Positions 1 through 64,000 of a stretch of DNA of 64,000 nucleotides are shown piece by piece. Both the position numbers and the translations under genes were made by a program. The stretch comes from Mytilus edulis (Eukaryota), in NCBI RefSeq assembly GCF_963676685.1, contig NC_092344.1, positions 48,732,001-48,796,000 of the forward strand, in the 5' to 3' direction. How positions within the stretch are numbered: the first letter of the stretch is position 1; each line of letters opens with the position of its first letter. The notes beneath the pieces were generated by a model, which was not told the origin of the DNA, ran no database searches, and worked only from the letters and a program-made list of their open reading frames with translations.

Positions 1-838
1 TGCTTATATTGGTGATTTTGAATCTTTTCAAAGTTTTGATTTTCTACCCTATATACCACATTGCCTCACTTTCTCATTAAGAAAAAAACACACACCTAAT
101 TAAATGGGCATTTAAAAAGTTAGAATGTGAATATATATATTCAAACTCTTTTAGGTCATTTTTAGTAGCAATAAACAAAAGAACTATGTCAATTGGACTA
201 CTTTGAAACTATATCTGCCCTTGATCTTTTACTATTTAACATTTTTGATCGCTTTGGAGATTCCGTATATCGCCAGGTTATCGGAATTCCAATTGGGATT
301 AACTGTGCACCACTTATTGCGGACCTGTTTTTTTGTATTGCTACGAGTTACATTTTATGACCAAAATCAGCAAAGACCCATCGAAACAACATCTGATACA
401 CAAATTTAATAATACTTTTAGATATTTGGATGATATTTTGGCTCTCAATAATGACGACTTCAGTATGTATACTAAAGAAGTTTATCCTGTTGAACTTACC
501 TTGAGAAAAATTTATGAATTACTGAAAAATTATTACACCAGGGTTTTCGATATCACAAACTAGTCAAAACAATTACTAAATTTTATCATCGGTATAAGGA
601 CATCATTCGTAAATATAGCTCAACATGCAGACTTCTTATACGTTCAGGTATTTCACATCCAATATTTTATGGAAATATTCTTTAGAAAGCACAAAAATGT
701 CAGTATTCACCTCAGAAGCTAACAAAACCTTTAAATAGACTTATTTAGAAGGGATATAGTTACGATACTGTTGTCAGGTCATTAAAGATTGCATATTTTG
801 GCGTTGATTCACTTATAGGGTCTTTGCATCGGAACTAA
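1..838 (+). mobile_element. Penelope-like retroelement, RT/thumb region, degenerate (copy 1; 5' part lies outside the window)
   Basis: Frameshifted RT motifs QVIGIPIG.NCAPLIADLF(L)YCYE and FNNTFRYLDDILALNN...KEVYPVEL, then thumb TEKLLHQGFRYHKLVK. Stop TAA at 836-838. Near-identical to 26837-29487. Confidence 0.85.
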
Positions 839-892
839 ACACATTTATTCAAAAACCAGTTATTGGCATGACACGGGTTATGTTCTTCTCAT

Positions 893-953
893 ATATGTTA
901 TGATGGTATGATACTAAACCTCTAACGGGAAGGATCGTGCCTGATATTCATAT
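893..953 (+). promoter_or_regulatory. Putative form-2 SECIS element downstream of the Penelope-like ORF (copy 1)
   Basis: ATGA at 900-903, helix GGTATGATACT (905-915) pairing with AGGATCGTGCC (931-941), unpaired AAA at 916-918, apical mini-stem, TGAT at 942-945, lower helix ATATG/CATAT. Confidence 0.7.
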
Positions 954-999
954 GATGAAATCATAATCTTTCTATCGGTTTAATTGAAGTCTGGAGCTG

Positions 1000-1420
1000 G
1001 CATGTCAGTTAACTGCTAGTAGTCTGTTGTTATTTATGTTTTATTGTCATTTTGTTTATTTTCTTTGGTTACATCTTCTGACATCAGACTCGGACGTCTC
1101 TTGAACTGAATTTTAAATGTGCGTATAGTTATGCGTTTACTTTTCTACATTTGCTAGAGGTATAGGGGGAGGGTTGAGATCTGGCCTTTGTTAGTCTTGT
1201 ATTATTTTAATTTTAGTTTCTTGTGTAAAATTTGGAAATTAGTATGGTGTTCATTATCACTGAACTAGGATATATTTGTTTAGGGTCCAGCTGAGTAACG
1301 CCTCCAGGTGCGGGAATTTCTTGCTACATTGAAGACCTGTTGGTGACCTTCTGCTGTTGTTTTTTCTATGGTCGCGTTGTTGTCTCTTTGACACATTCCA
1401 CATTTCCATTCTCAATTTTA
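1000..1420 (+). repeat. Dispersed repeat, probably the 3' tail of the Penelope-like element
   Basis: The same sequence occurs at about 29650-30125 (+), about 43375-43860 (-) and as a fragment at about 13610-13760. Confidence 0.65.
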
Positions 1421-2701
1421 TGCATACTATTTATTGCTAGTACATGACTTAAATATTTTTTTACTTACATCTGACAAATAAAGTCCCGTAACTCCGGAAC
1501 AACAAGCAAATCGAAAGAATTTTTTTTCGATAGGCTTTTAAATCAAATCATAAGTGACTTTAAGAAATCGTATATTGTTATGTTTATATGTTTTATTCAT
1601 CTTCCAATTTAATTTTAAATTTTAAATTTTTTATATAAAACTTTATTTTAAAGCTAGTGAATTAAATGTTGTTTCTCCTAAAACAAATGTTGTTGGAAGT
1701 ATTCGGCAGCAAGAATAAAACAAATGAAAATATAATTTCTAAATTTTATTCGACCGAGCGTTTTTTTTATAGATTTTCCTTCGTATGCACAAAGCAAACA
1801 ATGCGTGAGCCAAGTATTGAAACACGGGAAGAGTTATAGGGACCGAAAATATTTGCCAAACCACATATAAATTCAATTTTACCTGAATGAGTTGAAACCT
1901 TAGTTTCTTGATAATTTCTATATTTACATTTTAAGTAGTTTAGCAACATTTTCATTATTGAATAAAACTCCCCACTATCTGTGAGCACATCAATACGTTC
2001 AATGAAATGTAAAGAGCTTTATTTATCATGATGCGTCTAAAATTGTGATTACATATATCGGATATGAAATTTATCTTTAATACTATTCTCCTCACAGTTA
2101 AAACACGACTTCTCATGAACGCATTGCCGTTCAGACATGTACCTTCCGGGTTCCAGTTTAAGGAGAAAAAACTTACACGTATAGCGCGCAAGACGAGCAC
2201 TTCTGTGTCATCTCTATTCTTCGAATCAGCATTGAACACCTTGCCCCATGTCGCAGGACAATTTTCCATTGTTTAACGCAACAGACCGGTGTATTAGATT
2301 TTAAGACTGGTACCTTTGATAACTATTCTTTCCCTTCGCCGAAATTTTCATGATTAATGTACATCATCAATAAATTTGTATCCACATCTTAATTGTATAT
2401 AGTTATCAAAGGTACCAGGATTATATATTTCTTGGATAAGTGTTTTTAATACTCGTTGAATTCAACTTTTTTTTGATAGATTAATGTAAATTGATGAACT
2501 GAAGTAATATTCTATCTAGTGTATTTAAAAATTTCATACTATATAATTGAGTAAAAGAGTCGAGCTAATTAAACATTAAAAACATTTACCTTTTACCTCA
2601 CTACTATTTTTGGATTCTGAATCGGTTTCGGTTTCAGTTTTGGTATCGGTTTCGGTTTCGGTATCGGCTTAGGATTTGTTCGTCAGATATGGAAGTATAT
2701 A

Positions 2702-3981
2702 TGTTACAGTGAATTTGTATAATCAGGGATTATGCAGAATCCCTATTTTTTTTAGGGATTATGTAGAATCACTAAAAACATTAGTGATTATATAGATTCC
2801 CTGAAAATGACCAGTGATTTTGTATAATCACTGATAATTTTAATTATTATTCTACACATTCCCTAATATGATTTCAGGGATTATCAATAATTAAAAGCTT
2901 CAAAGATGATATCTCAAACCAATTACACTAGTGGTTCCAGCAAGGATTTGTATAGTCTTACTATACAAATCCTTGGTTCCAGGAAAGGGAGATCCCAAAA
3001 AACTTATGGTCAATATTCACGAAAAGGCTGAAGAAGGTTATCGCCTTGCTATATAGCATGGAATCCTGCTCGGATCTTTATACAAGAAATCAGTTTGAGG
3101 TTGCTGATTTCCCTTCATTGGTACAATTCGTACCTTCAGATGTTTGTGCTGAAAACTCTATAACTCTGAGACGTGTCGTAAAATTTGATTTGATGTTGAG
3201 GACATGGTTTTTTTTTAATTTGATATCGTAGTAAAAACAGACGTGAATTGATAGATATGCCTGTAGAAAATCAGGGTAAATGTGTAATAGTCGATGCCAT
3301 TCAAATTTAATTTGTAAATAAAATGTGTAATATTAAAATATTATACATAACATTAACATTTATCAAAACGACTGAACGCATAAAAATAGTTTTAATGACA
3401 ATTTTATTTAATTTCATATTCTCAACCTAAAAACAATTGCTAAAACAATACGATAAAAAGAATAATCATTATGCAATTTAATATTTTCATACTGACTTCA
3501 TCAACCCGCCCGTGTGGGCTCGCTTGATATTATTAATACTAATACAGTCAGTATCAAAAAGGGCTCGCTTGATATTATTACTGATAAAGTCAGCATTAAA
3601 AACAAAACATCAATTATTCTGTATATATTTTGCTTATCATTTAATTATATAGTGCTTATCATTTAAATAAATTATTTTGTGTATAACATTTCAATATGTT
3701 TGTGTCTTTCATATTAATAAATTATGCCTAACGTTTTACAATATTAAGGTTATTATTATGATATATTAAGGTTAACTTTTAAGATATTTCAATATGTTAT
3801 ATATTTTAGTATCATTTCAGTTATTCTGTATAATCCCTGACGTTTTTTCTAGTGATTATACATAATCCCTGAAAGTTTTAGTGATTATATATATTCCCTA
3901 AACTAACCAGTGATTATACATAATCCCTGAAAATTTTAGGGATTCTACATAATCCCTGATTTATACAAATTCACTGTAACA
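2702..3981. mobile_element. Non-autonomous TIR transposon with TGTTA...TAACA ends (Ginger-like), inserted in a TA run
   Basis: Imperfect TIRs of about 130-150 bp start TGTTACAGTGAATTTGTATAA and contain ~29-bp palindromic subrepeats (AGGGATTATGTAGAATCCCT). TATA flanks both sides. The element is absent at the paralogous site near 31375. Confidence 0.8.
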
Positions 3982-5829
3982 TATATATACTGGACATCAC
4001 TTCGCGGTCATGGCAAAAGTTGCAACTGGTACTTATTTCCTATAAACAATCCTCACGCAGAGAAAAAATAAAATTCTGACTAATTGATCGACAAATTACA
4101 TGACCTGGGTATTTGATTTAAAAATCTTGAGGCTTAGACACTTACAATATTAATTTTGATAATAACCCCATGGACTATTTATTTGTCATGTCCTATATAC
4201 ATATCCGATTACATCTTCATCAAGTTCAATATATAGGTTTTTAATTGGTCATTTTTATATTTTGTTGACAAAAGATTCACAACATTTGATAAAATAAATC
4301 AACCAAAATATACGAAAAAAATCTGTTGAAGATGAAAGGAGAAGAATTCGCTAATTTATATTTTTCCTATGATTTTTTTTATCAAAAAAGTTATTATATG
4401 TAACAACTTACGACGATAAAACGACATGTTATCACGTTAATAGGTGTTCCTTGATAACCTCAAAAGTGGAGGGATCTTCTCTTGAGAGAATCTTTTTGAT
4501 CCTATAGATTAATCGTAGAACATATTCACGTCGTTGTTCATAGTTTGGATTACTTTAAACACTTAAAATGTTAATGTTTCAATTTTTTAATATTTTAATA
4601 ACATAATAGAAATGAAAACAACATATCAGGTAGCTTGGTCACTTTGTAATTTGTTATATACCTAGGTTTGACGATACTTTGTCATTTTTATTGGAAAACA
4701 ATTGTTATTTATAATGTCACGACGAAAAGGGGTACAGTTAGGGGATTGTTTTATCTAAAGTTAAAGATTTTAACTTTCTATAGCTAGCAATTGAATAAGT
4801 GCCATATGAATTTTTCACACTTTACATTTCCACAGCCAATCAATAAATGTAGATCTAAAATTGTAGATTCAGAAAGATTTTTAATATATATTACTGTACG
4901 AGTTTATGAATGGAAAAAAGGAAACTAAACAAACATCTCTCTCTCTCTCTCTCTCACACACACGACATCACCATTGACAATGGGGAAGAGGATCTTACAA
5001 GAAAATGTAAACATTATAAGTTAAATTACAATCGCAGAATAATGTAAACATGAAACAATAGTAAATAAAATATTTCTATTAGGTCAACAGATATTTATCT
5101 GTTGTTAATTTCATTATTATGTTATGTAGAACACATGTTTAATTTACAGTCATATGAAATTATTTTTTTTTTCTTACAAATAATGATGTTTTCGAAGTTG
5201 TTGAACCAATGCATGCACACATATACTTTAAGTAAGTCCTGTATTTGTTTTATCAACAGTAAAAGAACCTTATTTTAGTAATTTATTTTTTTGTGAATCA
5301 TCTTTAATCTTCTGAAATTGATTGGTAAGTGTAATATACAAAAACACAAAAACTAGTTAAACCAAAACCCGATCAGAATCCGTTAATTTTATCAGTAATC
5401 TTAGTACATTTTTCACACTTTCCAACAGCAGTTACACTTTGTTTATAAATATTGACCCTTGAAAAATATGTCACAACTGTAAGTTGTGAATGATAAAAAT
5501 ATGCAAGTGACACACTTGTAACATAAGTGTCTTTTTGACATATAGTCCCGTATTATGAACTTTTGGTATTATTGTCGGAAAGATTAGAACACGAATTGGA
5601 CAACATCTGACATCAATTGAAGTGACCTGGTTATTGCAAATCAGAAATTGTACATACTAACGAGTTTGATTTATTTATCTTTTCTCCATATTATCCCTTA
5701 CTTACTTGATGCGTTTGTCCTCATCCTTCCCAATTATTTTGTTTAGGGATTAGTTGACTAAGAAATTAAATCTTGGTCAGATGATGTAGCTCTATGAAGT
5801 GTGTCAAGAGTTTTGTGGTTAATTAAATG

Positions 5830-5837
5830 TATATAAA
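5830..5837 (+). promoter_or_regulatory. TATA box of the pleiotrophin-domain gene (copy 1)
   Basis: TATATAAA 65 bp upstream of ATG 5895; conserved in copy 2. Confidence 0.6.
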
Positions 5838-5894
5838 GTCGCAATCATAAGTTAAGGTCACTCCAGTTTTCTATTGTCTTTAATAAGCTACAAT

Positions 5895-8800
5895 ATGAAA
5901 AACGGGTTTGTTATTTTTGTCGTTGTCCTGGTAGCTACAGTCGCTGCTAAAAAGGGATGGAAACTCCGACAACGACAACGTAAGTCTAAAGTTTAACAAG
6001 CATTTTATTACTTTTAGTGTAAGCATTAAATTTTCAACTACCTTTACAAGCATTTAAATTAGTTTAACAATTATTCAAAATACTATAACCAGCATTTCTA
6101 TTATTTAATAAGCATTTTATTAGTTTATCAAGAATTTTGAATTAGTTTAACAAGTATTCAAATTACTATAACTAGCATTTTTATAAGTTTAACAAGCATT
6201 TGAATTACCAAAATAGTATATACTACATAGTGCACCAGACGGTCAGTCCAGGGAAATAAGCAAGACTGTCTTTCATAAAAAATTGTAAAATAACTCAAAA
6301 TCAAAAGCAGCTGACCTTGAATATATATAAAATAAAATACTATCAATAAAGAAATTATTCTGATTTGATTTTACAAATGAACAATAAAATAGCACGTTAT
6401 AAATTTGTAGCGTCCGGGGCGCTTTTCAGTATTAACGCTCAAACCAAAGGCTTATAAAACACGAATACACCAGACGCTGTATGACTAAAATGGGGAATAC
6501 AAAACATTGTTTCTTGTATCTTAAGTCAACATTGCTGGAGGGATAGAGGATATGTGTTTCTTAATAGTTTCAAAATTCATTAACTGAAATTCAAGAAAAG
6601 TAGGTTATACATTATGTCAGTACTGAAAAACTTCAATAAGAACTCTTTCGATGCCGAAAAAAGAAGATATGTAGTTAAATGTATGTTATATCCGTTTTTT
6701 GCCTGATATATTAAGATCTTGTTAGAATTATTATAAAGGATAAACATTGAACATATAAATGTGTCAAAATATTAGTAATTGAACAAAATAGGACTTTTGT
6801 TTACTTGAAGTTTTTATATGAAACCTTAAAAATGAATAAAATATCTTTTCAGGATGCAAATATGATAAAAGTGCATGGAGTGACTGTGACACAACAACAA
6901 ATACCGTCAGCCGAGTTTTGACTCTAAAATCCGGCGAGGAAGGATGCCAACAGACACAGAACCAATCTATAACATGTGATAGGTTTGAAAGACTACAAGC
7001 ATGGATAATAAACATGATAAAAAAGACGGAAAAAAGAAGAGAATGGCAAGAACTGAAACAACAAAGAAAAGAACAAAAGCAAGAGATGATAGTCATGAAA
7101 GAGAATAAACAGCTTGTGAAAGAGCAAATTAAAAGTAAGAAAATATATGAGAATGATTGAAAAATATTATCTTACACATAAAATATTGTTATTTACTAAC
7201 ATAATCAGAATTTTGACGATTTTGATGCAGGTTGTGATTGCTAAAACAATCGCTTCCTAATAAATTAAGCTTTAAAATTCATTTCGGTAAGAGTACGTAT
7301 CGTATATATAGACAGACAAATTTAGAATATATTGTAATAATGAGTAATTAAAAATATTTATGTAATTTTTTTCGAGTCATATTATCTTCAGATAACCCAA
7401 TTTCTTCTTAATTGAAGTCAATAAAAAATATGTAACTGTATATCAAACATCATAAGTAGTACTGATTTTATTCTTCTAACTATCACTCTTAAGTTTAAAA
7501 CGATTCTCTGATACTAAGAATATAATTAAACGATTTTTTTAATCAATATAATTATCTAAATCGGTATGTATTAAATAAAACTTCGTTATTCAAAAACATA
7601 CCATCAAACGCTACTTCTATGATCAGTCTAGTCAGTTCTAAATGTGATATATTTTTCTTTAAATTTGGGCAAGGTTTTCCATGATTTTGGGAACAAAATT
7701 TGGGGTAAAAATAGGGGGGACACCGACTTCGTTTTGTCACTACAGCAATCTCAATTTCGTGTTTTATGAAATAATCTCGCCTTTCATTTCGGTAGACCTA
7801 CGTCTCAGAATCTTCTACCTACTGAATAAAAGATAATTTCTTCTTGTCCTGAAAAAAGAATTAAACATTTGCCTCTGGCTGATAAACAAACTACAATTAA
7901 TCATATGGAAATTAAGAGCATAGCATATAAAACATGATTGTTTCCTGTCTACCATACCGTTGTCTATTGTATAAATCAATTCTGTTTGATAAAATGATTT
8001 GTCTCTCTTTGATCAGTATATAGGAAAACAAAAAAGTGGTGCAAAAATATTTCTGATTTTGGATTTTCTGGATTTACATTAATCAGGGATGTTAACTCAA
8101 AACTTAACATTGTGAGAGCGGTGATAAATGAGAAAAATCGGGAACCTTTAAATATCAGTATTTTATTTTTGTAAACGAATGAATGTTTTGTTTGGTTTGC
8201 ATTCGAATTGGTCCATGCATGGAGTCAATAAACGTGATTTTTTCATTTGTAGTATCTTTAATAATATTGCGATCATGTTTTTTTATAAAGGATGTCGTTA
8301 TGAACACAGTGATTGGAGTGAGTGCGATCAAGCAAAAAATACAGTAACCCGAAATTTTACTTTGAGTGAAGGCGAACAGGGTTGTGAACAATCACACACT
8401 ATCACCATAACTTGTGACAAACAAAATAGAATATAGGCATGGAAAGCAAAGAAGAAGGACCGTAAACAGAAAAGAATAGACGAAAAATTGCAAATGAAGC
8501 AAGATAGAAAAGAGAAAAGAAAACTTGCAAAAGAACAAAGACTAAGTATGTATAAATTTTAAATTTAATTTACTACTGTTGTTTATTCGGTATTATCTAT
8601 CTATGATGGTATACAACCAGCTTTTCATCATACAAATAATTAAGGTTAAAATGTACTTGGAAATGTCATATTCGGTCAGGAGCGTACCAGATTAAATTCA
8701 TTTGATAAGCGCATGGAAAGTACACCCTTGTTGTTAGGGGGTTGCCAGTTATACTTGTGTTTTTACATTTGTTGTTTGATTTTTTAACACAAATATATAC

Positions 8801-10001
8801 TATGCTCAAACATTGATATTCAAACTTCTTTGTAAAATATGTTAATTCTTTGTATTTATTCTCATCACAATTTATTTCAGAATGCAAATACGACAAGGAA
8901 GACTGGAGTGAATGTGATAACACAACAAACACAGTAACCCGAGTTATGACATTAAGGGATGGAGAAGAAGAAGAATGCGAACCAATAATAAATGTCATCA
9001 TTTCATGTTCAAAGTTTGAGCGTATTCAACAGTGGAAAGCAAGAAAAATGGAGCGCAAGAACGAAAAGAAGGAGAATAAAATGTTTATTAGAGAACAGAA
9101 AAATATGTGGAAAGAAAATAAAAAGATAGTGAAGGAACAGCGTAGACGTAAGTAAATAAATGAAACGAACCAAACAATTAAACAACAACATAACAAAATT
9201 ATAATTACAAAAAGGTGAAACTTTCAGTAACAATTAAGATCTCGTAAACAAAACATTAGCGGATTCCTGGATTACAAAATACACATGCTAATGATTGAAA
9301 GGTTAATTTTATAGACTGTACAATGAAATCAATGCAATTTAGCGAACAAGATAGTCTACAGATCAAAAACAGTCTTTTACAGGGGAAAGATGTCTATACA
9401 ATATGTCAAGCTCTTAATCACCTCCTTGTTTACAAAATGATGTTTTAGTCATGTCTGGTTATTCGTTCAAGTAAATAGATTGCTTTTTAATTTAAAAAAA
9501 AAGTATTTTGAATTTAACCTTGCTAGCTTAAAGGGTATCCCATTTAATTGATTAACCGCGTTGTTATTATTCACGAACAAAAACTTCTCATACCAAATTT
9601 AAAAGATTTCAGAATGATTCTTAATCAACAACACTTTCTCCTATTTTTTGGTTTCCGTTGCATACACGGATCGACTCTACATATTTAAAGACAGGGCTTA
9701 AAGAACTGCCTGTATATATTTTTATATTATATTTTATGAATATAGGTTTATATTGACATGTTTATTTTCAGTCGGATGCAATTTTGATGTAACCTTTAGT
9801 GAATGTGATCCTACAACCAACATGGTTACAAAATCGTACATACCAACAACAGATGATGATGATTCATGTGAAAACAGGTCATTTGAATATTCATGTGATT
9901 TGCATGAAAGATTAATGGAAAAGAAGAGAAAACGTCAAGACAAAAGAGTCAACAGAGAAATAAATAGGAAGGAATTTAGACAGCAGAGGCTTCTGATCTA
10001 A
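5895..10001 (+). pseudogene. Secreted four-domain pleiotrophin/midkine-like gene, copy 1, with a premature stop in exon 3
   Basis: Exons 5895-5979, 6853-7134, 8291-8545, 8881-9147 and 9772-10001; all introns GT-AG and phase 1. Signal peptide MKNGFVIFVVVLVATVAA. TAG at 8434-8436 where copy 2 has CAG. AATAAA at 10238-10243. It could still encode a 170-aa two-domain protein or an exon-3-skipped form. Confidence 0.75.
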
Positions 10002-11897
10002 ACCAAAGAGTTTAGAATAATGATCAAGAAGAAATCCACTTTTCATTATGTACAATGTATTAAGACTGAGAAAAAAGTTAGTTCAACCCTGCGTCAAATT
10101 GTTTTCTATACATATGAAAGTGACAGAGAACATGTGACTAGGTGGTTTACTAATATCAATTGCGAAAATAGGCTGATATTGAAATCTAGATAATTTGCAA
10201 TCTAAATATAATACATTTTTTAAACTAAACTTCTTTTAATAAATATTGTACAAGTCTTCTTTGACTGTTATTTTTCTATCGCAGTCTTTGGAATCATACG
10301 CAATACTTGTGTTGCTGAAGTCTTGTATTAGAAGTTGATGATGTGATTTCCGGATCTTGTTTTATGGTAGGCTTTTTTTTTGTTAAATCGACCTTAAACT
10401 CGCACACAATTCGAAATATGATACTTTAAAAGACGATACAATTTTAATGCATCAACAATTGCATGATAATATTGAAAACACCAAGTGTCCACCAGATCTC
10501 CTAGATAATATACTTATATAACAGCTGCTACAATATTTCATATTCTTTTCACAGATTTTATTGTAAAAGATACTAATAGATATTTTCTACTTTTGCGAAT
10601 CCACATTCAGTGTATAGTCATTATCAGAAAGTTGTAACTTAACAGACCAGTTTATCAGACTAGTATCTAAAAAAATAAATTTGTGGTTGTTGATTGACAG
10701 AGGCCGATCATTGTGATATTTTATGCATTCCAAATTTTCTACTATTAAGGTCGCTTTGTGTTTAATAAAGGTTTCAGTTAACAATGTTATGTTTAAATGC
10801 GTACATGTATACAGTAAAAGCGCACAGGAAAAGAACAAATGTAATCAGTCAACCTAATTTGACCGAGAGTAATAAACATTGATAATCATTGCCATATATT
10901 AAGAAAACAACAGTATAATGTAAAATCATTAATGTTATAACATACAATAACAACCACTAGACACAGAAAAATGCAAAGGGAAACGTATAGCAAAAACAAC
11001 CGAACTTGAAGGCAAATTTTAAAGGGGAAAGTCTATAAAAACTGTCAAAATCAAACGCTACATGTATCAATAAAAAAATCGAGTGAAAAACAACTTGAAA
11101 TGCATATTGTTTGCTATTATTTATCCATAAATCATGGAGGTTTTGTACATTGAACAAAAGGTGACATCTCAACGCAAGTAAAACACGGTCCAATGCAATT
11201 ATATCTATTATATATAATTTTCTAATGTTTCGGATTTTTAATTTTTTTTGTATGCATTAAAAATCCATTGAATTGCATATGAATATCGAAAAATCCTTTA
11301 TGATGAAATACAATCAATTAAAACGGTATTTAAAGAATGCTTTTACAAGTAAAGATCTTTTGCAAACATTTTAATTGATTGTATTACTGAAAATGTATCA
11401 ATGTCTCAAATACCATCCCCCTTTTTCCAGTTCTTAGATACTTCCAGTTTTCTTTAATTCATCATTGTTATATTGTATATCGAATCAAATCAAATTGTAC
11501 CTCTTGACTCCAAACGGATGATAAGAGTTATTTTCAATCGGCAAGAGGTCAACACCTCTATATATATTTCCGAATTGATCATTTGAAAATAATATTTCTT
11601 AAACATTAGTAAAAGAATAGAAATATGCTGATGAGATTGTCAAATAGTGTGCGAAGATACCTTAGGTGCAAATGAAAAAACAAAGATTATTAAAAAGCAT
11701 AGTTAAAAGGAATAACCAAACAACAGTTAACAGAAATGTGCTTTCTTCAATAAAGATTAAGCAACGAGAATCCCATCTAAACTCGGGGAAATTTGGTTGC
11801 ACCAGGACGACACCTTTCATGAAGCTTATGACAAGAGAAACTATGTTGATCAACCGGATTCTTTGGGGTTATATATAAAACAAGAAAATATGTATCT

Positions 11898-12226
11898 AAG
11901 GGAGCTACAATTTGATTTTTATGGTGGGGGGGGGGGGGGGGGGGGGGGGCTAGGATGAAATTTGAAAAAAAGGCAGGACAGGATTTTGAGTTAAAAAAAA
12001 GGCAGGATGAGTAACTTGGCAAAAAAAAAGAAGGCAGGATGACAATTGTTGTAAAAGAGTCAGGATAAGCTAAGAAAAAAAAAAGGCAGGACCGAATAGA
12101 CTGAAAAATAAAAAGGCAGGACAGAGATTACAAATAAAAAAAAGGCAGGACAGAGATTACAAATAAAAAAAAGACACAATTTTTCATCCTAACCCCCCCA
12201 TAAAAAATCAAATGGTAGCTCCATTA
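11898..12226. mobile_element. MITE, PIF/Harbinger-like, upstream of the TLR pseudogene
   Basis: TIRs GGGAGCTACAATTTGATTTTTATG / CATAAAAAATCAAATGGTAGCTCC with TAA/TTA flanks and internal AAAAAGGCAGGA repeats. Absent at the paralogous site near 52390. Confidence 0.7.
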
Positions 12227-12526
12227 AGGGCTGCGTCAGGTTTAGATAAAAAAAATTATATTGGTATCACTGTATATATTTGTTTTTATACAGATATTTT
12301 TCACGTATTCTTCAGTGATTGCTCAGGGGTTTTTTGGGTTTTTTTTTTTTAATTGAGGCACAAATCATAAAATTTTCAATAAATACTGCGTTTTTATCGT
12401 CATTTTTAAGTTAGACAGGAATCTTTTGACCTTTGATAGTTTATATATCGTATCATCAAGCAATTAAATATCTAATTAAGTGCTGGATTTAACCTTGGTA
12501 CTATTAAGTAGACTTTTTTGGAAAAC

Positions 12527-13600
12527 ATGTTGGCTTTTACTTTTTTAAAACAACATCTTTATTTGCATATGTTTCTTGTCTTCAAGACAACAAAGGAGAT
12601 TGCTCTTCACGAGGGATTAAAATTGTTTCACATGCTTTACCTCGAAATCTTACGTCACTGAACTTAAAACGAAATTCAAAAGGTACAATATCACATGGCG
12701 ATTTCCAATTTTATGGAAGATTGAGAATATCAATTTACGACAAGAACAATATTTCCTTACTGCAATCAAATGCTTTTAAAGGACTTAAACATTTAAAGCA
12801 TCTGTCCATGTCTGACAATATGCTCGATCTTAATACATCATGTGTCTCGGAATTATTCGGACCTCTGAAATCTCTAGATAGGTTTTGCATTTCAAGAAAT
12901 ATGCCAGTAGGAACCGATTTACCAGTTTATTATCTATTTTTCGGATATTTTCTTAAACTTATACATCTAGAAATGGATCTTGCTCGAAAGCCAGTGTGGA
13001 ATAAATGTGGATTGTCAAAACAGTTACGAACTTTATGTTTTAACTCCTGCTTTTTAGATAAAATAACAATTAGACCTTCGTTTTTATGCTACCATCAATA
13101 GAAAATATCTATTTTGTCGGTTGTGAGGTTCGTGAGTTGCCTGAAACTAAACTTTCTGAAACCTTTCATTTGTTGAAGATTCTTCGCTTATTCCAAGTTT
13201 ACATGGGCATTGAGCCAGCACTGAAGATAGTATATCCTTTTAAAAAATGTAATAGTTAAACTTTACAGAAATTAATTCTGGCTATTGTGATGGACTTATT
13301 AGAGCTCCTTTTGCAGTTATAATAAATGCTGATAGGGAAAAATACTTGAGAAAAGTATGTTTAAGAAAAGTAATTTTGATAAGAAATGATTTTGTAGATT
13401 TCAAGCCAAATTCTTTACTGTCTGAATGTTTTGTTACAATATTTTTTTCTGGAGACCGATTTTCAATGACAAATGGATTTAAAACAGTTTAACTGTCAAA
13501 GCTCATACTGTAGTTATCAAGTCTTGTAATTTTCAATTATTCCGGAATTCTTAGTATTTCAACTGACGAAATCAATTCAGGTTTAACGGCCAATACAGAA
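12527..13600 (+). pseudogene. Toll-like receptor pseudogene (N-terminal LRR part only)
   Basis: Colinear with 52749 to about 53855 from the ATG. It carries small deletions, frameshifts and stops. Homology ends near 13600, so LRRCT, TM and TIR are missing. Confidence 0.9.
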
Positions 13601-13988
13601 TTTTCACGGAACTAGTACGCCTTTTTATTTAGGGGTCAGCTGATATACACGTCCGCGTGCGTGGTTTTTTCGCTGCGTTAAAGACCCATTTGTGGCATTC
13701 AGCTGCTCATTTGTCTGGTTTATTTCTCTTTGACGTATTCCCTATTTTCATTCTCAATTTTACTATAATCTTTACATCAAGACCATCATGTATTTTTTGT
13801 GAAGCTGATATGGAATATTAATGAACAAGGTCTTGGTATTTTCCGATGATTTTTTTAGGAAAAGGACGATGCTCTCTTTGACATAACCCTGGTTAATTAC
13901 TTTTATGCTCAGACAATGGTAAAGTGTCATATAATATGAGTAGCAGCTGCAAGGTAAATTAGAGTGGAAAAGGGAGAGACATTTATCA

Positions 13989-15425
13989 GTGACTATTTTT
14001 ACAGACGCATCCACCTTTAAATGGGGTGGTGGCTTCGAAATTAATGACATCAAACATACTGTAGGTGATTCGTGGGTGGCAGAAATGCTTTCTCTGCCAA
14101 TTATGATTCTAGAAGCGTATGCGTTATTAAATGTTTTAAAGTCATTCAGAGACAAAATACAGGGGTTTCGAATAGATGCAAATGTCGACAACAAAGCTTT
14201 GATTTATGCGTGGGACAACGAGGGGTCAAGGTCATCTCAGTTGAATTCCGTAATAAAAGATATTTTCAAATTTACTATTGATTCGGACATTATTTTGAAC
14301 CTGTACTATATACCGTCAAAACAAAACCTCGCTGACGCGCCTTCACGTACTTTAACAAAGTGTGACGCAACAATTACGAAAGTTATATGGCAGACTATTC
14401 AAGAGCATTTCGGAGGAAATTCTGGACATACTTTAGATCTCATGGCTCTGGACTCAAATAGCATGAAAGACAAAAAAGGAAATATTCTAAAACATTTTAC
14501 ACCTTTTCAATCTCCTCTGTCCTCGGGTATAAACGTTTTCACTCAAGAGATTAACAAACAGGAAAACTGTTACGTATTTCCACCTTTCAATCTTGTTCTA
14601 CCAGTTATGACTTTTTTGAAAGAAAACAGTTGTAGTTACACGATTGTGATAAGAGCGGAGAACACTACGCCTTTATGGCTGCCTAATTTTGTCAATTTCA
14701 TAAGTGACGCATTTGTTCTAGGCATCAAAGGTCAAAAAGATGTTTTAAAGTACCCGACGAAAAAGGGCTATGTGTCTGATAGATATGGTTTACCATGGAA
14801 TTTATGGGCGGTAAGGGTGCAGAATTTTATTTCCGGTTCATCTTATGGAAAAATGCTTTTTCTAAATAACCCTACGATTGCTTCCAATTTTCATTTTTTG
14901 TGTGTCGGTGATTCAATGATCAGATTTTTTTTATCAGATAAGAAATTTAGGAACCCTATGGTACATGTTTACTCAGAAGGTGGAGGCCTTATTCGTAATG
15001 TACAGTACAATATTCAAAAGATGGTGGATAGGTATCCACCACAAACCATTTTTGTGCATGCTGGTGTGAATAATTTGAGTAAATGTTATTTGTATTTGAA
15101 TGAATTTCACCAATTATCTGTAGCACATCATGAGCTTGAATCTTTAACATTGTTGTTAGAAAACATTTGTAAGCAATTTACGCATGTAAAAGTAATAATG
15201 TCATCAATAATTATCACTAAGGACGATTACATTAATATAAGATCGGAGAGTTTAAATGCAACAATGAAACAATCATGCATAGAACATAAGTGGTTATTCA
15301 TGGACAATGTAAATATTAACAGTTCACATTTGAGGGATAATGTGCATTTGAATGAGGATGGCCAGCGTATATTGACAAACAATGTATATAGTATGTTAAA
15401 ATGTGTATCCCATGTAGGAATTTAG
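13989..15425 (+). CDS. C-terminal part of the DIRS-type pol: RNase H, adenine-methyltransferase-like domain, SGNH/GDSL hydrolase
   Basis: RNase H motifs IFTDAS, ILEAYA, VDNKA and YIPSKQNLADAPSR. Methyltransferase-like LDLMALDSN...CYVFPPF. SGNH blocks VGDSMI, GG, HAGVNN and DNVHLN. The start is not a true initiation site. Confidence 0.85.
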   Translation: MTIFTDASTFKWGGGFEINDIKHTVGDSWVAEMLSLPIMILEAYALLNVLKSFRDKIQGFRIDANVDNKALIYAWDNEGSRSSQLNSVIKDIFKFTIDSDIILNLYYIPSKQNLADAPSRTLTKCDATITKVIWQTIQEHFGGNSGHTLDLMALDSNSMKDKKGNILKHFTPFQSPLSSGINVFTQEINKQENCYVFPPFNLVLPVMTFLKENSCSYTIVIRAENTTPLWLPNFVNFISDAFVLGIKGQKDVLKYPTKKGYVSDRYGLPWNLWAVRVQNFISGSSYGKMLFLNNPTIASNFHFLCVGDSMIRFFLSDKKFRNPMVHVYSEGGGLIRNVQYNIQKMVDRYPPQTIFVHAGVNNLSKCYLYLNEFHQLSVAHHELESLTLLLENICKQFTHVKVIMSSIIITKDDYINIRSESLNATMKQSCIEHKWLFMDNVNINSSHLRDNVHLNEDGQRILTNNVYSMLKCVSHVGI

Positions 15426-15579
15426 GGGCAGTATCATGACTAGCGTTTGTTTATGTTTCTCTGTAAAAGTGTAAATATGAGTGTTTAGTTAACATTTTTG
15501 TTAATTTGTATAGTTGTAAAAAACATTTTCTTTTATTTTGTTGTAGGTTTTTAATATTGCTAATATTTTACGTCCATAC

Positions 15580-16890
15580 ATGTTATGCAAAGGATGTGCA
15601 ACAGCAAATGATGTAGACTATATTTTTTGTAAAATATGTGGTTCTCCGAGAAATAAGTCATTAGAATGTTTAGACGAATGTTCCAATGAAAGGGATCAAC
15701 TATTGCATAAAATTGAAAAACGAATTGACACACTTGACAATTTATTAAAATCGGGGAGTTATTCAAAACAGAAATGCAGTTTAAAAACCGAATTAGAGAA
15801 ATTTTTTGTTACTTTGGAACCTCTGAAAAATCTTTCTAATGCCGGTCCTGAAGACATCAGGAAATTTTTAGTATTCAAAGAAAAAAATGGCAGAACACAA
15901 CTGCACGAAGATAATTGTGTATATCGTACAGAACATGGTCTTAAAAATTGCAGTTGTCCAAAATCTCTCACAGTAAAATCGGTAGACAGTTTGTTAGGTA
16001 AAATAAGAGCAATTTTTCGAGATATTGGAAGAGCTGGCGAATGGAATCCAATGCTTTACAGTGGCAACCCGGCTTCATCTCACATCTTGAAGCAGCATAT
16101 TCAAGCAGTGTCTTTGGAGCAATCTAATTCTAATATAACAAGAAAACAAGCGACTCCTTTAATGTTCGACAAGTTAGGAAAACTATGTAGATATTTATCC
16201 TATAAAGTGTCTGTGGAAAAAGACCCTATATCACAGTTTTTATTTGCGCGTGACTTGTCTTATTTTTCTATGTTATGTCATTCAGGCAACAGGGGCGGAG
16301 ATCTTGGTTTACTTAAGGCTGAAAATTTGTTTGACATACCTGATTCAAAAGGTATTTATGTATCACAACAGGCAGGAAAAACGGCCTCAATCGACAATCC
16401 AAAAAATTATATTATCTTGCCGTCGCTAGATGAAGACATTTGTCCAATTAAACTCGTAAAGGATTACAAACGTATAGCAAGTAAAATAGATATTGATTTA
16501 AACAAGGGTTTCATTTATCGTGTTAGAGACAACAAGTCAAAACAAATTAACAATCGAGCAGTATCATCATCATGTATGACAGACCGGTTAAAGACGCATT
16601 TAATGAATATTAATTTATATCAAGGAGAAACGTCCCACAGCATCAGACGCGGTTGCGCAATTACCTTAAGAATGTTAGGAGTCGATGATCAAGCGATCAA
16701 TCAACATGTGGGCTGGAGTTCCAAGGGAATGATTGACCATTATGCACATGTTGGAAAATTAATGAGCCCCGAAGGTCCAGCAAGCACATTGTCCTCCGCT
16801 GCAAAACATTTGGGACAGGGGTCGTCTTTGTTCGATAAAGTTTCACAAAACTATGTCAGTATAAGTAATTTGAAACAGTTTAAATTTTGA
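15580..16890 (+). CDS. Tyrosine recombinase of the retrotransposon, with an N-terminal Zn ribbon
   Basis: 436-aa ORF with catalytic set NRGGDL (R), K, HSIRRG (H-x-x-R), HVGW and HY (Y). N-terminal CKGC...CKIC. Confidence 0.9.
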   Translation: MLCKGCATANDVDYIFCKICGSPRNKSLECLDECSNERDQLLHKIEKRIDTLDNLLKSGSYSKQKCSLKTELEKFFVTLEPLKNLSNAGPEDIRKFLVFKEKNGRTQLHEDNCVYRTEHGLKNCSCPKSLTVKSVDSLLGKIRAIFRDIGRAGEWNPMLYSGNPASSHILKQHIQAVSLEQSNSNITRKQATPLMFDKLGKLCRYLSYKVSVEKDPISQFLFARDLSYFSMLCHSGNRGGDLGLLKAENLFDIPDSKGIYVSQQAGKTASIDNPKNYIILPSLDEDICPIKLVKDYKRIASKIDIDLNKGFIYRVRDNKSKQINNRAVSSSCMTDRLKTHLMNINLYQGETSHSIRRGCAITLRMLGVDDQAINQHVGWSSKGMIDHYAHVGKLMSPEGPASTLSSAAKHLGQGSSLFDKVSQNYVSISNLKQFKF

Positions 16891-17162
16891 ATTTGTTTCA
16901 TAGAATTTTGTTATGAAAGCGTAAATTTTTAAAAGCACTTTTTTCAGACGTCAGGATTAATTTTCAAGGAAGGGGAAAATCTAGACAATTAATTAAGTGA
17001 CATTTTATTGTTTACTGTTTTATGTATTTTTTATATTATAAGTATTGGATAATAAATACTGTATTAAATGAGTTTAGTTTGTTTCGGTATGTTTATTATG
17101 TTACATAAAGCTGCACGGTTTTTGGTTTGTTGTTTTCCATATCTAACATATGAGAGGTACCG

Positions 17163-17200
17163 GGGTGAACTTGTAATATTCCACTATTACAAGTTCACCC
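17163..17200. other. Perfect palindrome (16-bp arms, 6-bp spacer); candidate recombinase crossover site
   Basis: GGGTGAACTTGTAATA-TTCCAC-TATTACAAGTTCACCC at the end of the first direct repeat. Confidence 0.65.
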
Positions 17201-17427
17201 TTGGGTGCCTCGAATATAAGATAACGCGGTCATCTTGTGGTCTGGTCAGTTGATTGGAGTTTGCGGTGAAGGTCATAAGCAATATGAAATATGACAAAGG
17301 CATGCCCTGTGTGTTAATTGTCATCAAGTGTGGTGAAGGTTGTTAGTAATACAACAAAGCCAGGTTTGAGGGTTTTAATGGTTGATTGCCATCGTATTAG
17401 CAGCTATAGCAGTCAGAAATGAAACGG

Positions 17428-17475
<48 letters not shown>

Positions 17476-19612
17476 ACAACTGCAAACAAACAAACAATTA
17501 CACTCAAGTTACAGGATGCAAAAACTTATACATATATCTGAGAAATCATAACGATACGTAATATGAAAAGAATATCCAAGCTTAAGGGAGGAGTAACCAG
17601 TTATTTGTGCCGTTTGTTACACAATTTTCAGAAAACAAAAAACAAAAACAAAAACAAAAACAAAAAAAACAAAAAAAAACAAAAAAACACCAATATGTAT
17701 GTTGGGTCAAGCTTGAGAACTGTGTTGTCAATAAGGTTTTATCCAATGAGTCGGTTTTTTCGTGTTTTGTAGAATCATTAGGTGTTGGGATCTATATGCA
17801 CTAATTCTAGGATATATGGAATAATCAACAGCAGTGTTGCTCCAAGTACTGATTAAACCTTATGGTAAATGTAAATGTCTTATCTGATTATTCATGGCGA
17901 TAAAAGCTTATTCATCTTCATAGCTAATAGCTGCGGGTATTAATGGTAGATTTAGATAAAAAATACATGTCATGTTGTCGTTGTTATATAACATATATAG
18001 CAATTTACAAGTAATGCTATAGTTGCTATATCCGACCAAAACAATACCAAAAATTGTTTTTCATATTGACACATATTCATTTCATTCTCAAAAATACAAA
18101 CAAAGGGATGACAGGAAAATCTAACATATCGCTAAAGATAATTTGATATGACAAACGATGTCGGGGAAGTCAGTTCGCATTATATTGATATCAGGCCACA
18201 AACCCAGCCTGTTGTACCTCTCACCTTACCGTTTTTACGGTTTGTTGTTCTCCATATCTAACATATGAGAGGTACCGGGGTGAACTTGTAATATTCCACA
18301 ATTATAAGATCACATTTACACTATAAAATATTGTTGATTCAGTCAATAAAACTTCGACGCTACTTGAAAAAATCCAGAATGTCCTAAAAAAAAACGGACA
18401 TCTTATATTTAATATAAACGCGGACTTATTCATCCGAACTACAAGTATTTCGCTAAAATTCTACAAATTAAAGGAGATGTTGATTCTATTAACGCATTGT
18501 CGTTGATTTGTACATTCGTATGTGGAAAAAAATAGTTTTATCTAACATTTCTAAGAATATATATATATATATAAGTTGTGTTACTACAAATATTTTATAA
18601 GTAATAGTTATCCCATGAGGACGCGGTGTGTCACCCCGATCACCCCGATGGCCGAATGGGATTACTATTTTACATCCCAGCTGTTTTAGATTAGACGAAA
18701 AACCATTTATAATTCATAAAATCTAGTTTAGAACGCTACACAACCATTATAATATAGTTTTACTTTATATATTACTATATAATATATACCCTTTATGACA
18801 CCCAAACACGATGTTTAAATATGAAACCATGTCAACTCGGCCAACACTACATCGCCACTTTCTACAACATCGCCCCGCTCTTGTTTACCAACTAGCCCCA
18901 CTTATGAAAAGGGTAAAATCCCAGCGAACAATCAGTCTGACAACTCGCCTTATTTATGAAAACGGTTAAAATCTCCTGAATAAAGGTCTGCCAACTCGCC
19001 CCTCTTATGAAAATATCTTGCTTCCTTTAAATATGTTAGATTACTGATATTTGGTATCCAGACGTTCTGGTGTAGGGGTGTCCGGCTCAGGTAATCCCTG
19101 GAAGAACAAAGGAGCTGGGATGTAATTACTGTTAATCACATATATCATATACCTCTTATATTTATTTTGAACGGTTGCAATTCTTACCAGTAAAACCTTT
19201 TGTTACATTATAAAAAAGAAGATGTGGTATGATATCCAATGAGACAACTATCCACAAAAAACCAAAATGACACAGACATTAACAACTATAGGTCACCGTA
19301 CGGCCTTCAACAATGAGCAAAGCCCATACCGCAAATTCAGCTATGAAAGGCCCCGATAAGACAATGTAAAACAATTCAAACGAGAAAACTAAAGGCCTAA
19401 CCAACATATTCAAAAGAAAAAACCTGGTCACATTCGAAACAAAAATTCAGTTCACTCGAGAAAAATACACGATGAAAATAGACACGTCTACACTAACCGG
19501 AAAATTGCTTTGATTTTAGCCAAAGATAGAAATTAACTGTATATTCTTGAGAGAGATTCACATTTCAGTACATAAATTCACGGTTTCCATTAAATCTGAT
19601 GTAATAATCATT

Positions 19613-20003
19613 TATTATTTTAAGTGAAAGTAAACGGATTGCTTTTATTACGTTTCAATTAGTTGAAGGCTGTATGGAAATTATTTATGACTTTATATAT
19701 TTTCAATAGAATCTAAACATTTATTATCTTTTAAAAAAAGATATCCGACACCTTCAAATCGGAGCATACTTTTAAAACAACAATTGTTTCGATCTTTCCT
19801 TTTTATCATGTTTAAATGCCGAAACTTGACGTCAAAAGTCTGACAATTGAGCACACATATTTATCTATAACAAATATATATATATAAGATAATAAATGTT
19901 TAGATTCTATTGAAAATATATAAAGTCATAAATAATTTCCATACAGCCTTCAACTAATTGAAACGTAATAAAAGCAATCCGTTTACTTTCACTTAAAATA
20001 ATA
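19613..20003. repeat. Perfect 118-bp inverted repeat with a 155-bp spacer
   Basis: 19613-19730 is the exact reverse complement of 19886-20003. Confidence 0.9.
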
Positions 20004-21280
20004 TAGTTCAGTCTAGGCGGCTGTCAAATTAATGATCACTAATTTGACTTAGGTTATCATATTTGATATATTGCATACTTAAACATGGTTTCAAATTACT
20101 AAAAAGATAAATAAACAACCATGCATAGTCTTGTTTAAATGCATTATTGAATGTTTAAGACAAGAGAGCGCAATTATTCTTAATGCATTTTCCATAGTGT
20201 ACCAATTGTATTCCGTATTTTTTTCTCAAAGACTACACAAACTAGGCAAAAACTGGTAGCAGTTTCTGTAACTAGAAATGTCAGTGTTGCATTACAACCA
20301 AAAAAATATATAGGGTTTTTCGGCAGAAATTGACTTAAAATGCAGTTGAAAAGGATAGTCTTTTTTTCGGTTAATGAAAAAGGCATATTTTTTATGGCTC
20401 CGACGTGCAGAAATGGAAGATATTTTCTATAAGTCGTAAAATGTGAATATGATTTTCTGCAATTTTTAAACCTAAGTGGATAAGCTTTCGTGTAAATGTA
20501 ATTCTAATCCTGTATCATCCAATCAGAAGCCGGATAGGATTCTATGCTGAGTACCATCTTGCCGGTAAAATGTAAACAAATAATTGTGCTTGTGTTACCT
20601 CATATAATAACCATCGAGATTACAATCGAAGACTCCTACTAGTCATTCGTATTGATATAAACATAAATATTAATATAGATAGACGGAAAACACGTAGAGC
20701 TTTGTAAATACGATTTGAACAGGTCTGTTTGACCTATATATAGCTAGTGTCATAGATTAAAACATGTACTAGTATATAAATGATTTCTGGTGTGGCGAAT
20801 CAGTGAAAGAAATACTGTTGTTCTTTCTGATTGCTGTCTTGTTTAACAGTTAAATGTTGACATTATTTTCTGTTTAATAAATTTAGGCATTGGTAGGCAA
20901 TCAACAGCCAAAAGGTTATGTTATGGTTATATGAACACGATTTCATATTAAAATGAATTGTTGGCTTTTTGTTTGACCAAAAACCGAGCTGACTACTGAT
21001 GAAACATAATTTCCATTAAACTCATCTTTTGTCAGATAAAATAATTTGCTAAACATATTTTGATACTCTTTATTTGGAGTATCGTATCTTGTACCAACGC
21101 ATATTCATATCTTAATCCTTGATAATGTATATCATAATATTTTAGTTGTGTGATTGTCTATCTATCTAGCACGCATAAAGGGCCAACCCGTGGTAAAATC
21201 ACGATATATTCAAACCCCCATAAATTATTTCTAAATTCACTTTAATCATTTGAAGAATTTCTATTTACAAACCGAACGTA

Positions 21281-22372
21281 TTAGATCAGACTGTCTGTCA
21301 TTTTGGCGACATGAATTTTTCCGCAGTCCTCATTTTTGCCTTTACCACTTCCAATTAATAAATATCCTTCTGTGTCAAAGCATACACAATATGGCCTGGT
21401 TATGCCCAAGTCTTTGAAAATTAATTGCAACCCAAGTAGATCTCCTTTCAAGTTTATAACATGTATAGCATCGTTTCCCCTGTCTGCAACTACAACGTTA
21501 TCACTTGCCGTAATAGTAAATCCCTCTGGTTGAAATGTTTCTAAATCGTCTTGCCCGTCGTAGGTAAACCTTAAGCGACCATGTCTATCCACAGCTATTA
21601 TTCTACCATTGTGGTCAGTGTCAAAACGATCAATAACATAGACAACATTTCTAGAATCAGTGAGAATGCGTGCTGCATAACTGAACAATTTATTTCCTTT
21701 TTTGTCAACTTCTAATGTTACTCTCCGCTGATAATCACTACCGAAAATTATTACCTGTCTGACCGAAAAATCCTGGGCTGGATGAGGTGGTCCTTGTTCT
21801 CGTAATCCAACTAATACTTCCTTGTCTTTGTTTATATGTATCGCCAAAGGCAGCATCGGAAAAGTGTCTAAAACAGTTTTTACTTCACCCGCGGGGGATA
21901 AAATTTGTATTTTGTGGTCACGATGTTCAATCAAAAGTATTTCACCGTCTTTTTTTATTGCAAAGTCAAATATTTTTCTCTTCAACGTCTGTAATATCTT
22001 TATTGATGATTCTAAACGTTTCCCTTTCACAAATTGATGTTTGTCAGACGTTTTCTGATTAAATTTAAAGTATAACAAATCGTCATCCGAACAAAGTAAA
22101 GTATTAACAGCAGGTAGAGAAGTTGTGTATGATTTGAAAACGGATGAAATAACTACAGACGATACTGGTGATGATTTGCTGATATCCTGAATAGACACAA
22201 TGTCATGATCTTGTGCAGATTGAAGTCCTTGATGGACACTTTCTTTACAGGAGTTACACATACGAACATTGCAATCTTCACATTTCCACAGTATTTCTTG
22301 ACCTTTGCAAAAATAGCATGAAACTGGCACTTGTGCTTTTCTTATACTTGTGGATTTCCCTGAAGTCGCCAT
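21281..22372 (-). CDS. B-box zinc finger plus NHL-like beta-propeller protein (TRIM-like, no RING or coiled coil), copy 1
   Basis: Intronless 363-aa ORF. B-box CYFC...CEDC...CNSC...H...H, followed by NHL-like blades (FQPEGFTITASDNVVVADRGN, RPYCVCFDTEGYLLIG). Confidence 0.85.
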   Translation of the reverse strand: MATSGKSTSIRKAQVPVSCYFCKGQEILWKCEDCNVRMCNSCKESVHQGLQSAQDHDIVSIQDISKSSPVSSVVISSVFKSYTTSLPAVNTLLCSDDDLLYFKFNQKTSDKHQFVKGKRLESSIKILQTLKRKIFDFAIKKDGEILLIEHRDHKIQILSPAGEVKTVLDTFPMLPLAIHINKDKEVLVGLREQGPPHPAQDFSVRQVIIFGSDYQRRVTLEVDKKGNKLFSYAARILTDSRNVVYVIDRFDTDHNGRIIAVDRHGRLRFTYDGQDDLETFQPEGFTITASDNVVVADRGNDAIHVINLKGDLLGLQLIFKDLGITRPYCVCFDTEGYLLIGSGKGKNEDCGKIHVAKMTDSLI

Positions 22373-23231
22373 TTTTACAGTAAAATAAACATCAAAACGT
22401 CACGTGTTTCACTTTCTACTTCGTTCTAAGTAGGTATAAAAAAGTTGAATACTATAGAAATGTGTAACCTTAACCCATTTAAAGTTTGTCTTGTCATGAT
22501 CTAAACATGAAGAAAAGTATTTGTATAAAGTTTAAAGATAAGTACATTATAGAATATAAAGACTACATTTTAAATCGTATTTTTTTGCTTTTACACAACA
22601 AGGTATTTTTTTAAAGAATTGCTATTGTCATATTTGAAATAAACTTATTTCATAAACGAAGGAGCTGTATTATATGATGCTCAAAATGCATTTTAAAACC
22701 AACAATTGTGTTGCATTTATGTTCTTTTTTTAACGATGCGATAGAGCACTCACTCAATTTTACTACGCCTATGGAAATGGACGGCAGACGGTTTAACTAC
22801 TTGCTTAACTATCAAATAGTATGATTTCCTTTTAACAGGGAAAGTCCGCGATTTTTTGCTCTAATCTAAATATGTTCATCTTAACATAAAAAACACATTA
22901 ACAAAGTTTTAAATTTATATTCCTTCTAATAACGGAGAAAATCAAGTATTTGTTACTTTTTGGTTCACGTACATTTTGTACGTGAATGGGTTGTGACGTT
23001 TTAATCCGATTTGTTGAATCCTGGTAAAAAACAAAATCTGTTTTAATTGCTTATCGAAATTTAACGTACGTCAAAGTGCACAGATGGTCGTTGGTCGTCG
23101 TTAATAACCACAATATAAGAATGAAAGAAAATGAATATCGTGTACCATTTTGTATTGATTGAATAAAACTTTCTATATGAAATTATCTAAATAATAATAC
23201 AACTCATAAATTATTGTTGAGATTTTTTCAT

Positions 23232-23320
23232 AAAATATCTATTGAAGATTTGTTAACAAAATATCTATGGAAGATTTGTTAACAAAATATCTATTGAAGA
23301 TTTTGTCATAAAATATCTAT
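23232..23320. repeat. 26-bp minisatellite, about 3.5 copies
   Basis: Unit AAAATATCTATTGAAGATTTGTTAAC. Confidence 0.75.
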
Positions 23321-24172
23321 TAAAAATTTTCACTGATTTTCAATTACAAATATTTTACGTTTTATTTACAGTTAAAACTTTGATAACCAATTTTCAATAA
23401 AAAATATGTGTGAACAGAGTGTGTATATTATTTGTCATTGTTTATTTCTCGAATTGAGGAGAATTCGTTTGTACTTTACCTTGCAGCAATTGAGCATCAG
23501 GCGTACACAGGTGTGAATGTTGTCATTTGGAGTGGATTAACAAAAAGAGTATAACATGTTTAATACACCAAGAAGAAATACCTGATGACATTAGAGAAAC
23601 AATGATTAAAGTGTATAAATTAATTGAAAATAAACTTTCCTTTTTTTTAATTCCGGAAGTGTATGCAATATTAAAATTGATAACAATTCGATTACGTTCT
23701 ATGCAATTAGCATAAAATTAAAATATGAAAATAAAAGAATAGTACTTTTAATTTCAAAAATTAAAAGTATCATTTTCCAATTAATAATAATTTAACATCT
23801 GTTTAATTTACTTTACTGGAATTCTTTAACTTGTACTTAAATATGGCGTTGTTTAAATGCTAACAATCGTAAATCTATCGCAATTTCAAAGTTTTTAATT
23901 GAAAAAAATACAACAGTACAACATACATATTTTTTTGTGTTTTTTTTAAACATTTCATTCTTCCATAATTAATTTCAACTGACAATCACTTAAACAAATT
24001 ATTTGTGAAAAAAATGCTAATTATCGTGTATTTTATTAATGGATATGACATACATTATAAATCTAAGCTAATACATTATTTTGTTAGAGGATTTTTACTA
24101 ATTTTTTTTTATATTCTATATCGTTTTAAAAGACCCAAATAAATTCAAAAGTATCATTTATCAACACCTTAA

Positions 24173-24635
24173 GGTGTAATACCACCAAATCATGGTACGT
24201 CACATCCGGTTGCATACGAAAGTAGGACTAAAAAAATATTCCCTTGAATTTGACAGTTGTAGAAAATTAACCCTGCATTTCAATGCACTTAAATTTTTCT
24301 GAGTCGTAAATATGTATGTTGGGTGTCTGAAAGCATCATTCTTTTTTTATTTGATGGTCTTATAAAATATTTTGGAACGTTAAGGTTACATAGTTACCAA
24401 AGCAGGTAACCAGTAAATAACAGTGTAAAAATTGGGTTGTCTACCCTCGGCGGTGGTTACTTTCTTATATGCAATGAAATGTAGTGTGAATTTTTCACTG
24501 TATCACTGGAAAGGATTGAACTTTACACATGCAAAGTATTTCTTTTGTTGAAATAAAGGTAAATACTGTACGATTTTTTTAAAAGTGCCAATTTAACAAA
24601 GACTAATAGGGAAAAATCAATGGTGGTATTACACC
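24173..24635. mobile_element. Non-autonomous TTAA-target TIR element (Kolobok-like)
   Basis: Perfect 15-bp TIR GGTGTAATACCACCA. TTAA at 24169-24172 and 24636-24639. It interrupts the GIY-YIG region. Confidence 0.8.
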
Positions 24636-25650
24636 TTAAGAAACAACACAATCATCCTATTAAATATTTAAAAGTTCAACCTTTGGGAGTAGTAAATAAG
24701 CAACTCATTCGAAGTTTGTACGATCACGGAAAATAATTGAATTAAATTGGATTAAAAAAATACAGACAGTCTACCCTCTCGGTCTTAGTGATAATATCAT
24801 GGAAATTGGCAATATATCAAGAACCGATTCTGTTAACATTTTGGATATATTTTCAAAAACTGTTCGAAAAAACCGTTCTCATGGTCGTAGACCAAATCGC
24901 AAATCAAAGAAAATGACGGACCAATCAAATCAATATTTCGGACCTAATTTCTATTTAAAAAAACAACGGCAGACATTTTCTGTTAACAAAGCTCTGTTCA
25001 TTACCGATTAAGAAGTTAAATAAAATTTTAGAGGATTGCAACACAATTTCATATAGCAGTCCTAAGTATGAAATCGTTCAAATTATAATTGCGTATTGTT
25101 ATGCTAAATTGTTTCCAAAAATTGATCATAAAAAACATTTTATTAAAATAAAGTGTGTCGATAAAGCTTAAGGTTTTGATTTTGTAAATAATGCCGGTAT
25201 TTCAGCGACCATCCCGTTAAAGAACAAATTCCTGGATATTTTGATAATACCGAGCTCCCTCTTAAATGTTATATTTACAAGAAATCTACCCGGAAATTTG
25301 TGTTTAATTATAGCCAATTGTGTAAAGATGTTAATATCAAAATACACCCACATCATGCAATTGCAGTAATTCCGAATACATGTATGAACCCATTTCACAT
25401 GTGATAACAGGAGATCTTAACATCGTTCAAGACTGAGAGTTAAAATCATTTCTCAGTAAAGGACCTAAATACCGCCCCCCCCCCCCCCCCGTCAATTATT
25501 GATTGGAATGATTGTCGTAATATCATCCACGACTCACTCCATATTTACTGTTTGAAATGGATAAAACGGGAAAAAGCTGACAAAAAATCTTTTGACTCGA
25601 TTTTTTAATTCAGTAATGAACATAGTTGATATACGTATTCAACATTTTAA

Positions 25651-26334
25651 AGGGGCACTAGATGCGAGATATATAAAAAATCTAAAGTTTGATTTTTTTC
25701 TGTTCAATCAATAATGAAAGTGAAATATTGAAATAACAATTCGCTTTTTGCAGCCAAAAAGGTTCAATTTTGTCAAATTACGCTAAGAAACATTGATAAT
25801 TAGTAATTCACTTGCAAGTGAATGAGTCGACCTTTTTAAAGTCGTATTCATGTGAACTTCAATTTAACCCCTAGCTAGAGATTGACAACGCATGCATTGT
25901 ACGTGTACTGGTTATTTAGAGAAAAGGAATGTCAACAACGAAAGTGAAATTACGGTAAATCATTTGATTACTAATTCGATGCACATAAAATCATTCTTAT
26001 ACGGTTAAAAACAATGAGAAACATCTATTGTTAATCTATAAAATAAAATCAAACAGACCTATAAAAATTCAATTGCACGTGTTGGTTTAATCTATTCATA
26101 TCTTTATTTATGTTTACATCGCTTATATGGTCATCTGAGGTCAAATCGATAGTTAATTAGATGGCGTCTGGACTAAAATACACACGAAACGAACCTATAT
26201 ATTATCTACCCCATGCTCTGTAAATTGTTTATTTTAGACTTTCGATAGTTTGAATAAATGTTTTACATTGTTATAAATCAAATATGAGAATTTGAGTCAA
26301 ATCGGTGACCATGAATTTGACAGCTAGTGCCCCT
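25651..26334. mobile_element. Non-autonomous TTAA-target TIR element (Kolobok-like)
   Basis: TIR AGGGGCACTAG(A/C)TG. TTAA at 25647-25650 and 26335-26338. The Penelope-like reading frame resumes on either side. Confidence 0.8.
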
Positions 26335-27318
26335 TTAAAGAACATTGTACTCTTAACAATAACCACAATAAACCTATTTCGCATATCAAACATAAATTAA
26401 AAGAACTAGCCAAGGAATTTGTTTTTGTCCCGGACGATAAAGCTGCTTATAATATTATAAATGATTGACGTAAATTTTACATTAAGGTTCTACAAAAAGA
26501 AGTCACCAATTCACAAATATTCCAACTGACTCCATTTTCAGAAAACGACACCTGTAACAAACATAAACTTTTAGCTACCGCTTTACAAGCAGAACCAAAA
26601 ACAATGAAAGTCCCAACTATGTGTTGGCTTCCGTAGCTACACAAAACACCATACAAATATAGATTTATTTCGTCTTCAAGCCATTGTTCCAATACTAAAT
26701 TATCTATTCCTCTTGCCAGTACACTTGGTACAATCAAAAACCTGATAATGAATTGTTCAAATGAGGCCTTCGAAAATAGTGGAATTAATTACTTTTGGAG
26801 TGTCAAAAACTCGTTGAAAGTACTTGACAAACTGCATGCTTATATTGGTGATTTTGAATCTTTTCAAAGTTTTGATTTTCTACCCTATATACCATATTGC
26901 CTCACATTCTCATTAAGAAAAAAACACACACCTAATTAAATGGGCATTTAAAAAGTTAGAATGTGAATATATATGTTCAAACTCTTTTAGGTCATTTTTA
27001 GTAGCAATAAACAAAAAAACTATGTCAATTGGACTACTTTGAAACTATATCTGCCCTTGATTTTTTTGTTCGCTTTGGAGATTCCGTATATCGCCAGGTT
27101 ATCGGAATTCCAATTGGGATTGACTGTGCACCACTTATTGCGGACCTGATTTTTGTATTGCTACGAGTTACATTTTATGACAAAAATCAGCAAAGATCCA
27201 TCGAAACAACATCTGATACACAAATTTAATAATACTTTTAGATATTTGGATGATATTTTGGATCTCAATAATGACGACTTCAGTATGTATACTAAAGAAA
27301 TTTATCCTGTTGAACTTA

Positions 27319-28949
27319 GGCCGTGTTCACACCAAACGCCGTGTAGAGTAAACATGTTTACAATTAGTTTAGTGAAGTGTGCACTGGTTTCACATTACAT
27401 TTGTTCACATCTATACACATTGTTTAGCTACCTGTACATAAGATTTGTTCTCACTTGTAAACTATGTGTCATTTAAATGTTCATTACGTAGAACTGAATT
27501 CAAAATTTTGGGACAATTTTTCTAGCGGTAAGGGAACAACCATTTGACTTCAAAAGGGGGGGTGGGGTGGGAATGGAAATATTCCGATCCCCAATTTGAT
27601 AAAAAAAAAAATGATCATACAGATCATAAAAGAAATATTCTGAATCAAAGAGTTTCCCCATACATTGTAGTGTTAAATATTGAAAAAAAATGTATTTGAT
27701 CACCAGCATCGAAAAAAAGGAATAAAAACGTACGCGCGAAAAAAAATCTTACTCAGATAAAAAAAAATAACCCTCCCCCTTTTTAAGTTAAGTGGTTACT
27801 ACTTTATGAAAGCCATTTTTATAATTTGCAGTAGTTTGAATATACTAGAGATGTCTCGATTACGCACTAGAAAACGTTAGCTGCAGCAGCGTGCTTACAG
27901 CCGAAAAAAAGGATTGAGTTATTAGGGATCTCTAAATTTTTATCTTTTCTGTTTGTTTCAAATGGTGTTTCTTCTCCAAGGAGTATTTGGTAAAAGAACA
28001 GGGTCACGTTTTTTTAAAATTTATTTTAAGGGTTATTTAACGGATTTGAGATACTAGACAAACATATCATTTACCCCACACTGTTTTTAGTCATGCATTT
28101 ATGCGTGAATCGTTGTTTGAGTAAAGACCAGTGGCAAATATTTCTATGTACGTCAAGTCGATTCGGGAAGACCTTTTCAAATGAATTAGGCAGCAACTAT
28201 TTACTTCATTTTTTAGGGAGGGAAAAGGGGGGGTAGAGGGGCGTGGGCTATTGATTTTTCCAGGACAAATTTTGGTGACAAGTCGAAATCAATTTTAGCA
28301 TTATATTTATATAGTGGCAGCTGAGGGTGAAACAAACAAATTTTTTTTCAGGGCCAAAAACTGGAAACATTTTTTGTTTCCAAAACAAAATCCATAGCTC
28401 ACCCCCCACCCCCTTGCCTTTATGTTTTATACTTAACTATAATAGCCCCACCCCCATGCCTTTATGTTTTATACTCAACTATAATAGCCCCCCTCCCCCA
28501 TGCCTTTATGTTTTATACTCAACTATAATAGCCCCCCCCCCCCCCGAAAATCAATTGGTTCCTGCCTTATGGGTTCGGCAATGATGCTGCTTTGAGTCTT
28601 GATCAGGGGTTAATAAAGTACGTGAATTTGTTTTTAACAAAAAAAAATCTGTAAAATTTAGACAACAATTTCTGTAAAGAACTATACTAATAATTATCAA
28701 AAATATCAATTTTACTCAAAAATAGTTTCCTCCTTAAATATATACACGGTAAAACTAATGTCCTAAATGCCTAGTTTTGTGTACACTTAACCTACACAAG
28801 GCCTACATTGACTATCGACTGTGTGTAGATAAAACATGATTTAAACTACATGTAAACATTGAGTTTTATCAATGGGAACGCAATTGTGTTTCGTTTACGT
28901 GTGAGTTACACTAACACAACACCGAATTTAGGTCAATGTGAACACGGCC
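27319..28949. mobile_element. Non-autonomous PIF/Harbinger-like element inserted in the RT
   Basis: 13-bp TIR GGCCGTGTTCACA. 3-bp TSD TTA at 27316-27318 and 28950-28952. It splits YPVEL|TLNKAN. Confidence 0.85.
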
Positions 28950-29541
28950 TTACTTTGAATAAAGCTAATACTAACAATGACCACTGCGCTTTCCTCGATC
29001 TTGATATCTATATCATTAACGGAAAGCTTAATACTAAAATTTACGATAAAAGAGATGATTTCTCAATTCCTTAGGTTAATTATCTATTTTTTTATGGTGA
29101 CATTCCCTTGTACGATTCGCTCGTGTATGTAACAATGTTTTAGATTTTAATGAGAGAAATTTATGTATTACTGAAAAATTATTACACCAGGGTTTTCGAT
29201 ATCACACACTAGTCAAAACAATTACTAAATTTTATCATCGGTATAAGGACATCATTCGTAAATATAGCTCAACATGCAGACTTCTTATACGTTCAGGTAT
29301 TTCACATCCAATATTTTATGGAAATATTCTTTAGAAAGCACAAAAATGTCAGTATTCACCTCAGAAGCTAACAAAACCTTTAAATAGACTTATTTAGAAG
29401 GGATATAGTTACGATACTGTTGTCAGGTCATTAAAGATTGCATATTTTGGCGTTGATTCACTTGTAGGGTCTTTGCATCGGAACTAAAAACATTTATTCA
29501 AAAACCAGTTATTGGCATGACACGGGTTATGTTCTTCTCAT

Positions 29542-29602
29542 ATAAGTTATGATGGCATAATACTAAATCTCTAACGGGAAGGATTGTGCCTGATGTTCAT
29601 AT
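29542..29602 (+). promoter_or_regulatory. Putative form-2 SECIS element (copy 2)
   Basis: ATGA at 29549-29552, helix GGCATAATACT pairing with AGGATTGTGCC, AAA at 29565-29567, TGAT at 29591-29594. The helix differences from copy 1 preserve pairing. Confidence 0.7.
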
Positions 29603-32350
29603 GATGAAATCATAATCTTTCAATCGGTTTAATTGAAGTCTGGAGCTGGCATGTCAGTTAACTGCTAGTAGTCTGTTGCTATTTATGTATTATTGTCATT
29701 TTGTTTATTTTCTTTGGTAACATCTTGGTGACATCAGACTCGGACGTCTCTTGAACTGAATTTTAAATGTGCGTATAGTTATGCGTTTACTTTTCTACAT
29801 TTGCTAGAGGTATAGGGAGAGGGTTGAGATCTCACAAACATGTTACCCCGCCGCATTTTTGCGCCTGTCCCCAGTCAGGAGCTTCTGGCCTTTGTTAGTC
29901 TTGTATTATTCTAATTCTAGTTTCTTGTGTACAATTTGGAAATTAGTATGGTGTTCATTATCACTGAACTAGTATATATTTGTTTAGGGGCCAGCTGAGT
30001 AACGCCTCCGGGTGCGGGAATTTCTTGCTACATTGAAGACCTGTTGGTGAGCTTCTGCTGTTGTTTTTTCTATGGTCGGATTGTTGTCTCTTTGACACAT
30101 TCCCCATTTCCATCCTCAATTTTATACATACTATTGCTAGTACATGACTTAAATATTTTTTACTTACATCTGACAAATAAAGTCCCGTAACTCCGGAACA
30201 ACAAGCAAATCGAAAGAATTATTTTTCGATAGGCTTTTAAATCGATTCATAAGTGACTTTAAGAAATCGTATATTGTTATGTTTATATGTTTTATTCATC
30301 TTCCAATTTAATTTTCAATTTTCAATTTTGTATATAAAACTTTATTTTAAAGCTAATGAATTAAATGCTGTTTCTCCTAAAACAAATGTTGTTGGAAGTA
30401 CTCGGCAGCAAGAAGAAAACAAATGGAAATTTTATTCGACCGAGCGTTTTTTTATAGATTTTCCTTCGTATGCACAAAGCAAACAATATTTGAGCCAAGT
30501 ATTGAAACACGGGAAGAGTTATAGGGACCGAAAATATTTGCCAAACCACATATAAATTCAATTTTACCTGAATGAGTTGAAACCTTAGTTTCTTGATAAT
30601 TTCTATAATTACATTTTAAGTAGTTTAGCAACATTTTCATTATTGAATAAAACTCCTCACTATCTGTGAGCACATCAATACGTTCAATGAAATGTAAAGA
30701 GCTGTATTTATCATGATGCGTCTAAAATTGTGTTTACATATATCGGACATGAAATTTATCTTTTATACTATTCTCCTCACAGTTAAAACATGACTTCTCA
30801 TGAACGCATTGCCGTTCAGACATGTACCTTCCGGGTTACATTTTAAGGAGAAAAAACCTACACGTATAGCGCTCAAGACGAGCACTTCTATGTCATCTCT
30901 ATTCTTCGAATCAGCATTTAACACCTTACCCCATGTCGCAGGACAATTTTCCATTGTTTAACGCAACAGACCGGTGTATTAAATTTTAAGACTGTTACCT
31001 TTGATAACTATTCTTTCCATTCGCCGAAATTTTCATGATTAATGTACATCATCAATAAATTTGTATCCACATCTTAATTGTATATAGTTACCAGGATTAT
31101 ATATTTCTTGGATAAGTGTTTTTAATACTCGTTGAATTCAACTTTTTTTTGATAGACTAATGTAAATTGATGAACTGAAGTAATATTCTATCTAGTGTAT
31201 TTAAAAATTTCATACAATATAATTGAGTAAAAGAGTCGAGCTAATTAGACATTAAAAACATTTACCTTTTACCTCACTACTATTTTTGGATTCTGAATCG
31301 GTTCCGGTTTCAGTTTTGGTATCGGTTTTGGTTTCAGTATTGGCTGAGGATTTGTTTGTCAGATATGGAAGTATATATATATACTGGACATTACTTCGCA
31401 AATTTTCGGAGTTATCTCCTGTAAAAAATCCTCACGCAGAGAAAAAATAAAATTCTGACTAATTGATCGACAAATTACATACATGAACTGGGTAATATGT
31501 GATTAACAAATATTGAGGCTAAGACACTTATAATCTTAATTTTGATAATGAGCCTATGGACTGCTTATTTGTCATGTCCTATATACATATCCGATCACAT
31601 CTTCCGTTGTCTTCATTAAGTTCAATATATAGGTTTTTAACTGGTCATTGTTATATTTTGTTGACAAAAGATTCACAACATTTGATACAATAAATCAACC
31701 AAAATATACTAAAAAAATCTGTTGAAGATAAAAGGAGAAGAATTCGCTAATTTATATTTATCCCATGATTTTTTTTTATCAAAAATATTATTATATGTAA
31801 CAACTTACGACGATTAAACGACATGTTATCACGTGAATACATGTTCCTATATAACCTCAAAAGTGGAGGGATCTTCTCTTGAGAGAATCTTTTTGATCCT
31901 ATAGATTAATCGTAGAACATATTTCACGTCGTTGTTTATAGTTTGGATTGCTTTGAACACTTAAAATGTTAATGTTTCAATTTTTTAATATTTTAATAAC
32001 ACTATAGAAATGAAAACAACATATCAGGTATCTTGGTCACTTTTTAATTTGTTATATACGTAGGTTTGATGATACTTTGTCATTTTTATTGGAAAACAAT
32101 TGTTATTTATAATGCCATGACGAAAAGGGGTACAGTTAGGGGATTGTTTTATCTAAAGTTAAAGATTTCAACTCTCTATATCTAGCAGGCATCATGTAGT
32201 CTCTTAAATAAATTATTTTTGGGGAAAAAAAATAATATATCTATATTTTAATTGCTAATATCTAGAGAGTTGAATAAATGCTATATGAATTTTTCACACA
32301 GTCAATAAATAAATGTAGATGTAAAATTGTAGATTCAGAAAGTTTACAAA

Positions 32351-32352
<2 letters not shown>

Positions 32353-32399
<47 letters not shown>
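32353..32399. repeat. (TC)n microsatellite
   Basis: Pure TC run; a shorter paralogous run lies at about 4935-4955. Confidence 0.9.
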
Positions 32400-32402
<3 letters not shown>

Positions 32403-33261
32403 AAAAGGGAAGAAAATCTTACAAGAAAATGTAAACATTATAAGTAAATTTACAATCGCAGAATAATGTAAACATGAAACAATGGTAGATAAAATATTTC
32501 TTTTAGGTCAACAGATATTTATCTGTTGTTAATTTCATTATGTTGTTATGTAGAACACATGTTTAATTAACATTCATATGGAATTATCATTTTTTTTTCT
32601 TACAAATAATGATGTATTCGAAGTTGTTGTACCAATCATGCATATATATATACTTTAAGTTAGTCCTGTGTTTTTCTATCAACAGTAAATGAACCTTATT
32701 TTAGTAATTTATTTTTTGGTGAATCCTCTTGAATCTTCTGAAATTGATTGGTAAGTGTTATATACATAAACACAAAAACTAGTTAAATCAACACCCGATT
32801 AGCATCCGTTAATTTTATCAGAAATCTTAGTACATTTTTCACACCTTCCTACAGTAGTTACACTTTGTTTATAAATATTGACCCTTGAAAAATATGTCAC
32901 ATATGTAATACCTGTAAGTTGTGAATCATAAAAATATGCAAGTGACACACTTGTAACATAAGTGTCTTTTTGACATATAGTCCCATATTATGAACTTTTG
33001 ATATTATTGTCGGAAAGATTAGATCACGAAATGGACAACATCTGACATCAATTGAAGTGACGTGGTTATTGCTAATCAGAAATTGTACATACTAATGAGT
33101 TTGATTTATTTATCTTTTCTTTATAATAACCCCTTACTTGATGCGTTTTTCCTCATCCTTCCCAAATATTTTGTTTAGGGATTAGTTGACTAAGAAATTA
33201 AATCTTGGTCAGATGATGTAGCTCCATGAAGTGTGTCAAGAGTTTTGTGGTTACTAATATG

Positions 33262-33269
33262 TATATAAA
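33262..33269 (+). promoter_or_regulatory. TATA box of the pleiotrophin-domain gene (copy 2)
   Basis: TATATAAA 65 bp upstream of ATG 33327. Confidence 0.6.
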
Positions 33270-33326
33270 GTCGCAAACATAAGCTAAGGTCACCTCAGTT
33301 TTCTTTTGTCTTTAATAAGCTACAAT

Positions 33327-33411
33327 ATGAAAAACGTGTTTGTTATTTTTGTCGTCGTCCTGGTAGCTACAGCCGCTGCTAAAAAGGGATGGAAACTCCG
33401 ACAGCGACAAC
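33327..33411 (+). CDS. Pleiotrophin/midkine-like four-domain secreted protein, copy 2, exon 1 (signal peptide)
   Basis: MKNVFVIFVVVLVATAAAKKGWKLRQRQ followed by a phase-1 GTAAGT donor. Confidence 0.8.
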
Positions 33412-34279
33412 GTAAGTCTAAAGTTTAACAAGCATTTTATTACTTTGAGTGTAAGCATTAAATTTTCAACTACTTTTACAAGCATTTAAATTAGTTTAAC
33501 AACTATTCAAATTATTATAACTAGCATTTCTATTATTTAATAAGCATTTTTATTAGTTTATCAAGGATTTCAATTAGTTTAACAAGTATTCAAATTACTA
33601 TAACTAGCATTTTTATAAGTTTAACAAGCATTTTAATTACCAAAATTACTACATAGTGCACCAGATGGTCAGTCCAGGGAAATAAGCAAGACTGTCTTTC
33701 ATAAAAAATTGTAAAATAACTCAAAATCAAAAGCAGCTGACCTTGAAAATATATAAAATAAAATACTATCAATAAAGAAAATATTCTGATTTGATTTTAC
33801 AAATGAACAATAAAATAGCACGTTATAAATTTGTAGCGTCCGGGGCGCTTTTCAGTTTTAACGCTCAAACCAAAGGCTTATAAAACACGAATACACCAGA
33901 CGCTGTATGACTAAAATGGGGAATACAAAACATTGTTTCTTGTATCTTAAGTCAACATTGCTGGAGGGATTGAGGATATGTGTTTCTTAATAGTTTCGAA
34001 ATTATTCATTAACGGAAAATTCCAGAAAAGTAGGTTATATATTATGTCAGTACTGAAAAACTCCAATAAGAACTCTTTCGATGCCGAAAAAAGAAAATAT
34101 GTAGTTAAATGTATGTTATATCCGTTTTTTGCCTGATATATTAAGATCTTGTTAGAATTATTATAAAGGATAAACATTGAACATATAATGTGTCAAAATA
34201 TTAGTAATTGAACAAAATAGGACTTGTTTACTTAAAGTTTTTATTTGAAACCTTGAAAATGAATAAACCAACTTTTCAG

Positions 34280-34543
34280 AATGCAAATATGATAAAAGTG
34301 CATGGAGTGACTGTGACACGAAAACAAATACCGTCAGCCGAGTTCTGACTCTAAAATCCGGCAAGGAAGGATGCCAACAGACACAGAACCAAACCATAAC
34401 ATGTGATAGGTTTGAAAGACTACAAGCATGGAAAATAAAAAAGGCGGAAAATAGAAGAGAATTGCAGGAAAAGAAACATCAAAGAAAAGAACGACAACAA
34501 GAGATGAAAGAGAATAAACAGCTTGTGAAAGAGCAACTTAAAA
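34280..34543 (+). CDS. Pleiotrophin/midkine-like protein, copy 2, exon 2 (domain 1 plus basic tail)
   Basis: TTTTCAG acceptor, CKYDKSAWSDCDTKTNTVSRVLTLKSGKEGCQQTQNQTITC, GTAAGA donor; 264 nt. Confidence 0.85.
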
Positions 34544-35053
34544 GTAAGAAAATATATGAGAATGATTGAAAAATATTGTCTTACACATAAAATATTGTTA
34601 TTTACTAATATAATCAGAATTTTTGTCGATTTTGATGCAGGTTGTGATTGCTTAAACAATCGCTTCCTAATAAATTAAGCTTTAAAATTCATTTCGGTAA
34701 GAGTACCGTCCGTGTACATTTACGCCAAACATTTTTCATTTTAAAATGAAAAATAAATTTTCAAATTGCTCTTCAAATCTTAAAGGTAGTTGGTTTGAAA
34801 AATGTAACAAAAACCTATAGAAATCACTTTCGAAAAACCATTTTCTCTATGAGATTTGAAATTTGTTATTTTCATGAAATTATATTTTTGATTTAACGAA
34901 GATATTGAAACAAATAACAATAACTTTCTGTTAAAAATGATTTTATTTTGTCAAAAGTTTAAAATTATTAAAACATTTATATTTGCTTGCTTTAGAAAAC
35001 AAAACATATTTCAATCTCATTCTTAAAAGCAAATATTGAAAATACTGACCTTT

Positions 35054-35270
35054 AGCATTTTTCAATTTAGTTTACAATATTGACAAATGGAAAATGATCT
35101 AACGTGGAGTATTTTTCAATTTGACTTACAATATTGAAAAATGAAAAATGCTCAAGCGTGGAGCATTTTTCAATTTGTCTTCAAATATTGAAAAATGAAA
35201 AATGCTCCAACGTGGAGCATTTTTCAATTTGACGTTTAATATTGAAAAATGAAAAATGCTCCAATTTTTC
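35054..35270. repeat. Array of ~54-bp palindromic tandem repeats in the left TIR
   Basis: Units contain TGAAAAATGCTCCA-ACG-TGGAGCATTTTTCA. Confidence 0.85.
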
Positions 35271-37834
35271 AATTTTCATTTTACTGTGCAATATTCAAAT
35301 TTGAAAAATGTTCATTATTTAAATGTCTAATAATGGGAACGAAATGTAATTTGTTTCAATGTAGGCGTTTTAAATGTTTAAATTGTTGTCCCTTTTTATT
35401 AAATGTTTTACTATTTCCGTTTTTTTTTGTCTTGTTTTAAGCGCAATATGTCTTGAAGATCTTTTTAAGGTGTGTTTGTGTGTGTGTGTGTGTGTGTGAA
35501 CTATGTGTGGTATCAACAAATTCCGAACAAGAATGGTACACTGACAAGTACGATAATGACCACAAAGAATTATTCTTTCTTTTTATCTATATACAATGTA
35601 TATAGCTGTCATTGTAGCTACGTGTTTATATCTATCTTTCGATCTATCAATCTGTCATTCATTGTATATATCTTGCTATCTGTCTATCTATCTGACTTTT
35701 GTTTTTCTTTGTCTTTTCTTTCCGTAAGTCGTTTTTATTCTGAAAATGGAATTACTAGGCGATGCGGAGTAGACGAAGTTGCATTGGACCATATCGTGGC
35801 TGAATGTGTCAAACATGTTAGAAAAGAAGAGAAAATATTAGAATATTAGATATTGTCCATGTCAGTTTCTGTACATGCTCAAGGAGCAGGGTTCGCGATT
35901 CGAAAGGGATGGGGAGGGATGGGTGTAGATGTTGAATTATTCTGATCACTGTGCTAGTATATGTTTTCAATTTTGTATTTTTCTACATTGTACAGCGTTT
36001 CCTAATTTTGAATCTGTTTAATACAAACTTGTTTTTCCCAACTGATATTCACAATTTCATTCGCAGAATTTCAAATAAGCAATCATCTTATAAAAGAAAA
36101 TATGAAATTAACTTGCATGCATGTATGTGTGGTAAATGTATATTTCGAAGAATGAAAGACTTCTTATATTTGCTTTTACCGAAAACAAAATGTAGCAAAG
36201 AATATATAATAATTATGTGAATAGTATTTCAACAAACATGAAACAGTTCCCCCGAGGTTCTGTATTATGTACATTCTATTATCATGTCTTTAATATGATT
36301 TTACATCTTCAATATGTGAAAGCAAAACGAGTATTATAGGACAAATATGTCGACACAAAAAAGGGGTCTCAGTCAGTGACAATCTTCTTTTGAAATACAA
36401 AAAGGAAAAAATAACAGATCGACACAGATCGACACAAATGATCGAATTTCAAACCGTATGCATCATGTACATGGAACAAATACTAGTAGTTACATTTATC
36501 AAGCAAAGGAATCAACGTGTGTGAAGCTAGAGTTGGTAAAGTATTAGCGACAGTTAACCCTCGCTACCATCATTTACGACAGCAGCAGTGGTTGATTCAG
36601 AATTTTTCATAAGGGGTGGCACTGACTGACCTTAAGGGGGTCCAGTCATGCTTTGGCGATTTCCTATATAATCAACCAAATTTTCCCCACAAAAGGGTGG
36701 GGGAACCAACGGAAATACATAGTGTTTCAACTTCTGCAATGATGACAGCGTATAATGCACATGGTCGACGCTTCCACAAAGCCAAAGTAAGGGACAACAT
36801 CAAAAGTTCAATGTAGGATAATAAAAAAATACTTAATTTACATAGTTTTTTCACTGATTCCTTATTCTTAACTTAATTTGTGAAATATTGATTATAAAAA
36901 ACGGACATATGTAAAATCGATTTTGGATAAACAAAACTCGCAGCAATTTCACACCCCTCCCCCTCTATCAGAAACATCGAGCACGCTTGTATCTGTACTA
37001 TATGTTTAGCATTTTTTATAACTTGTTTCTTTGTTTGTATACGCCCGTCTAAAACGGGACATATTATGATATACCGTTGTCGGTCCGTCGTCCACACTTC
37101 GGACAATTAATAAAAAACGCTTCCACCAACTTTTATGGAACTTTATCGAATTGTTTATATCTATTGACGTAAGATCCCTTTCGATTTTTATAAAATTCAA
37201 ATTTTTCGTTTCCATGTTATGACTTTTTTTCCTTAAAAAGGGGGGAGTTTTCCAGTTTTCGGAGACTAATTCTAAAATGCTGCCATCAACTTATGAGACT
37301 TTGGTGAATTGTTTAAATCTATTGACGTATGCTCTGATTTTTATAAATTTCAGATTTTACGTTTCCGTGTCATGAATTTTTATGCTTAAAAAAGGGGGGA
37401 TTTTCCAGTTTTCGGACAATCATTCATAAACACTTAAACAAAATTTTATGACAGTTTAGTGAACTGTTTAAATATGTTGACTTAAGCTACCTTTCAATTT
37501 TTTTTTAAATTTCAGATTTTACTTTTTTTTTTTTTAGTTATGAATTTTTATATTGAAAAAAGGGGATTTTTTCCAGTTTTTTGGACAATAACTCAAACAC
37601 GCTTTTACCAACTTTTATGAAACATTTACATTTTTGGAGTTATGGAGTTTTTATTCATAAAAAAATGAGGCTTTTTTCCAGTTTTTCGGATAATAAATCA
37701 CAAATGCTTTCAGCATTAAATGATTAGACTATGGTGACTAGTTAATATATCTAATAATTAAACTAAGTACCCTTTTGATTTTTATATAATTTCTGATTTG
37801 ATGTTGTACAGTTTTGGGGATTTTTTCTTCTGAC

Positions 37835-38100
37835 AAAATGTCGGAAATGGTCAAGGAAATTTTGCATGACGAAATTGAAGAAATGGTGGTAGACACAAAA
37901 GAGAGTACTGACAGTATAACATGGAAAGACGGAACAAGAATTGTGGAGCTTTTAAGTCTGGCACTGAATAACTGCAAAAACGCTGCACGGCCCAGCGGAA
38001 TCTGCTCGGCGTAGAGAATGAAATATTTCAAGGAATTGGGATCTATCTTACTATTCGTTGCTTAAACTGTAACATGCTGGAAAACAAAATTCGGAACAAA
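37835..38100 (+). pseudogene. Frameshifted fragment resembling the N-terminal Zn-binding region of Mutator-like transposases
   Basis: WKDGTRIVELLSLALNNCK, then in a shifted frame VENEIFQGIGIYLTIRCLNC. This resembles, from memory, the GRRIVEL...CxxC...E..GLG..L.I.CxxC pattern. No DDE core was seen. Confidence 0.4.
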
Positions 38101-41100
38101 ACGACCTGCAATAGCTAATTATGAGTATTGGTAGCTGCTTAACGTACAGCGGCAAATATTTTTTGCACATTTATGACATCCAAATGTTATTTTAATGAAA
38201 CTTAAAGAAATGAGAAAACGTATGAACCCGTAATTAATGAGAAAAAATTAACAAAATCTATGGCGCGTAGGGTAGCCGAATCTGGTCTGGTGTTGAAATC
38301 CATACACAAAAGTCATTACTACGGCGTGTTGTACAGCTGTGCAATATTTTTCATGACGAGAACAGTTATTTTCATTTATTGATAATGAATTCGAAGTAAA
38401 TAATACTATCTTGAATTCTTTTCTTGTTTAGCATTGGCAGCCTCCAAATTTTACGGAGAATTGTCATTGTAAGGCCAAATTTAACATACTATCAATGAAA
38501 TAACAAAACCGACTGCATGCGCGAGACCCTCATTGGTGGACAAGGTCGTATAACACCTCTATTCGCAAATAGAATAATAAGTAAAGAGAGTGTCTCATCC
38601 TATTCTGGACTTAAAATTGGTACATAAAAAAGCCGATTTTAATTGATATTTTAAAAACATATAATATTATATGTGTATGAAGAAAAACTGTCAATAAAAA
38701 TCCGTTAAAAAGATTTCAAAAAATATATTGGTGTCGTTTTTGGTTTGAATTTAAGCAAAATATTACCAATAGATGCAGCATTGTCACACGTTAGTTTGTT
38801 TAATTGGTTGTACATGTATTCTTTTTGTATATGAAACTGGATGTAATAGACCAAAACAAGAAAACGCCTTGTACATGTATTCTTATTTGTATAAGCATGT
38901 CCCTATTGTACATTTTGTACTTCAATGTATTGAGAGATAAAAATTGAAGTATCGGCAAATGTACACTAACTGCAGACAGACAGATCAGAAAGTGTACACA
39001 CGTTAAAACTCGTCGTATAGTTAGACGATCAGACAGACGAACAAAGTGTTTTCAATATAGCTCTTCTTCTAGACAAACAAGTATGCAAATATTCATACGT
39101 ATACGCCGTAAAAAAATGTTATGTAACTTATCTATTGATAAAGACATCATTCAATATCATTCTCTTATACCGGCTGCAGTACTTCCTATGAAATATTATA
39201 TTACAACTTCATTTTCGGTCGATTGATGCAATAATGGCATGAGTTAAATTGCACAAAACAGCTCTTATTATAAAACAAGAAGTACTGCTCATAATTTAAA
39301 TTTGAAAGATAATTATCTTTTGAGTGTAAAAAAAAATAAAATCAAAGTACGTCGGGACCTTTTAAAGTTGACGATACGGTATCGGTTTTGTCATTGTTGA
39401 CGGTTATATGGTATGATCGCCTCACTTAATTTATAGTTGGTTCACATTTTGTCATGTCAATAATGTTGTCTATCATCCTACAGTACATCAAGCAATTTAG
39501 AACTAATGTCGGACGGAGATGTACCTTTATACTTCTAGCAGATCTACATCTGACAAAGCAATCTGCTAGAATCCTTCATTTATATTAAGTATCAACGCTC
39601 TGAAAAACACCTGCATAAACTTGACAGCAAACTCGTGTACGGTGGGAATGATTACACGACGTTGTTGCGATTAAAACTTAATTTAACGTAATTTAGCGCC
39701 ATACTGACAGACGTCGTAAAAAATAAAGATGTATGGCTTTTATTGAAAAAACAAGCACATGGACCCCAATTGTTTTCTTTTGCAATCAATCAAGTACTGT
39801 TTCAAGAACACTCCACCAAAATTTCAGGAAAAAAACAACGATCAAATTTTTTCTGCACTTCCGAAAAGACGCAAAAGTATGGTCAATTCTTTATTTCGGA
39901 TATAGCAATCTAAATCCGGAACATGATGATTTGGTTTAACCTTAAACTTGTTTCAGTACATTTGTATGTTGATGTCATGGATCAAGGGAATATTTTACAA
40001 AAACCCGGTTAAGTTAATATGACTTTTCGTTCAAAAGTATTGTTACTTTCTTTAAAAGTCATAATTTATTAAATTTCAGGGATTTTCTTCCAAATATGCA
40101 AATTTCGAACCAAATTATCTCTAAAAGTAGGTCATGAAGGTACTTTTTTCTTTGCATATTTAAAAAGTACACATTGAAATTGACCTTCTATCAAAATTTT
40201 AAGAAAAAATCAACGAGGGATCTCTACTGTATCGTATGCCCTTAAAGCATAAAGACAAGAGGAGTACCATGCGCTTACAGCGGAGCTCTTTATTTATTTA
40301 TTTGAAAAGTCTTTTCAAAAGAGGGACGAAAGATACCAAAGGGACAGTAAAACTCATAAATCTAAAATAAACTGACAACGCCATGGCTAAAAATGAAGAA
40401 AACAAACAAACAAACAAACAAACAAACAATAGTACACATGGCACAACATAGAAAACTAAAGAATAAACAACACGAACCCCACCAAAAACTAGGGTTGATC
40501 TCAGGTGCTTCGAACGGGTAAGCAGATCCTACTTCACATGTGGCTACCGTCGTGTTGCCAATGTGATAACAAATCCGGTAAATAGTCTAATTCGGTAGGT
40601 CACATTCATGAAAGGGAAGGGGATTGTAGTTACGACGTAAGGAACATATCTGATATCATTTGCGAAACGATTCAACTGTTTTTATAATATGCTTTTTATC
40701 ACTGTTCAATGTTAAGGGGATGGTTGTGCACATAAAACGAGTTTAATCACTAAGAGTCCTATATATGCGCCGTAAAACTAATTTTTCTCGAATGAATTGA
40801 ATTGTTTTTAAATTTTTCTTTTTGGATCTCTTATAGATTGTTGTGCGGTAATGGTTTTCATCAATGTTGAAGACTGTACTATGAATTATACTTGTTCACT
40901 TCATCATCATTTAATGTCTGGTGGAAAAAATTGTTTCTCTCGCAATCATACCACATCTTTTTTTTGTGAAATTATGAATAAAACAAAGTTTATCACTAGT
41001 ATTCGTCAGTTTAGTTACAGAGCATTCCATTCACGAATTGAGTAAATGAATAAATGGAGAGCGCAGCGTTATTTATTTTCATGTGCCATACATGCTATAC

Positions 41101-44100
41101 ATGTATGAATTTTTATAAATGTACATGTATCAATTGGTGATGTTTTTTGTACTTGCTACCTGGGAAACTAAGAAAAAATAAGATAGCACAGTTTCTTCGG
41201 TATTGATTATGTTTATTGATTACGTTACGACCAATAACAATAATAACAACAGTTGAAATTACTGAACAATAAGTGATATATATTTCACGATTATTAAAAA
41301 ATGTATTCTGACACGATGAAAGCAGGAAACGTACGGTATCAACAATTCAAGACAAGAACCAGTTGCTCATTTTGATCAGTAGGAAAGGTAGAGAAACAAG
41401 GAGCATGTTTTATGCCCAAGTCACACTAGACCACTATTGCACATCCCGTAGGTGAGGTCCCGGTACGAGCAGGATGAAAGTTTGGATTTTCATTGTTTTC
41501 ACGATGCTACTACGATCCCGCTACGGGTCACGTTCTCATCACGCCTATTCTGAGTCTTCAATACGATAATCACGATTTATTACGTTAATCACGTTTTCAT
41601 AACGACAATACATGCACGATTTATTCGATTGCAACACGATCTTAACACACCTTTTCTGCGATTATAGACCGCTCTTACATCGACCGGTCTAAGTCCTTTC
41701 CACTTTCAAAACGTAATCTGACTACGCTCTCGTCATTATCATCAACATCATATTGCATATACATACTGTTTATAAATACTGTTCCCTTTAATTCTTCTAA
41801 TTGTCATTTAAAATACGTAGAATTCTCGCAAACAACACAGACATACCACCAAAATATACCAGAACTAGTGGGCGTGATGGTAGAGATAGAGATAGAATCA
41901 GAGGAGCCTCTGATACGAATTCTGATCCAGTAGACATATATGCATGTCAGATCAACCAATCCAACCTGAGTCACAACGCGATGCTGATCCATCGAGATCA
42001 AATGACGATATGTTATTGAACAATAGAGGAAATGATATAGATGTGTCAAACATGGTTGTGCTTATCAAACCTTGACCAACGTTAAGTTTTTGATATTTGG
42101 TCTTTTTTTCTAACACTATATGCAATATGTAATCTTTGTTTGGTGTATGGAAATATTTAATGATGTGCATGTCAGTCTGACAGGTTTTATTTGGCCTTGA
42201 CCTCATTTTCACTGTTCATTGCACAGTATTCAGTTTTTTAGTTTTGTTCTGATTTTCTTAAACTATATGAAATAGGTTAACTTTACTTGCTGTATGGAAT
42301 TGTAAGTTGTACACTTCTGCCTGCCATGGTTCAGATACTTGACCTTAGTTTCGTGGTTCATGTGTTTAGTTTTCTCGGTTAAGTCTGTTTCTTAGAAACT
42401 ATTAGCATGGGTCATTTATACTTAGTGATTTATTGTAAGGTGTACATGTATTTCTTGTTTTGTTTATATGACCTTGTCCTAATTTTCTTTGACCATGTTA
42501 AGTTTATGTGATAGTTGTAGTAAAGCTTTATATTTAGGACTATCAACATAGAGGGTGGGCAGGACCTTTTTCAGGACGTCAGGATCGGGTGGTTTTAAGC
42601 TTGTGATTTCGGGATTAACCCTTTCGGGACCCGGGATTTTTTTTTTCATTCAGGACCTCGGGATTTCATGTTTTTAAGTCCAGGATTTTGGATCAACATA
42701 ATATCAATGATTAGTAAAGAAGGCGAGACATTTCAGCGTGTGCACTCTTTTCGTAATTTGAGAAATTTTAAATAATTTGAACATTTATCGAAATTGCCTC
42801 TTTGTTAATACTATTATATTTTTTGTAGCTCGTCCGCTCCCCTTTTATATTCGTTATGTAAACAGAAAGTCACAACTGTTCTGTTGTTTTACAGGGATCA
42901 CGAAACTTTTATGCTGATCCATATCAGGCTGATAATTCTGAGCATACAATCCATCTTGATCAAAATGAATTATGCAAGTAGCCCCAGAAGTGGGATATAG
43001 AGAGGGCTGCTATTGAGGTTACAAAAAGGGATGGTCGGATATAGGATTATTAAAATGTGGGTAATGAAATCAAGGGGACACCAAAGGTGGGATCTGGAGA
43101 ACAAACAAAAAAGATGAATTTAGGAAAAGGCGCACACCGAGTCACTCCAACCTCATTCACGTGAATGAAATGAAATCCCATCTGTAATGTCAGAATAAGA
43201 TTTTAGTGTTGTTTACTTTTTTTTAGGGAGAGGACGGGCGGGCATCATAGGAAGATCTCCCATCTCTGACTCAAAATATGGATAATTTTATGTCAAGGGT
43301 TTTATGATTCTCCCTGACAGCTTCAGACATAATAATTTTGTATCTTCTATTTTTTTAAATAGACAATCCAATTGAGAAATAATGAATGGAAATGGGGAAT
43401 GTGTCAAAGAGATAATAACCCGACCATATATATAGAACAGACAACAGCAGAAGGTCACCAATAGGTTTTTAATGCAGCGAGAAACTGCCGCACCCAGAGG
43501 CGTCCTTCAGCTTGACCCTAAACAAATATATATATACATGTACTAGTTCAGTGATAATGGACGCCATACTAAACAAATTAAAAACTAAAAACCTAATTTA
43601 AAAATAATACAAGACTAACAGAGGCCAGAGGCTCCTGACTTGGAACAGGCGCAAAATAAGTGGGGTTAAACATGTTTATGAGATTTCAACCCTCCCCTGA
43701 TACCTCTGACCAATGTAGATAAGTAAACGCATAACCATACACCCAGTAAAATTCTGTCTAAAAGAAGTCCGAGTCCGATGTCAGAAGAGGTAAAAAAGAA
43801 AATAAACAAAATGATAATAACACATAAATAACAACAGACTACTAGAAGTTACTGACATGTCTGTTGAACAGGTTTTTTTTTTGTCTTCTATAATGTTCCT
43901 TGTTGTCGTTAGTTGATGTGATTCATAAGTGTTTCTCGTTCTGTATTTAGATTATATCGTTGTTTTTCCCGCTTGAATCGTTTTAAACTAGTCATTTTGG
44001 GAACAATTTATAGCTTATTGTTTTATGTGAACCATGACTCTGTGTTGAAGACCGTACTTTGACCTATAAAGGTTTTTATTTTAAAAATTGTGACTTAGAA

Positions 44101-45549
44101 GGCAAAGTGTCTCATTGGCACTCATACCACATCTTCTTATATCTAGAGAAATGTAAACTAACTTCACATTTGAAGTTAATTTTTAGCTAAAATGCCACCG
44201 CACATTCATTCCAAATAAAAGAAAATCTGTCTCAAAATGAACAAACTTTAAGTAATCAGCAATATCAGTCTTGACAACATCAAACATATTTTGACTATAA
44301 ATTGACACAAAATGTACCAAATAAACCATACTATAAAAATAAAAGACCACAGGAACAATTATACACCTACATTTTCAAAACTTGTCTCCAAAAGACAGTC
44401 GTATCTAATTCCACCGAGCACTGACTCAAATGTCTGCTTCATTCCTGATTAGTTTTCCCAAAATAATGTATTTCAGTAAAAAACAGAAAAATCGCTGTAA
44501 AATTCAACATCAACCTCGCGGGACCAACACTTAGCATTAGTAATTCTGATTGAGATTCGGAGATGTAAACCACAGCTTGTTCTAGTTGTAAACAGAGACG
44601 ACGGATGCCAAATGTTAAAGCACTATTGGTATTAAAATAGCTAAGTAATACTAACCCCCCAAAAAAAAACAGTGAACAAATTATTTAATTCATTTTATCT
44701 ACTTAAGAAAGGGAGCATTCAATGACTTCCAAAATGAGCTGTATTTAGAAGGAAAATGGCATATTAATCAACCTTATACAGAGAGACTGGGAACAGAACA
44801 GCTTTCCTAGGTGTTGTTTTTATCTTTACATATTTTCTAGGTTGTCAACGAGGGTATCACCAAATCCGTAGCAATTGTATGAAAGTACGAAATCTTATTT
44901 TACAATATTTTTCATTTACTATTTATTGATGAATAGCTCTCAGCTTTGGTGAAGCTATTCTGTCGTTGAGGGTTTTATAGGGCATATTGTAATTCCTTTC
45001 CGCTATGCTAAATCCTTTAATGGCAATCACTGAACCGTGTTGTTACGAGCAGGGTTTTATATGCCTTGATATGTGCGTGTCCGTATTGCTCAGATGTTAT
45101 CTTAAATGTATATTAACTTTTTAAAGAAGTTTACAAATGTTTTGCAACGGTGCAAATACTAAACTTTGGAGTAAAAATAAATATCTCTATCAATGAATTA
45201 AACAAACCAATATCCATTTGATTTAACAGATATAACGAGAATATGTAGTTAACCTGAATGTGAATAACAAAATAGGGAAATATAAAGTTAAGGGTTTTAA
45301 GCAAGGGAAATAACAATAATTTTTTGCATAATAATCCTACGACACATCACAAAATTTTGCTGGTGCGTTGTTGTTCTCCTATCTTTTCGGGGTAAGGTAA
45401 AAAATGTGTATACACGGGTTCACACATACACATATGTGTATTATATTTAAAGCATAAAAACAAAACTTTGATTAAACAAATTGAAAATCCTCAACACAAA
45501 AAAAAAACATTTTCATTTTTGAGAAAAAAAAATTAAAGATGAAAATGCA

Positions 45550-45810
45550 ACATTTTTCATTTTTCAATATTTCAAAGCAAATTGAAAAATGCTCCACATT
45601 GGAGCATTTTTCATTTTTCAATTTTTAAAGGCAAATTGAAAAATGCTCCACGTTGGAGCATTTTCCATTTTTTGATTTTTGAAGGTAAATTGAAAAATGC
45701 TCCACGTTGGAGCATTTTTCATTTTTCAATTTTTAAAGGCAAATTGAAAAATGCTCCACGTTTTAGCATTTTTCATTTTTCAATATTTGATGGCAAATTG
45801 AAAAATGCTT
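45550..45810. repeat. Array of 54-bp palindromic tandem repeats in the right TIR
   Basis: About 4.5 units of GGCAAATTGAAAAATGCTCCACGTTGGAGCATTTTTCATTTTTCAATTTTTAAA. Confidence 0.9.
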
Positions 45811-47166
45811 AAGGTTAGCAATTTCAATATTTTGTCTTTAAGAAGGAGATTGAAATTTGTTTCTTTTCTAAAACAATCAAATTCAAATGTTTTAATTAAT
45901 TCAAACTGTTGATAAGATGAAATCTTTTTAAGACAAACTTATCATTACTTTTAATATTATCCTCGTGAAATTAAATAATGTAATCTCATGAAAATAACAA
46001 ATTTCAATTCTCATAACGAAAATGATTTTTCAGAAGTGACTTCAACAGATGTTTGTTACATTTATCAAACCAATTAATTTTAAAATTTGTAGGGTATTTT
46101 CAAAATCTATTTGTTCAGCTTAAAATGAAAAATGTTTGGCGTAAATATACACGGTCTGAGTACGTATCGTATTTATAGACAGACAAATTTAGAATATATT
46201 GTAAAAATGAGTAATTAAAAATATTTATGTATTTTTTTTCAAGTCATCTTATCTTTAGATAACCCAATTTCTACTTAATTGAAGCCAATAAAAAATATAT
46301 AACTGTATATCAAACAACATAAGTAATACAGATTTTATTCTTCTAACTATATATCCCTCTTAAGTTTAAAACGATTCTCTGATACTAAGAATATAATTGA
46401 ACGATTTTTTTTATCTTTATAATTATCTAAATCGGTATGTACATGTATTAAATAAAACTTCGTTATTCAAAAACGTACCATCAAACGCTACTTCTAGGAT
46501 CAGTCTAGTCAGTTCTAAATGGGATATATTTTTCTTTAAATTTGGGCAAGGTTTTCCATGATTTTGGGAACAAAATTTGAGGTAAAAATAGGGGGACACC
46601 GACTTCGTTTTGTCACTATAGCAATCTCAATTTCGTGTTTTATGAAAAAATCTCGCCCTTCATTTCGGTAGACCTACGTCTCAGAATCTTCTACCTACTG
46701 AATAAAAGATAATTTCTTCTTGGCCTGAAAAAAGAATTAAACTTTTGCCACTGGCTGACAAACAAAAAACAACCAATCATATTGAAATAAACAGCATAGC
46801 ATATAAATGATGATTGTTTCCTGTATACGATACAGTTGTCTATTGTATAAATAAATTCTGTTTGATAAAAGGATTTGTCTCTCTTTGATCAGTTTATAGG
46901 TCAATAAAAAAGTGGTGCAAAAAATATTTCTGATTTTGGATTTTCTGGATTTACATTAATCAGGGATGTTCACTCAAAACTTAACATTGTTAGAGCGGTG
47001 ATGAATGAGAACAATCGGGAACCTTTAGATATCAGTATTTTATTTCTGTAAACGAATGAATGTTTTGTTTGGTTTGCATTCGAATTGGTCCATGCATGGA
47101 GTCAATATACGTGATTTATTAATTTGTAGTATCTTTAATAATATTGCGATCATGTTTTTTATAAAG

Positions 47167-47421
47167 GATGTCGTTATGAACACAGTGATTGGAGTGAGTG
47201 CGATCAAGCAACAAATACAGTAACCCGAAATTTTACTTTGAGTGAAGGCGAACAGGGTTGTGAACAATCACACACTATCACCATAACTTGTGACAAACTA
47301 AATAGAATACAGGCATGGAAAGCAAAGAAAAGGGACCGTAAACAGAAAAGAATAGACGAAAAATTGCAAATGAAGCAAGAGAGAAAAGAGAAAAGAAAGC
47401 TTGAAAAAGAACAGAGACTAA
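47167..47421 (+). CDS. Pleiotrophin/midkine-like protein, copy 2, exon 3 (domain 2 plus basic tail)
   Basis: CRYEHSDWSECDQATNTVTRNFTLSEGEQGCEQSHTITITC; open frame of 255 nt; GTATGT donor. Confidence 0.85.
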
Positions 47422-47750
47422 GTATGTATTGATTTTTAAATTTAATTTACTACTGTTGTTTATTCGGTATTATCTATCTATGATGGTATACAACCAGCTT
47501 TTTTATCAAACAAATAATTAAAGTTAAAATGTACTTGGAAATGTCATATTCGGTCAGGAGCGTACCAGATTAAATTAATTTGATGAGCGCATGGAAAGTA
47601 CACCCTTTTTGCCAGTTTTACTTGTTTTTTTATATTTGTTGTTTGTTTTTTTAACACAAATATATACTATTATGCTCAAACATTGATATTCAAACTTCTT
47701 TGTAAAATATGTTAATTCTTTGTATTTATTCTCATCACAATTTATTTCAG

Positions 47751-48017
47751 AATGCAAATATGACAAGGAAGACTGGAGTGAATGTGATAACACAACAAAC
47801 ACAGTAACCCGAGTTATGACATTAAGGGATGGAGAAGAAGAAGAATGCGAACCAATAATAAATGTCATCATTTCATGTTCAAAGTTTGAGCGTATTCAAC
47901 AGTGGAAAGCAAGAAAAATGGAGCGCAAGAACGAAAAGAAGGAGAATAAAATGTTTATTAGAGAACAGAAAAATATGTGGAAAGAAAATAAAAAGATAGT
48001 GAAGGAACAGCGTAGAC
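47751..48017 (+). CDS. Pleiotrophin/midkine-like protein, copy 2, exon 4 (domain 3 plus basic tail)
   Basis: TTTCAG acceptor, CKYDKEDWSECDNTTNTVTRVMTLRDGEEEECEPIINVIISC, GTAAGT donor; 267 nt. Confidence 0.85.
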
Positions 48018-48642
48018 GTAAGTAAATAAATGAAACGAACCAAACAATTAAACAACAACATAACAAAATTATAATTACAAAAAGGTGAAACTTTCAGTAA
48101 CAATTAAGATCTCGTAAACAAAAACATTAACGGATTCCTGGATTACAAAATACACATGCTAATGATTGAAAGGTTAATTTTATAGACTGTACAATGAAAT
48201 CAATGCAATTTAGCGAACAAGATACGTCTACAGATCAAAAACAGTCTTTTACAGTGGAAAGATGTCTATACAATATGTCAAGCTCTTAATCACCTCCTTG
48301 TTTACAATATGATGTTTTAGTCATGTCTGGTTATTCGTTCAAGTAAATAGAATACTTTTTAATTTAAAAAAAAGTATTTTGAAATCAACCTTGCTTGCTT
48401 AAAGGGTATCCCATTTAATTGATTAACCGTGTTGTTATAATTCACGAACAAAAACTTCTCATACCGAATTTAAAAGATTTCAGAATAATTCTTAATCAAC
48501 AACACTTTCTCTTATTTTTTGGTTTCCGTTGCATACACGGATCGACTCTACATATTCAAAGACAGGGCTTAAAGAACTGCCTGTGTATATTTTTATATTA
48601 TATTTTATGAATATAGGTTTATATTGACATGTTTATTTTCAG

Positions 48643-48872
48643 TCGGATGCAATTTTGATGTAACCTTTAGTGAATGTGATCCTACAACCAACATGGTTAC
48701 AAAATCGTACATACCAACAACAGATGATGATGATTCATGTGAAAACAGGTCATTTGAATATTCATGTGATTTGCATGAAAGATTAATGGAAAAGAAGAGA
48801 AAACGTCAAGACAAAAGAGTCAACAGAAAAATAAATAGGAAGGAATTTAGACAGCAGAGGCTTCTTATCTAA
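48643..48872 (+). CDS. Pleiotrophin/midkine-like protein, copy 2, exon 5 (divergent domain 4, basic tail, stop)
   Basis: CNFDVTFSECDPTTNMVTKSYIPTTDDDDSCENRSFEYSC...TAA. AATAAA at 49117-49122. Spliced CDS is 1101 nt (366 aa). Confidence 0.85.
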
Positions 48873-50628
48873 ACCAAAGACTTTAGAACAATGATCAAGA
48901 AGAAATCCACTTTTCATCATGTACAATGTATTAAGACTGAGAAAAAAGTTAGTTCAACCCTGCGTCAAATTGTTTTCTATACATATGAAAGTGACAGAGA
49001 ACATGTGACTTGGTAGTTTGGTGGTTTACTAATATCAATTGTGAAAATAGGCTGATATTGAAATCTAGATAATTTGCAATCTAAATATAATACATTTTTT
49101 AAACTAAACTTCTTTTAATAAATATTGTACAAGTCTTCTTTGACTGTTATTTTTCTATCGCAGTCTTTGGAATCATACGCAATACTTGTGTTGCTGAAGT
49201 CTTGTATTAGAAGTTGATGATGGGATTTCCGGATCTTGTTTTATGGTAGGCTTTTTATTTTTGTTAAATCGACCATCGATATATACATAAGTCCTTTCTA
49301 CCTTGAACTCGCACATAATTCGAAATAAGATACTTTAAAAGATGATACAATTTTAATGAATCAACAATTGCATGATATTATTGAAAACAACGAGTGCCTA
49401 CCAGATCTCCTAGATTATATACTTATATAACAGCTGCTACAAATATTATAAAATCAATAAATAAGAAAATTGAAAAAGAAATGTATTATTTATCATAACT
49501 TTCATATTCTTTTCACATATTTTCTTGTAAAAGATACCAATAGATATTTTCTACTTTTGTAACCCAAAGGTTTAATATAAGTTAAAAGACCAAAACAAAA
49601 TACCTCATGGACCACTAACACAAATGTGGATCATATATCTGATATTACACAACATATTTTCACGGTCTATGATGTTTCGGTTTTGTTTTGTTTCCTTGTA
49701 TTATTTCTTCTAAATCGCTTTATGAGATTTAAACATTTAAACTACTGTTGCTAAAATTATTTTTTTAGATACTAGTATGATAGACTGGTCTGTTATGTTA
49801 CAACTTCCTGATAATGACTATACACTGAATGTGGATTCGCATTACGGGTGATACATGCAGGCCCGGAAACACTTGCGCACCCGGTTTTAGTTCATGCGGT
49901 TCCCTCATTTTTTTGTGTGTTTACCTTCATTTGTATCTTTTTGTTTGGTTTATAAGATTTGAACACCGGTTAACAACTGTGGCCTCGAAATGATCTCTAA
50001 GCAGTAACATCATTGATGTTAAGAAATTTGCTTCTTTCCAAAAGATTTTACCTAAGTCGCTTCCTAGAGGCAAGATTAGTTTTATTTAACTAATAGACAT
50101 AGAGAGAAAAATCCATGCTGAAGCGATTACCTGGATCAACCTTCAACGCCCAAAACCGAATATAGTATGAAAAGCCAAGGATGTATAAGAAACGAAACAT
50201 TTGAAGAGCAATATGAACAGAATGGTCATAAACAATAGCCAAATCCATCTAAAGCTTAATGAGGGAGTTGAAACCTTTATAATTTCTTAATCTATTAACG
50301 GACAATTTAAGAAAGATTTGCTTTAAATCATGTCAGTGCCGAAGTTCTGACTTCCTAGCTGATGATACTCTTGGGACTTATAGTCTACCAGCAGCGGTAG
50401 AGACATTCCGAATATTGTGTCCGTATCAGCAGGCCAAAGACTATTCTTCTACAAATTTGTTCAAGAGGCATGTAAAGTAAGGTCAGAGTGAATAGATTAC
50501 TCGGTCAATCAGAAATTAAATTCAAACAAAACTCTGTCTGCGAAACATCACACATCAATGTCTAACATTTTTGGTTTACTTGTTATAGCGATTAACAATA
50601 ATATTCCTAATTTTTAATCGGTTTTTAA

Positions 50629-51284
50629 CAGGCATTAGTTACGCGAAATAGAAAAGAAATTAAAACGATATTTTTTTCAATCATCAATGAAAGTATAATA
50701 GTGAAATAATATATCGCTTTTAACGACCAGGTTGTTTCAATTTTGTCAAAATAAGCTAAGTTACATCGATGATGAATTATTCAGTTGCAAGTGAATAATT
50801 CGACCTCATTGAATCCGGATTCATATGACCTGCATTTCACCCTTTAGCTAGAGCTGAAATACGCATTAATTAGGTGTGTTCAGTTATTAAAAGGAAAATA
50901 ATGTCAACATTCAAAGTGAAACAAGGGTAAACCATTTGATTGACTGATTCGATTCACAAAAACTCATTCTTATACAGGTAAAAACAATGATAAATATATG
51001 TTTAGACCAAGAAATCCTATTGCACGAGTTCGCTTTCTATTTATATCTATATTTTTGTTTAAATCTGGTTATATGACCGTCATCGGTCTTCGGAGGTCAC
51101 CGCGATAGTTAATAAGATAGCGTCTAGACTAAAATACACACGAAATGCCGATGCATATTATCGAGCCTATGCATTTAAATTGTTTAATTTAGACTTGTTA
51201 TAATTTAGATATACGTGTGTTACAAAATCAAATATGCGAATCAGAGTCAAATCGATGAAAATGAATTTGACAGATTATGCCCTT
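50629..51284. mobile_element. Decayed copy of the TTAA-target element at 25651-26334
   Basis: Colinear similarity (for example CACTTGCAAGTGAAT/CAGTTGCAAGTGAAT, GACTAAAATACACACGAAA, ATGAATTTGACAG) and TTAA on both sides. Confidence 0.6.
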
Positions 51285-52748
51285 TTAATGTTAAAATAAG
51301 TTCTACATGAGATGGCATAGTGGTTGTTGATTGACAGAGGCCGATCATTGTGATATTTTATGCGTTCCAAATTTTCTTCTATTACGGTCGCCTTGTGTTC
51401 AATAAAGGTTTTAGTTAACATTGTTACATTTAAATGAGTATACAGTACAAACGCATAGGAAAAGAACAAATGTAATCAGTCAATCTAATTTGACCGAGAG
51501 TAATAAACATTGATAATCATTGCCATATATAAAGAAAACAACAGTATGATGTAAAATCATAATTGTTATAATATCCAACAACAACCACTAGACAAAGACA
51601 AATGCAAAGGGAAAACGTATACCGAAAACAATCGAACTTTCAGGCAAATTTTAAAAGGGAAGGTCTATAAAAACTGGCAAAGCAAATAGAAATGTGTTTT
51701 TATTGCTATTATTCATCCATAAATCATGGAGGTTTTGTACATAGAACAAAAGGCGACATATCGACGCAAGTAAAACACGGTCCATTGCACCGTTCATGTA
51801 ATTATATCTATTATATATAATTTTCCCGTGTTTCGGGGTTTTATGGAATTTTGTATGCATTAAAAATCCATTGAATTACATCTCAATATGAAAAAAATCC
51901 TTTATGATGAAATATTATCATTAGATGCAATAACAAAAACACGGTATGATGTAAAATTTAAAGAATGCTTTTACAAGTATTTTCAAAGATCTTTTGCAAA
52001 CATTTTAATTGATTGTATAACTGAAAATGTATCAATGTCTCAAATACCATTCCCCTTTTTCCAGTTCTTAGATACTTCCTGTTTTCCTTAACTCATTATT
52101 GTGATATTGTATAACAAATCAAATCTAATTGCACCTCTTGACTCCAAACGGATGATACGAGTTATTTTTAATTGGCAAAAGGTCAACACCTCTATATATA
52201 TTTCCGCATTTATCATTTGAAAATATTATTTCTTAACATTAGTAAAAAAATATAAATATGCTGATGCCATTTAAACTCTGGATAAACTTGTTTGCACCTG
52301 ATCAGCACCTTTTATGAGGCTAATGAGAAGGGAACTCTGTTGATAAACCGGATTCGTTGAGGTCATATACAAAGCAAAGAAAATGTGTATCGTAGGACTG
52401 CGTCAGGTTTTGATAAAATTTTTTATATTGGTTATTGAATATAGCAATACTATTTGCCAACACTGAAAAGCTCCACATATGCTTAAATGAAACAAATACA
52501 TTTTTTTTTAAATTGTGTGAATTAGAAAATCTGAATATTGTCATACTTCATTTTATGATAGTTTTAACTTCCTTGAGGCAACAGTTGTACCGTTTTACCT
52601 AAATATAGCGTTATTTTCATCACCATGAAGTTAAACAGGAAACTTTTGAACTTTTGATAATTTATATATTGTATCATCATCCAGTTGAATATCGTATTCA
52701 GTGTTGGATTAAACTTGTGCACATTAAAGTAGACTTTTTGGGGAGAAC

Positions 52749-55253
52749 ATGGTGTCTTTTATTTTTTATATGACAACATATTTTTTTGCATATGTTTCTT
52801 GCCATCCATGTTTGATTCAAGACAACAGAGGAGATTGTTCTTCACGAGGGCTTATAAAAGTTCCACAGGATTTACCTCGGAATCTTACTACACTTGACTT
52901 AAAACGAAATTTGATAGGTACATTATCACATGGCGATTTTCAATTTTATGGAAGATTGATAATATTGATTTTAGATAAGAACAAGATTTCCGTTCTGCAA
53001 TCAGATTCTTTTAAAGGACTAAAACATTTGAAACATTTGTCAATGGCTGACAATTTGCTTGATCTTAATACATCATATGTCTCTGAAATATTCGGACCTC
53101 TGAAATCACTAGATAGGCTTTACATTTCAAGAAATATGCAAGTAGGAACAGATTTGCCAGTTTATTATCCCTTTTTCGGATATTGTCGTAAACTTACAAT
53201 TCTAGAAATGGATCTTGCTCGAAAGCCAGTGTGGAATAAATGTGGATTATCAAAACTGAAACAGCTACGAACTCTATCTTTTAACTTCTGCTTTTTAGAT
53301 AAAATGACAAATAGGACCTTCGCTTTTATGCCACCATCAATAGAAAATGTTTACTTCGCTGGCTGTAAAGTTCGTGAGTTGGCTGAACTAAACTTTCTTA
53401 AACCTTTTCATTCGTTGAAGATTCTTCGCCTATTCCATGTTTGCATAGACATTGAGTCAGCACTGAAGATCGTATATCCTTTTATTAAAATGGAAGAGTT
53501 AAACTTTACAGAAGTCAATCCTGGCTATTGTGACGGACTTATTAGAGCTCCTTATGCAGTTATAATAACTCCTGAAATGACAAAATACTTGCGAAAAGTA
53601 TGTTTAAGAAAATTAATTTTGATAAGAAATGGTATTGTAGATTTCAAGCCAAATTCTTTACTTTCTTACAATCATCCTGAATGTTTTGTTACAATCATTT
53701 TTTCTGGAGACCGATTTTCAATGACAAATGGATTTAAAACATTGGAACTGACGAAGTTCATACTGCAGTTATCAAGTCTTATAACTTTCAATTATTCCGG
53801 GATTCTCAGTATTTCAACTGACGAAATGAATTCAGGTTTAACGGACGATACGGAAAATGCAGAAAATCTGAATCATTTGGTCGCAAATGATAGGAAATCG
53901 GGTGTTCAGATAACGTTCCCGTTCCCTCAATCACTGCAAGTACTTGTTTTGTCGAAATTTGCTGGAGTTCAAGGAACTACTCCACACACAATATACTTAT
54001 CAAATATAAGCTATTTGCGAGTTCTAGATTTATCCTATTTCAAGATGAAGTATTTTCCAAATATTGTGTTCAATGGAACAAACTACTTGGAATATGTTGA
54101 TCTTTCAGGTATCGACTCAACTCTGTACTCAGGAAGGAAGAATATTCCTTTGTTTAAGGAATCAAAGACTTTGATATTAAAACATTCAAGGCTTGATTTG
54201 ACACTTAGCAGAAGTAAGAAAATATTTAGTCTTGTGCCAACAGTAAAAAGATTGGATATATCATATAATCACTTATGGTTTCTGCCAATTGACGCATTCA
54301 ACTCGAACAAACACTTACGAAATCTTGATATGGGATTCAACTTATTTTCTGAAGTACCAATAGCGTTGCACACATTGCCAAACCTTGAAGTTCTTATTCT
54401 AAAACATAATAATCTTCAAACCATCAATAAGACGTTTCAGCAATTTTTCGATGTGAGAAATGAGCGAATTGGGGCTTCATTCCAACTGAAACTTTCTGGA
54501 AATGTTTTTAGATGTAGTTGTGAGAATTCTGACTTCGTGTTATGGATTTCCAAAACAAGGATAAAACTTGATAAACCTGCGAGAAACTATACGTGCCAGT
54601 TAGAAAATGGAACATATACTAATACAAAAACAGCGGCAGAAAATTTCCATGAATTGTATGGTCATTGTGCAAATGAAATGTGGCTCCGAGTAGGTATATG
54701 TTTACTTGTGATATTTATTACATTTACAACTCCTATTGCAGTCATAGTTAATTTCAGGTGGCGAATAGCATATTGGGTATATCGGGTTTTTAAAAGAGTT
54801 GTTGAGAATGATTTAAGGTCTAAATTCAAATACGATATTTACTTGTCATATTCAGATGATTGCTTCGATTGGGTTAAAGAAATGTTAATACCGAAAATTG
54901 AGAACACATGGAATATGAAAATGTGTATAGAGGATCGGGATATTTTGGCTGGAATTATCCGATCTGATGCCATTTCACAGTCTATTCATGAAAGTAAAAA
55001 TATAGTATTTGTCATTTCCAAATCATTCACCGAAAAAACATGGGGAAAGTTTGAGATTCAAAGAGCCAAGTATGAAAAGTACACTGGACATTTGCAGCGT
55101 ATTATTGTCATTACAAGAAACGTCCAAGTAGAAAACTTCCCAATCGAACTCGATTGTATTCTCGATGATGTCTTTCTTGTGAATTGGTCAGACCAGGAAA
55201 TTGAAAATGGATGGGACAAGTTGAGAATGGCGTTGTTTTCCGACTATAGTTAA
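52749..55253 (+). CDS. Toll-like receptor, single-cysteine-cluster type, intronless
   Basis: 834-aa ORF with signal peptide, LRRNT (C...DCSSRGLIKVP), LRRs, LRRCT (NVFRCSC...C...C), TM helix and TIR domain (KYDIYLSYS, CIEDRDILAG, WDKLRMAL). Confidence 0.95.
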   Translation: MVSFIFYMTTYFFAYVSCHPCLIQDNRGDCSSRGLIKVPQDLPRNLTTLDLKRNLIGTLSHGDFQFYGRLIILILDKNKISVLQSDSFKGLKHLKHLSMADNLLDLNTSYVSEIFGPLKSLDRLYISRNMQVGTDLPVYYPFFGYCRKLTILEMDLARKPVWNKCGLSKLKQLRTLSFNFCFLDKMTNRTFAFMPPSIENVYFAGCKVRELAELNFLKPFHSLKILRLFHVCIDIESALKIVYPFIKMEELNFTEVNPGYCDGLIRAPYAVIITPEMTKYLRKVCLRKLILIRNGIVDFKPNSLLSYNHPECFVTIIFSGDRFSMTNGFKTLELTKFILQLSSLITFNYSGILSISTDEMNSGLTDDTENAENLNHLVANDRKSGVQITFPFPQSLQVLVLSKFAGVQGTTPHTIYLSNISYLRVLDLSYFKMKYFPNIVFNGTNYLEYVDLSGIDSTLYSGRKNIPLFKESKTLILKHSRLDLTLSRSKKIFSLVPTVKRLDISYNHLWFLPIDAFNSNKHLRNLDMGFNLFSEVPIALHTLPNLEVLILKHNNLQTINKTFQQFFDVRNERIGASFQLKLSGNVFRCSCENSDFVLWISKTRIKLDKPARNYTCQLENGTYTNTKTAAENFHELYGHCANEMWLRVGICLLVIFITFTTPIAVIVNFRWRIAYWVYRVFKRVVENDLRSKFKYDIYLSYSDDCFDWVKEMLIPKIENTWNMKMCIEDRDILAGIIRSDAISQSIHESKNIVFVISKSFTEKTWGKFEIQRAKYEKYTGHLQRIIVITRNVQVENFPIELDCILDDVFLVNWSDQEIENGWDKLRMALFSDYS

Positions 55254-58200
55254 CTTCAACAGTTTTACTGCAGATATAAAACAGGTTAATCTATCTGTAG
55301 TTTTATAAGACTGATGCCTTGCAGTACAGCTGATTTAAAAAGGACTGCAAAAAGGATCGAAATGCATTTTGGTTTATAAAAAAAACTTATTGGGCTGTTC
55401 AATGAAGCATTGGATTAACAATACCTTCAAGCAATGATTATCAATTGGTTTTTTTTCTCACTTTTTAAACAATCGTGCAATTTCCCCTTCACCTTTAGAT
55501 AAATTTAAATGCAGTCGTCGAGTTACCTTATATAAATTGAAAATAGGGATATGTAGAAATCAAAATGATCGGGAATTTAAATATAGTACACGATAATATT
55601 TATGTACAAACATTTCAAAAATGTATTCGAATTTGATTTTTACATAGAAGAAAATATACAAGCAAACTATTTAGTTACCAATACAACACTGCCATCAGAT
55701 CTTTGGATAGTGCTTTTAATTTATTTTTGTTTTTTATTAATATTGATATCGATCAGTTAAATACAATCATATAACAAATAATGGTATACAAAAAATACAT
55801 GATTGTTTATGCATTTTGTGTTTATTTTCTTTTATTAGGATTCATACCTGTAACGTCGTGTCACTTTTTGTTAGATGTCATGTTTCAATCTGATGAGTTA
55901 CTGTTTATTTTAGTTTGTTCTTATGTTTTTACTGTTACAACACAATTTCATATTAGGAGAGGGGTGACGCCTGTTCCAAGACAAGGAAACTGCAGTTAAG
56001 GGATTGTCATTGGTTTATGTCATGTTATATTTTGTTACCTTAAATTTTTTTTTTATGAATTAGTTTCGTTTTAGAACCTATAGGAGAATACCAGGAAAGT
56101 TGTTGTGTCAATGTGTATATTGAAAACACCGTATAACGTGACATTTTGTATGCACTTGCATGGATATTGACACAGGCAAATTAACCAAATTGTATGACAC
56201 AAGACTAGTTTGACACTTCCCGTGATGAAAATCAAAATTAGAAGGTATCTTTCAGACGGTTATGTTTTATGCAAATGTTGTTGAACTGTTCCCAACACTA
56301 TATATATATTGCTTACGTTATCACGTGACTGTTCTGTGTCAAATAAAAATGAACATTGTTAAACGATTGTTATCGAACCTAATGTATAGTAGCTTCAACC
56401 TAGTAGGTTCATTATTGAAATTGAATAGGAGTAGAGTTCACAGGATATCTCGATTTAGTACATTTGAATGAAATGTCTTCATATTTCCTTTTATTTGATT
56501 CATTACCGTGATGCAAAAATATGAAAGTCCATGAAATATGTAGTATTTTGATTAGGTAATCAACTTTTATAATTTTATTCACAGGGAAACACAATCTGGT
56601 ATTTTAACATTGATTATTTATTTCCGGTTAATTTTGTAGACAGTACAAAATTCATATTGTTTATTCAAAATGATTTATGTTTACTGACTTGACTTTGCAA
56701 TATAACTGTTCTTGCACTGTACATATACTAAAAAAATAATCAACTCATCAAAGATACAAGTATTGCTATCTTGTATTTGCACCAGACTCGCGTTCGTCTA
56801 CAAAAGACAGTATTAAGCATATTCTTTATGTTGAACTTTTTTTATAGCGCATTTCATGCACAAAATGTGCTTGTTTTCTTGATGAACCATGCATCCTTTA
56901 CAATCTAAAGAAAATAAAGTATAACAAACTGGTAAAGCGTTTTTTTATTTATCCTTTTGTTACCTAAACAAGAATTTGATTGGCTAGTTGTTACTATTGT
57001 TATTGTTTAGGCAGTTATTAAAGCTGATTTCATTGTCACCGAAAACAAAGTTAGCATGATTGTTTTTATACACACTCAAATAGAGATGTTGTATGTAAGA
57101 CCTTGCAGTTTCTATATTTGTCAGTTAAAAAGCGATGATGGATCCCTGAACACATTTTCAAATAATTAAACACATAGCTTTTTAGTCTATATCATTATTT
57201 GGATCATTCATTAGGAGTTTTAAGTTGCTGTTTCATTGACGTATACACGTTTGTTCACGTTTTTGATACTCAAGATACACGGTTTTGAAAGATCAAGGAG
57301 ACTCAATTAATGAGTCTATGATTTGAATATCCCGAGCGACAACTTTGTTTAATTTGTTTAATTTGTGGCGATTTCGTACTTGACAATTTTACGCGATGCA
57401 CTATCTTGTATCTCAACAGGTTGAAAACTTTGAGAACGCTTTCAGTTAATTTCAGTATTTTACTATACTACATACAGTGTTTGCGCTGACCCAAATATGT
57501 TGGAAATACACTGATTTTGTTAAAAGTATGAAAATAATAATGAAAATATGTGAGCTAAGAGAGCTAATTCAATGAATCACAAATATATTGTAATTTTTCT
57601 GTTGTTTTATTATTAAAAGCGTCATGTTTAAGTATTATTTCCGTTTAAGAACGCGAAATCGTCTTTAAAAAGTTGTTTAACAATAAATACTCTGACTTGA
57701 TGATTCAATGATAAGCTTTAAATAAAGAGTCGCTTCAAAATAGGTTTCCTTTCTCTATGACAAAAAATATCCGTAAACCAAGCACACTGATTAGATAATT
57801 GATCAATTGTTTTAATCAAATGACTACGATTGATATGTTAATTAATGCAAAAAATTAATTTTAGCCGGTTAAATCTATAAGAATTCAATGATTTTTTTCT
57901 TCAATTTTATAATTGCATAGTTGTCAATATAATTGAATTCATATAATTGAAAGGTTAAACTAGGTTTTATCAACCATTTTTTACACAAGAAAATGCCTGT
58001 ACCAAGTCAGTAATATGACAGTTGTTATCCGTTCGTTTAATGTGTTTTAGCTTTTGATTTTGCAATTTGATTACTAGGGACTTTCTTTTTTGAATTTTCC
58101 TCGTAGTTCAATATTTTTGTGATTTTACTTTTAGTTTTGTCAGCTAAACAAATAATTCACCCTATGAAAAATAATGATATATAAACTGGTTTTAGTGTGA

Positions 58201-60681
58201 CATTTGTTTTTCATGTTTACAATAAGTTTAGTAAGTATTATACAATTCTTATGTTTTCCGTTAATCTACTTGTCAGTAGGTGTTAATCCTCTTCTGTTGA
58301 ATTGTATAATGGTATGCAAAGACCTGCATGTAAACATAGATCAGCACCATTTTCTGTATTTGACATTTGACTCAAATTCGAGGTTTATCTCGAAGTATGA
58401 CTGGAATTGCAACTCAAACTTTAACTTTAACTCGAACTGGAACTGAGAGTAGAAGATGAATTCGAATTATAGATCGAAATCAAACTCGATATCAAAACAA
58501 ATGGTAAGTCGCAGTCCTCATGGATGTCTGAGTTTTGATATCCCGTTTGGTATGTTTCACGTCCTTTGTATTCAATATCAAAACTGGGTTGGAAAATATC
58601 ATCATAATATTAACTCTAAAATATAAATGAGATGTTGTCCTATAAAAGGTTAAATACATTTTTATAAACAAACTGAAGGATCAAAAAACTGTGTGGAGTC
58701 AACGGTGACTCCGATAATTGTTATCGTATCTTAAGATGTTACATTTTCTTAAAGTCTTCAGAATGGAGCATATTTCCCTGATATATTTTTTGTGCATTAT
58801 AAGATTACAATAATAATCACTTAAATGAAAGACAACGTATATATTTTTTAGTTTAATGGCCAAAAGCATCTATTTTGTACATGTGTTCGAGTTGTGTATG
58901 AATTCACAGAAGACATAAAAAAAATATAATTTCAAATTGATGGGGACCAGTTAATTAACAACAAACAACAAATTAAAAAATTAACAAATATAAATCAATA
59001 CGAGCAGTCATTTAAATATCACGTTTAGACCGACTGAGACATTTGCATTTATTTTTTTATTGATAATCAATACCGTTATGATTCCCATTGTTATGGTATC
59101 TCATTACCCGACCCGTTTCCGTTGAAACAGTAGATATATCCAACTTCCGTTTCATGTATATACGTTATGTACTAAGTCCGAAATATGACAGTTTTTCCTC
59201 GTTCTTTCATTTGATAAACATGATAAAGGACTTTCAGTTTCGAAGTTCCCTTGCGTTCCGTATTTTTTCTATTTGACTTTTAATGTTTGCAACTATATAT
59301 AAAAAAAAGTAAAAGTAACGATTCACTTCTCTTTCATTTTCCGGGTGCAACGTTTGGAGCAGGATTTGCCTACCCTTCCGGAGCATATGATATCACCCCA
59401 TTTTGTGTTTGGGTTCGTGTTGCTTAATCTTTAGATTTCTATGTTGTGTCGTGTGATTTTGTTTGTCTGTTTGTCTTTTTCTTTTTTCTTTTTTGCCATT
59501 GCGTTGTCAGTTTATATTCGATGTATGAGTTTGGATGTCCCTCTGGTATCATCCGCCCCTCTTTGGGTCATTGTTATATGATGACTTACATTTTCTCTCA
59601 ATACTTGTTTAGATAATTCGAAGGTGAACAATAACTGTTTCAATTAGATCATTAGGTCATATTCTAAATTTTGATTTTGGCTTATTTTTCACTTATTTCC
59701 GAAAAACGTATAAGATATCGACACATTATGTTTACTAAATATTTAGTTGCGACATGTCGTAACATAATTTTGATTGCAAGGGTACGTTGATCGTAAAAGG
59801 GAGGTTTCGCCCCTCTTGTATGTAAAAATACGCGTATGGTGATATAACTCATTAACCAAATATAATGAAGATTTATGGTCTTTTTGATTTGAGGTCCTTG
59901 GTTTGTGACCTTGAAATTAATCTCAAGGTCATAGCTTAATTTGACATTCTAGATTTTGACCTTTGCTTTTACCTCATATGTATACATGATAAAGCCATGA
60001 GACTTTTTGCAATAGGTTTCAACCCTTTTAACCTTGAAAAATACAACCTGAAGTGACCTTGTTTAAACCCGAAGTAGCTATTTTTGTTCTTTATTAATAT
60101 AAAAGTATATAGAACCAGATATTTTTGGAATCAGTGTCAAGTAAATATTCAAATAGTATCGGAAGTAGCATTTTTTCAAACCGGAAGTAACAAATTAAAT
60201 CCCTTATTTAAAAAATATTGTATAGAAACCATATATTTTGGGAATCAGCGTACAATAAGCTATCATTTGACGATTGCTGTGACATTTTAAACCTATTTTT
60301 ACTACTTTCATATTAAAATACATGGTTTTTGGTGGAAAGACCTTTTAATTATCTATGATTTTGTATTTAGCCAAGTTGTATAGATGTAATTAAACAAACT
60401 ACTTATACTACGTACAGAATATAAACACACGATTGCGTACGTTAATACAATATCTATGCACCCGTCATATCCTGCAGGGCTAGAACGGATGCTACACAAT
60501 GAATGAGGGAACTTGAGGAAATAATATTGAACATTTTACTACAATTCTTGCAAACCTTATCCCCTAGAATCTCCAATTTTATTCCCATTTCAGGGTAACT
60601 ATAACTCTGAATGTAATCATTATGCCATACTCGTTTTTTAATATTTAATCATTTTCAAATTTCAATTTACAACCGAACATA

Positions 60682-61794
60682 TTACATCAGACTATCTGTG
60701 ATTTTAGCGACATGTATTTTTCCGTAGTTCTCATGTTTGGCTTTTCCACAACCAAATAATAAATATCCCTCAGTGTCAAAGCATAAACTGTATGGTTCAG
60801 TGATTCCCAAATCTATACAAATGAACTGAAGTCCAAGTAAATGTCCATTTGAATTTATAACATGAAGTGCATCGTTACTATAATCTGCAACAACAATGTT
60901 ATCACTTTGTGTTACAGTAATTGCATATGGTTTGAAGGTCCCTAATCTATTTTGCCCGTCGTAGATAAATTTGATGCAGCCATTTCTGTCTACAGCTACT
61001 ATTCTACCATTCTTCTGTCTGTCGAAACAATCAACAACATAGACAACATTTTTTGAATCGGTGCGAATGTGCAATGCATAACTGAACAGTTTATTTCCTT
61101 TTTTGTCGAATTCTAATGTAAATTTCCGTTGATAATCACTATTGAATATTATAACTTGTCTGACCGAAAAATCCTGGACTGGAAATGGTGGTCCTTGTTC
61201 TCTTAAGCTGACTATTACTTCATTATCTTTGTTTACATGTATGGCCAATAAAATCATTGGAGTAGTATCCAAAACAGTCTTGACCTCACCCACATGCGAT
61301 ATGATTTGAATAGTACTGACGTCAAATTCTTTCATAAGTATTTCACCATCTTTGTTTATTGCAATGTCAAATACATTTCTCTTTAAGGTCTGTAATATCT
61401 TTATTGATGATTTGAAGAGTTTACCTTTTACAAACTGATTTCTCTTCGATGGTATATGGCAAAAGGTATAGTAAAGTAAACCGTCGTCCGAGCAAAGTAA
61501 AGTATGAACAGCAGGCAGAGTAGTTGTGTATGAATTGAAAACTGATGCAATAACTACAGACATTACCTCCTGTGAACTTGGTGATGACTGAATGATATCC
61601 TGAATAGAAATAACATCATGATCTTGTGAACACTGAAGTCCTTGATGGACAGTAATTTTACAGGAGTTACACATGCGTACATTGCAATCCACACATGTCC
61701 ATTTGATTTCTTGACCTTTGCAGAAAAAGCATGAAACTGTCACTTGTGCTTTTCTAATGCTTGATGATTTCGTTGAAGTCGCCATTGACTGCAT
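60682..61794 (-). CDS. B-box zinc finger plus NHL-like beta-propeller protein, copy 2
   Basis: 370-aa ORF colinear with 21281-22372. The likely start is the second Met (MATS). Confidence 0.85.
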   Translation of the reverse strand: MQSMATSTKSSSIRKAQVTVSCFFCKGQEIKWTCVDCNVRMCNSCKITVHQGLQCSQDHDVISIQDIIQSSPSSQEVMSVVIASVFNSYTTTLPAVHTLLCSDDGLLYYTFCHIPSKRNQFVKGKLFKSSIKILQTLKRNVFDIAINKDGEILMKEFDVSTIQIISHVGEVKTVLDTTPMILLAIHVNKDNEVIVSLREQGPPFPVQDFSVRQVIIFNSDYQRKFTLEFDKKGNKLFSYALHIRTDSKNVVYVVDCFDRQKNGRIVAVDRNGCIKFIYDGQNRLGTFKPYAITVTQSDNIVVADYSNDALHVINSNGHLLGLQFICIDLGITEPYSLCFDTEGYLLFGCGKAKHENYGKIHVAKITDSLM

Positions 61795-64000
61795 ACAAGT
61801 GAATTAAGTGGTCAAGTGTATTTTTTCCTTGTATGTTGTTTCTCGGTAAATAGTGTCAAGGGTTAGTGCGTGACTAACTTGACATTTATGCGGAACCATT
61901 TTGCGGCGTAAGAATATATTTATAGATATACACCACTCTAAAGATTTCTGCATAGATACTGTTAAAAGATGAAATTTTGTCATTTGTATTTAGTATATTG
62001 ACATTCTCAATATATTATCTGTACAGATATAGGTAACATACCTAAAAATGATTATAGTTTTATAGATTAAAGACGCTTTATTAATTACCAACATGAACTA
62101 AAAAGAAATAAAACATTTAAGAATGTTATGTAGATATAACTCTAAATAATTTGAAACATAATTTTTGATTCTGTTAAACTTAAATGCTCAGTTTTAAAAA
62201 CAAAGGAAATCAGCACAAATTATCTTTCATGACCAAAACATCAGGTTAAGAAATATACAGTATGACATAGTATTTGTTTTTTAAACCAGAAAACAAATTC
62301 TGACAAATGCAAGACTGAAAGTAACTATTTTTCATAGAAACAAATATAAAATATTTACTTATTCTTTCTGATGAAACATATGAAAGATGTACCAAGTTGA
62401 TTTTTATCATATCTATAGAATCATATTTGTCGAAAAAACGTTTAAATTCTAACAATATACCACTTATAATGTATCACTGTTTGAAGATTGACAGATATCA
62501 AACGTTCCATTTGAGGTATCGGAAATATTAGATAAGTATTTATCAGTGTGTAATGGTAGTGGTGATGTAGTTGTAGCAGATGAAACATATATGTATGATA
62601 CAAAAAGATAGAAGAACTTATGTTCATACCTATCAGTAAAGAATTTAAAAAGAGACAGATAATAGTTAAAGGTTCCAGGATTATAATTTTATACGCCAGA
62701 CGCGCGACTCATCTGTGGCGCTCATATAAAAAAAGGTTTTAAAGCCAAACAAGTATAAAGTTGAAGAGCATTGAGGACCTAAAATTCTCAAAAGTTGTGC
62801 CAAATACGGCTAAGGTAACCTAATCATGGAATAAAAAAAATCCTTAGTTTTTCGAAAAATTCAAAGTTTTGTTAAAAGAAATTTATAAAAATGACTATTC
62901 AGATAAACAATATGGATATCAAAAAGGCCACTGTAACAGCAAAATCTGTTGAGCATAATATTGTAAAACCAATAAAGACATTAAATAAATATATTCAGAC
63001 GGCAGTTTTTCCAAAAAAGCTGAAGGAAGCACATGACAGGGCACAAAAATATTAAGAAAAAATACAATGTAATACTTGAGAATGGAAACTACAATTCAGG
63101 CAGTGTACCGCCTACTATTTCACTTACTTTTCAAAAGGATATTCTTGTTCATTGATTCAAATAATAGAAGACTAGAGACTAGAAAAAGGATATTCGATAG
63201 AAATATAACGTTTAGTTACATTTTTAACGGATTCATCCAAAAGCTTTCTTTTGTTTGTTATATAATTTACTTTTATATAAATAACAAGCTCATGACTTGT
63301 AACCAAACTTCATTTCTTTATTTAAAAGTAGAAATCAATGTGTCACAAAAATCAGTATTCGTTTCTGCAATTTTCTATATTTTTACATAAAATATTTTTT
63401 ATGTTGTAGATAAAAGTAATTTATTGCTATTTTACAAAAGTTTCCATTGCTTTTCCTGACTGATAATTCCTTTCTCAGCATAGTGATGTGAAAAAGTATC
63501 GCTAGAAACTAAGGGTGCTCGTGCTGATTGTCAATGAAATTAACAACGGCGTCATAGGTAAAATAGCGATAAACAGATTATCATTGTTCATCTCAACTCG
63601 ATAGCTTTTCTCACTTTCGCCGGCTTCAAACATGTGACTAAAATTAGATACATGACAAGTAACAATTCAGTAAAGAGAGAGTTAATGAGTGATGCATTTT
63701 ATTACGCATTACACTATACTAAAATTCATGAAACATTGATAAATGAAACAATAATCTAATACATGTTCATGATGCGTTTAAATATTTCTTCTTTTCATTT
63801 GAAATTTAGTCAACTGATATAGTATCATGTTTCAAATATCTTTTTATCTTTGAATAAATTAATTTGATATAAATTTTTATAAAAATTTAATTTTATATTC
63901 GTTAGTTTTTCTTTTATAAGCCATCAACCTGAAAATCGGAGACTAGACAGAAAGACTCCCCCCCCCCCCGCCCCCCCCCCAAAAAAAAAGAATAAAAATT

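Follow-up and report, generated by a model that had tools for sequence, protein, structure and literature searches.

A SECIS hairpin in the tail of a broken mussel Naiad, from a transposon family that probably reads four UGA codons as selenocysteine

We analyzed a 64,000-nt stretch of the Mytilus edulis genome (contig NC_092344.1, positions 48,732,001 to 48,796,000 of the forward strand; hereafter the window), in which an earlier note had pointed out a hairpin directly downstream of a retroelement reading frame. The hairpin is real: its sequence and fold are those of a SECIS, covariance-model matches to it lie a little under the gathering score, and it sits at the tail end of a defective mussel Naiad. 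We are highly confident that this SECIS is of type II and belongs to the 3' UTR of a dead, truncated member of a high-copy Naiad family, and that intact elements of the family likely read four UGA codons as selenocysteine (Sec). The features of the window on which the analysis rests are collected in Table 1.

Table 1. Naiad-related features of the window
Feature	Position	Strand	Basis or remark
Broken 3' part of Naiad RT ORF, copy 1	1..838	+	Frameshifts, stops
Naiad copy 1 3' UTR, including SECIS	839..1421	+	blastn to intact contig L131
Type II SECIS hairpin, copy 1	890..954	+	Rfam SECIS_1, fold z, cross-family pair counts
Naiad copy 2	24631..30125	+	5'-truncated, frameshifted; stop 29485-29487
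In-frame TGA eight codons past DKA motif (codon 522 of intact ORF), putative Sec site	26466..26468	+	
1.6-kb insertion splitting copy 2 RT	27319..28948	.	Terminal inverted repeats and flanking TTA
Second unit of segmental duplication, matches 1-7296	26837..34706	+	Self-blastn
Type II SECIS hairpin, copy 2 (same insertion, duplicated)	29539..29603	+	Rfam SECIS_1 30.6 bits

The hairpin and its two copies in the window

In copy 1, the RUGAN/NGAN non-Watson-Crick quartet is present at 900-904 and 942-945, with A900-UGA-U904 opposite U942-GA-U945. Helix II occupies 11 positions (905-915/931-941) and is followed directly by an unpaired AAA (916-918) and then by an apical mini-stem of 3-4 bp (920-922/927-929) closing UAAC; helix I spans about 892-897/949-954. 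The earlier note had listed these parts in both copies and assigned them to the form-2 SECIS consensus. The assignment holds, as do ATGA-T, AAA, the mini-stem and T-GA-T, while the "11-bp helix" is in fact 10 pairs plus one A·G mismatch (913/933). The core begins 62 nt past the TAA stop at 836-838, in agreement with the distance of about 60 nt first given, and copy 2 is alike.

The proposed covariance-model check gave matches of Rfam SECIS_1 (full model, gathering score 35) to both copies, at 31.6 bits (E 0.026) for copy 1 and 30.6 bits (E 0.049) for copy 2; the best relative, L149, scored 38.8 bits and is the sole locus above the gathering score. Fold z-scores were -2.5 for copy 1 and -2.2 for copy 2. 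At E<=1 the window holds 14 Rfam matches, including both SECIS, and 11 of the other 12 fall inside palindromic repeat arrays. These arrays (54-nt period; 35031-35267 and 45492-45832, in inverted orientation) are the source of spurious miRNA matches.

The two hairpins trace to one insertion. The duplication match of 1-7296 to 26837-34706 takes in the flanks of the Naiad insertion, and copy 1 extends upstream past the window start into L043, where its pieces align to 24660-26836 and share the mutations found there near DKA. Since one insertion was duplicated together with its flanks, the two SECIS copies are non-independent. Both copies are dead, each being frameshifted and truncated at the 5' end. 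Copy 1 has a deletion of about 230 nt at 502/503; copy 2 is interrupted at about 25653-26333 and 27319-28948, and its truncation removes all three endonuclease TGA sites. The SECIS of both would likely be inert passengers. The second interruption of copy 2 is a non-coding insertion with short terminal inverted repeats, which we take to be PIF/Harbinger-like. A third 3'-end fragment of the main Naiad family (43384-43859, -) starts downstream of the SECIS and hence carries none.

The letter changes between the two helices had been read as preserving pairing. The changes exist: pair 910/936 is G-C in copy 1 and A-U in copy 2 (29559/29585), and U907 of copy 1 is C29556 in copy 2. As covariation, however, they fail. 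Across the 85 genomic copies that span the SECIS, the cited pair is G·U in 78, G-C in 3, A-U in 3 and G·A in 1, so each window copy made one transition from the family G·U, copy 1 at the U and copy 2 at the G. A G·U becomes Watson-Crick through a transition on either side, and the G-C/A-U contrast amounts to two such single changes. Elsewhere, T896 of copy 1 is A29545 in copy 2, a substitution absent from the earlier note that disrupts pairing in helix I. We reject covariation between the two window copies on the grounds of the segmental duplication, the family G·U and this helix I-breaking change.

The window also contains a duplicated immune-gene block made up of Toll-like receptor and B-box genes. 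The Toll-like receptor pair lies at 12508-13101 and 52728-55253 (+), the second being an intact 841-codon LRR-TIR frame and the first being cut at about 13600 by an insertion. Directly after the broken receptor stand two long ORFs (13944-16890, +), one GDSL-like and the other with ALOG and tyrosine recombinase matches, a combination typical of a DIRS/Crypton-like element. The duplicated B-box (TRIM-like) genes (21281-22399 and 60682-61803, -) are 78% alike, and the first has a weak NHL match.

A neighboring host gene might have co-opted the SECIS at this locus, given that the copy was kept through the duplication of the immune-gene block with its core intact in both copies. However, over 11 kb separates the copy from the Toll-like receptor genes downstream of it, the B-box genes point away on the opposite strand, and copy 2 carries the helix I-breaking change. 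Hardly any RNA reads fall in the unique sequence flanking copy 2 (three runs, about 6% of each). Co-option at the window locus has no support, and we consider it hardly credible.

The Naiad family, its TGA codons and its copies

An intact ORF of 1002 codons was found in two metagenome contigs, L131 and L132, which are 99% and 94% identical to the RT query and may be collapsed from many copies. TGA alone interrupts this frame, at codons 55, 86, 97 and 522, and the four TGA stand at conserved-cysteine sites: Zn-finger Cys2, CCHH Cys1, the Cys before GIY-YIG, and the eighth codon past DKA (DKA+8). In genomic alignments, drawn from 65 sequences, TGA occupies the four sites in 11/12, 14/14, 14/14 and 42/42 cases; control codons in the same alignments are TGG for Trp and TGY for Cys, save for single-copy mutations. 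When the endonuclease region was compared with the genome, 135 of the best 150 matches contained three TGA, neither more nor fewer, and were free of other stops; not one of the 150 was devoid of TGA. Between L131 and L132, dN/dS is 0.11 from UGA1 to UGA4 and 0.12 past UGA4; the values against L134, with which all four TGA are shared, are 0.17 and 0.055. By these ratios, purifying selection is shown to act downstream of the TGA codons, which appear to behave as sense codons.

Alternatively, the family could be non-autonomous, with TGA as fixed nonsense, copies moved in trans by Cys-type Naiads, and the hairpin a relic. The genome does contain plenty of Cys-only Naiads whose frames stay open for 1000-1053 codons, and no fully intact Sec copy was present among the 20 long loci examined. 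Against this, each of the four stops is a TGA at a Cys site, the four recur in a family of only 63% identity, covariation of the SECIS extends across families, and dN/dS of about 0.1 behind the TGAs already largely refutes the idea. We regard it as very unlikely, and read the four TGA as probable sense codons.

The motifs of the ORF, read by eye, comprise CX4UX2C, a GIY-YIG region, a KR-rich block, CxC, GPKY, DKA and RT motifs. This is the Naiad layout of an N-terminal GIY-YIG, CX2-5CxxC and CCHH-type motifs and a C-terminal RT in a single ORF of about 1000 aa, and the KR-rich block, CxC, GxKY and DKA are seen both in L131 and in genomic copies. A PDB sequence search of the ORF gave no useful match. 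A Pfam search of the ORF gave no GIY-YIG or RT family match, so domain identity rests on the motifs and on the accessible parts of PMC8557442. No hammerhead ribozyme was found in the window (E<=1) or in L131 and L132 (E<=10). Copies show Naiad-like 5' truncation and partial tandems (pLTR): 5' ends are staggered, and 3' fragments stand before long copies in L090, L096 and L086. At the level of sequence, these observations support the assignment of the hairpin to a Naiad Penelope-like element with in-frame TGA at conserved cysteines.

We counted SECIS cores as exact patterns over the 1.37-Gb genome, with reversed patterns as controls. The 5'-arm pattern gave 5,045 exact matches and the whole core pattern 3,814, the latter a lower bound on intact cores; both reversed controls gave 0. 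The proposal that a transposon has spread SECIS elements through the genome is thus upheld, with at least 3,814 intact cores counted. The main family splits into two subfamilies by SECIS sequence, and its young copies are about 98-99% alike. Within the genome, 2 of 1020 core letters vary in 85 copies, which is weak evidence, since these copies were picked by similarity and mix the two subfamilies. A second Sec family (L134 type), with five TGA, is present in the genome with 209 exact SECIS cores; its copies L211-L222 are very homogeneous, with a SECIS 144 nt past the stop that Rfam missed. Five tRNA-Sec genes score above the Rfam cut-off in the genome, four clustered at C7:74.8-75.4 Mb and the other at C1:49.15 Mb. 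The mussel genome gave no match to the clam-like family L149, and for L133 the main family was the sole match (76-78%); we saw nothing to indicate recent horizontal transfer.

RNA reads (about 6% of each of three RNA-seq runs) cover the whole element, including the whole ORF, on both strands. Depth per strand rises from about 4-70 in the initial 600 nt of the ORF to 180-370 in the bin that contains the SECIS, and many reads at the element run into varied flanks. Truncated copies embedded in other transcripts may therefore account for much of the RNA that carries the SECIS, although strandedness was unverified and the libraries may be biased towards 3' ends.

In selenocysteine recoding, the GA/GA quartet is the binding site of SBP2, which in turn brings in eEFSec and Sec-tRNA. 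In intact elements, host SBP2/eEFSec would recode all four UGAs via the one 3' SECIS. Three of these UGAs would fall on putative zinc-binding or adjacent endonuclease cysteines, and the fourth would precede the RT; were recoding to fail at any of the first three, the product would be a peptide of fewer than 100 residues, and at the fourth it would be an endonuclease that lacks the RT. Retrotransposition would accordingly depend on selenium supply. The SECIS lies about 0.6 kb from the 3' end of the element, and given this position and the 5' truncation, far more SECIS than full elements would be inserted.

Relatives, covariation and turnover of Sec sites

We collected 80 metagenome loci as relatives and scanned 60 of them with Rfam. 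The DKA+8 codon is TGA in 20 of the 80, TGY in 39 and not found in 21. SECIS_1 matches 12 of 23 Sec-clade loci versus 0 of 37 others, the 37 being taken whatever their 3' coverage. Three of the 11 Sec-clade loci lacking an Rfam match are without 3' sequence, and L144 has an insertion in the hairpin stem. An anchor-based search found hairpins in the further loci L134, L138, L139 and L154; the one it found in L136 is poorly paired, and L135, L144 and L153 yielded no hairpin. L153 has TGA at DKA+8, yet no hairpin in the 200 nt searched past its stop; L136 has its poorly paired SECIS (2194-2236) though TGA at CxC is kept.

Covariation was counted in a MAFFT alignment of 13 divergent families. Cells are paired in 88.7% of cases, versus 66% when shuffled, a control that ignores relatedness, and 43-56% when slid, a control that does not. 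In helix II, 10 of 11 pairs change on both sides and 90% of cells are paired; in the mini-stem the figures are 2 of 4 pairs and 84.6%. The UGA and GA are invariant across the 13 families. When arms were swapped, self pairing was 9.2/10 and cross-family pairing 6.2, with at least 8 in 45/156 swaps, a measure biased towards pairing by the choice of the best-pairing 3' arm. Judged from these alignments, there is real covariation across divergent families, which can validly take the place of the between-copy changes.

These data also bear on the possibility that leaky read-through, independent of the SECIS, inserts Cys or Trp at UGA, the hairpin serving reverse transcription or RNA stability instead. 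Retroelements often use read-through; Naiads, without hammerheads, may need another 3' structure; and some outside relatives, 6 of 120 proteins, have Trp at DKA+8 (the protein search for relatives covered 264-840 aa). However, a chain of four leaky events would yield hardly any full-length protein, the letters that never vary coincide with the SECIS quartet and the apical A, and none of the 37 scanned relatives outside the Sec clade matches SECIS_1. We therefore prefer selenocysteine recoding and consider leaky read-through improbable.

We built a quick, midpoint-rooted tree from 72 of the 80 metagenome loci, without the published clam or spider sequences. A single clade (SH-aLRT 100) takes in all 17 TGA-labeled rows, and nested within it are two Cys rows, L133 and L136. 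The nested rows have TGA at the first CxC cysteine instead, a position that is also TGA in L134, L139, L140, L141 and L143 and is absent from the Sec sites given in the accessible parts of PMC8557442. From the midpoint-rooted tree we infer a turnover of Sec sites, with the SECIS retained in most cases; the paper's separate spider origin lies outside the scope of this tree. Clam-like loci, including L149, fall in one clade with the main mussel family (SH-aLRT 100), and the mussel and clam-like Sec loci appear to form one broad selenocysteine clade.

A wider scenario, which we consider doubtful as a whole, would make Sec Naiads one old, widespread clade with SECIS outlasting Sec sites and with selenium-gated transposition. 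The roughly 4,000 orphan intact SECIS of the mussel, many of them in host transcripts, would already have made some host genes selenoproteins or would compete for SBP2.

Comparison with known Naiads and SECIS elements

Selenoprotein Naiads have been published for the clams Mercenaria (Naiad_Mmer) and Sinonovacula (Naiad_Scon) and for spiders (Naiad_Sdum, Naiad_Smim) (PMC8557442), as the earlier note had stated for Naiad-clade Penelope-like elements in general. In the accessible parts of that paper, clam Sec is placed at CCHH Cys1, the Cys before GIY-YIG and DKA+8, spider Sec also in the first Zn finger; all four SECIS are called type I, and whether transposons supply SECIS to host genes is left open. 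A single genome with no fewer than 3,814 intact cores makes such supply directly searchable. Since the mussel genome combines Cys-only Naiads with two or more young Sec families, it permits a like-for-like test of the role of selenocysteine in a transposon. Because UGA looks like a stop, selenoprotein transposons get missed.

Against the accessible parts of the same paper, three of the four mussel Sec sites are clam sites and the fourth is a spider site. Naiad_Mmer and Naiad_Scon share with the main mussel family an N-terminal GIY-YIG, a C-terminal RT, three UGA sites and a SECIS in the 3' UTR, and the stop context of L149 closely matches the Mmer line of Fig. S3B. Unlike them, the mussel family adds a UGA at Zn-finger Cys2, has a helix I that starts about 52 nt past the stop and not 1-21, and has a hairpin with an apical mini-stem (type II, where the paper classes its four as type I); its protein identity to the clam-like loci is about 46-48%. 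The spider elements resemble the mussel family in their UGA before GIY-YIG and at DKA+8, and Naiad_Sdum also in Zn-finger Cys2; they differ in that Zn-finger Cys1 is recoded and CCHH Cys1 is not, and they are without the insertion-in-fingers domain.

Naiad_Mgal and Naiad_Mcor come from the same genus and have the same domain order as the main mussel family, but in the accessible text they have Cys at all sites and no SECIS is reported. L241, from this genome, matches the printed N-terminus of Naiad_Mgal nearly letter for letter when compared by eye, so the published mussel Naiad is a different, Cys family that is also in this genome. L163, our proxy for the Naiad_Mgal/Mcor lineage, is 38% identical to L131 and lies outside the Sec clade.

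The mussel hairpin is like other eukaryotic SECIS (Rfam RF00031) in its AUGA/GA quartet, helix II of 10-11 bp, apical AAA and 3' UTR location, and unlike them in being transposon-borne, present in thousands of copies and just below the gathering cut-off. In the searchable literature, subscription papers and repeat databases being outside the search, the selenoprotein transposons are the four families of PMC8557442, none of them mussel, as far as its accessible parts go. What our analysis adds are the mussel Sec families, their type II hairpin, a candidate Sec site at CxC, and one broad Sec clade with apparent turnover of sites.

What the first reader, a model, noticed from the sequence alone, without database searches (positions are those of the whole stretch)
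17124..18313. loxP-like site in the tyrosine-recombinase retrotransposon, with a flank that mimics the missing arm
Seen in sequence: a perfect 16-6-16 palindrome lies at 17163-17200. The second direct repeat (18239-18299) reproduces the left arm and the TTCCAC core, then continues AATTATAAGATCAC, which matches 11 of 14 bases of the right arm TATTACAAGTTCAC, before similarity ends. Established: tyrosine recombinases act on inverted arms around a 6-8 bp asymmetric core, and split-direct-repeat elements carry an internal copy of the circle junction. Inference: the internal palindrome is the attP-like site, and the element integrated into a genomic pseudo-site. That would define a compact animal recombinase/site pair, and the recombinase ORF here is intact.
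Basis: partly seen in the sequence, partly recalled or inferred. Interest (0 to 1): 0.8.

Follow-up and report, generated by a model that had tools for sequence, protein, structure and literature searches.

The report
Mussel retrotransposon recombination site and target mimic
A mussel jumping gene that uses a Cre-like recombinase carries a perfect loxP-style 16-6-16 site, and a matching uninterrupted locus shows it inserted next to host DNA that resembles one arm of that site. This gives a concrete enzyme/site pair to test for a class of elements whose integration has never been studied biochemically.

Summary
Window 17163-17200 is a perfect 16-6-16 palindrome (spacer TTCCAC). The repeat at 18239-18299 copies the left arm and spacer. 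The next 14 bases match the right arm at 11 of 14.

The element (about 13954-18299) is a 5'-truncated retrotransposon of the DIRS order with split direct repeats. Its 436-aa recombinase ORF is intact, keeps all catalytic residues and folds like Cre.

Other copies start at the right arm and end at TTCCAC. The palindrome is therefore the internal copy of the circle junction.

A paralogous empty site 30 kb upstream, and joined contigs in four public runs, read ...CAAGTTA|AATTATAAGATCAC. The arm-like flank is therefore host DNA that was there before insertion.

Thirteen other insertions also have arm-like 3' flanks (TAT first, then scattered matches; P about 0.0005). The 5' flanks share only AC. 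The target is a half-site, not a full pseudo-site.

A distant family (31% identical recombinase) has an 8-6-8 site cut at the same spacer edge.

The window copy's left junction is not canonical. It lies inside the pol gene and uses a 10-of-11 microhomology.

The element type is known. Function is untested.

The parts
13954..18299 (+). Inserted 5'-truncated copy of the retrotransposon (4.3 kb of a roughly 9.3 kb element). Bases 13951-13953 (AAG) could belong to either the flank or the element.
   Evidence: The empty paralogue L034 joins window 13961 to 18300 with a 5-nt overlap. Window 13951 corresponds to position 5339 of the full-length C5 copy (L031 6339). All four runs contain contigs that skip 13956->18300.
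13951..13961 (+). Left junction, made by microhomology. The target reads AAGTTAAATTA and the element's internal sequence reads AAGGTAAATTA (10 of 11). The window has the element's G at 13954. The target bases TTA are missing.
   Evidence: The full-length copy reads ...GGGAAGGTAAATTAGAG at this internal position.
13989..15425 (+). C-terminal part of the pol ORF (after the RT domain), ending in a GDSL/SGNH-hydrolase-like domain. The gag and RT parts are missing from this copy.
   Evidence: Pfam Lipase_GDSL_2 E=3e-4, below its cut-off. The full-length copy has a 930-aa ORF with RVT_1 and GDSL, and a gag ORF with a zinc knuckle.
15580..16890 (+). Intact tyrosine recombinase ORF, 436 aa: N-terminal zinc ribbon, ALOG domain, catalytic domain.
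   Evidence: Pfam ALOG_dom 9.5e-18 and Phage_integrase 29.2 bits (cut-off 27.1). R238, K267, H353, R356 and Y388 are invariant and W379 nearly invariant across 45 homologues. The model has pLDDT 89.9 and its best PDB match is Cre-loxP (E 4e-11, TM 0.76).
17124..17184 (+). Repeat B1 (61 nt), ending with the left arm and spacer.
   Evidence: It equals 18239-18299 with one mismatch.
17163..17200 (.). Perfect 16-6-16 palindrome: left arm 17163-17178, asymmetric spacer TTCCAC 17179-17184, right arm 17185-17200. It is the internal copy of the circle junction and the proposed recombination site.
   Evidence: The 5' ends of other copies begin at the right arm and their 3' ends stop at TTCCAC.
17183..17267 (+). 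Repeat A2 (85 nt). It is 100% identical to the 5'-terminal A1 of the C5 and C11 copies.
17268..18238 (+). Non-coding element DNA between A2 and B2, with a poly(A) run at 17428-17475 and A-rich repeats at 17636-17690.
   Evidence: It is 96% identical to C14:16815282-16816209 and 82% identical to the C5 copy.
18239..18299 (+). [quoted passage not shown]
18300..18313 (+). Host target half-site AATTATAAGATCAC, matching the right arm at 11 of 14.
   Evidence: It is present unchanged in the empty paralogue and in the joined contigs of four runs.

Best explanation
The palindrome is the recombination site of a tyrosine-recombinase retrotransposon. The element belongs to the DIRS order, has an ALOG-type recombinase, and has split direct repeats arranged A1-[gag, pol, YR]-B1-A2-(about 970 bp)-B2. 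Joining the 3' end (...left arm-TTCCAC) to the 5' end (right arm...) in a circular DNA copy would recreate exactly the sequence kept internally at B1|A2.

The two 16-bp arms are inferred to be binding sites for two monomers of the Cre-like recombinase. The asymmetric 6-bp spacer gives the site its direction.

In integrated copies both element/host junctions fall at one phosphodiester, between TTCCAC and TATTAC. On the bottom strand this is the arm/spacer boundary, where tyrosine recombinases normally cut.

The host target is not a full second site. It is a half-site resembling the last two spacer bases plus the first 11-14 bases of the right arm (AC^TAT-T-a/c-c-A-A-g-T-T). I infer that a recombinase monomer binds there and cuts next to it. 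Because integrated copies always carry the bottom-strand arrangement, only the bottom-strand exchange may be completed by the enzyme, with the rest resolved by the host.

The window copy fits this as a half-finished event. Its right end is joined precisely at TTCCAC^ to such a half-site. Its left end was joined inside the pol gene through a 10-of-11 microhomology, with loss of 3 target bases.

Shown here: the site, the repeat architecture, the junction positions, the empty site, the flank bias, and the intact Cre-like enzyme. Inferred: binding, cleavage position, order of strand exchange, and the circular intermediate.
For: The palindrome and repeats are.

Junction positions. Eleven independent 5' junctions begin at TATT(A/C)CAAGTT and are preceded by AC in 9-10 of 11. 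Fourteen independent 3' junctions end at TTCCAC (one at TTTCAC).

Empty site. L034 is 98.1% and 96.9% identical to the two flanks and contiguous across the insertion point. Contigs skipping 13956->18300 occur in all four runs. In the three runs X2, X3 and X6 the joined form accounts for all contig depth at the flank variant positions and carries its own SNPs, so it is not simply the paralogue.

Flank bias. Positions 1-3 are T, A, T in 13, 11 and 12 of 14 copies. Positions 4-16 match the family's own right arm 68 of 182 times against a null of 45 +/- 5.7. Leaving out the window copy gives 58 of 143 against 37.4 +/- 5.1, P = 0.0004. Matches after the first mismatch number 51 of 128 against 33.8 expected, P = 6e-4.

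Distant family (recombinase 31% identical). Its site is TGAGGATA-TGGTCA-TAACCTCA. Seven 3' ends stop at ...GGTCA and fourteen 5' ends start exactly at TAACCTCA.

Enzyme. It has ALOG and Phage_integrase domains, invariant R-K-H-R-(W)-Y, and Cre as the best structural match across both domains.

The C5 copy has a deletion joining an internal AC^TAT pseudo-site to the site.
Against: No biochemical evidence exists. The samples are small: 14 3' flanks and 11 5' flanks from two close subfamilies. The distant family shows only marginal arm-likeness (32 of 98 against 24.5, P = 0.049) and no AC-type preference.

The only verified empty site belongs to a copy whose left junction is not canonical, so a complete canonical integration was not checked against its own empty site (searches found none).

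In the sister subfamily the arms are only 11 of 16 complementary. In Dictyostelium DIRS-1 most extrachromosomal cDNA is linear and single-stranded (PMC7192593), so a duplex circle may not be the substrate.
Confidence: 0.72

Rival explanations
1. Only the short junction motif matters, as in the published trinucleotide model for DIRS elements. The longer arm likeness of the window's flank would then be coincidence.
For: The strongest flank signal is TAT at positions 1-3. Published models invoke a 3-bp sequence shared by the circle junction and the target (PMC3266345, PMC7192593). Several flanks (L004, L009, L016) show no likeness beyond position 3.
Against: Positions 4-14 are still enriched when the window copy is left out (P = 0.0004), and so are positions after the first mismatch (P = 6e-4). 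A match of 11 of 14 occurs at only 1.7e-4 of window 14-mers. The window's own flank lacks the T of TAT.
Confidence: 0.15
2. The arm-like flank reflects base pairing rather than protein recognition. In this view a cDNA or circle-junction strand anneals to partly homologous host DNA, and host repair or template switching completes the insertion.
For: The left junction of the window copy clearly used a 10-of-11 microhomology. Contiguous matches next to the junction reach 5-7 nt in some copies. DIRS-1 cDNA is mostly single-stranded and linear (PMC7192593).
Against: The 3' boundary is the same phosphodiester in 14 of 14 copies whatever the homology, including the window copy, which has a mismatch at position 1. 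Annealing-based joins would scatter within the homology. The similarity is dispersed, not only contiguous. The boundary coincides with the spacer edge of an inverted-arm site in two unrelated families.
Confidence: 0.13
3. The palindrome acts as a hairpin in single-stranded cDNA or RNA rather than as a duplex loxP-like site. It could serve priming, circle closure, or a folded recombinase substrate.
For: Folded as single-stranded DNA, the junction region gives -22.4 kcal/mol (z = -7.9). The related family folds over the whole 86 nt (z = -5.7). Single-stranded intermediates are documented for DIRS-1. Earlier notes of this scan (s1-834042, s1-832299) propose folded-strand recombinase substrates in this genome's Cryptons; I did not test that.
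Against: Differences between the two subfamilies are not compensatory. The same left/right mismatches are kept in both families. That fits two similar protein sites better than a stem under selection. A hairpin of arm against arm gives one duplex arm, not the two-arm geometry of a Cre-like dimer. The distant family folds only weakly (z = -2.9).
Confidence: 0.12
4. The bases after 18299 are element DNA, or the remnant of an older copy into which this one nested.
For: BLAST alignments of some copies ran 3-11 bases past 18299.
Against: The empty site carries the same bases with no element next to them. Other copies diverge immediately after TTCCAC apart from the TAT bias. There is no similarity to the element beyond 14 nt.
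Confidence: 0.02

Closest known systems
ALOG-type DIRS1-class retroposons (Iyer & Aravind 2012, PMC3537659)
   Same: Both are about 9 kb. Both have gag with a zinc knuckle, RT/RNase H, and a recombinase built as zinc ribbon + ALOG domain + catalytic domain. The class has been reported in molluscs.
   Different: Here pol ends in a GDSL/SGNH-hydrolase-like domain. The inactive methylase described for that class was not confirmed. That paper does not describe a recombination site or any target preference.
Ngaro / PAT-like elements with split direct repeats (A1-[ORFs]-B1A2B2)
   Same: A1 = A2 (85 bp) and B1 = B2 (61 bp), with the internal B1|A2 junction downstream of the recombinase. Some Ngaro also carry an SGNH hydrolase (PMC9210276, PMC8547959).
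   Different: About 970 bp of unique DNA lies between A2 and B2. The hydrolase is fused into pol ahead of the recombinase instead of being a separate ORF after it. The element ends are also imperfect inverted repeats of about 40 bp, which is not part of the published description.
Cre/loxP and Flp/FRT simple tyrosine-recombinase sites
   Same: The site has inverted arms around a short asymmetric spacer (16-6-16 against 13-8-13 for loxP). The enzyme's best structural match is Cre across both domains. The full catalytic residue set is present.
   Different: Cre recombines two full sites with identical spacers. Here the target is a half-site sharing at most 2 spacer bases, and both junctions map to a single spacer edge. 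Activity is untested.
Trinucleotide circle-junction model for DIRS1-like integration (Poulter & Goodwin 2005, as cited in PMC7192593 and PMC3266345)
   Same: There is no target-site duplication. A short sequence at the junction (here AC^TAT) recurs at insertion sites.
   Different: The preference extends about 11 more bases into an arm-like half-site and lies on one side only. The distant family shows no shared junction bases at all.
Single-strand-exchange tyrosine-recombinase systems (integron attI x attC, CTX phage with XerCD) - functional analogy only
   Same: In those systems products carry the arrangement of one exchanged strand, and the targets need little homology in the overlap region. 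This comparison rests on my own knowledge of those systems.
   Different: Nothing here shows that the substrate is single-stranded or that replication resolves a Holliday junction.

Membership tests
Tyrosine recombinase (Phage_integrase, PF00589) | Profile match above the curated cut-off | tested here: met
   29.2 bits against a cut-off of 27.1, residues 316-391.
Tyrosine recombinase (Phage_integrase, PF00589) | Catalytic R-K-H-R-(H/W)-Y set | tested here: met
   R238, K267, H353, R356 and Y388 are invariant and W379 is at least 90% conserved in a 45-sequence alignment that includes the window ORF.
Tyrosine recombinase (Phage_integrase, PF00589) | Two-domain C-clamp fold | tested here: met
   The model has pLDDT 89.9. 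Cre-loxP complexes are the top hits, with E 4e-11, TM 0.76 and 355 aligned columns.
ALOG-type DIRS1-class retroposon | Recombinase with an ALOG N-terminal DNA-binding domain and a zinc ribbon | tested here: met
   ALOG_dom E 9.5e-18. It matches the LSH3 ALOG structure 8p5q. A CxxC...CxxC motif is visible at residues 3-20 of the ORF.
ALOG-type DIRS1-class retroposon | gag with zinc knuckle, RT/RNase H, and an (inactive) methylase upstream of the recombinase | tested here: inconclusive
   zf-CCHC and RVT_1 were found in the full-length C5 copy. No methylase profile hit was obtained, and the Atlas look-up of the middle of pol was unavailable.
Ngaro / split-direct-repeat elements | A1 ... B1 A2 B2 with A1 = A2 and B1 = B2 | tested here: met
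   A is 85 bp and 100% identical between the copies compared. B is 61 bp with 1 mismatch. Unlike the textbook layout, about 970 bp separate A2 from B2.
Ngaro / split-direct-repeat elements | No methyltransferase domain | tested here: inconclusive
   There is no Pfam hit, but about 200 residues of pol between RNase H and GDSL remain unassigned.
loxP/FRT-type simple recombination site | Inverted recombinase-binding arms around a 6-8 bp asymmetric spacer | tested here: met
   A perfect 16-6-16 site. The sister family has imperfect 16-bp arms (11 of 16 complementary, core 10 of 12) with the same spacer. The distant family has 8-6-8.
loxP/FRT-type simple recombination site | Strand exchange at both spacer edges between two sites with matching spacers | tested here: not met
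   Both junctions map to the right spacer edge only. Targets share at most AC with the spacer, and no left-arm likeness is seen.
loxP/FRT-type simple recombination site | The recombinase binds and cleaves the site | not testable with these tools
   This needs an EMSA, a cleavage assay or a recombination assay.
DIRS trinucleotide-junction integration model | The same 3-bp sequence at the circle junction and in the target, with no target duplication | tested here: inconclusive
   AC^TAT is preferred in the two close subfamilies. The distant family shares no bases. The one verified empty site lacks the motif.

The most novel reading that the evidence does not exclude
Retrotransposon recombinases of this class may integrate by a one-sided reaction. 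A Cre-like enzyme bound to a full two-arm site on the element would pair with a single arm-like half-site in the host. It would exchange only the bottom (minus, cDNA-sense) strand at the arm/spacer boundary and leave the other end to host replication or repair. The window copy, with a precise right end and a microhomology-repaired truncated left end, would then be a natural trapped intermediate of that reaction. If true, this would give the first defined site and target rule for a eukaryotic retrotransposon tyrosine recombinase, and a compact animal enzyme/38-bp-site pair that needs only about 14 bp of target likeness.
Probability: 0.3. Interest if true: 0.75.

Novelty: new variant of a known kind. 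Interest (0 to 1): 0.58.

Why it matters
Tyrosine-recombinase retrotransposons are widespread in animals, fungi and protists. How they integrate rests on a 1985 model and on a proposed 3-bp junction rule. A recent experimental paper states that the recombinase's specificity has never been tested (PMC7192593).

This locus supplies what such a test needs:
- an intact, Cre-like recombinase gene with all catalytic residues;
- an exact 38-bp candidate site;
- a verified pre-insertion target;
- a specific prediction: cleavage at the spacer/right-arm edge, and half-site targets that mimic the arm.

If confirmed, it would explain target choice in this order of elements. It would also add an animal-derived recombinase/site pair to the small set of simple site-specific recombination systems.

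Tried and rejected
- Flank as element DNA or remnant of an older copy: rejected by the empty site.
- Contiguous microhomology alone as the cause of the flank bias: rejected, because matches remain enriched after the first mismatch.
- Selected hairpin: no compensatory changes between subfamilies. It is kept only as a minor rival.
- Empty alleles of two full-length copies (C5, C12), searched through their left flanks: only repeats and the loci themselves came back.
Only two 3-kb pieces were obtained, and one of them (L084) showed no clear repeats.
- The primary papers Goodwin & Poulter 2004 and Poulter & Goodwin 2005 are not held. Their content is cited only second-hand. I cannot exclude that they mention short inverted repeats at split-direct-repeat junctions.
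- The Atlas look-up for a methylase-like part of pol was unavailable.
- Plant ALOG proteins bind YACTGTW (PMC10927535). The arm motif AACTTGTAA resembles this only loosely, so I draw no conclusion.
- Logan contigs cannot separate allele from paralogue in the source sample (X1). Only the three other runs argue that the insertion is absent there.
Full report
**Observation.** Window 17163-17200 reads left arm GGGTGAACTTGTAATA, spacer TTCCAC, right arm TATTACAAGTTCACCC. This is a perfect 16-6-16 inverted repeat. The repeat finder reports 17119-17198 and 18234-18313 as direct repeats (93% over 80 nt). It also reports a longer imperfect inverted repeat of 39 nt per side around the same centre. The true repeat unit (B) is 17124-17184 = 18239-18299, with one mismatch. 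After the second TTCCAC the sequence is AATTATAAGATCAC, which matches the right arm at 11 of 14. Only 1.7e-4 of the window's 14-mers match that well.

**What the element is.** ORF 15580-16890 (436 aa) carries an ALOG domain (E 9.5e-18) and a Phage_integrase catalytic domain above Pfam's cut-off. Its ALOG part matches the solved plant ALOG structure 8p5q. The protein has 1558 relatives at E <= 1e-3 among 1.84 billion cluster representatives.
- In an alignment of 45 near-full-length relatives, R238, K267, H353, R356 and Y388 are invariant and W379 nearly so. The window ORF therefore has the complete catalytic set.
- The predicted structure (pLDDT 89.9, pTM 0.79) is closest to Cre in Cre-loxP complexes across both domains (E 4e-11, TM 0.76).
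- A full-length relative on contig C5 (L031) shows the architecture: an 85-bp A1 at the 5' end identical to A2, a gag ORF with a zinc knuckle, a 930-aa pol with RVT_1 and a GDSL-like C-terminus, then the recombinase.
- This matches the ALOG-type DIRS1-class retroposons that Iyer and Aravind reported in molluscs (PMC3537659). It also matches the split-direct-repeat layout of Ngaro and PAT elements (PMC9210276, PMC8547959). The difference is about 970 bp of unique DNA between A2 and B2.
- The genome is a 1.37-Gb assembly with 14 large contigs. I did not verify the species.

**The palindrome is the circle junction.**
- 3' ends: in the own-genome searches, 14 independent 3' ends from two close subfamilies (recombinases 63% identical) all stop at ...GTAATA-TTCCAC (one at TTTCAC). 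Unrelated DNA follows.
- 5' ends: eleven independent 5' junctions all start at TATT(A/C)CAAGTT, the right arm.
- Joining a 3' end to a 5' end therefore reproduces the internal B1|A2 sequence. That is the classical logic of the internal circle-junction copy in this order of elements (PMC7192593, PMC3266345).
- The sister subfamily keeps the same spacer but its arms are only 11 of 16 complementary. Its left/right differences are the same ones seen in the window's family further out. There is thus no compensatory change. This fits two similar protein-binding half-sites better than a stem under selection.

**Empty site.** A stretch 30 kb upstream on the same chromosome (L034, G000:C1:48712000-48716000) is 98.1% identical to window 12209-13961 and 96.9% identical to window 18300-19213. 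The two matches abut with a 5-nt overlap.
- It reads ...GCAGCTGCAAGTTA|AATTATAAGATCACATTTACAC. The arm-like 14 bases were therefore host DNA before the insertion.
- Laying Logan contigs of four public runs on 13700-18600 shows a contig that skips 13956->18300 in every run.
- In the three runs that are not the likely source sample (X2, X3, X6), the joined form accounts for all contig depth at the variant positions listed across 18300-18540. It carries SNPs that differ from both the window and the paralogue.
- The insertion therefore appears absent in those animals, and the empty state is ancestral.

**The window copy is truncated and its left junction is not canonical.** Window 13951 aligns to position 5339 of the full-length copy, so gag and RT are missing.
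- At the left junction the target AAGTTAAATTA and the element's internal AAGGTAAATTA share 10 of 11 bases. The window has the element's G at 13954. The target bases TTA are absent.
- This is a microhomology join, not a site-specific one.
- The right junction is exactly TTCCAC^AATTAT, with no shared base on either side.

**Is there a target rule?** Among the 14 independent 3' flanks, positions 1-3 are T, A, T in 13, 11 and 12 copies.
- Positions 4-16 match the family's own right arm 68 of 182 times against a null of 45 +/- 5.7 (0 of 5000 random draws).
- Without the window copy, positions 4-14 give 58 of 143 against 37.4 +/- 5.1 (P = 0.0004).
- Counting only positions after each flank's first mismatch still gives 51 of 128 against 33.8 expected (P = 6e-4). 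The likeness is dispersed, not just contiguous microhomology.
- On the 5' side only the last two flank bases are conserved (A 10 of 11, C 9 of 11). These equal the last two spacer bases. There is no left-arm likeness.
- The empty site likewise shows no match to the left arm.
- The preferred target is therefore about AC^TAT plus an arm-like tail. That is a half-site, not a full pseudo-site.

**A distant family shows the same geometry.** An element whose recombinase is 31% identical has 74-nt B repeats 585 nt apart. At B1's end the sequence is TGAGGATA-TGGTCA-TAACCTCA, an 8-6-8 arrangement with 7 of 8 arm complementarity.
- Seven B2 ends stop at ...GGTCA.
- Fourteen 5' ends begin exactly at TAACCTCA after unrelated flanks.
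- Both junctions again lie at the right edge of a 6-bp spacer, with no duplication and no shared core.
- Arm likeness of its 3' flanks is marginal (32 of 98 against 24.5 +/- 4.1, P = 0.049).

**Mechanism (inference).** Tyrosine recombinases cut each strand at the arm/spacer boundary, leaving the 3' phosphate on the arm side. This is established for Cre, lambda Int and Xer, and I state it from my own knowledge.
- The observed crossover, TTCCAC^TATTAC on the top strand, is that boundary for the bottom strand next to the right arm.
- A monomer bound to a right-arm-like host half-site could make the matching cut, which explains why only that side of the target looks like the site.
- If both strands were exchanged across unlike spacers, half of the products should carry the spacer at the element's 5' end. 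None of 25 5' ends does.
- The products therefore carry the bottom-strand arrangement only. This suggests a single enzymatic strand exchange completed by the host, or a strand-biased substrate.
- On this reading the window copy looks like an event in which the second end was repaired by microhomology.
- A deletion in the C5 copy joins an internal ...AAAAC^TAT... pseudo-site to the site. That fits recombinase action on pseudo-sites, though a 5-nt microhomology would explain it equally well.

**Rivals.**
- Chance, or a pure trinucleotide rule, is disfavoured by the statistics above.
- Annealing-guided insertion is disfavoured by the invariant cut position.
- A hairpin role cannot be excluded. 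The region folds strongly as single-stranded DNA (z = -7.9, -5.7 and -2.9 in the three families), and single-stranded cDNA is documented for DIRS-1.
- The reading of the flank as element DNA is refuted.

**Novelty.** The element class, the split direct repeats and the idea of an internal circle junction are known. In the searchable literature I found the 3-bp junction model. I found no description of an arm-spacer-arm site, of a single cut position at the spacer edge, or of half-site mimicry. PMC7192593 states that the recombinase's specificity has not been examined experimentally. The founding papers are not held, so priority cannot be settled here. Word searches of this scan's notes returned only Crypton hairpin findings on other DNA.

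Noticed in passing
window 12209-13961 and 18300-19213; G000:C1:48712173-48714834 (L034): A tandem segmental duplication about 30 kb apart (97-98% identity) provides the empty site. Window 1-4500 is likewise repeated at 26837-31923 (93-99%).
   Followed up: partly
window 12721-13101: An ORF with leucine-rich repeats (LRR_8, E 5.6e-5) lies in the host DNA just upstream of the insertion. The element may sit in or beside an LRR gene.
   Followed up: no
L031 9237 (G000:C5, about 44225617); corresponds to window 16855-17184: The otherwise full-length C5 copy lacks B1. The end of the recombinase gene (...CAAAAC) is joined directly to the right arm at an internal AC^TAT pseudo-site. Its recombinase ORF is also cut to 293 aa.
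   Followed up: partly
G000:C9:49418461-49419319 (L021, L072): A solo unit of about 860 bp consisting only of A-spacer-B with canonical flanks (...AGAC|TATTCC... and ...TTCCAC|TACTAG). It is the expected product of recombination between the 5' end and the internal junction, analogous to a solo LTR.
   Followed up: no
window 17183-17267: The 85-bp A repeat is 100% identical between the window, C5 and C11 copies, although the rest of these copies is only 82-96% identical. This suggests strong constraint or conversion.
   Followed up: no
window 17138-17266 (run X2, table 5c): One contig from a gill-metagenome run joins the end of A (17266) back to B (17138) with 9 other letters between. This would fit a compact B1-A2-B2 variant lacking the ~970-bp spacer.
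   Followed up: no
window 17140-17223; L010 1520-1605: Beyond the 16-bp arms, both sides of the junction carry a conserved inverted motif (AT..GAGG.ACC). Integrated elements therefore have imperfect terminal inverted repeats of about 40 bp. This may be a second protein-binding site.
   Followed up: partly
window 17428-17475 and 17636-17690: A 48-nt poly(A) run and A-rich short repeats lie inside the element's non-coding 3' region, between A2 and B2.
   Followed up: no
window 19616-19742 / 19874-20000: A 127-nt inverted repeat (96% complementary, 131 nt apart) lies downstream of the insertion, like a foldback element or MITE.
   Followed up: no
G000:C14:16822675-16822810 (+) and 16826025-16826160 (-): Two B2 ends of the same family face each other 3.2 kb apart with identical flanks. 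This looks like an inverted duplication of an insertion site.
   Followed up: no
window 17167-17176 (arm core AACTTGTAA): The arm core loosely resembles the YACTGTW motif bound by plant ALOG domains (PMC10927535). The distant family's left arm contains CACTGAG. This is a lead only.
   Followed up: no

Follow-up and report, generated by a model that had tools for sequence, protein, structure and literature searches.

What protein is encoded at positions 33327 to 48872 of a 64,000-nt window of the Mytilus edulis genome (the whole stretch of DNA analysed here; contig NC_092344.1, 48,732,001 to 48,796,000) is a question raised by its database entry, since RefSeq titles the product 'golgin subfamily A member 6-like protein 26' (XP_071124190.1) and this label conceals a family that is clear from Pfam, PDB and fold searches. 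That family is typified by midkine and pleiotrophin, two much-studied heparin-binding cytokines of vertebrates that also act against bacteria, whose invertebrate relatives are, to our knowledge, barely known beyond Drosophila Miple. We put the probability that the gene has the architecture and the family assignment described below at about 0.9, and consider it highly probable that the 'golgin-like' name is misleading and that the locus is an intact, annotated M. edulis gene of the midkine/pleiotrophin (PTN_MK_C) superfamily.

All elements of the gene model lie on the forward strand. From the start codon ATG at 33327, the five joined exons give a coding sequence of 1101 nt that translates into 366 aa and ends with TAA at 48870-48872, and all four introns are GT...AG and of phase 1 (donors gtaagt, gtaaga, gtatgt and gtaagt), as the original prediction had described them. 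Exon 1 (33327..33411) contains the start codon, a signal-like peptide and a short basic stretch up to the phase-1 donor gtaagt. The first 18 residues (33327-33380) end in A-A-A and combine a hydrophobic core with small residues at -3/-1; the signal peptide proposed earlier is therefore supported, as a call from sequence features alone. Exons 2-5 hold one module each, followed by a basic tail (net charges computed): exon 2 (34280..34543) with module 1 (core 34282-34404, net +2; tail 1 34405-34542, net +7), exon 3 (47167..47421) with module 2 (core 47169-47291, net -5; tail 2 47292-47420, net +11), exon 4 (47751..48017) with module 3 (core 47753-47878, net -7; tail 3 47879-48016, net +11) and exon 5 (48643..48872) with the divergent terminal module 4 (core 48648-48767, net -7; tail 4 48768-48869, net +9, then TAA). 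The gene is one of three copies, hereafter copy B, with copy A also in the window and copy 0 about 22 kb upstream of it. Its intron 2 (34544..47166; 12,623 nt) is oversized because of an 11.4-kb insertion with inverted ends (~34706-46152), which copies A and 0 lack. A TATA-like box 65 nt 5' of the ATG (33262..33269) is a weak candidate for a promoter element, as the 30% GC of the genome makes such evidence poor, and a candidate poly(A) signal (AATAAA, 49117..49122) lies 245 nt past the stop, compared with 237 nt for its equivalent in copy A.

The spliced model proved identical over 366 residues to XP_071124190.1 on the same contig (126,317,657 bp), and the idea of a hidden gene had to be abandoned: as the gene is already in RefSeq, under a misleading name and unstudied, it represents a modest lead. 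RefSeq XP_ records are themselves predictions, and the splicing proposed here draws on this identical model, on transcript-like contigs of related species and on a dN/dS of 0.12. The contigs carry a four-module relative (355 aa, 52% identity; P0205) on 1,204 nt from Logan and a three-module relative (324 aa) on 1,133 nt, and both are too short for introns and thus transcript-like. Copies of 366 aa occur in four Mytilus species, whereas older models of M. galloprovincialis, M. edulis and M. coruscus use internal donors and drop one tail. In UniProt, the homologues from M. galloprovincialis bear the automatic name 'Pleiotrophin/Midkine C-terminal domain-containing protein', and Mytilus paralogues carry the names 'midkine-like' or 'PTN'. 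A literature search on midkine/pleiotrophin in mollusc, Mytilus or bivalve, or on PF01091, returned no paper on these multi-module mollusc proteins. The architecture supposed to be undescribed is thus not unknown, as predicted mollusc proteins with 5-9 modules and named homologues exist, although none of these proteins is characterised in the literature found. The 'golgin' of a Mytilus RNA-seq paper is Golgin A4, a different protein.

The C-terminal domain of pleiotrophin and midkine follows the pattern C-x9-C-x21-C-x9-C with two disulfides, while the thrombospondin type-1 repeat (TSR) has a W-x-x-W layer and six Cys. The Cys spacing of modules 1-4 (x9/x19/x9, x9/x19/x9, x9/x20/x9 and x8/x20/x8) agreed throughout with the patterns first reported. 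When exon peptides were searched one by one, those of modules 1-3 matched Pfam PTN_MK_C (PF01091) alone, with scores of 36.1, 44.4 and 44.0 bits (gathering score 25.3 bits; E 8e-9 to 2e-11, module 1 E 8.3e-9), which together with the 366-residue RefSeq identity is far beyond chance. The exon peptide of module 4 gave no PTN_MK_C match in Pfam; AMA-1, DUF6471 and PEHE appeared for it as weak rows below their own Pfam cut-offs and were rejected. Against a profile of modules 1-3, module 4 aligned with an hhalign probability of 97.2% (E 2.9e-11). In the PDB, the module profile retrieved only pleiotrophin and midkine chains (E 1e-10 to 7e-8); single-exon phmmer searches were marginal (E 0.01-0.15), and the profile was needed to reach 1e-10. 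For the thrombospondin domain, which the original prediction had also proposed looking for, no exon peptide matched TSP_1 (PF00090) with the E limit set at 10. The proposed C-domain identity thus held for modules 1-3 in Pfam, the PDB profile search and Foldseek, and for module 4 in the profile alignment but not in Pfam.

Structure models pointed in the same direction. The AlphaFold2 (AF2) model of the exon-3 unit (pLDDT 97) has strands at residues 2-5, 17-26 and 34-40 and a 43-residue helix at 41-83, and its Foldseek matches at ranks 1-4 were midkine-a, the PTN C-domain, PTN and midkine-b, so that the suggested comparison with midkine came out positive. The PTN C-domain superposed with an rmsd of 1.1 A over 45 columns (TMt 0.70), and TSR structures ranked below the midkine matches (Foldseek E 0.2-1.6). 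The model of module 4 showed the same topology (pLDDT 90.9, from an alignment that included module 1-3 sequences), and its top two Foldseek matches were midkines, at weak E values of 0.46-0.70. In the ESM Atlas, leads were found only below 0.9, all from PTN/MK or TSP1 families. We accordingly read each module as a small TSR-like sheet of three strands, like the C-domain of midkine, with two predicted disulfides. In a tree of modules, the terminal modules clustered (84/94), as did the internal modules of three- and four-module proteins (93/86); the latter clustering is consistent with exon duplication, and the last module is a distinct, older terminal type.

The vertebrate midkine/pleiotrophin C-domain (PF01091; PDB 1mkc, 2lut, 2luu, 2n6f, 8voi) therefore provides the best sequence and fold matches, with the four-Cys three-stranded TSR-like sheet, secretion (here predicted), a basic tail after the domain and the motif C-[KR]-Y...W-[SG]-x-C-D...T...R..T-L in common. 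Whereas midkine and pleiotrophin consist of one N-domain and one C-domain, the mussel protein has four C-type modules, and PTN_MK_N (PF05196) was absent from every exon peptide with the E limit at 10 and, with the limit at 0.01, also from the four-module protein of M. galloprovincialis (P0151) and the paralogue P0018. The central loop of the mussel modules is 1-2 residues shorter (x19/20 vs x21), as seen in the alignment to zebrafish midkines. The tails of midkine and pleiotrophin are short, Lys-rich and disordered, in contrast to mussel tails of 34-46 residues that are predicted to be helical. The basic heparin-binding clusters of the canonical midkine C-domain surface are absent from modules 2-4, whose cores are acidic (pI 4.1-4.5), and for this reason the heparin-binding core implied by the original prediction does not carry over. 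Of the residues that bind heparin in human midkine and pleiotrophin, modules 1-3 retain in the alignment with midkine just the Arg of the T-V-[ST]-R motif, and module 4 has Lys there. Drosophila Miple1 and Miple2 are invertebrate members of the MK/PTN family, secreted, tandemly arranged and heparin-binding (PMC4224452, PMC4287103), and their binding of heparin persists despite incomplete conservation of the residues responsible in the human proteins (PMC4224452, which also cites bactericidal activity of midkine and pleiotrophin in its ref. 78).

Among molluscs, PTN_MK_C is expanded, unstudied and present in two styles. The first comprises compact proteins with 5-9 tandem PTN_MK_C stretches (XP_041351382.1 of Gigantopelta, XP_052810032.1 of Mya, KAK3578451.1 of Potamilus and KAL5009509.1 of Solemya), which are secreted and uncharacterised like the mussel protein (for which secretion is predicted), but have basic cores (median +4), short Lys-rich linkers, no long helices and a different C-terminal Cys domain. 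The second, with acidic cores and long basic helices, is that of XP_071124190.1 and its subfamily, which so far appears mainly in mussels. It includes the Mytilus paralogues XP_063402709.1 (M. trossulus) and CAG2256557.1 (M. edulis), the C10 locus of the same genome and a two-module gene at the C5 locus. These paralogues resemble the gene studied here in their signal peptide, their PTN_MK_C modules, a charged helical tail and the same type of divergent terminal module with its basic tail, but possess two or three modules instead of four, and the first linker of the C10 type is short and without helix. Across 471 modules, many of them from close orthologues, so that the counts are inflated and not independent, the median core charge was -4 before long charged tails and +4 before short linkers. 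Databases already contain this gene as well as its domain family, and no new category of biology is involved; the 9-10 kDa units are modelled confidently alone and would therefore make an easy system for asking whether glycan or microbe binding resides in the core or the tail.

On these grounds, we infer that the 366-aa protein would be secreted, with a mature form of ~42 kDa and pI 9.5, and may act as a multivalent binder of polyanions, e.g., microbial surfaces or sulfated glycans. The charge responsible for binding would then have moved to the helical tails from the beta core, which is basic in midkine but acidic in modules 2-4 of the mussel protein. For this polyanion-binding mechanism, our confidence falls somewhat short of even odds. 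The tails follow directly after each core and are 63-74% K/R/D/E/Q, and the charged helical tails of ~35-45 aa noted at the outset are borne out by their length and by the modelled helix of the exon-3 unit. Each tail is modelled as a single helix after its sheet, although AF2 often predicts long helices with high confidence where a sequence is charged and of low complexity. A two-copy complex prediction of the exon-3 unit scored 0.00, which is not evidence for or against self-association, and the tails might alternatively form a coiled coil. The unbroken modelled helices would also suit inert single alpha-helix spacers of ~5-7 nm, i.e., rigid rods that offer no binding surface and hold four protein-binding modules apart, e.g., for receptor clustering. 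ER/K single alpha-helices (SAHs) are monomeric, near-neutral, E/K/R-rich stretches of at least 30 residues with dense i/i+4 E-K pairs. The mussel tails are likewise long, highly charged, predicted to be helical and placed between globular domains, with 7 i/i+4 pairs of opposite charge in tail 2, but their setting would be extracellular. Tails 1, 3 and 4 have only 1-3 such pairs, and together with the net charge of +7 to +11, unlike the near-zero charge of balanced ER/K helices, this makes the spacer reading improbable. Slightly less improbable, though still unlikely, is a polyprotein in which proprotein convertases cut before each next module to release four ~9-10 kDa module-plus-helix peptides that act separately, e.g., as antimicrobial or cytokine-like peptides. 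Tail ends adjoin the first Cys of the next core with basic residues in M. edulis (K-R, L-K and R-R-L-G), in the 52%-identical relative (R-K-R, R-L-R and R-R-L-G) and in P0002 (R-L-R and K-R-L-G), R-x-K-R-like motifs occur within tails 2 and 4, and the single units are modelled confidently by themselves. The candidate sites nevertheless fall within, or at the edge of, helices predicted to be continuous, the M. edulis junction preceding module 3 (L-K, one of three) lacks a dibasic pair, and cleavage-like motifs are expected from composition alone because the tails are so rich in basic residues.

Two further readings concern the gene itself. Golgins are cytosolic long coiled coils with golgin/GRIP-type domains and no signal peptide, and the RefSeq name would be correct if the product were such an intracellular protein. 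Only the automatic name speaks for it, and the K/E/Q-rich tails probably gave rise to that name. Against it stand the hydrophobic signal-like N-terminus, 16 Cys in four disulfide-module patterns and a PDB profile search that returned nothing except PTN and midkine; the exon peptides and P0151 had no Pfam match to golgin, GRIP or other coiled-coil families. This reading is refuted at the sequence level, and its probability is negligible. Alternatively, copy B could be a decaying duplicate with no functional product, like copy A (5895..10001, forward strand; exons 5895-5979, 6853-7134, 8291-8545, 8881-9147 and 9772-10001), which has a premature in-frame TAG at 8434-8436 where copy B has CAG (at 47310), and a raised dN/dS of 0.35-0.39. 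The 11.4-kb insertion in copy B might be read the same way, but it is purely intronic, the frame is intact over 366 codons, the splice sites are canonical, and dN/dS against the intact copy 0 is 0.12 (dS 0.057). We thus rejected the pseudogene reading as very improbable, and copies B and 0, to judge from these rates, are two intact tandem copies under purifying selection. Copy A, with an intron 2 of 1,156 nt, is absent from the original prediction, and RefSeq annotates at its locus only a downstream 182-aa ORF (P0214).

The preferred reading, a secreted polyanion binder, may also be viewed against its surroundings. The four-module gene forms a tandem cassette of ~27 kb with a Toll-like receptor (TLR) gene, which lies 3.9 kb downstream of copy B. 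This sharing hints at a possible immune or extracellular-matrix role, but the link is weak, because a gene neighbourhood within a segmental duplication says little about function. The bolder proposal that the protein would be a functional kind of its own, i.e., a multivalent, charge-segregated, four-unit humoral immune effector (an opsonin or antimicrobial, possibly cleaved) co-amplified with a Toll-like receptor gene, we regard as doubtful. Upstream of the gene, copies A and B are 93% identical over 500 nt.

To locate modules, here the four-cysteine cores of pleiotrophin/midkine (PTN/MK) C-type, we scanned the window in six frames and recovered four on the forward strand at 34282, 47169, 47753 and 48648, and a parallel second set at 6855, 8293, 8883 and 9777. 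The first set lies in the main gene (copy B; 33327-48872, + strand), whose five exons (33327-33411, 34280-34543, 47167-47421, 47751-48017 and 48643-48872) join into 1101 nt, or 366 codons plus TAA, through four introns that are all phase 1, with AG acceptors and GTAAGT, GTAAGA or GTATGT donors. The exon flanks and joined frame thus reproduced the exon count, GT-AG phase-1 introns and 366-aa length of the original prediction. Likewise reproduced were the cysteine spacings (x9/x19/x9 in modules 1 and 2, x9/x20/x9 in module 3, x8/x20/x8 in module 4) and the charged tail behind each core (34-46 residues, K/R/D/E/Q content 63-74%). A TATA-like box 65 nt 5' of the ATG and an AATAAA 245 nt past the stop are weak evidence in a genome of 30% GC. 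Each of the four modules contains exactly one N-x-S/T sequon (copy B protein residues 65, 138, 215 and 325), at a position that differs between modules.

Contrary to the supposition that the gene is hidden, RefSeq already carries the exact model under a misleading name: XP_071124190.1 (our handle P0212), 'golgin subfamily A member 6-like protein 26 [Mytilus edulis]', agrees letter for letter, along its full 366 residues, with the model built from the window sequence. When a profile was run against 1.84 billion representative proteins, 212 matched at E <= 0.001, many with 3-9 matched stretches; cluster look-ups supplied names, as did a word-based search that used P0151, a relative from M. galloprovincialis, as the query. 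Annotated 366-aa proteins occur twice per species in M. trossulus, M. galloprovincialis and M. californianus, and older M. galloprovincialis models in UniProt are automatically named 'Pleiotrophin/Midkine C-terminal domain-containing protein'. Compact relatives with 5-9 modules are present in several molluscs, and the initial view that a multi-module architecture was undescribed is not supported. No publication on a mollusc member turned up in our literature search; the family itself is known, and the copy B protein is a variant of it that is lineage-specific and uncharacterised. Older models of M. galloprovincialis, M. edulis and M. coruscus, P0151, P0201 and P0202 among them, splice at internal phase-1 GT donors, located at 47880-47895 in exon 4 and in the exon 3 tail, which precisely removes tail 3 or tail 2; this could reflect alternative splicing or a prediction artefact.

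The proposed identity with the PTN/MK C-domain was supported for all four modules, by different routes. When exon peptides were searched one at a time against Pfam, modules 1, 2 and 3 scored 36.1, 44.4 and 44.0 bits for PTN_MK_C (gathering score 25.3), module 4 had no Pfam match, and neither PTN_MK_N nor TSP_1, the latter also suggested for checking, gave a row for any exon peptide. An alignment of module 4 and its relatives nevertheless matched the module 1-3 profile with a hhalign probability of 97.2% (E 2.9e-11), with the cysteines in register. A direct PDB sequence search placed zebrafish midkines and pleiotrophin on top at marginal E-values, their central loop being 2 residues longer in the alignment, and a profile built from 32 module sequences matched only pleiotrophin and midkine chains (E 1.1e-10 to 6.8e-8). 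The AF2 model of the 84-aa exon-3 unit (module plus tail; mean pLDDT 97) has strands at 2-5, 17-26 and 34-40 and a single unbroken helix at 41-83. Its first four Foldseek matches in the PDB were midkine-a, pleiotrophin C-domain, pleiotrophin and midkine-b, all at probability 1.00 (8voi_B, pleiotrophin C-domain: rmsd 1.1 A over 45 columns, TMt 0.70), and complement and other TSR domains ranked lower, so that the fold matches midkine/pleiotrophin best. The exon-5 unit was modelled with the same topology (pLDDT 90.9; helix 41-74); because its top two PDB matches, both midkines, reached only E 0.46-0.70 and its input alignment included module 1-3 sequences, the module 4 fold rests mainly on the profile comparison. 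Both models support the expected helical tails, which stay predictions since AF2 commonly returns confident long helices for charged sequences.

In a tree of 28 modules (short sequences, moderate support), the terminal modules of two-, three- and four-module proteins formed one group (84/94) and the internal modules of three- and four-module proteins another (93/86). Taken with the gene structure, in which every module has its own phase-1 exon, this topology agrees with a two-module ancestor that grew by duplicating exons. Mytilus module 2 paired with module 2 of a 355-aa four-module relative of 52% identity (95/86), consistent with a four-module state older than their split. Indirect evidence for expression comes from the identical RefSeq model and from the sources of the relatives. 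The Logan contig that encodes the 355-aa relative is 1,204 nt long, and a 324-aa relative with three modules is encoded on a contig of 1,133 nt; given that the M. edulis gene spans at least 4.1 kb of genome, both contigs must be intron-free and transcript-like. The two-module relative P0009 has an ERR-run accession and the source label 'merc', which we take to be a marine metatranscriptome catalogue.

Charge is the main departure from midkine, and the arrangement of acidic cores and basic helices is the only unusual feature of the copy B protein. Cores 2, 3 and 4 carry net charges of -5, -7 and -7 (pI 4.1-4.5), and the tails +7 to +11. Across 471 modules of the retrieved proteins, which are not independent because many are orthologues, the median core charge was -4 before long charged tails versus +4 before short linkers. 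Miple proteins bind heparin with only partial conservation of the human heparin-binding residues (PMC4224452), and bactericidal activity has been reported for midkine and pleiotrophin (ref. 78 of that paper). The signal-peptide-like N-terminus and 16 cysteines requiring an oxidising compartment suggest that the protein is secreted; polyanion binding, if kept, would be placed in the helical tails by this charge pattern, and the four units would confer multivalency. In a rival polyprotein reading, cuts at the basic residues with which each tail ends would free the four units. In another, the tails could be inert spacers, rigid single-helix rods, but the scarcity of i/i+4 pairs and the net charge speak against helices of the classic ER/K kind.

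Copy B and an intact upstream tandem copy (copy 0; XP_071124165.1, contig C1:48707001-48711097, L013:4001-8097) differ at 6 residues, and a dN/dS of 0.12 between them, at dS 0.057, points to constraint. Within the window, 1-13600 aligns with 26837-53855 (85-97% identity) and 21241-22373 with 60644-61786, marking a tandem duplication unit of ~27 kb that comprises a midkine-like gene, a Toll-like receptor (TLR) and a B-box protein; a third unit sits upstream of the window. The paralogue in the window (copy A; 5895-10001) is probably a young pseudogene: exon 3 has a premature TAG (8434-8436) where copies B and 0 read CAG, tail 1 has changed in length without loss of frame, and dN/dS is raised (0.35-0.39). 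RefSeq holds only its 182-aa downstream ORF, starting at 8494 and lacking a signal peptide. The whole copy A unit looks degraded, with only the first ~1.2 kb of its TLR region aligning before a retroelement with tyrosine-recombinase ORFs (13989-16890). Intron 2 of copy B measures 12.6 kb because of an 11.4-kb insertion (34706-46152; inverted ends 34710-35316 versus 46154-45544, 82% identity), flanked by a short target duplication (GTAC or AGTAC) and missing from copies A and 0, the empty site lying at about 7285-7296 in copy A. A TLR (834 aa, single exon, LRR_8 + TIR; 52749-55253, +) lies 3.9 kb 3' of copy B, and the B-box protein at 60682-61794 (-). Elsewhere in the genome, contig C5 carries a two-module paralogue (L016:6180-7466, -) that combines an internal-type with a terminal-type module. 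A cluster on contig C10 (L014, L015) contains helix-tailed 'midkine-like' modules and compact basic modules, one match there carrying stop codons.
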